Made by a program: the position numbers and the translations under genes. From positions 1-24,988 of IMG/VR virus record IMGVR_UViG_3300037424_001210: 24,988 bases of DNA. One strand, written 5' to 3'. This DNA comes from a virus (Duplodnaviria; Caudoviricetes). The notes under the pieces were generated by a model, which was not told where the DNA came from, did no database searches, and was given only the letters and a program-made list of their open reading frames with translations. Of the stretch, positions 1-24,988 are shown one piece after another; position 1 is the stretch's first letter; the number at the start of each line of letters is the position of its first letter.

Positions 1-833
1 TTGTGGAAGGTTTCCGGACCCTTGCATCCCAACTTGTACAGGCAGTACCCCAGCCGATGCCCCTGGTCACCGAAGCGCTCCGCATACTGGCCGGCATCGA
101 AATGCCCCCGGCGTTCGCAGTTGTCGTGGATGCGCTTGCCGTAGGCAAAGAGGGGGCGGTCCAGGCGATCCACCGCTGGCAGGGTACCGAAAGTGAGAAA
201 ATGCACGATCGTCGCGGTGAGATTTTCGGTGTTGGGGGGACAACCCGGCAGGCGGAGATAGTTCTTGATCTCGGGGACCGCCTCTTTCAGTGGGGTGGCG
301 CCGGTCGGATTGGGAGCCGCATGCTGCACGCCGCCATAGGAGGAGCAGGTCCCGACGGAAATGACAGCCGCGGCCTGGGTGCAGACCTGACGGGCGATAT
401 CCAAAGCCGAGCGACCGCCGATGGTGCAGAATCCGTCCCCGCCGAGGGGAATTTCGCCATCCACCAGAACCAGGTACTGCCCCTTGTATTTCTCGACCGC
501 CTGGTTGCGGGCTTCCTCGGCCTGATGCCCGGCCGCCGCCATAATGGTGTCATGGCTTTCCACCACGATGGTGTCCAGCAGAAGGTCGGTGATCGGCGGC
601 TGATAGGAGCGCAGCAAGGCCTCCGTACATCCCGCGCAGGCCTGGAATTCCAGCCAGATGACCGGTAGACGTTTATCCTCCAGCGCCCGGGCTATTTTGG
701 GCAGGAAGGTCATCGGCAGGGCCAGGGTGGCGGTCATGGCCGTGCAGAACTTGATGAAATCCCGCCGGCTGATCCCGCGCGACTCCCACTTTTCCAGGAC
801 TTCTTCCGGAACGACTTCGGGCGTCTCTTCCAT
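1..833 (-). CDS. [NiFe]-hydrogenase small subunit (group 1, HyaA/HybO-like), Tat-exported; runs off the left edge
   Basis: Translated by hand; it is missing from the ORF track because it has no stop in the window. MEETPEVVPEEVLEKWESRGISRRDFIKFCTAMTATLALP contains a twin-arginine signal (SRRDFIK), followed by PVIWLEFQACAGCTEALLRS (proximal Fe-S CxxC motif) and SHDTIMAAAGHQAE. An AGGAG RBS precedes the ATG at 833. Confidence 0.95.
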   Translation of the reverse strand, partial: MEETPEVVPEEVLEKWESRGISRRDFIKFCTAMTATLALPMTFLPKIARALEDKRLPVIWLEFQACAGCTEALLRSYQPPITDLLLDTIVVESHDTIMAAAGHQAEEARNQAVEKYKGQYLVLVDGEIPLGGDGFCTIGGRSALDIARQVCTQAAAVISVGTCSSYGGVQHAAPNPTGATPLKEAVPEIKNYLRLPGCPPNTENLTATIVHFLTFGTLPAVDRLDRPLFAYGKRIHDNCERRGHFDAGQYAERFGDQGHRLGYCLYKLGCKGPETFH

Positions 834-1006
834 GAATTCACTCCTCTGGGCCCCGAAGGAACGGGGAGTCATACGAGCATTGAGCCCTCCTTTTTCTGTG
901 CTTTGCTGCCCAGTATAAAACGCGTTTGAAAAACAACAAGCCGGCCCCGGAGATTAGGAGCGAACCGCCCTTCCCTCCTCTTCAACTCTGGAGGGGCAAA
1001 AGCCTC

Positions 1007-1035
1007 TTGCTTTTCGATTTATTTCATGGTATTCG
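1007..1035 (+). promoter_or_regulatory. Possible sigma70 promoter of the tRNA
   Basis: TTGCTT, 17-bp spacer, then TATTCG preceded by TG (extended -10), about 30 bp upstream of the tRNA. The -10 match is weak. Confidence 0.35.
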
Positions 1036-1065
1036 TTGCGCCCTGTTGTTCGGGAGGACCAGTGT

Positions 1066-1144
<79 letters not shown>

Positions 1145-1148
1145 AATC

Positions 1149-1182
1149 AAGGGGTTAGCCGATTGGCTAGCCCCTTTTTTTT
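1149..1182 (+). terminator. Rho-independent terminator after tRNA-Pro
   Basis: AGGGGTTAGCC-GATT-GGCTAGCCCCT stem-loop followed by a T-tract. Confidence 0.85.
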
Positions 1183-1187
1183 GTGAA

Positions 1188-1209
1188 AATGTCAGACAAT
1201 GTCAGACAT
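1188..1209. repeat. Tandem 10-bp repeat AATGTCAGAC x2; candidate integrase arm-type or Xis binding sites
   Basis: AATGTCAGAC at 1188-1197 and 1198-1207; ATGTC-A-GACAT (1199-1209) is also palindromic. It lies between the tRNA terminator and the last phage gene. Confidence 0.55.
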
Positions 1210-1237
1210 CGAGCGGGTGAATGGGATGCGGGACGGC

Positions 1238-3775
1238 CTACATAGCGCCGATGGGCGTGATGGCTTGATTGCTTTCGATGCCGAGCAGAGTGGTCAGGGT
1301 GCCGCTGGTCAGGGTGGCATGGATGGTTCCGGGCCAGTCCTGCCCCAGATAATTGTAGCCGTTTAAAGCGACCGGGATGCTGGTGAGGATCAGGGTTTTG
1401 TCGGCGGGATAAAAGGCCGCAGTGCCAGCGACGTTGATCGCACCGACGCTGGCTCTTTCGTAGTCCTGTGGGCCGAACTCGGTGATGGTTACCGTCGAGA
1501 TTGGCGTCATTTCCGACAATTCGAGCACATCGAAAAGATAAGTACTTTCGACTGGCGTCGGCACCGGGGCGGTGACGACGCTGCTGCCGGTCAGATTTTC
1601 CGTATAATCAAGGCCGCCGATGTAAAAAGAAGCATCCTGCCCGGTCGTGACGGTTCCTGTCGCCGCTGGGTCGCCGTTCTCTTCATAAAAATCGACTGAG
1701 CTGGTATCGATGCTCGACTCCGTTATATCCGCCGGAAACACGCCGCTGCGCAAATCCAGGAAGGAGAGCGCGAAACGGCGAGTGACGGCCGCTCCCGAGC
1801 TGGTTAAAACCAAAGCTGCAAGGGATGCCGTTGTGCTTAGGCTGCTGGCGACAGACATCACGGTGATGCCGGAGATAACAAGGTTGACGGTGGCGGCCAT
1901 TTCGACGTTCTGCGTACCCGAAACGTCGTAAATAAACCCGCCGCTGAGAACACCGAGCCCATTGAGTGTTACCGACTGCAACGAGTCATAGGTGATGCTT
2001 CCCACTATTTCCACATCTCCGGAATAATCGAAAAACTGCATGGTCTTCAGCCATTCATCGGTTATTGTTTCATTTATCTCGTAATCTATCGGCTGCGGCC
2101 CGGCGGCGGCAAAAGTGCGGTCTATTGCCTCGCGGTGATAACGCGTACCGGCCGCGCCCAGGTCGGTGACGGTGGCCGTCTCATTTATCCAATCGATGAC
2201 CATTTTTATTTTATGGTATTCGGTGAGCCAGCCGTAGGTGGTGCCGTGATAGGCATAGACCATCCGCACGGCCAGGCCTTCTGTTCCAGATGCATTAAAA
2301 AACCACGGCGACTGATTTGCTCCGAGGGCAAACGGGGACGGCTGGTAATAGCTGCTGGTTGCGATATCGCGCTGGTTGACGGCGCCTGACGTGGTCACGT
2401 CAAAGACTGAAACCGTTTCGTTTCCGGGCGCAGCAGTGCCGGAGACGACAACCATCCTGGTGCTGCCATCCTCAGTGTGCAGTGCCGCGCCGGCAATGCG
2501 GGTTCCGCCAATCGTCGCCAGCGTTTTCCCGTGGCGGTAGATCGTGCCATTGAACAGCGCTGTGACGGTCGCATACAGCGGCAAAGTGCCGGCACTAATA
2601 ACGTCGGCGAGCGTGGTTTCTTCCGGCAGCGGTGCAAGCACGCGGACGATGCGCGTCGGCGGTGTCGAATAGCCGTACCCCGCGACTTGGGCGTACACCA
2701 GGCCCGGAATGATGGCGGTTATGTCACCCGGATCGGCATAATTGCCAGTATCGAAGTGCCGGGTCGGCACGCCCCACCAGCTCAGCACCGAATCGCCGGT
2801 GCCGCGCCAATCGATATTGCCGAAAAGCAGCTCGCGGGTTGCCGCTTGCCAGATGCCAGAAACTCTTTTTATGTTTGTCGTCGTGCCGTCCGGAAGGGTA
2901 CAAGCCAAACCATGCGCGGCGCACGACTTTGGCGCCGATTCGAAGCCGATAACCACCGGGTTTGTCCACAGCCGGTTGTCGAATTGGATGATCACCCGAT
3001 CGCCGACGGTGAAGGCGGCGCCGTGGCAATCCATGTAGAGGATGCTGGCGGTGACGCTGGCGGTCTGGTTGACGTTGATATTTTGCGCGCTGGAGAGGGC
3101 GGCATCGAGCAGCACGGTGCAGCTATTGCCGTCAATGGCGGTGATGGCACCGAGTCGATACTGCGGCGCCCATTTATGCACACCGGGAAGGATGGCGCGG
3201 GCGTGAAGTGCTTCGGCGGCACCGAGGGCGATCGGCGGTTTGAGGATGCCGTCGCGGGCGGCGTCGTAAACCGCCGCGCCCTCGTAGCCTGGGCGGATGG
3301 TGACCGCCGGGCCGCTGCTGACGCGCTCGCCGGGTACTTCGACGGTGCCAACGCTGCCGGTCAGATCTTCAGTCAGGTCGGCGCACCAGGCCGATACGGT
3401 CGGATCTTCGGAGAGCAGGTTGGCGGCGATGTACTCGAACCTTTTTTGCAGCGCTGTTTTGCGCAGGGTGAGGATGTTCTTTTGTGCCCGGTCGCTGCCC
3501 ATGGCCGCCAGGGCTTCGATCGCCTCGCGGCTGGCGGTCTTGATCGTGGCTGGATCGCCGCCGGCGATGGCCGCCGACAGCACCTGCTGGGCGTAATCGT
3601 ACTGGAAAACGCTATTGTCGTAGCTGGCGCCGGCGGCCGGCATGAGGGTGTCGTCGATCTCGGCGAGCAGACGCATCAGCTCGGTGCGCTCGGCCTCGAT
3701 GCGCGTGCGGTTGTAGCCGAGGCGCACCTGGTACAAACCATCGGCGCCGCCGCTGATGATCGTCCCCTTGCCCAT
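1238..3775 (-). CDS. Large tail-tip / host-specificity protein (about 845 aa)
   Basis: Likely start MGKGTIISGG at 3775 (TAATG overlap with the upstream gene). N-terminal helical region, a spike-like segment (LGAITAIDGNSCTVLLD...FTVGDRVIIQF) and a long Thr/Gly beta-rich C-terminus. Last gene of the tail module. Confidence 0.65.
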   Translation of the reverse strand: MGKGTIISGGADGLYQVRLGYNRTRIEAERTELMRLLAEIDDTLMPAAGASYDNSVFQYDYAQQVLSAAIAGGDPATIKTASREAIEALAAMGSDRAQKNILTLRKTALQKRFEYIAANLLSEDPTVSAWCADLTEDLTGSVGTVEVPGERVSSGPAVTIRPGYEGAAVYDAARDGILKPPIALGAAEALHARAILPGVHKWAPQYRLGAITAIDGNSCTVLLDAALSSAQNINVNQTASVTASILYMDCHGAAFTVGDRVIIQFDNRLWTNPVVIGFESAPKSCAAHGLACTLPDGTTTNIKRVSGIWQAATRELLFGNIDWRGTGDSVLSWWGVPTRHFDTGNYADPGDITAIIPGLVYAQVAGYGYSTPPTRIVRVLAPLPEETTLADVISAGTLPLYATVTALFNGTIYRHGKTLATIGGTRIAGAALHTEDGSTRMVVVSGTAAPGNETVSVFDVTTSGAVNQRDIATSSYYQPSPFALGANQSPWFFNASGTEGLAVRMVYAYHGTTYGWLTEYHKIKMVIDWINETATVTDLGAAGTRYHREAIDRTFAAAGPQPIDYEINETITDEWLKTMQFFDYSGDVEIVGSITYDSLQSVTLNGLGVLSGGFIYDVSGTQNVEMAATVNLVISGITVMSVASSLSTTASLAALVLTSSGAAVTRRFALSFLDLRSGVFPADITESSIDTSSVDFYEENGDPAATGTVTTGQDASFYIGGLDYTENLTGSSVVTAPVPTPVESTYLFDVLELSEMTPISTVTITEFGPQDYERASVGAINVAGTAAFYPADKTLILTSIPVALNGYNYLGQDWPGTIHATLTSGTLTTLLGIESNQAITPIGAM

Positions 3776-5238
3776 TACGCCGCCGCCTCTTGCACTTCCA
3801 TGAACGCCTGGCTGGTGCCGACGTAATAATTGATGCTGCCGACGGTGAAGGAGGTCGCGCCGTCGATGGCGGTATCGCCCGGGTCCAAAAACAGATCGAC
3901 GCTGCAGCGCACCCGGCGCCGGCCCTGCGAGATGTTGCGATATTGAATGCCGGAGAGGGTGCGGGGTTTCGCGGCGCCGGCGGTCACGGCCTGATATCCG
4001 GTCAGGCTGGCGGTGGCCGAGCGCTCTCCCTCGTCGGTGCGGATCTCGGACAGGGTGACGGCGGCGATGATCTCCGATTGCTCGATGCCCTGATAGCGAT
4101 AGCCCTTGCGGATCTGCAGCGTGCCGGCCGCGCGGGCGGCGATTTCGTCGGCGTATTCGTTGGCGTTCGGCACCTGGCATGAAAGATACGAGGGCGTGTC
4201 GAGGTTCATCGTCGCCTGGAAACTGGCCAGCGGCAGCAGGATCGGGCCGGCGCCGCCGGTCAGGGTGAGGGTGTAGAAAGCCTGCAGCAGTTCGGGGCGC
4301 CGCGCCGCCAACCAGTCGTGATAACCGGTGGCGGCGGCGACATCCGCGCCTTCGGTAAACGCGGCCGAGCCGAACTGTTCGACAAAATAGCCGGCGGCTG
4401 CTGCCACGTCGGAGGCCTCGGTGAGTGCTGCGCTGCCGGCTACCAGGGCATAGCCGGCGGCGGCAACCGCATCGGCGGCCTCAAGGATGGCGGCGGTGCC
4501 GGTCATCAGCGGATAATGCGTGCCGGCGGCTGCGGCGGTGTCGGCGGCCTCAAGGATGGCGGCGGTGCCGGTGGGCGGGTTCCCCTCGGCATAGAGGGCG
4601 GCGATGTCGTCGGCGGCCAGAACGCGCTCGTAGAGCCGGAAAATATCGACCTTGCCGCTGAGGCTGTTGGTTGCATCCGGTCCGCTGACCCAGCGCTGGT
4701 AGGTGGTGCCGATGGTTAGCGGCGCGCTCGTCGTCACCGGAAACGACATGGTCGGCGTGACTTCGTACACCTTGACGTTGTCGATCCAGAGCTGGATCAG
4801 GCTTTGATTGACAACGATGACGCAGTGGAAGAACGTGCCGGTGATCCCGGCGGCGGTATAGCTGCCCTTGATGGCGGCGCTGTTATCCCGAAACTGAAAA
4901 ACAATCTGGTCGGTCGTCGACTTGTGCAGGTCGATAAAGGGCAGGTGCGAGTTGTTGTCGTCCTGCGCAAAGAGGATGTACTTGTTGGTTGCCGTGGACT
5001 GCATCAGAACCCACAGGCTGATGGTGCAGGGGCCCTTGAGTGCTTTCATTGCCAGGGCATCCGCCAGGACGACGTAATCGCCCGAACCGTCGAAACTGAG
5101 CGCCTGCCCGATCTTGCCGGCCGCCTGCACCGCCCCGGTGATCGTGCCGTTATACGCAGCGGTTTCGTCAACGAGGGTCGCCCCGCTGACGTTGTCCATC
5201 GTGTAATGCGCGATCAGGTTGCTGATGATGTCCGACAT
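3775..5238 (-). CDS. Tail protein with N-terminal LamG/concanavalin-A-like domain and Ala-rich repeats
   Basis: NLIAHYTMD...GKIGQALSFDGSGDYV...TISLWV...FHCVIV...LWIDN...GKVDIFRLYERVLAADDIAALY is a typical Laminin_G_3 pattern, followed by four G(T/S)AA(I/L/F)xE(A/G)xD repeats. Confidence 0.8.
   Translation of the reverse strand: MSDIISNLIAHYTMDNVSGATLVDETAAYNGTITGAVQAAGKIGQALSFDGSGDYVVLADALAMKALKGPCTISLWVLMQSTATNKYILFAQDDNNSHLPFIDLHKSTTDQIVFQFRDNSAAIKGSYTAAGITGTFFHCVIVVNQSLIQLWIDNVKVYEVTPTMSFPVTTSAPLTIGTTYQRWVSGPDATNSLSGKVDIFRLYERVLAADDIAALYAEGNPPTGTAAILEAADTAAAAGTHYPLMTGTAAILEAADAVAAAGYALVAGSAALTEASDVAAAAGYFVEQFGSAAFTEGADVAAATGYHDWLAARRPELLQAFYTLTLTGGAGPILLPLASFQATMNLDTPSYLSCQVPNANEYADEIAARAAGTLQIRKGYRYQGIEQSEIIAAVTLSEIRTDEGERSATASLTGYQAVTAGAAKPRTLSGIQYRNISQGRRRVRCSVDLFLDPGDTAIDGATSFTVGSINYYVGTSQAFMEVQEAAA
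4472..4572. repeat. 32-bp direct repeat within the LamG tail gene
   Basis: TCGGCGGCCTCAAGGATGGCGGCGGTGCCGGT at 4472-4503 and 4541-4572, encoding TGTAAILEAAD twice; more diverged copies lie to the left. Confidence 0.85.
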
Positions 5239-5256
5239 GGCTTGGCCCTGGCTGTT

Positions 5257-5655
5257 TTACGCGTTGCCGGCGGTGATGGTAAACGAGGTGATGCTGATCG
5301 GGCCACCGGCGACAATGCTGACCGTGTTCAGGATGATGTCGGCCGCCGAGGTGCCGACGGTGAAATCGGCGCAGAAAGCCCCGGTGCTGTCGAGGGCGCG
5401 CGCCCAGACGGCGGTGCCGGTGGCATCGGCGGCGGCGTCCTGGGTGATCGCGGCGAAGGTCAGCACGCCGGTCGCCACCGTGCCGCAGGGGTCGGATAAG
5501 GTCAGGGTACCGAGCAGCGTCTCGGTCGTAATCGCCGCCCCGGTCGCCGGTTTTGGCCCGGTGTAGAATTTCAGCGTGCCGGCACCGGCACCGCCGTCGA
5601 TGGCGTCGACAAGCAGTTGCAGGCGGGCGTTGCGCATGGCGACAGGCAGGTTCAT
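5257..5655 (-). CDS. Phage virion/tail structural protein (132 aa)
   Basis: LKFYTGPKPAT...LLGTLTL...ADATGTAVWAR is a pattern I recognise from small phage tail-region proteins; AAGGAG RBS. Confidence 0.65.
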   Translation of the reverse strand: MNLPVAMRNARLQLLVDAIDGGAGAGTLKFYTGPKPATGAAITTETLLGTLTLSDPCGTVATGVLTFAAITQDAAADATGTAVWARALDSTGAFCADFTVGTSAADIILNTVSIVAGGPISITSFTITAGNA

Positions 5656-5667
5656 GGAAGATCTCCT

Positions 5668-6015
5668 TTACGTGGTCAGTTTTTCTTTTACCAGCAGACG
5701 CATTTCGAGTGTCTGCCCGTCGTCGGTCAGCGCTTCGGGCGCGGCGAGAAAGAGGCCGGCAGAGGTGGCGATGAGGAGCAGCGAATAGGTTTCGAGAAGG
5801 TAGGCGGCCGATTCGGACTCGTCCGCCGTCGGGTTTTCGTGGACGAGGCCGATGGTGCGGTCGGCATCGGCAAAACCGTTGTCGGTGATCTCGCAGCCGC
5901 CGTCGAGGGTGGCGACGCGGCTGACGCGGCGGCTGCGGTCGGCGAGCTTGCTGCCGGTGGCGGCGAGCGGCAGGGTGCCGTCGAGATCGAAGGTCGGGGC
6001 GGAGAGGATGATCAT
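5668..6015 (-). CDS. Probable distal tail (Dit-like) protein (115 aa)
   Basis: Immediately after the tape measure gene; RRVSRVATLDGG motif. Assignment is mainly by synteny. Confidence 0.5.
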   Translation of the reverse strand: MIILSAPTFDLDGTLPLAATGSKLADRSRRVSRVATLDGGCEITDNGFADADRTIGLVHENPTADESESAAYLLETYSLLLIATSAGLFLAAPEALTDDGQTLEMRLLVKEKLTT

Positions 6016-6018
6016 CGG

Positions 6019-7725
6019 TTAAACTCCGTCATAGCCGAGCAGGAGGTCGCCGCCTTCGCCAGAGACGCGGATCTGGATGGCGTGCAGGATCTCGAACATG
6101 AACGCTTCAAGGTGCGGCTGCAGGCCGGCGCCGTCGATCTTGATCAGGGCATCGCCGCGGCGCATGGCTTCGAGTTTGAGTTTGACCAGGTCGGTCTGCA
6201 CTTTGTTGTAGTCGATTGTCGATTGTATAAGCCCGGCCTGCATATCCTGCTCGCGTTTTAGCGCCTCTTGAATAAACTTGCTGCCGACACTGACGCCGTC
6301 CATCTTGGACAAGGCATTGGCCAGACCGACGATGGTTTGCCCGGTGCTTTCGACACTCTTGCTGGTCGATTCGAAGGCGGCTTGAATGCGCTTGGTGTCG
6401 GCTTCGACCTGCGCGGTCTTAAAATCGATCACCATCTCGATCTTCTTGATGCGCTCGTTGCTGGCGATCTTTTCAAATTCGAGCGCCAGTTTTGCCGCCT
6501 CTTGCCGCTGTTTGTCGATGGCGGCGGCGGCTTTTTCTCTTTCTGCGGTCAGTTTTTTTTCTTCGTCTGCAACCTTTTTCTCTTCAACGGCTACTTTAAA
6601 AAGTTCGCTGCCAAAATTCGCGGTTTCCTCACCAAGCTTTTGGGTTTCCTCGGCGGACAGTGCCGCTGCTGCCGTGACCTCACCGATGGCCGTTGCGTTC
6701 TTTTTCGCGGCAAGAGCGGTGTTTTCGATATTGCCGGACAACACATTCCAGCCGTTAGCGAGATCCTTGTCGGAGGCCGCCTTCATTTCGAAAGCAGCCT
6801 TTTTTGCAGCGGCAGCCGAAGCGTGGAGCGTCGCCGCCAGCTCGTCAGCACCTACCAGCCCGGACAATTCGGCAAACGTTTCGATCAGCATAAAAAACGC
6901 GGCATTTGCTCCCGCCGCGACCGCCTCGAAACCGCCGACAACCAGCCCGAGCACGCCGAGCAGACCGACCTTGATCCCCTCGGCCAGATCGCCGAGCTTG
7001 GCCTGCAACTGCTGCACTCTGAGCGCTGTGCCGCCGGTGGCATTGCCGGTGTTTTCGATAATGGTCTGCCCGGCCGCCATGACCGCATTGAAAAACGCTT
7101 GCTTTTTCTCCGCGTCGGTCAGGTCTTTGGCCAGCTTGCCGACCGATGTGGCGTATTGTTCGTTTGCCTTCTCGATATCGACAATAATGCCGAGGTTGTC
7201 GAGAATCAGTTTCGACTGCCGCGCCGTACCGGTGACGATATCGTCGAACGACTTGGTCACCGTGTCGCCGGTGGCCTTGCTGGCGGCGACGGCGATTTTT
7301 AGCAGATTTTCCAGTTCTTTGGCGGGGATGCCAAGGAGCATCGCTTTCGATGCCGAGTTGATGATGTCTTTGGTGCTCAGCGCCCCCTCGGACACCCGCT
7401 TCAGACTGCCGACAAGCGAGTCGGCAGTCGTGCCATAGGTTGCAGAGAGGTTTTCGAAGGCGGTTCGCTGCTGAAGGATCTGCGCGCCTTCGAGCGCCGC
7501 CCCCCAGGCTTGCCCGATAACGACAACGGCGGCGGCGATGGCCGCGGTGGCAGCGAGATAATTCTGCTTGAACTTCTCAATCAGCCCGATGCGCTTGCCG
7601 GTGTTGGCTTCATCGTCATCGGCGATTTTCTTACCGACCCCCTCGGCTGTGCCAGACAACGATTTTAAAACAGCACTGGCCTGGTCGTCGGCTGTGAGCA
7701 GGAGCTGAACAGTTTTATCGCTCAT
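6019..7725 (-). CDS. Tail tape measure protein (568 aa)
   Basis: Typical N-terminus MSDKTVQLLLTADDQAS, Ala/Lys-rich helical sequence, RQSKLILDNLGI motif, hydrophobic stretches; follows the tail chaperone genes. Confidence 0.88.
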   Translation of the reverse strand: MSDKTVQLLLTADDQASAVLKSLSGTAEGVGKKIADDDEANTGKRIGLIEKFKQNYLAATAAIAAAVVVIGQAWGAALEGAQILQQRTAFENLSATYGTTADSLVGSLKRVSEGALSTKDIINSASKAMLLGIPAKELENLLKIAVAASKATGDTVTKSFDDIVTGTARQSKLILDNLGIIVDIEKANEQYATSVGKLAKDLTDAEKKQAFFNAVMAAGQTIIENTGNATGGTALRVQQLQAKLGDLAEGIKVGLLGVLGLVVGGFEAVAAGANAAFFMLIETFAELSGLVGADELAATLHASAAAAKKAAFEMKAASDKDLANGWNVLSGNIENTALAAKKNATAIGEVTAAAALSAEETQKLGEETANFGSELFKVAVEEKKVADEEKKLTAEREKAAAAIDKQRQEAAKLALEFEKIASNERIKKIEMVIDFKTAQVEADTKRIQAAFESTSKSVESTGQTIVGLANALSKMDGVSVGSKFIQEALKREQDMQAGLIQSTIDYNKVQTDLVKLKLEAMRRGDALIKIDGAGLQPHLEAFMFEILHAIQIRVSGEGGDLLLGYDGV

Positions 7726-7889
7726 GTCTGCGCCTTCTTCTGCTTATAGTAGAGTTCCCACAAATCGACTTCGACGTCTGAAAGGTAGGGTGGCAGCAAG
7801 TCCGGAAGCAGGGCAAAAAGCGGCTGCTTCCACATGTGGGCCAGGCTGAGGGCGTTCTGCACCCGAGGCAACGACCACAGCCACGCTAC
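7722..7889 (-). CDS. gpT-like C-terminal extension of the tail assembly chaperone, reached by -1 frameshift
   Basis: The -1 frame after GGGAAAG reads GKVAWLWSLPRVQNALSLAHMWKQPLFALLPDLLPPYLSDVEVDLWELYYKQKKAQT*; its TGA overlaps the tape measure ATG (ATGA). Confidence 0.8.
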   Translation of the reverse strand, partial: VAWLWSLPRVQNALSLAHMWKQPLFALLPDLLPPYLSDVEVDLWELYYKQKKAQT

Positions 7890-8332
7890 TTTCCCGGCTG
7901 GTGCCCTACCCCGGTCAACTCCATGACTTTATTGCTCAGGCGGAAGGCCACCTCGGGGTAAAGCTGAAAAAGCTTGACCACCGTCGGCCGGTCAGGTTTG
8001 GGGGCGACTGAGCCGAGCTTGATCAGATCGATGCGCTTTGCCAACTCGCGGGCGCCGTTTTCGTAACCGAGCAGTTCCTTGATGGCACCGGCCACCTCTT
8101 TCGCCGCACCGGCGCAAAGAGCTGCGATGACCCCCTCCGCATTTCTGGCGCGAAAAGCGGACTCCTGCACAACCGCCAGCTCTTCGCCGTTCAGCGCCCG
8201 CAACGACCAGACCGGGTTATCAATCGACTTGCCATCGCTATCCTGAAACCATGCCGCCAATTCGGGCACCGGCTCATCGTGACTGGCCGGGTTCCATTTT
8301 TCGCGGTTAAATTTTGTCGCGTTGAATTCCAT
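7886..8332 (-). CDS. Tail assembly chaperone (gpG-like, 148 aa)
   Basis: Lies between the probable tail tube and tape measure genes; ends PGK* at the slippery site. Confidence 0.8.
   Translation of the reverse strand: MEFNATKFNREKWNPASHDEPVPELAAWFQDSDGKSIDNPVWSLRALNGEELAVVQESAFRARNAEGVIAALCAGAAKEVAGAIKELLGYENGARELAKRIDLIKLGSVAPKPDRPTVVKLFQLYPEVAFRLSNKVMELTGVGHQPGK
7889..7895 (-). other. Programmed -1 ribosomal frameshift site G GGA AAG
   Basis: Same heptamer as the lambda G/GT site, in the correct X XXY YYZ phase directly before the TAG stop. Confidence 0.85.
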
Positions 8333-8349
8333 TGGATATCCTTAAAAAC

Positions 8350-8376
8350 AGGGCGGCCACGGGGGGCCGCCCCTAC
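8350..8376 (-). repeat. GTAG-family REP-like palindrome
   Basis: Minus strand reads GTAGGGGCGGCCCCCCGTGGCCGCCCT (GTAG tetramer plus hairpin); intergenic. Confidence 0.7.
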
Positions 8377-8386
8377 GGGTTTTAAA

Positions 8387-9397
8387 TCAGCCGGCGAACT
8401 CCGCCGACTCGTTTTCGGCGCTGATCGTTACTGCCGCCTGGATCTGGTCGCCGACGGGGAAGGTGCGCTTGAGGCCGATCGTCCCCTGCGAGAGGATGTA
8501 CGGGGCGGTGTCTTTGTCGGGGAAAAACTTCACCGTCAGCACCTCATTTTTGTCGGCGACCAGGGCATCCATGACGCCATCCTCGAGCAGGGCGGTAAAG
8601 CCTCCCTGGCCGAGGCTGCTGGAGGTGCTGCCGATGGTGCCGCGCATGTACTGCTTCGAGGCCACCGAGTGGCTGAGCTCGCAGGGGGTAAAATCTAGGG
8701 CCTTGGAAATTTCGGCGAAGGTCGGCGTGTAATATTGCGCATAGACCTTTTTCGTGATCGGGCCGGTGTGCGCCAGCGGCTGGGCGCTGGCCAGCTCGAC
8801 GAAGGAGTTCGTTTTCGCCGCCACGTCGGCGGCGTTGCCTTCGCCGAGGTTATTGACGCCCCAGACCGGGTAGTCGTAGCGCTCGGCGTGCTGGCCGACG
8901 ATCTGGAAGATCTCGCCGGCGGCGATGACGGCCGAAGCGAAGGCGGTGGTGCGCACCTGGCCGATCTCGACCGAATCGACGGGGATCAGCGGCGGCCCGC
9001 CGGCAGCGGCGCGCGTCTCGGAAAAGGCGGTGCCCTCGGTACCGGTGACCACGGCAACGGCGCCGGCCGAGGTCATGGTGATCGAGTTGATCATATGCGT
9101 CTCGGGAGTGGTGGCGCGGACGATCGTCGCCGTGCCAGCGGCAACCGATTGCAGCACGCCGATGGCGTAGGCGGTGAAGGCGGCGACGGTGACCTTGTCG
9201 GCGTCGGCATGGACGCTGAGCACGTTGCGGCCGGTGACCATGCCGTTCGGGCGGATGACCGGGGCGCGGCCGCTCTTGCCGCTGAAGATGTCGTCGGCGG
9301 GGGTGTAGGTTTTGTGATCGCCGCTGTCGGTGAGGGCGACATAGGGCACCAGGACGGCGCCCTGCTCGAGGTAGATACTGCCGTTTTCTGCGTTCAT
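8387..9397 (-). CDS. Probable major tail (tube) protein (336 aa)
   Basis: Directly upstream of the G/GT chaperone; strong AAGGAG RBS; beta-rich, with a tube-like C-terminus (LTVKFFPDK...QGTIGLKRTFPVGDQIQAAVTIS). Assignment is largely by synteny. Confidence 0.7.
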   Translation of the reverse strand: MNAENGSIYLEQGAVLVPYVALTDSGDHKTYTPADDIFSGKSGRAPVIRPNGMVTGRNVLSVHADADKVTVAAFTAYAIGVLQSVAAGTATIVRATTPETHMINSITMTSAGAVAVVTGTEGTAFSETRAAAGGPPLIPVDSVEIGQVRTTAFASAVIAAGEIFQIVGQHAERYDYPVWGVNNLGEGNAADVAAKTNSFVELASAQPLAHTGPITKKVYAQYYTPTFAEISKALDFTPCELSHSVASKQYMRGTIGSTSSSLGQGGFTALLEDGVMDALVADKNEVLTVKFFPDKDTAPYILSQGTIGLKRTFPVGDQIQAAVTISAENESAEFAG

Positions 9398-9478
9398 GAT
9401 TTACTCCTTGCTCTCCGTCGTCACGACGGTGAAGAGTTGCGGCCCTGCCTCCCGGCGGTCCTTTTGTTTATGTCGTGG

Positions 9479-9913
9479 TCAAAATTCCCACAATCCTGTT
9501 TCGTATTTGATGACCAGATCGACCGACACCATGCAGACGGTCACCGCCTCGGTCTGTTTGCCTTCGTCGATGCTGTTGATCTCAGTGGTCAGGGCCAGCG
9601 CCGGCGAGCCCCAGGTCTTATTGGCACCGACGCAGATGAGCACGTCGGCGAGGATCGAGGCGGCTTGCTCCATCGTTTTCGCCATGGCGGTGGCGGCGAG
9701 GGTCAGCCGGTGTTCGCGCACCCGGCCGGCGCTGACCGTCACCGGCGAGGTTAGCGGATCGAGCAGCAGCACCGGCAACTCGGCCGGCTGCACGGCATCG
9801 GTGCGCCGCAGGTACACGCGGCCGGCAAGGTTGTTGCTGTAGGTGGCACCGCCGGTGATCGCTTTGAGGGCGGTGTCGACGGCGGCAATTATCAGTTCGC
9901 GCTTGGTGCTCAT
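9479..9913 (-). CDS. Tail terminator / tail completion protein (gpU-like, 144 aa)
   Basis: MSTKRELIIAAV...GRVY...ELPVL pattern; directly upstream of the tube gene. Confidence 0.7.
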   Translation of the reverse strand: MSTKRELIIAAVDTALKAITGGATYSNNLAGRVYLRRTDAVQPAELPVLLLDPLTSPVTVSAGRVREHRLTLAATAMAKTMEQAASILADVLICVGANKTWGSPALALTTEINSIDEGKQTEAVTVCMVSVDLVIKYETGLWEF

Positions 9914-10998
9914 TGCGTTACCTCATACAAGCGTTTCTCTGCCCCGCCGCGCTGGATACGCACACCGCTGGCACCGGCCGCGCCTGGTTCGACCAGCAGC
10001 ATCCGCGAGCCGCGCAGATGCGGTCCGGTGCCGGCGGCGGAAAGGTTGAATGAGCGACTTCCCAGGTAGACGGTTGCTGCCGGCGCGTCCAGATACGCCT
10101 CAATATCGGCTACCAATGCCGTGGCCATTGTCGTATGCCCGGCGAGCGATGGATGTCCGCCATCCGGGCTACGGGCGATTTCCGGCCAAAGGCGGGTATC
10201 GACAAGGAAGGCGGTGACGGCGGCGGTTACGACATCTTTGACCGACTGCACCTTGTCGTTGGCATAACCGACGATTGGGGTGAGGCAAAATATTGTGATG
10301 CCGGGGTGGTCGGTGCGGATCATGCCGAGAAGGGTGGCGTAGTCCGACTCAAAAGCCGTGTCATCCAGGCCAATATCGTTGGCGGCGTGGGCGATCAGCG
10401 CATAGTCAAAAGCCGGGTCGGCGGCGGCAACTCCGGTTTTTTTGTATGGATATTGCGCCAGCGCATCGGGGACAAGGCTTCCCCATGCTTTCAGTATCCC
10501 CGTACCGCCAAAGCAGAGCGTCCAGATTTCCAACCCAAGTGCTGCGCCCGCTTGTTGGTGGTAAACCTGCCGGCCGTCGTGCAGGTTCTGGACGGTGCCA
10601 ACATCCAGCAGGCGGAGACCTTCGCTGATCGAGTCACCGAGCACCAGCATTTTTGGCAGGCCAGTCGGCCACGGCTGCACGTTGCTAGCGGTGATATCGG
10701 TCACGGTGCAACCTGTCCAGCCAGCCCAGCGGTCGTTGGTGTAGTCAACCGACTCCACCCATAGTTCAGCGGTGTGCGAACCAGCGGCCACCGTGACATT
10801 GATTGTCCCTGGCGCCTGCCGGCCGAGCAGCCCCTCGTCTATGAAAAGATTGACGGCCAGACCGCCGGAACAGGTGACAGCGCATGCCGTGCCGGTAAAT
10901 TGCCAACGCAGGCGATAGCCGGTCGTTGGGGTATACAGCCCGCCGTTATCTTCTACCCAGCGCCCGATGCGGGTCAGATCAAGAGAGGCGGGGTTCAT
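9910..10998 (-). CDS. SGNH/GDSL-family esterase, CE2-like architecture (about 362 aa)
   Basis: Blocks VLGDSISEG, FGGTG, AANDI and DGGHPSLAGH; N-terminal beta domain; start MNPASL at 10998 with an ATGA overlap. Confidence 0.85.
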   Translation of the reverse strand: MNPASLDLTRIGRWVEDNGGLYTPTTGYRLRWQFTGTACAVTCSGGLAVNLFIDEGLLGRQAPGTINVTVAAGSHTAELWVESVDYTNDRWAGWTGCTVTDITASNVQPWPTGLPKMLVLGDSISEGLRLLDVGTVQNLHDGRQVYHQQAGAALGLEIWTLCFGGTGILKAWGSLVPDALAQYPYKKTGVAAADPAFDYALIAHAANDIGLDDTAFESDYATLLGMIRTDHPGITIFCLTPIVGYANDKVQSVKDVVTAAVTAFLVDTRLWPEIARSPDGGHPSLAGHTTMATALVADIEAYLDAPAATVYLGSRSFNLSAAGTGPHLRGSRMLLVEPGAAGASGVRIQRGGAEKRLYEVTQ

Positions 10999-12539
10999 GC
11001 TGTCTGACTCCCGTCCCAACTGCTATAGCCGGTCTCAAGTGGGACCGTGAATGCAGTTGCGCCGAAGTTCACCGTTCCGTTAGACGTTCTGTAGAGTGCC
11101 AAGGAAAACCAGATGGCGGCGCTGCCCGACAAAACCGCCGTGTCGGCGTCCAGCCCGTGTGCGGCTGTTTTTACCCGCATCGTGCGGGTGTCTGCATCAA
11201 TTAGCAGCTGCACTTTGGTCCCGGGCGCTACCGCTGGCCAAACTGCCGAATTGACCCCGTTGACCCATTTGAGACCGGTAGACGCTCCGGGTGTTGCGGC
11301 GTTGTGCCAGCCGACGGAGACACCGCCATCCACGGCGTCACCCGGGAAACCGTCGCTGTCGGTCAAGCGGGTTGCGTCGACAAAACCGGCGATGAAGTCG
11401 GCAACATCAGTAGCGGAGTTCAGCACTGCCTCTACCGCCCATTTTCCGGTTGTCTTGCCGGTGGTGCTGAAACAGCGCGTCCATGCAGCCGTGGCAGTGA
11501 CGGCCGTCAAGTTGCCGCCACTGAGAGTTAGCGCAGCGTTCTTTGTTGCCGGATCGAGCGTGATGACCTCAGCGGCGGGGATTGAGACCTCGCAAACAGC
11601 AGAAATCGCCGCGCCGATGTTGCCGGTAATGTCTTTTGCCCGAGCGTGGAGGGTGACGCTTTGTGTCTGGCCGGCGGCTAGGCCGCTGGCGAAACCGGCG
11701 GCTAGCCAGGCGGCGGCGCTTTGCCATGTTGCCCCAGCAAAGGCCGGGTCCATGCTGACCTGATAGGCGCTTGGCGTACCGGATGCCGACAGTGCGGAGA
11801 TGGCTATGTTCGCATCGGCGCTGGTCGCTTCAACAACAAAGCCAGTCATGACCGGTGCGGTTACGTCCGCCGCGACATCCAGAAGAAATCCAAGACCGTC
11901 ATAAAGCTGTGTGGCATCGGCGACGGCGGCGATAGTCGGTTTGATGGTGATCGTTACTACTGATCCCCCCACCCAGCCGACGACGGGCGGCGCCAGCGTC
12001 CAGACGGCATTGGCCCCGGATACGCTCGGTGCGTAGGAGATGCCATCGGTCGCCTCAAGGGTGCCGCTGCCGTTGCCGACACAAGTGACGCCGGAAACGG
12101 CCTCGGTGAACGTCACCTCGATGCTGCCATCGACCGCCAGCGTGGCTGTAGCCGGGGCGGTGATCGCGGCGAAGACGCGCACGTCGTACATCTCGGTTTC
12201 TGAGGCGCCGACCGGGGCGGCCGGGTAGACGATAATATTGCCCGGGATCAGGCGCGACAGATCGGCGTGATATTCGTCATTGGCCAGCAGATCGACCGGG
12301 CGGGACGTGGGCAGGCGAATGTGCCAGTGGTTGGCGCCGCCGGCGGCAGCAACCGTGCAGGGGTTGGCTAGTGCGGCCCCGGTGCTGGTGCGCAGACCGG
12401 CTAGGCGGTGGGCGCCGGCAACGAGGCGCACTTCGAGGGTGTCGGTGCTCTCTAGGGCAATGCCAGCACCGGCCGGACCCTGTGTGTTCTGGCGGATAAT
12501 GCGCGCCGGCAGGCGGTCGCGGATGATACGCTCGGTCAT
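10995..12539 (-). CDS. Tail fibre / receptor-binding-like protein with C-terminal SPRY/B30.2-like domain (514 aa)
   Basis: Ala/Thr/Val-rich Ig-like middle (DVTAP). The C-terminus TLDPATKNAALTLSGGNLTA...TGKTTGKWAVE...LLIDADTRTM...VNFGATAF is typical of phage SPRY domains. Confidence 0.7.
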   Translation of the reverse strand: MTERIIRDRLPARIIRQNTQGPAGAGIALESTDTLEVRLVAGAHRLAGLRTSTGAALANPCTVAAAGGANHWHIRLPTSRPVDLLANDEYHADLSRLIPGNIIVYPAAPVGASETEMYDVRVFAAITAPATATLAVDGSIEVTFTEAVSGVTCVGNGSGTLEATDGISYAPSVSGANAVWTLAPPVVGWVGGSVVTITIKPTIAAVADATQLYDGLGFLLDVAADVTAPVMTGFVVEATSADANIAISALSASGTPSAYQVSMDPAFAGATWQSAAAWLAAGFASGLAAGQTQSVTLHARAKDITGNIGAAISAVCEVSIPAAEVITLDPATKNAALTLSGGNLTAVTATAAWTRCFSTTGKTTGKWAVEAVLNSATDVADFIAGFVDATRLTDSDGFPGDAVDGGVSVGWHNAATPGASTGLKWVNGVNSAVWPAVAPGTKVQLLIDADTRTMRVKTAAHGLDADTAVLSGSAAIWFSLALYRTSNGTVNFGATAFTVPLETGYSSWDGSQTA

Positions 12540-12919
12540 GGCGTTATTACCTTACTGGTGCGCAGTTTTCCGGCGTACCACTGTTCGGGCTCGCCGAGAC
12601 TGTCGGTGACCTTCACGTCGAAATAGGCGACGTATGTACTCCCCTCGATGGCCGTTGCCCCGGCGACAATGACGGTGGCATCGGCGGCGGAGATCTTGCC
12701 GTTAATTACGCCGTTCGGCAGATCGCTGCCGGAAAAGTCGATGTCGGCCAGCTTGGTCGATGTCTCGTCAACCGCGACCCGCACATGCCCGGTGACCGTG
12801 TAGCCGGTAAAATCCATCGGCGTGCTGTCGGGGTTGTCATGCCCATCGTCGATGAGCGGCAACCGGCGGCCGGAGTAGATGACGCGGTTGAGGATGATGG
12901 GGAAATCGGTGTCGTACAT
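12536..12919 (-). CDS. Small BppU-N-like fibre adaptor / virion protein (127 aa)
   Basis: PMDFTGYTVTGHVR...YFDVKVTD...G pattern; ATGA overlap with the fibre gene. Confidence 0.55.
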   Translation of the reverse strand: MYDTDFPIILNRVIYSGRRLPLIDDGHDNPDSTPMDFTGYTVTGHVRVAVDETSTKLADIDFSGSDLPNGVINGKISAADATVIVAGATAIEGSTYVAYFDVKVTDSLGEPEQWYAGKLRTSKVITP

Positions 12920-12931
12920 GGGTTAGCCTCG

Positions 12932-13414
12932 CTATTTCGTCCGCGCTTTGTCCCAGCGCTTTTCAAGGGTGCGCAGCGTCCCCATGCCGAGCATGGCTAA
13001 AACCAGTTCCATGAGGTCGGCCCCGTCGACCGGATACGGCACCAGCGCCTGCATGCCCCAGCACGCCTTGATCCAGAAGATCGCCGCCAGGGTGTATTTC
13101 GGGAGGTAATAGGCCGCCAGAGCCGCCGAGAGCACCCAGCCGATCATCGGCCGCCAGCCGCTGACGAAGATCGACGGGTTTTGCGCTTCGAGTTTGTTGA
13201 CTTCGACCTGCGCCAAAGCGAGATCCTGCTCGCGCTGATCGAGGCGGTCGGCGATTTCGGCCAGTTTGAGTTTGGCGTCTTCGCTCATCACGGTGTCGCC
13301 GGTGATCGCCGCGCGCAGATCCTTCGCCAGACCGCCGAGGGCCGAGCCGGCCGCCTTCACGACCTCGCCGACGGCGGCGCCGCCGGCTTCTCCGATTAAT
13401 TTCGACAGGCTCAT
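12932..13414 (-). CDS. Holin of the 3TM (GTA-type) family (about 160 aa)
   Basis: Start MSLSKLIG at 13414; coiled coil, then VNKLEAQNPSIFVSGWRPMIGW and LAMLGMGTLRTLEK motifs; follows the endolysin. Confidence 0.85.
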   Translation of the reverse strand: MSLSKLIGEAGGAAVGEVVKAAGSALGGLAKDLRAAITGDTVMSEDAKLKLAEIADRLDQREQDLALAQVEVNKLEAQNPSIFVSGWRPMIGWVLSAALAAYYLPKYTLAAIFWIKACWGMQALVPYPVDGADLMELVLAMLGMGTLRTLEKRWDKARTK

Positions 13415-13453
13415 GGGCGCTCTCCGGTAAACATCATCGGCGTTTTGCCTTTC

Positions 13454-13527
13454 GTAGGGGCGACCGGCCGGTCGCCCTGGGGTTGACTCGGATGCCGTTA
13501 CTAGGGCGACCGGCCGGTCGCCCCTAC
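13454..13527. repeat. REPIN-like doublet of GTAG REP sequences
   Basis: GTAGGGGCGACCGGCCGGTCGCCCT (13454-13478) and its exact reverse complement (13503-13527); each copy is itself a hairpin. Confidence 0.85.
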
Positions 13528-13970
13528 GGACGTTCCTCTTTGGCCAGGGCGAGCAGCAGGCCGGTTTTCGGGAACTGGCGACCGGGGCAGGTCTTTTGCG
13601 AGTAGTCGCAGTGATAAACGATGCCGCGCAGCGGGATAGCATATTGCCGCATGAGCGAGGCGCAGAGCGATTCGAGGACGCCGAGCAGTTCGGCGTCGGG
13701 CGGCGCCAGATCGTAGTTGCCGACGAGGCAGACGCCGAGGTGCGTGGCGTTGAGCGCCGGGCAGTGCGCGCCCTGAAACTTGACCGGCCGGCCCTCGATG
13801 ATCTGCACCTTGCCAGCGACGCGCTCGACGAGATAGTGATAGCCGATGTCGTCCCAGCCGTTGGTTTCGATGTGATACTTGCGGATAGCAGAACCGTCGA
13901 CGGTCTTGCCGTCTTTGGTCAGGCTGTGATGGATACAGAGGCCGATCGGGGCAGAGGTAAAGGTTTTCAT
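13524..13970 (-). CDS. Endolysin, N-acetylmuramoyl-L-alanine amidase (Amidase_2 / T7-lysozyme-like)
   Basis: Zn-amidase motifs IHHS, GWDDIGYHY, GAHC, GVCLVGNY and YH...KTCPG. Confidence 0.93.
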   Translation of the reverse strand: MKTFTSAPIGLCIHHSLTKDGKTVDGSAIRKYHIETNGWDDIGYHYLVERVAGKVQIIEGRPVKFQGAHCPALNATHLGVCLVGNYDLAPPDAELLGVLESLCASLMRQYAIPLRGIVYHCDYSQKTCPGRQFPKTGLLLALAKEERP

Positions 13971-13973
13971 CAG

Positions 13974-14177
13974 TCAATCCCCCAGATCGCCATGCCGCCG
14001 TTGCGGAACACCGTGGTTGACTTCGTGAGCACCGAGCAATTTGTTGAATTTTTCTTTAAGCAAATTCAACTCGGAAAAGAGCAGATTCTGGTTTTTGTCG
14101 ACCTTATTTAGCGTGCGCATCGAAAAAAAGGCGACGATGCCCAGCAATATCTCGACGATGTGCGCTCCGGTAATCAT
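13974..14177 (-). CDS. Small membrane protein, possible holin/antiholin (67 aa)
   Basis: N-terminal hydrophobic helix (IVEILLGIVAFF) plus coiled coil; directly upstream of the amidase; GGAGG RBS. Confidence 0.55.
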   Translation of the reverse strand: MITGAHIVEILLGIVAFFSMRTLNKVDKNQNLLFSELNLLKEKFNKLLGAHEVNHGVPQRRHGDLGD

Positions 14178-14498
14178 CTATCCCTCCGTCAGAATCAATA
14201 CAGTCAAACCCTGCCCGTCCGGCTCGGCGCCGGTGATCGTGTAGTCTTTGCCGTCGAGCCCGCGGGTGAGCGCCGTGCCGTGGCTGGCGAGGTCGGTCAC
14301 GTCGGTGCTTTGCACGGTCAGGCGCGGCGCATAACTTTCGATGCCGACGCCCATGACCAGCCGCTCGGTCGGGCCGTCGTAGACGCCGCTGAGCGGCTTG
14401 CCGCCGGGCGTGCCGTCGTCGATGATCCAGGGCTCTGGATCGGCGAACGTGGCGATGACGGCGGTGTTGGCGGCGGCGCTCATCGAAGCGAAACTCAT
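14178..14498 (-). CDS. Head-tail joining protein (gpFII-like, 106 aa)
   Basis: Size, position after the capsid genes, and C-terminal YTITGAEPDGQGLTVLIL motif. Confidence 0.75.
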   Translation of the reverse strand: MSFASMSAAANTAVIATFADPEPWIIDDGTPGGKPLSGVYDGPTERLVMGVGIESYAPRLTVQSTDVTDLASHGTALTRGLDGKDYTITGAEPDGQGLTVLILTEG

Positions 14499-14819
14499 TT
14501 ATTTTTTCTTCCGGCCGAAAAGTCCCCATGTCTTTTCTTCAGGGGGGGGGGGTTGGCTTGCCGCCGCCGCCGTTTGCGCATCGTCTTCCGAAACAGCTGG
14601 CACCGGCGTGATCTGCTGCAGCAGCGCCTTGTTGACCGCGCCGTCGTAGCCGAACGCTTCGCCGCACTTGAACGACACCGACTGGCCGTGGCGGATCTGA
14701 TACAGTCCGCTGCCGAGATCGTCGAGCGACTGCAGTCGCGGTGCGGCCTGCTCTGTGCTCAGGTCGAGGATGCCGGCAAACAGGGTGACCGGCTGATGGA
14801 TGACTTTATAGCGCTGCAT
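14499..14819 (-). CDS. Hypothetical head-associated protein (about 106 aa)
   Basis: Start MQRYKVI at 14819 after a GGAGG RBS; VSFKCGEAFGY motif; directly after the capsid gene; contains a C11 run. Confidence 0.65.
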   Translation of the reverse strand: MQRYKVIHQPVTLFAGILDLSTEQAAPRLQSLDDLGSGLYQIRHGQSVSFKCGEAFGYDGAVNKALLQQITPVPAVSEDDAQTAAAASQPPPPEEKTWGLFGRKKK

Positions 14820-14855
14820 GATGCCTCCCTTGCTGAGAACCGGATTGCTTGCGAA

Positions 14856-14881
14856 GTGACCGGAGCGCGGGCTCCGGTCAC
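14856..14881 (-). terminator. Hairpin after the major capsid gene (terminator or stabiliser)
   Basis: GTGACCGGAGC-GCGG-GCTCCGGTCAC, perfect 11-bp stem; no strong U-tract. Confidence 0.5.
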
Positions 14882-14899
14882 CGGTGCAAACCATCCGGA

Positions 14900-15835
14900 T
14901 CAGGTGAAGGTGGTCAGGCAGGCGTGCTGCCAGTAGCCGAAACCGACGTTGCGGATCGCCTTGATGCCGTAGAGGTGGCGGTCGTTTTTGAACTCTTCCT
15001 CGGAGCCCTCGGCCAGGGCGGTGACTTCGAGCTCAACCTCTTCTTGCAGGATGAACGGCTTGACGTTGCCGTCGGCGCGGAAGGTGGCAAACTTCTCCGT
15101 CCAGGTCAGACGCGGATTGACCACCAACTGGAAATTGAAACCGCCCAGGTTGGTGATGGTGTTTGTGCGGCTGCCCGAGGCATCGACGATGACCGGGTTT
15201 TTCAGGGCGGCGGCGGCGGGGGCCATGAAGGGGGTCGGCACCATGACGGTGAAGTCCATGGCGTTTTCGTTCATCGGCTCGCCCTGGTCATCTTTAAAGC
15301 CGATGATCTGCGAAACCGACTGCAGCACCGCCGTCTCAAACTCGGCAGCGGTCGGCGCCGTGGTCGTGCCGATATTCAAGGTGATATCGTTGTCCTGCGT
15401 GCCGCTGTCGCCTTCGCTGTGGTCGGTGTCGAAGAAATACTGGCCGTCGTAGCAGAGTCCCGCCTCGCCGGCGATGATCAGCGCCGACAGCAGCTTGACC
15501 CAATGGGCGTTGGCGCGGTCCGCCATTTCGTTGACGCGGATCATCACCTGCCCGGTCTTGTCGCGGCGGATCTCGTCGAGCAGCACCTCCAGGGTGGCCT
15601 CGAACTTCTTGTTGGTGATGGTGATGCCGTTTTCGCGCATCGCTTTAGCCAGACGGCCGCCGATCCACTCGCGCATGGCCGGCGAGGAGCCGAGCCAGGC
15701 GTAGGTTTCGCTTGCCTGGTCCGACTTGAACGGCCCCATGGCGATGCGGGGCAGATACTCGTTGCCGACCTTCTGCGCCAAGCGGTCGAAAAAGCTGCCG
15801 ATAATGGCTCGGCTGGAAAGACTGGATGCACCCAT
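14900..15835 (-). CDS. Major capsid protein, Mu gpT-like (311 aa)
   Basis: SETYAWLGSSPAMREWIGGR, ITNKKFEATLEV, CYDGQYFFDTDH, KPFILQ and RNVGFGYWQ motifs are characteristic of the Mu-like gpT family; AAGGAG RBS. Confidence 0.92.
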   Translation of the reverse strand: MGASSLSSRAIIGSFFDRLAQKVGNEYLPRIAMGPFKSDQASETYAWLGSSPAMREWIGGRLAKAMRENGITITNKKFEATLEVLLDEIRRDKTGQVMIRVNEMADRANAHWVKLLSALIIAGEAGLCYDGQYFFDTDHSEGDSGTQDNDITLNIGTTTAPTAAEFETAVLQSVSQIIGFKDDQGEPMNENAMDFTVMVPTPFMAPAAAALKNPVIVDASGSRTNTITNLGGFNFQLVVNPRLTWTEKFATFRADGNVKPFILQEEVELEVTALAEGSEEEFKNDRHLYGIKAIRNVGFGYWQHACLTTFT

Positions 15836-15861
15836 GACGTGTTTCTCCTTTGCAAAAATGG

Positions 15862-15885
15862 GTAGGGGCGCTGCGAACCGCGCCC
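15862..15885 (+). repeat. Degenerate GTAG REP-like palindrome
   Basis: GTAGGGGCGCTGCGAACCGCGCCC, intergenic upstream of the capsid gene. Confidence 0.55.
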
Positions 15886-15898
15886 GGTTTATTGGTTA

Positions 15899-16666
15899 TT
15901 AGGCCTCGGCGGCCCAGATGCCCTTGAGGCCGTTGACGACGTAGCCGTCGGCGTGGCCGGCGGTCAGCGTCACGTAATCGCCGCGGCGGGCGGTGGCCAG
16001 CGTGTTGATCAGGTCCTTGTTGTCGACGCCGCCCAGGTTCGGCCCCATGATCTTGTCGGCGGCGGCCGGATCGGCGCTGATCTGGGCGGTGCCGAAGGGG
16101 GCCATGCAGACCAGGGTGACATCGGACAGGGCGGTGGCGGTGACCGGCAGGGTGACGACGGTGGTCACGGTGCAGAAGATGAGCTTGCCGGTGTCCTGCG
16201 CGTCGAGGGTCAGGGTGGCGGCGGCGAGGGTCTCGCGAACGCGGCCGCCGTACGGGTCGGCGTAGTTGTCGCCGTCGTATTCGACGATGACCACCCCGGA
16301 GCTGACGAAGCGCCGCACGAAACCGATGAAGACGGCGGCGGTCGGAAGAAAGACGAAGGTATTGTCGTCGGTGGCGTAGACCGGCTGGCCAACGTCGGTG
16401 ATCACCGCGCCGGAGACGGCGAGCTGCGCCGTGCCTTTTTTCTTCACCCGCACATTGACGGCGGCGGCGAGGCCGGCGGCGTTGTCGGCTTTGCGCTCGG
16501 CAAAACCGATGAACTTGTCGGCGGCGGTGAGCGGCCGGGCGTGGCCGGTGCCGTCAACGGCACCGACGGCGGCGCCTTCGTAGATGATGTCGGAGGCGAT
16601 CATCGGCACTTCGTTGATGCTGCCGAGCTCTTCGGCCCGAGGGGTATTGACTGCGAGCGTCGTCAT
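15899..16666 (-). CDS. Capsid decoration/cement-type protein with C-terminal extension (255 aa)
   Basis: Between protease and capsid genes; IYEGAAVG, FIGFA, DVGQPVYATDDNTF and FIGFV motifs typical of decoration proteins that accompany gpT-like capsids. Confidence 0.65.
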   Translation of the reverse strand: MTTLAVNTPRAEELGSINEVPMIASDIIYEGAAVGAVDGTGHARPLTAADKFIGFAERKADNAAGLAAAVNVRVKKKGTAQLAVSGAVITDVGQPVYATDDNTFVFLPTAAVFIGFVRRFVSSGVVIVEYDGDNYADPYGGRVRETLAAATLTLDAQDTGKLIFCTVTTVVTLPVTATALSDVTLVCMAPFGTAQISADPAAADKIMGPNLGGVDNKDLINTLATARRGDYVTLTAGHADGYVVNGLKGIWAAEA

Positions 16667-16717
16667 GTTGCTGTTCCTTTCGTCAAAAGAGGGAAGTCCG
16701 GCGCCACGGCCGGAGGT

Positions 16718-17296
16718 TTACTTTTTCAGTACGCGGGCGCGCCCGCTTTCTGCGTGGGTCCGATAGGCGAGGTACGCCCCGAACTTGCCGCCGAACTCGG
16801 CGCGCAGATCGGCGTCTTTGTCCCATTCGGCCTGGGCGCGCTCCTCAATCGGCGCGTTGGGATCGATGCCGGCACCGGGCGTGACATCGGCACCGGGCGT
16901 GACATCGGCGGCGGGGACGACCGGCGGCGCGTCGCCTTCGAGCGCGGCCAGATGCGCCGTGCGCACGCCCTTCTCGGCGGCGATGACGGCGGCGGCGGCC
17001 TGCTCGCCGGTGGTCTGACCGTCGAATTTGAGCGCGGCGATCAGCGCCTCATGGCCGGGGATGAGCTGGGCTTCGACCGCCTGGATGCGGGCGCCTTCGG
17101 CGCTGGCGGCGGCTTTGTGCGGATTTTTCATGCACGAGGCGCATTCACCGCCTTCGCACGACTTGCAGGCGCACGTTCCGCACATCGGCCCGGCGGGCAT
17201 CGCGCCGTCCGCGGCGAGAACATATCCCTCGCGGGCGCCGGCCTGGATCTGCGCGAACAGATCGGGGCTTGCGGACTGGAATTCCTGAATGGTCAT
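16718..17296 (-). CDS. Nested in-frame scaffolding protein (Nu3-like, about 192 aa)
   Basis: Strong internal RBS AAAGGAG 8 nt before ATG 17296 (MTIQEFQSASPDL...AEGARIQAV), analogous to lambda Nu3 inside C. Confidence 0.7.
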   Translation of the reverse strand: MTIQEFQSASPDLFAQIQAGAREGYVLAADGAMPAGPMCGTCACKSCEGGECASCMKNPHKAAASAEGARIQAVEAQLIPGHEALIAALKFDGQTTGEQAAAAVIAAEKGVRTAHLAALEGDAPPVVPAADVTPGADVTPGAGIDPNAPIEERAQAEWDKDADLRAEFGGKFGAYLAYRTHAESGRARVLKK

Positions 17297-18172
17297 AGCT
17301 GTGGCTCCTTTGTTGGCCCTGGCAACACCGGCCGGGCTCTTCTGTTGGTTGATTTTGGCGATCAGGGCTTCGAGGGTGGAAACACCGTCCACCAGCCCGG
17401 CGTCGATGCCTTGGCTCCCGATAAACATGCGGCCGTCGGCGATCCTGGCTTGCACCATGGCCGGGTCCATTCCGCGATTTGCGGCGATATCATTGACCAT
17501 CGCCACATGCACCGCCTGGATCTGGCTTTCGATGTAAGTGCGGCCCTCCGCCGTCAGCGGCGAAAAGCGGCTGTCGATGCGCTTCATCGGTCCGGAGGTG
17601 ATTTCGTTGGTCTTTCTGCCGGCCATTCTTTCGGCTTCGCTGATATCGACGTGGCTGGTCACAACACTGACCGAGCCGACCATCGCCACCTCGCTGCTGA
17701 TGTAGGTGCCGTCAGTGGCTGAAAACAGCCAGACACCGGCGCTGGCAAGCATATTTTCGGTCCAGGTGTACATCGGTTTTTGACCGCGAACACTGCGCAG
17801 GTAGGCGGCTGTCTCGGAAACGCCGGAAACCACACCGCCCGGCGTGCCGACAATAAAGATCAGCCCGCGCACCTGCGGATCGGCCATCGCCTGCCCGACG
17901 TCGCGCTTGAGCAGGTCGAGAGAGATGCCGCCGGAAACCTGTGTAAAAAGATTGGCGCGCTGCATGATCGGGCCGTCGAGATCAAACAGGGCGACGCCAT
18001 CGACAAGCTGATAGCCCTGCGGTTCTTTTTTAAGCGGCCGGCCGAGACGCTCTTCGATGGCGGCAACGTCGATCTTGTCGCCGCGCATGTGCGTTTTGTA
18101 GATCGCCTGTATTTCAGTGAGCATGTCGGGCGTGATTGCCCACATGCCATTGACGATATCGATCAGCTTCAT
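16718..18172 (-). CDS. S49 (SppA/ClpP-like) prohead protease fused to scaffold, lambda gpC-like (about 484 aa)
   Basis: Start MKLIDIVNG at 18172 (ATGA overlap with the portal). Motifs GTPGG, KPMY, LASAGVWLFSA, VGSVSV and GLVDGV. Confidence 0.9.
   Translation of the reverse strand: MKLIDIVNGMWAITPDMLTEIQAIYKTHMRGDKIDVAAIEERLGRPLKKEPQGYQLVDGVALFDLDGPIMQRANLFTQVSGGISLDLLKRDVGQAMADPQVRGLIFIVGTPGGVVSGVSETAAYLRSVRGQKPMYTWTENMLASAGVWLFSATDGTYISSEVAMVGSVSVVTSHVDISEAERMAGRKTNEITSGPMKRIDSRFSPLTAEGRTYIESQIQAVHVAMVNDIAANRGMDPAMVQARIADGRMFIGSQGIDAGLVDGVSTLEALIAKINQQKSPAGVARANKGATAMTIQEFQSASPDLFAQIQAGAREGYVLAADGAMPAGPMCGTCACKSCEGGECASCMKNPHKAAASAEGARIQAVEAQLIPGHEALIAALKFDGQTTGEQAAAAVIAAEKGVRTAHLAALEGDAPPVVPAADVTPGADVTPGAGIDPNAPIEERAQAEWDKDADLRAEFGGKFGAYLAYRTHAESGRARVLKK
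16870..16909. repeat. 18-bp tandem repeat encoding ADVTPG x2
   Basis: GGCACCGGGCGTGACATC at 16871-16888 and 16889-16906. Confidence 0.9.
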
Positions 18173-19752
18173 TCTTCGTCCTCCGGGTCTGGCATTACAG
18201 GTGTGGCCGGCGCGGCTTCTTCCATCTCCAGGCCATCGGCTAGGCGCATGCGCCGCTCTTTGGCGCGCTGGGTGTGCTTGCGCTCCCAATCGCCGCCGGT
18301 GAGGGCGGCGGTTTCTTCGGCCAGGGTCGAGACGCCTTCTTTGATACGCAGACTGGCGGCCTTGATCGCTTTGGTTTCGTCGATCTGCCCCGGCGCATCG
18401 CCGGTCCAGTCGCAGCCGAGATAGGCCATGCGGATGAGCGGGTCGGCAAAGAAGCCGGGGGCGGCCAAGCGGCCGCGGGCGATCGCTTCGGTGATAACTT
18501 CGTCCCAAATCGGCTGGCAGTATTCGTCGGCCAGCCAGCAGCGCGAACGCATGAAAAAGCGCCAGGCTTCGAGCAGGGCGGCGCGGGCGGCCGAGTAGCT
18601 GGCGGTGAAATGCTTGAGTAGGATTTCTTTCGGTAACTCCAAGGCAACGCCGATCTGTTCGGCCATCGCCTGCAAGAACGCCTCGGCGTGGGTGTTCGGT
18701 CGTTTCGGGTCGGCAAATAAAACCTCTTCGTCATGCCGCAGGCCGAGCACGTTGCCGGAACCGAGCTTGATGTCGCGGGTATCCGGCGCAGTCGGTGCAG
18801 TGGTTGTCCCGCCGGGCGGCTGCATGTTGAGCTGCGGGTTGCCGGTGGCGGTCTTGACGAAGACAGTGAAAAGCGAGGCGACGGTGGCGGCGTGGATCTC
18901 ATTTTCGGTGTAGGTAGCAAATTGCTTGAGCAGCTCGATCACCGGCGCCAGATCGGGGACGCCGCGCGTCTGGCCGGGGCGCAATTTGCGGTAGATGTGC
19001 AGGATCTGCCGGCGGCCGGCGCGGTTGTAAACGGGGATCGGCGCGAGCCATTCGCGCTTGCCGCCCGGGCGCAGGTTGCCGGGATGGTGCTTGGCGACGT
19101 GGATCTGTGCCGGGGCGCCATCGGCGTCTTTTTCGATGCCGGCGGTCAGGGTGACGGTGTCGGCGGCGTTGCTCGGGTTGCAGACACGATCGGCCTCGAT
19201 GAAATTCAGGCGCAGGGTGTACGGGTTGCCGGGGCGGGCTTTACGCGGCAGGTTGACGAAGATGTCGCCCGCCGACAGCACCGAGCGGAAGACCAGATCC
19301 TGCGACTGCAGAAAGTTGTGGCCGTGCTCGATGTCGAAATCCTTGCCGCTGGTGGCCAGCTTGAATTCGCGCTCGGCGGCGCGCTCCCAGGCGTCGGCTT
19401 CTTCGGTGCTGAGGCCGGTGAGGATTTCGCGGTCGATGCTGGCGCGCGGCTTGAGGCCGGTGCCGACGACCGAGGTCACCTTGGTGGCGATGGCGCCGGC
19501 GGCGATTGGGGCGTTGCGCTCGAGATCGCGGGAGCGGGCGCGCAGGGTGGCGAGATCGGGGATGATGACGGCATCGGCATCGCCGTTGCCGGCCTGCCAG
19601 GAGGATGTTTGCCGGCGGTCTTTGCGCCCGCCGGTATAGCCGCCGGCGATGGCGAGCATCATGCGAGCGCGATAGCGCTCAGCGGCCAGAGTGGGGTTGA
19701 CGTAGCCGATGAAGCGGTCGAGAAGATTTTGCCGGACCTCGGGGAGCTTCAT
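18169..19752 (-). CDS. Portal protein, lambda gpB family (527 aa)
   Basis: LRARSRDLERN, IEAD, RPGQTRGVPDLAPV, SYSAARAALLE and IDETK motifs. Confidence 0.95.
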   Translation of the reverse strand: MKLPEVRQNLLDRFIGYVNPTLAAERYRARMMLAIAGGYTGGRKDRRQTSSWQAGNGDADAVIIPDLATLRARSRDLERNAPIAAGAIATKVTSVVGTGLKPRASIDREILTGLSTEEADAWERAAEREFKLATSGKDFDIEHGHNFLQSQDLVFRSVLSAGDIFVNLPRKARPGNPYTLRLNFIEADRVCNPSNAADTVTLTAGIEKDADGAPAQIHVAKHHPGNLRPGGKREWLAPIPVYNRAGRRQILHIYRKLRPGQTRGVPDLAPVIELLKQFATYTENEIHAATVASLFTVFVKTATGNPQLNMQPPGGTTTAPTAPDTRDIKLGSGNVLGLRHDEEVLFADPKRPNTHAEAFLQAMAEQIGVALELPKEILLKHFTASYSAARAALLEAWRFFMRSRCWLADEYCQPIWDEVITEAIARGRLAAPGFFADPLIRMAYLGCDWTGDAPGQIDETKAIKAASLRIKEGVSTLAEETAALTGGDWERKHTQRAKERRMRLADGLEMEEAAPATPVMPDPEDEE

Positions 19753-19991
19753 TCGAAAATGACCCCCACGGCTTCAATGCCGGTGCGGCCGCTGGCATTC
19801 GGCGCCAGCCGCTGGCACCAGCCGTTCCAGTAGTCGATATTTTTACGGATGACGTCGGCGTCGGCGAGGGTGAACTCCCGATCACCGGCGCTGGAGCGGT
19901 GCTTGATCGACTGCCCGCCGCCGACCGCTTCGTCGACGCTGATCCAGTAAGCGAGTTTTGCTTCGGCAATAGCGAGGGTGATGCCGGCCAT
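19749..19991 (-). CDS. gpW-like head completion protein (80 aa)
   Basis: MAGITLAIAEAKLAYW...GQS...REFTLAD; lies between terminase and portal; GGAGG RBS; ATGA overlap with the portal. Confidence 0.75.
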   Translation of the reverse strand: MAGITLAIAEAKLAYWISVDEAVGGGQSIKHRSSAGDREFTLADADVIRKNIDYWNGWCQRLAPNASGRTGIEAVGVIFE

Positions 19992-20040
19992 GCGGCCTCC
20001 CGGTAATTAGAAAACGAGTCGGTTTTCTAGCGTTGCCGGG

Positions 20041-20092
20041 ATTCTAGGGGAGAAAAAGCGAAGGCGGGGAGTGAGGCTTTGCTGGACTTTGC
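20041..20092 (-). promoter_or_regulatory. Candidate activator-dependent head-gene promoter
   Basis: TAGAAT -10 (20041-20046, minus strand) with no consensus -35; GCAAAG direct repeats 10 bp apart (20077-20082, 20087-20092). Confidence 0.4.
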
Positions 20093-20157
20093 ACGAAATG
20101 TTGTGGTATGTGAAAATTATTGTCTAGGTGTGGTGGTTTTTGGCTGGCAGAAAGCAG

Positions 20158-20182
20158 CAGGGCCGGCGAATTGCCGGCCCTG
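20158..20182 (-). terminator. GC-rich hairpin, probable terminator
   Basis: CAGGGCCGGC-GAATT-GCCGGCCCTG, perfect 10-bp stem; only a weak U-tract (CTGCTTTCT) on the minus strand. Confidence 0.5.
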
Positions 20183-20193
20183 GATGACGGGGT

Positions 20194-20324
20194 GTTATGT
20201 GGTGGCGGGATTCGAACCCCTACCGGACTCCTCTCGGCTGCGCGTGTCGCCTGTCCGTTTGCCATTTCTGACTTGCAGCGTGTCTCCTGAGCCTCCGCAC
20301 TGGCCCAACGCCTCACCACATAAC
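20194..20324 (-). ncRNA. tRNA-like structured RNA (about 131 nt)
   Basis: 11-bp closing stem GTTATGTGGTG/CACCACATAAC and a T-loop GGG-TTCGAAT-CCC just before the 3' strand; no clean D or anticodon arm. Confidence 0.45.
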
Positions 20325-20568
20325 GGCGGCTTTCTTGTTATTTAAAACCAAGATTTTCTTTTACTGCTTTGCAAAAATCAGAAAAGGCAAGAGACGCCTC
20401 AGTAAGTGCGCGGGCGAGTGTTCCTTGTGTTTTTTGAAGTATGTCTGCGTTAGAAACTGAATCCGGAAAAGAGAAGCTTTTTCGCAGCGCATCGGCAAGC
20501 TTTTGCTTATCAAGCATAAATACCTCCTAGAAAATTTCGTTTTTACCATAAAATCATTAATTGCGATA

Positions 20569-20829
20569 CTACCCTCCAGCCCGGTGTTGCAGCGACCGCT
20601 GCACGCAGCGCAGGCGGTATTGTTCGACCGACCAGGCGGTCACGCGCGTCCCGGCGCGGCCAGGCGTGTCGTTGGCTTCTTCGAGTTGGGCCTCTTCGAT
20701 CAACTTAAACACCTTGCGCACCGAGCAGCCGAGGAGCGCCGCCGCCTTGACCGGCGATAGCAGGGTATTGCGCAGGACGAATTCGCCGTGGATGCGCTTG
20801 ATTTCTTCGTGGCTGATCGTCTCGGTCAT
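20569..20829 (-). CDS. Excisionase-like HTH DNA-binding protein (86 aa)
   Basis: Start MTETIS at 20829 (ATGA overlap with terL); LLSPVKAAALLGCSVRKVFKLIEEAQL...TRV is an HTH_17/Xis-type winged helix. Confidence 0.8.
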   Translation of the reverse strand: MTETISHEEIKRIHGEFVLRNTLLSPVKAAALLGCSVRKVFKLIEEAQLEEANDTPGRAGTRVTAWSVEQYRLRCVQRSLQHRAGG

Positions 20830-22730
20830 CGCTGAACTCCTTCGCTGTAAACGCGGCGTGGCGGCGGGGTGTTGGTGGCGGCGTCCGCCGGCCGCTGCCA
20901 GAATTTGACCTGGGCGATCTCGACGAGCGCCAGCTCCATGTAACTGCAATCCCAAAAATGATTCGGGCGCTTTTTCGGGTTGACCCAGAAACCATGCTCG
21001 TCGCGCCCCTCGCTGCACATCTGCCGGGCGAAATCGACATCGATATCTTTGTGCAGGTGCCAGGCGCCGGGGTCGGTCGGGTTGACGAGAAGCTTGGCCG
21101 CCAGGCGGTCTTTGTAGTGCTTGCTGTTGAGGGTGTAGAGCTGCACGGCGCCGGGGAGCGGTTTGTTGGTGCCGGGAAGGCGGTCGAGCTGGGTCATGCG
21201 GTGCGGCGCGGTCATCGACTTCATGCCTTTGAAGAGCAGCATGCCGGGGTTGGCGCAGGCGAAGAGGTACGCCTCGGCGGTGCGCGACAGGTCGGCGTAT
21301 TCTTCGGACTCGCCGCCGCCGGAGTCCATGCCGCGCAGGGTGACGATGTGCTTGTTGCCGGCGACATCTTGGAATTCGGATTCATAGAAAAGCTTGCGCA
21401 GCGACTCCCACGAATCGAGAAAGCCGGTTTTCAGCGTCCAGTTTTCGAGTTCGAGGCCGAAGCCCCAGGCGGTGATCTTGAACCAGAAGCCGCGCTTTTG
21501 CATGTCGGCGACGGCGGTGATGCAGCTGATCGGCACCGACGGCACCAGCCCCTCGGGGCGGTCGTCGCGCAGCAGCAGGATGGCATCCTCTTTGCGCTCG
21601 GCGAAATCCTCTTTGTGATCGATGCACTGATAACCGTGCGCATAATCGCGCCGGGCCGACAAATCGCCGCCCTTGGCGAGCAGATATTTCTCGGCGATCT
21701 CCGCCAGCGGCACCATGGCGATCGGCAGCGCCGGCCAGTGAAAGCCGACCGTAGACGGCCGCGCGACATCGGCGCCCTTGATGCAGAGGTCGCGGCCGTT
21801 TTTGTACGCCATCTGGCGGTCCGATTCGGTCCATTCGACGCCGCAAATATTGCAGGCGTAGAAAACCGGCGCTTCACCGCTTTTGATTTCGTCTGCAGTC
21901 GCCTTGTCCGGGATGATCAGGTGCTCGTCATCCATCAGGATATATTCGCCGCAGTGCGGACATTGCGGGCCCCATGTCCAGATCTGCCGGCAACGCAGCA
22001 TTCCCTCGTAAATAAACCGCCCGGCCGGCGTCGAGCCGAACATGAATTTAGCGCTCTTCGAATCACGGCCGCGCTTGTAAAGCAGTTTGATCGGGTCGGC
22101 TTCCGGGCCGGTGATCGGCGGGAACTTATCGACCTCATTGCCGAAATTGTGCAGGCCAAAAAAGTTTGCCATCGTGCGGGCGCTGTTGGCACTGGCCGGG
22201 AACAGGTAAATGCCGTGGTTGAAGGCAATCAGCGTTTTGCCGGTATCGTCGGCGCGGTCGGAAAGGTATTTCCGCATTTCCTGCGATTCTCGATACATCG
22301 GGATAATTTTTGTTTTTAGGTTTTTCCCGGCGTCTTCTTCGCCGGGCTCAAGCCAGAAAATATTGCCCGGCTTGTGGCGCACGCTCCACAGTTGGCAATT
22401 AAGCATAACGTTGGTTTTTGCCGCCCGCTCAACGCCGCAAATCCACTCTTCACGCAACCACGGCAGGCCGTAGGTGTCCATGGCCTTGACCGTGTGCGGC
22501 ACCAGATCGTTGCGCCACGGCCCAGGCTCGGCATCGACCCCCGTCACCCAGCGATATTTTTCCGCCGCCTCGGAAACTTTGATCATCATCGGCGAGCGCA
22601 GCCGCAGACGCACGGCTTTCGGGATCTCGACTTCGACGACGCGGCCGGTCAGCGCAGCGGACAGGCGCGGCGGCAGCCAGTCTGGGACGGGCAGGCGGCG
22701 GGTGAGGGTTGCGGCGAGGGCGGTTTGCAT
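20826..22730 (-). CDS. terL: Terminase large subunit, lambda GpA family (634 aa)
   Basis: PGPWRND, Walker A-like ERAAKT, Walker B-like NEVDKF, GSTP, CPHCGE, ADMQ, MDSGG, FARQMCSE and RPNHFWDC motifs. Confidence 0.95.
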   Translation of the reverse strand: MQTALAATLTRRLPVPDWLPPRLSAALTGRVVEVEIPKAVRLRLRSPMMIKVSEAAEKYRWVTGVDAEPGPWRNDLVPHTVKAMDTYGLPWLREEWICGVERAAKTNVMLNCQLWSVRHKPGNIFWLEPGEEDAGKNLKTKIIPMYRESQEMRKYLSDRADDTGKTLIAFNHGIYLFPASANSARTMANFFGLHNFGNEVDKFPPITGPEADPIKLLYKRGRDSKSAKFMFGSTPAGRFIYEGMLRCRQIWTWGPQCPHCGEYILMDDEHLIIPDKATADEIKSGEAPVFYACNICGVEWTESDRQMAYKNGRDLCIKGADVARPSTVGFHWPALPIAMVPLAEIAEKYLLAKGGDLSARRDYAHGYQCIDHKEDFAERKEDAILLLRDDRPEGLVPSVPISCITAVADMQKRGFWFKITAWGFGLELENWTLKTGFLDSWESLRKLFYESEFQDVAGNKHIVTLRGMDSGGGESEEYADLSRTAEAYLFACANPGMLLFKGMKSMTAPHRMTQLDRLPGTNKPLPGAVQLYTLNSKHYKDRLAAKLLVNPTDPGAWHLHKDIDVDFARQMCSEGRDEHGFWVNPKKRPNHFWDCSYMELALVEIAQVKFWQRPADAATNTPPPRRVYSEGVQR

Positions 22731-22966
22731 TATTCCTCTTCCACAGCTAACAGTTTTTTACCCGATGTCGTCAGCCAGCCAGTCCGGAGAGAAACACCGC
22801 ACTCGATAAAACCTCGATCCTGTGCGCGCTCCGTGGCTCGATAACACACCTTTTCTGGCTGCCCTGTAATGCGCGCAAGAATTTCATATGGGAAGCTTTC
22901 GCGGTTTTCCCCGTATTCGGCGTAGGCTTCGCAGACCTGCTTGTCAGATATGTCCTTCATCGCCAT
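22730..22966 (-). CDS. Hypothetical phage protein, winged-helix-like (78 aa)
   Basis: TAATG overlap with terL; LARITGQPEKVCYRATERAQDRGFIECGVSLRTGWLT; visibly AT-richer than its neighbours. Confidence 0.7.
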   Translation of the reverse strand: MAMKDISDKQVCEAYAEYGENRESFPYEILARITGQPEKVCYRATERAQDRGFIECGVSLRTGWLTTSGKKLLAVEEE

Positions 22967-22968
22967 GA

Positions 22969-23523
22969 TCAGCCATCCTCCTCGCTTTCAAACATCACCT
23001 CAACCCGCCCCGCCCCGGCCAGTTCGTTGAACGCCCTGGCGAAGATTTCTGACTCGATTCCTTCGCAGACTTCCGCCGCCCGGCCGGGATCGCCGCCGGC
23101 CAGGTGGAGGATAGCGGCGGCGGAGCGGTGCGCGTGGTGGCGCAGGCTGTCGCGCAGCAGGCCGACGATGCCGGCCATCTGGGCGAAGGCGTCGTCTTTC
23201 AATATCCAGCGCGCATCCTCGGCGCGCTTCTCGCGCTCCAACTTGTCGACCTTCAGCTCGCGCTCGCGCAATTCCAGATTGTCGAGCTTCTGCTGCCGAT
23301 CGGCCAGCCCCATATCCCGGCTCGGCCCGGCGGGGCCGGTCTTGTGCTCGGCTTTGATGTAGGCGAGAAGATCGGCGAGCTTGATTGTCTTGTCCGGCTG
23401 CACCAGGGCGAGTTTCTCGCAATCCTCATAAAATTTCGTCTGCCCGACGGCGATGCTCTCCGCTTTAAGCCAGCGGTGAGCGGCGACGCGGTTTTTGAAA
23501 TTGTCGGGCGCGCGGTTGGTCAT
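22969..23523 (-). CDS. Probable terminase small subunit (about 184 aa)
   Basis: Start MTNRAPDN at 23523, overlapping the intI stop (TGATG). N-terminal DNA-binding-like region, central coiled coil (QQKLDNLELRERELKVDKLERE), Nu1-like layout, upstream of terL. Assignment is by layout and synteny. Confidence 0.65.
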   Translation of the reverse strand: MTNRAPDNFKNRVAAHRWLKAESIAVGQTKFYEDCEKLALVQPDKTIKLADLLAYIKAEHKTGPAGPSRDMGLADRQQKLDNLELRERELKVDKLEREKRAEDARWILKDDAFAQMAGIVGLLRDSLRHHAHRSAAAILHLAGGDPGRAAEVCEGIESEIFARAFNELAGAGRVEVMFESEEDG

Positions 23524-24497
23524 CAGGCCACCAGATCGAGAGGGGAGCGCACCCCGGCGCCGTGCTGGGCGACGTGGGTGTAAATCTGTGTCGTGCGCAC
23601 ATCGGCGTGGCCGAGCAGCTCTTGCACGGTGCGGATATCGGAGCCGGCTTCGATAAGGTGCGTGGCGAACGAATGGCGGAAGGTGTGGCAGCCGGCGGGC
23701 TTGGCGATGCCGGCGCGGCGGATCGCCGCCTTGACCGCTTTTTGCAGCGCGGACGGGTGCAGGTGATGCCGGCGCAGCGCTCCCGGCTGGCCGTCCCGCG
23801 TCCAGGCGGTGGGGGCCGAAGCGGGGAAAACGTATTGCCAGCCCCACTGCAACGGCGCCTGCGGGTATTTGCGCACCAGCGCCTCATCCAGACTGGCGCC
23901 GATGCCGGCCTTGAAGTCGGCGGCATGCAGGCGGCGGATCTTGTCCAGGTGCTGCTGCAGGGCGAATACGAGAGAGGCTGGCAGACAGGTGACGCGGTCT
24001 TTGTCGCCTTTGCCGCAGCGGACGGTGACGGTGCGGCGGTCGAAGTCGAGATCCTTGACGCGCAATTTGAGAACTTCGGAGAGGCGCAGGCCGGCGCCGT
24101 ACAGCAGCGACGCCATCAGCCAGGGATCGTCTTTGAGCTGATCGAGAACGCGGGTGACCTCCTGCCGGGTGAAAACGGCGGGCAGACGCTTGCTGCGCTT
24201 GGCGCGAATGGCGTCGATATCGCCGAGCGGCTGGCGCAACACCTCGCCGTACAGGAAAACGAGCGCATTCATCGCCTGATTCTGCGTGCTGGCGCTGACC
24301 CGCTTCTGCACGGCGAGCCACGAAAGGAAGGCAGTCACCTCGGCGGTGCCGGTCTCAGCGGTGCCGGCCTTGATCCGGTCAACGTGAAAAGCGATGTACC
24401 GGCGCGCCCAGCCGACGTAGGTCTTCTCGGTAGCGAGGCTGTAATGCTTCAGCCGTATTTTCGCGCGTAGCGTATCGATGATTTCTTGATTTTTCAC
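23523..24497 (-). CDS. intI: Integron integrase (IntI-type tyrosine recombinase, about 324 aa)
   Basis: GTG start at 24497 after a GGAGG RBS. N-terminal IRLKHYSLATEKTYVGW and VSASTQNQAMNALVFLY; catalytic LYGAGLR, GKGDKDR, HTFRHSFATHL and LLGHADVRTTQIYTHV; IntI-specific insertion LDEALVRKYPQAPLQWGWQYVFPA...RRHHLH. Confidence 0.96.
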   Translation of the reverse strand: MKNQEIIDTLRAKIRLKHYSLATEKTYVGWARRYIAFHVDRIKAGTAETGTAEVTAFLSWLAVQKRVSASTQNQAMNALVFLYGEVLRQPLGDIDAIRAKRSKRLPAVFTRQEVTRVLDQLKDDPWLMASLLYGAGLRLSEVLKLRVKDLDFDRRTVTVRCGKGDKDRVTCLPASLVFALQQHLDKIRRLHAADFKAGIGASLDEALVRKYPQAPLQWGWQYVFPASAPTAWTRDGQPGALRRHHLHPSALQKAVKAAIRRAGIAKPAGCHTFRHSFATHLIEAGSDIRTVQELLGHADVRTTQIYTHVAQHGAGVRSPLDLVA

Positions 24498-24519
24498 GGT
24501 GTTGCCCTCCTTTCGTGGC

Positions 24520-24559
24520 GTGATATGCCGCCGGGATGGCGGGAGATTATTGGTTCGGC
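24520..24559 (+). other. Putative attI site; crossover G/TTCGGC at 24553/24554
   Basis: GTT core 56 bp upstream of the intI start, pointing away from intI. It has no attC-type left arm, and its downstream bases are complementary to the next attC R''. The left boundary is approximate. Confidence 0.7.
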
Positions 24560-24862
24560 GGCTAGAAATTGATTGAGACTCCAATTCCGTTCCAAAGAGC
24601 GTCCCTCGTCAGGGTAATATTTATCCCTGCAACCCTCACGAACCAATACGGTTTTCCCTGGATGATACCCTTCTGGTTATGGTGATAATGGAAAAACCAT
24701 TTCTTTAAAGGGCCGCGTTTATGGGTCAACCAAGGGGCAATGATCTCAATGTTCAACCTCATACCTACCTCGCTCGAAAAGCGCCGCCGAACCAAAATTT
24801 GAAGCGGAAGGTTCAACGGCAGTGGGTTGTTTCAGCGGCTTCCGCCTCCGCTTAAATTGGTG
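24554..24862 (+). mobile_element. Integron gene cassette 1 (309 bp)
   Basis: Begins TTCGGCGGC and ends at the G of GTTAGAT. Circularisation regenerates GCCGCCGAAC...G/TTCGGCGGC, a perfect 10-bp R''/R' pair. Carries one ORF. Confidence 0.85.
24562..24762 (-). CDS. Cassette-borne hypothetical protein (66 aa)
   Basis: MRLNIEIIAPWLTHKRG...SINF*; GAGGTAGG RBS before ATG 24762; fills the cassette; AT-richer than the phage core. Confidence 0.7.
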   Translation of the reverse strand: MRLNIEIIAPWLTHKRGPLKKWFFHYHHNQKGIIQGKPYWFVRVAGINITLTRDALWNGIGVSINF

Positions 24863-24868
24863 TTAGAT
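24786..24868 (+). other. attC site (83 bp)
   Basis: R'' GCCGAAC, spacer CAAAA, L'' TTT(G)AAGCGG(A)AGG ... CCTCCGCTTAAA L', spacer TTGGT, R' GTTAGAT. The two unpaired bases (G24801 and A24808/9) sit in the left arm with the 3-nt/6-nt spacing of attC-aadA7. Confidence 0.9.
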
Positions 24869-24988
24869 TGCTTGTGGTTCTTGAATAGGTCCGGCCCACT
24901 CGCATTCCATGCGACTAACCGCAAAAAAAGCACGTTTCTCGCTTGGCCACCGATCATCGTACATAGCCAAATAAGTATGCCCAGGCCT
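24863..24988 (-). CDS. 3' end of the cassette 2 ORF (hypothetical protein), truncated by the right edge
   Basis: Open frame ...RPGHTYLAMYDDRWPSEKRAFFAVSRMECEWAGPIQEPQAI*; the TAA stop lies inside the GTTAGAT core. Confidence 0.65.
   Translation of the reverse strand, partial: RPGHTYLAMYDDRWPSEKRAFFAVSRMECEWAGPIQEPQAI

Follow-up and report, generated by a model that had tools for sequence, protein, structure and literature searches.

A complete integron with reversed cassette genes upstream of the terminase genes of a temperate phage

Integrons in phages have already been published. In 10,705 genomes, Qi et al. 2023 (PMC9892861) reported three complete integrons, one integrase on its own and 17 clusters without an integrase, which contradicts the premise of the initial annotation of our locus that integrons are essentially absent from phages. 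The complete integrons of that study were subsets of host integrons (Vibrio p16, Shewanella M16-3) or a class 1 integron on a P1 phage-plasmid; phage attC sites recombined with IntI1, and DNA methyltransferases were found in cassettes (PMC9892861). Class 1 integrons on phage-plasmids, with a transposon-borne IntI1 and resistance cassettes, were described by Pfeifer et al. 2022 (PMC9600943), and the phrases ‘phage integrons’ and ‘phage-encoded integron’ occur in PMC10556736 and PMC13366799. The available portions of Cury 2016 (PMC4889954), Neron 2022 (PMC9024848) and PMC13323075 make no statement on phage integrons either way.

The integron described here lies in a virus-classified contig of 24,988 bp, which was analyzed over its whole length and is called the window below. 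It resembles sedentary chromosomal integrons such as that of Vibrio cholerae IntI4 (2A3V) in the additional domain of its IntI and the divergent layout of intI, attI and array, and sedentary integrons in general in having an attC with R and L boxes and extrahelical bases and a G/TT crossover. Unlike these, it resides in a phage, its cassette genes lie on the reverse strand, 56 bp separate intI from the crossover, and the stop codon of intI overlaps the phage gene that follows. In addition, two LexA-box patterns, which may not represent the true box of the host, gave no match in the 203 bp scanned; such a box before bacterial intI is common but not universal (PMC8946536). The window and its relatives share with the integrons and CALINs of Qi et al. 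2023 (PMC9892861) the presence of IntI, attI and attC in temperate phages as well as methyltransferase cassettes, whereas a phage-specific IntI clade, a constant position ahead of the terminase and reversed genes do not appear in the available main text of that study. Like the phage-plasmid integrons of Pfeifer et al. 2022 (PMC9600943), that of the window is complete and carried by a phage, but no resistance gene is in view. A literature search, with most subscription journals outside its range, returned no paper on a phage-specific IntI clade, a terminase-coupled intI or reversed cassettes, so that the layout with terminase coupling and reversed cassettes was found in no paper searched. The features of the window are as follows.

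3..872, minus strand: hydrogenase small subunit, a host gene in the left flank outside the prophage (TIGR00391, 365 bits; cut-off 179.5)
1066..1142, plus strand: tRNA-Pro(CGG) (ARAGORN and Rfam)
1238..19991, minus strand: prophage late genes, including tail, lysis, protease and head-tail adaptor (PHROG and NCBIfam)
14900-15835, minus strand: major head protein (PHROG and NCBIfam)
18169-19752, minus strand: portal (PHROG and NCBIfam)
20826..22730, minus strand: terminase large subunit, terL, lambda-type (phrog_15, E 9e-81)
22730..22966, minus strand: 78-aa ORF between the terS-like gene and terL (ORF call)
22969..23523, minus strand: terS-like gene, 184 aa (position; 50% identity to the gene at the equivalent place in G061)
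23523-24497, minus strand: integron integrase IntI, 324 aa, ribosome-binding site AAGGAGG (TIGR02249, alignment to 2A3V)
24519..24559, plus strand: attI with conserved GTGATAT motif, GC-rich dyad and crossover between G24553 and T24554 (alignment of 14 regions)
24554..24862, plus strand: cassette 1, 309 bp, bounded by the attI and attC crossovers
24562..24762, minus strand: cassette 1 gene, 66 aa, reversed, GAGG ribosome-binding site (ORF call)
24786..24868, plus strand: attC, 83 nt, GCCGAAC ... GTTAGAT, extrahelical bases on the R'' arm, which is the normal polarity (covariance model)
24863..24988, minus strand: cassette 2, cut by the contig end, with the last 41 codons of a reversed 93-aa gene (100% match to P0002)

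The phage late genes and terL are all on the minus strand, in the order tail, lysis, head, portal and terL from the left. Read in the direction of transcription, the window runs from cassette 2 through cassette 1, attI, intI, the terS-like gene, the 78-aa ORF, terL, portal, head and tail to the tRNA. The tRNA-Pro(CGG), next to the tail genes, likely marks where the prophage integrated and would thus contain one att site. The second att copy and the early genes of this prophage would lie beyond the record end at 24988, which falls inside cassette 2. No family match was found in PHROG, NCBIfam or Pfam for the 78-aa ORF or for the gene directly downstream of intI. We call the latter terS-like from its position and a weak link to a terS-annotated protein, as its product shares 30% identity across 70 aa with a protein that itself has a weak terS match. 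Its ATG overlaps the intI stop in the sequence TGATG. Rfam gave no match at the integron, and a peptide-pattern search with the window TerL found no viral locus.

According to the initial annotation, the window holds a complete integron with a full-length IntI that includes the integron-specific insertion and intact R-K-HxxR-H-Y residues, an attI-like core, a complete cassette, a canonical attC and the beginning of a second cassette; each of these elements was recovered by the analyses that follow. IntI scores 410 bits against the integron integrase model TIGR02249 (cut-off 265), and its best PDB match is IntI4 2A3V (255 bits), in a single alignment stretch that spans the integron-specific insertion, while alignments to Xer-type chains are broken into two stretches or cover the C-terminal part alone. 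The catalytic positions R138, K163, H271, R274, H297 and Y306 are all present, and these residues (R-K-H-R-H-Y) are invariant across 15 aligned IntIs. The dN/dS ratio is 0.14-0.22 in 3/3 pairs, which indicates that IntI is under purifying selection in these comparisons. Translation starts at a GTG common to the relatives. The intI start is 56 bp from the crossover in the window and 55-56 bp in 11/12 clade members (82 in one), and in 12/14 members the intI stop overlaps or abuts an ATG. No sigma-70-like promoter was found between intI and the crossover with the sigma-70 consensus. A tblastn search of 50,697 phage records gave nine with an IntI match at E <=1e-30, all below 60% identity. The window IntI is 50.3% identical to the class 1 integrases in phage records, which rules out a class 1 integron.

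At the attI site, the upstream regions of 14 aligned clade loci are similar up to an invariant GTT (24553-24555 in the window) and diverge beyond it, and we therefore placed the crossover after G24553. The attI dyad is no better than in shuffled sequences (85/500) and so gives no support to a hairpin role; it pairs in 87% of cells with one compensatory pair. A scan with the attI motif returned nine viral contigs, four of them known clade members and five without IntI similarity, with an attC match nearby in just one of these five (L276). The attC was checked, as had been suggested, with a covariance model that was trained on 38 sites from other loci, picked with our own heuristic and excluding the window site. 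It scores 36.5 bits (E 7e-7) on a single strand, and the next match in the window has 9.5 bits. Our heuristic gives this attC 14.8, with no match at 14 or above in 1.25 Mb of shuffled window sequence, while its folding energy alone is within chance (z -1.3 and -0.85).

Cassette 1 has a GC content of 0.485 as compared with 0.62 for the prophage. The R'' sequence GCCGAAC of its attC and the attI junction GTTCGGC are exactly complementary, as a recent insertion would leave them. No homologue was found for its 66-aa protein; the protein collection returned just the protein itself on the window contig, and Atlas scores were at most 0.85. The stop codon TAA of the cassette 2 gene is formed by the TTA of the crossover, and the visible part of its ORF matches at 100% the 93-aa protein P0002, a gene called on another contig of 16,820 bp. 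Neither a 29-nt pattern from cassette 2 nor the P0002 protein matched among viral contigs. No PHROG, Pfam or collection match assigned a function to either window cassette gene. As a side observation, P0002 has Atlas scores of 0.90-0.91 to unnamed clusters, which serve as a lead only.

Relatives of the window were collected by IntI searches that gave 15 and then 66 viral loci; the genome matches used are the best 80 of 582 confirmed, obtained in roughly one third of the genome collection, and the metagenome matches are the best 80 of 501. After removal of near-duplicates, 39/60 viral loci have an attC scoring at least 13 upstream of intI. A search for a terminase gene next to intI had been proposed beforehand. 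Considering the three longest same-strand ORFs per locus, with long ORFs cut to 450 aa, we found a terminase gene within 2.6 kb downstream of intI in 22/63 loci by PHROG and in three more by tblastn; in 11/63 loci this place is taken by replication genes. L042 and L101 have the integron between terS and terL, a Mu-like member of the clade (L009) has another gene after intI, and no terminase is in view in L020.

The best-bounded setting is found in G061:C3. On this contig of 1.36 Mb, a prophage of 38.7 kb is delimited by a 48-bp tRNA-like repeat present in two copies (178509 and 217139), with host genes flanking both sides. The early side of this prophage carries a phage integrase, an HTH repressor-like gene, a primase-like gene and a C5 methylase, followed by five attC sites, attI, intI, a terS-like gene, terL, portal and head genes. 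Identities to the window are 69% for intI, 50% for the terS-like gene, 54% for terL, 69% for portal and 71% for the major head protein. Similarly, the sequence beyond the array in G001:C61 contains primases, CII, a CI-like repressor and a second tyrosine recombinase before host genes begin. Phage ownership of the window integron is thus supported through its relatives, as the initial annotation had inferred, by the recurring intI-terminase junction and by the same integron inside the bounded G061 prophage. The placement that it proposed, within a prophage and upstream of the packaging genes, gains from the overlapping stop and start codons and from G061, while the right end of the window prophage falls beyond the record.

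In the IntI phylogeny, which had also been planned beforehand, the window protein falls within the IntI family in a well-supported clade of 12 rows (SH-aLRT 100), apart from 24 other Desulfuromonadia IntIs, in a quick tree with which FastTree agrees. The tree leaves out 17/108 rows. As its two outgroup rows are too long for rooting, it is effectively unrooted, and we therefore claim no direction of transfer. IntI matches occur in 187/401 genomes of Desulfuromonadia; five exceed 540 bits, followed by the next at 430, and in all five the IntI stands in a phage gene context. Wherever flanks could be read, the clade was seen only in phage contexts, unlike the chromosomal IntIs of the hosts, and for two members (L152 and L154) the contigs are too short for a judgment. 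Among the five genomes above 540 bits, three are named Desulfuromonadales, Trichloromonas and Desulfuromonas, and the host is therefore likely a Desulfuromonadia bacterium. The hydA/tRNA-Pro flank has partial matches at 70-91% in 20/201 genomes of the order, a distance too great for naming the host, and neither IntI nor attC is present within ~1.5 kb of the equivalent tRNA in two relatives.

These data also bear on whether the window integron is a host chromosomal one that lies next to a truncated prophage or was carried along in it, like the published Vibrio and Shewanella cases. Such captures exist (PMC9892861), nearly half of the genomes of the likely host class have IntI matches, and the contig ends within cassette 2 with the right boundary beyond the record. 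On the other hand, the intI stop overlaps the terS-like start, the integron is internal in the bounded prophages of G061 and G001, the clade is distinct from host IntIs with G002 and G061 each having a second, distant IntI elsewhere in the genome, and the reversed cassettes differ from host arrays. We consider this explanation very improbable; in comparison with host loci from other genomes, the separation of the clade and the cassette orientation speak against a captured host integron of the Qi type.

Both cassette genes of the window are on the strand opposite to bacterial cassettes and point the same way as intI and the terminase genes. The same orientation prevails in the clade. We scored ORFs of at least 50 aa that stop at the crossover, using a test and an attC finder of our own making and sites that are not independent, and found reversed-strand stops at 18/21 attC sites in the clade versus 1/12 in host loci, and usual-strand stops at R'' at 3/23 clade sites versus 6/14 sites in host loci. 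The textbook integron feature of genes that run away from attI with a Pc promoter therefore failed for both window genes and for these 18 clade sites. In the wider set, reversed stops occur at 47/111 viral versus 6/76 genome sites (Fisher p 1e-7), and usual-strand stops at 24/119 viral versus 30/86 genome sites. Because of the usual stops at those 24 viral sites, distant viral arrays may be mixed in orientation. A longest-ORF test classed 58 viral cassettes as reversed, 39 as usual and 52 as unclear, and those of the Qi-type integrons L016 and L018 as usual in eight cases, reversed in one and unclear in three; its results were too noisy, and we relied on the stop-at-crossover test and family matches instead. 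In 11 arrays (seven from the clade and four outside), PHROG matches were obtained for 16/47 reversed-strand ORFs and 0/42 usual-strand ORFs, with one overlapping L005 ORF swapped by hand.

Nivina et al. 2016 (PMC5027507) stated that wrong-orientation cassettes were never observed in mobile or chromosomal integrons. In the top-strand insertion that they describe, the gene faces the attI side as in the window, but the whole cassette is flipped together with its attC (PMC5027507), whereas in the window attC is normal and the gene alone is reversed. This combination argues against a wrong-way insertion of cassettes and for cassettes that were built that way.

Differences in cassette content among close relatives suggest gain, loss and sharing of cassettes, in agreement with the earlier inference that the integron acquires or shuffles small accessory genes. 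L001 and L003 are variants of one phage, with IntI and TerL 98% identical. L003 has the order attI-A-B-C and L001 has attI-C, so that exactly two cassettes differ, joined at G/TT; both are metagenome assemblies, in which such a difference could be an assembly product, and several of the close contigs may stem from one sampling campaign. Cassette A, the first of L003, is also an inner cassette of L011 (338 bp, 96%), where the terminase is of another family. The integron platform itself appears to move among phages, since L001 and L004 have IntIs 98% identical with TerLs at 23%, and the Mu-like L009 carries a clade member. Matches in the arrays include DNA methyltransferases, Lar-like restriction alleviation, Gam-like end protection, PAPS reductase and radical SAM proteins by PHROG, and an RNA polymerase alpha-CTD and a weak MazG by Pfam. 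One attC of L002 shares 91% identity with a host chromosomal attC across 64 nt.

It is improbable, though less so than a chromosomal capture, that the phage owns an integron that is now static, its genes expressed and its cassettes no longer moved by IntI. L011 keeps a long array in place beside an intI that has lost its middle to an internal deletion. The one metagenome run that covers the window site, and that may be the source of this DNA, has a single junction and shows no alternative, although contigs drop rare variants; its contig breaks off at 24891 and has neither a joint nor a loose end at the array. These points stand against the open intI frame with its six catalytic positions and low dN/dS, the exact complementarity of R'' and the attI junction, and the 14/14 aligned loci that continue differently past GTT. 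We give equally little credence as to the capture of a host integron to a role of IntI and attI in serving the phage genome itself, by entry into host attC arrays or multimer resolution, with cassettes as by-products. The coupling of intI to the packaging genes and the L002 attC that resembles a host site would fit such a role. However, G061 and G001 have a separate phage integrase, the G061 prophage sits in a tRNA-like repeat instead of an attC, and the arrays hold many distinct genes with phage-type functions.

Beyond the observed anatomy, phage location in relatives, reversed genes and cassette differences ending at the G/TT crossover, we find it highly probable that the window carries a complete temperate-phage integron with reversed cassettes, in which cassettes, intI and terminase likely share one transcript and IntI likely swaps cassettes during growth. 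As suggested by strand, spacing and the stop/start overlap, a single phage transcript would run through the array, intI and the terminase genes. intI itself is likely promoterless, because the 55-56 bp before it are filled by the ribosome-binding site and attI, with no sigma-70-like site. It would then be produced with the packaging genes after induction, which would replace the LexA control of many bacterial integrons. In bacteria, attC sites fold on single-stranded DNA and the recombination intermediate has to be resolved (PMC5027507, PMC8946536); in the phage, replication would supply the single strands for the attC hairpins and also resolve the intermediate. By analogy with bacterial IntI, the enzyme would release cassettes by attC x attC recombination and place them at attI. 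A Pc promoter would be unnecessary, and the newest cassette would end up at the far end of the array transcript, adjoining intI. The cargo likely serves counter-defence and DNA modification.

The reversal of the cassettes changes how the integron would be expressed and bears on the question of how cassettes are made. What the window contributes is an integron platform that is intact, together with a well-delimited IntI clade, a relative with known boundaries and natural pairs that represent states before and after a cassette change. In phage genomes, the accessory regions that separate replication from packaging genes show strong mosaicism, and small genes with clean boundaries in these regions are usually credited to homologous or illegitimate recombination. 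A dedicated site-specific system would offer a direct route for the entry of small genes, on a compact platform of intI plus 56 bp. Bacterial integrons have been described as anti-phage gene banks (bioRxiv 2024.07.02.601686 and 2024.07.02.601719), and a phage version with methyltransferases and Lar- or Gam-like genes would place the same machine on both sides. More tentatively, and at slightly less than an even chance in our judgment, temperate phages may run an integron network of their own, a mirror-image cassette pool that is readable by phages, silent in hosts, and traded between unrelated phages by a packaging-linked IntI. If true, such a network would be the counter-defence counterpart of the bacterial anti-phage cassette banks.

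Three loci have further attC sites 3' of intI, ahead of the terminase region and with the same polarity (L020:10379-11999, L021:1328-1416 and L149:2017-2896). A Mu-like phage encoding a transposition protein and Gam (L009) carries a clade IntI and an array with no adjoining terminase. In L011, intI is out of frame and most of its N-terminal half is gone (9987-10519), and the array beside this damaged gene has about ten attC sites. On the viral contig L276, an attC match comes after a motif resembling attI (2509-2872), and the 4.6 kb analysed show no IntI similarity.

An IntI-like gene followed by attC-like hairpins was also found in Virus Rctr41k:

L017 (GenBank KX853513), 4680-10101: IntI-like gene, then attC-like hairpins

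The gene, annotated as xerD, shares 44% identity with the window's IntI. About six hairpins of ambiguous polarity lie 3' of it, interspersed with small genes, two of which have methyltransferase-like annotation. KX853513 is a partial genome record, a type left out of the phage integron survey of Qi et al. (2023; PMC9892861).

The phage attC site at L002:468-525 has 91% identity over 64 nt to one in a host chromosomal array (L271:7520-7577), whose genes run in the usual direction of bacterial cassettes.

Three related prophages have a gpZ-like tail-completion gene among their early genes, 5' of the primases:

L005:2503-3216: tail-completion gene
L020:2206-2817: tail-completion gene
L266:12990-13730: tail-completion gene

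Two further features belong to the window itself:

9910-12539: two genes flanked by the lysis genes and the tail genes; one of them is weakly similar to acetylesterases/deacetylases
13440-13541: an inverted repeat among the lysis genes, long and near-perfect

The Rfam hit to mir-341 at the repeat scored far under the gathering score and was rejected as a chance match to the hairpin.

Regarding cassette cargo, the 125-aa product of the first cassette of L006 (3975-4352) contains the C-terminal domain of RNA polymerase alpha (PF03118, E 4e-14) and may serve as a transcription decoy.
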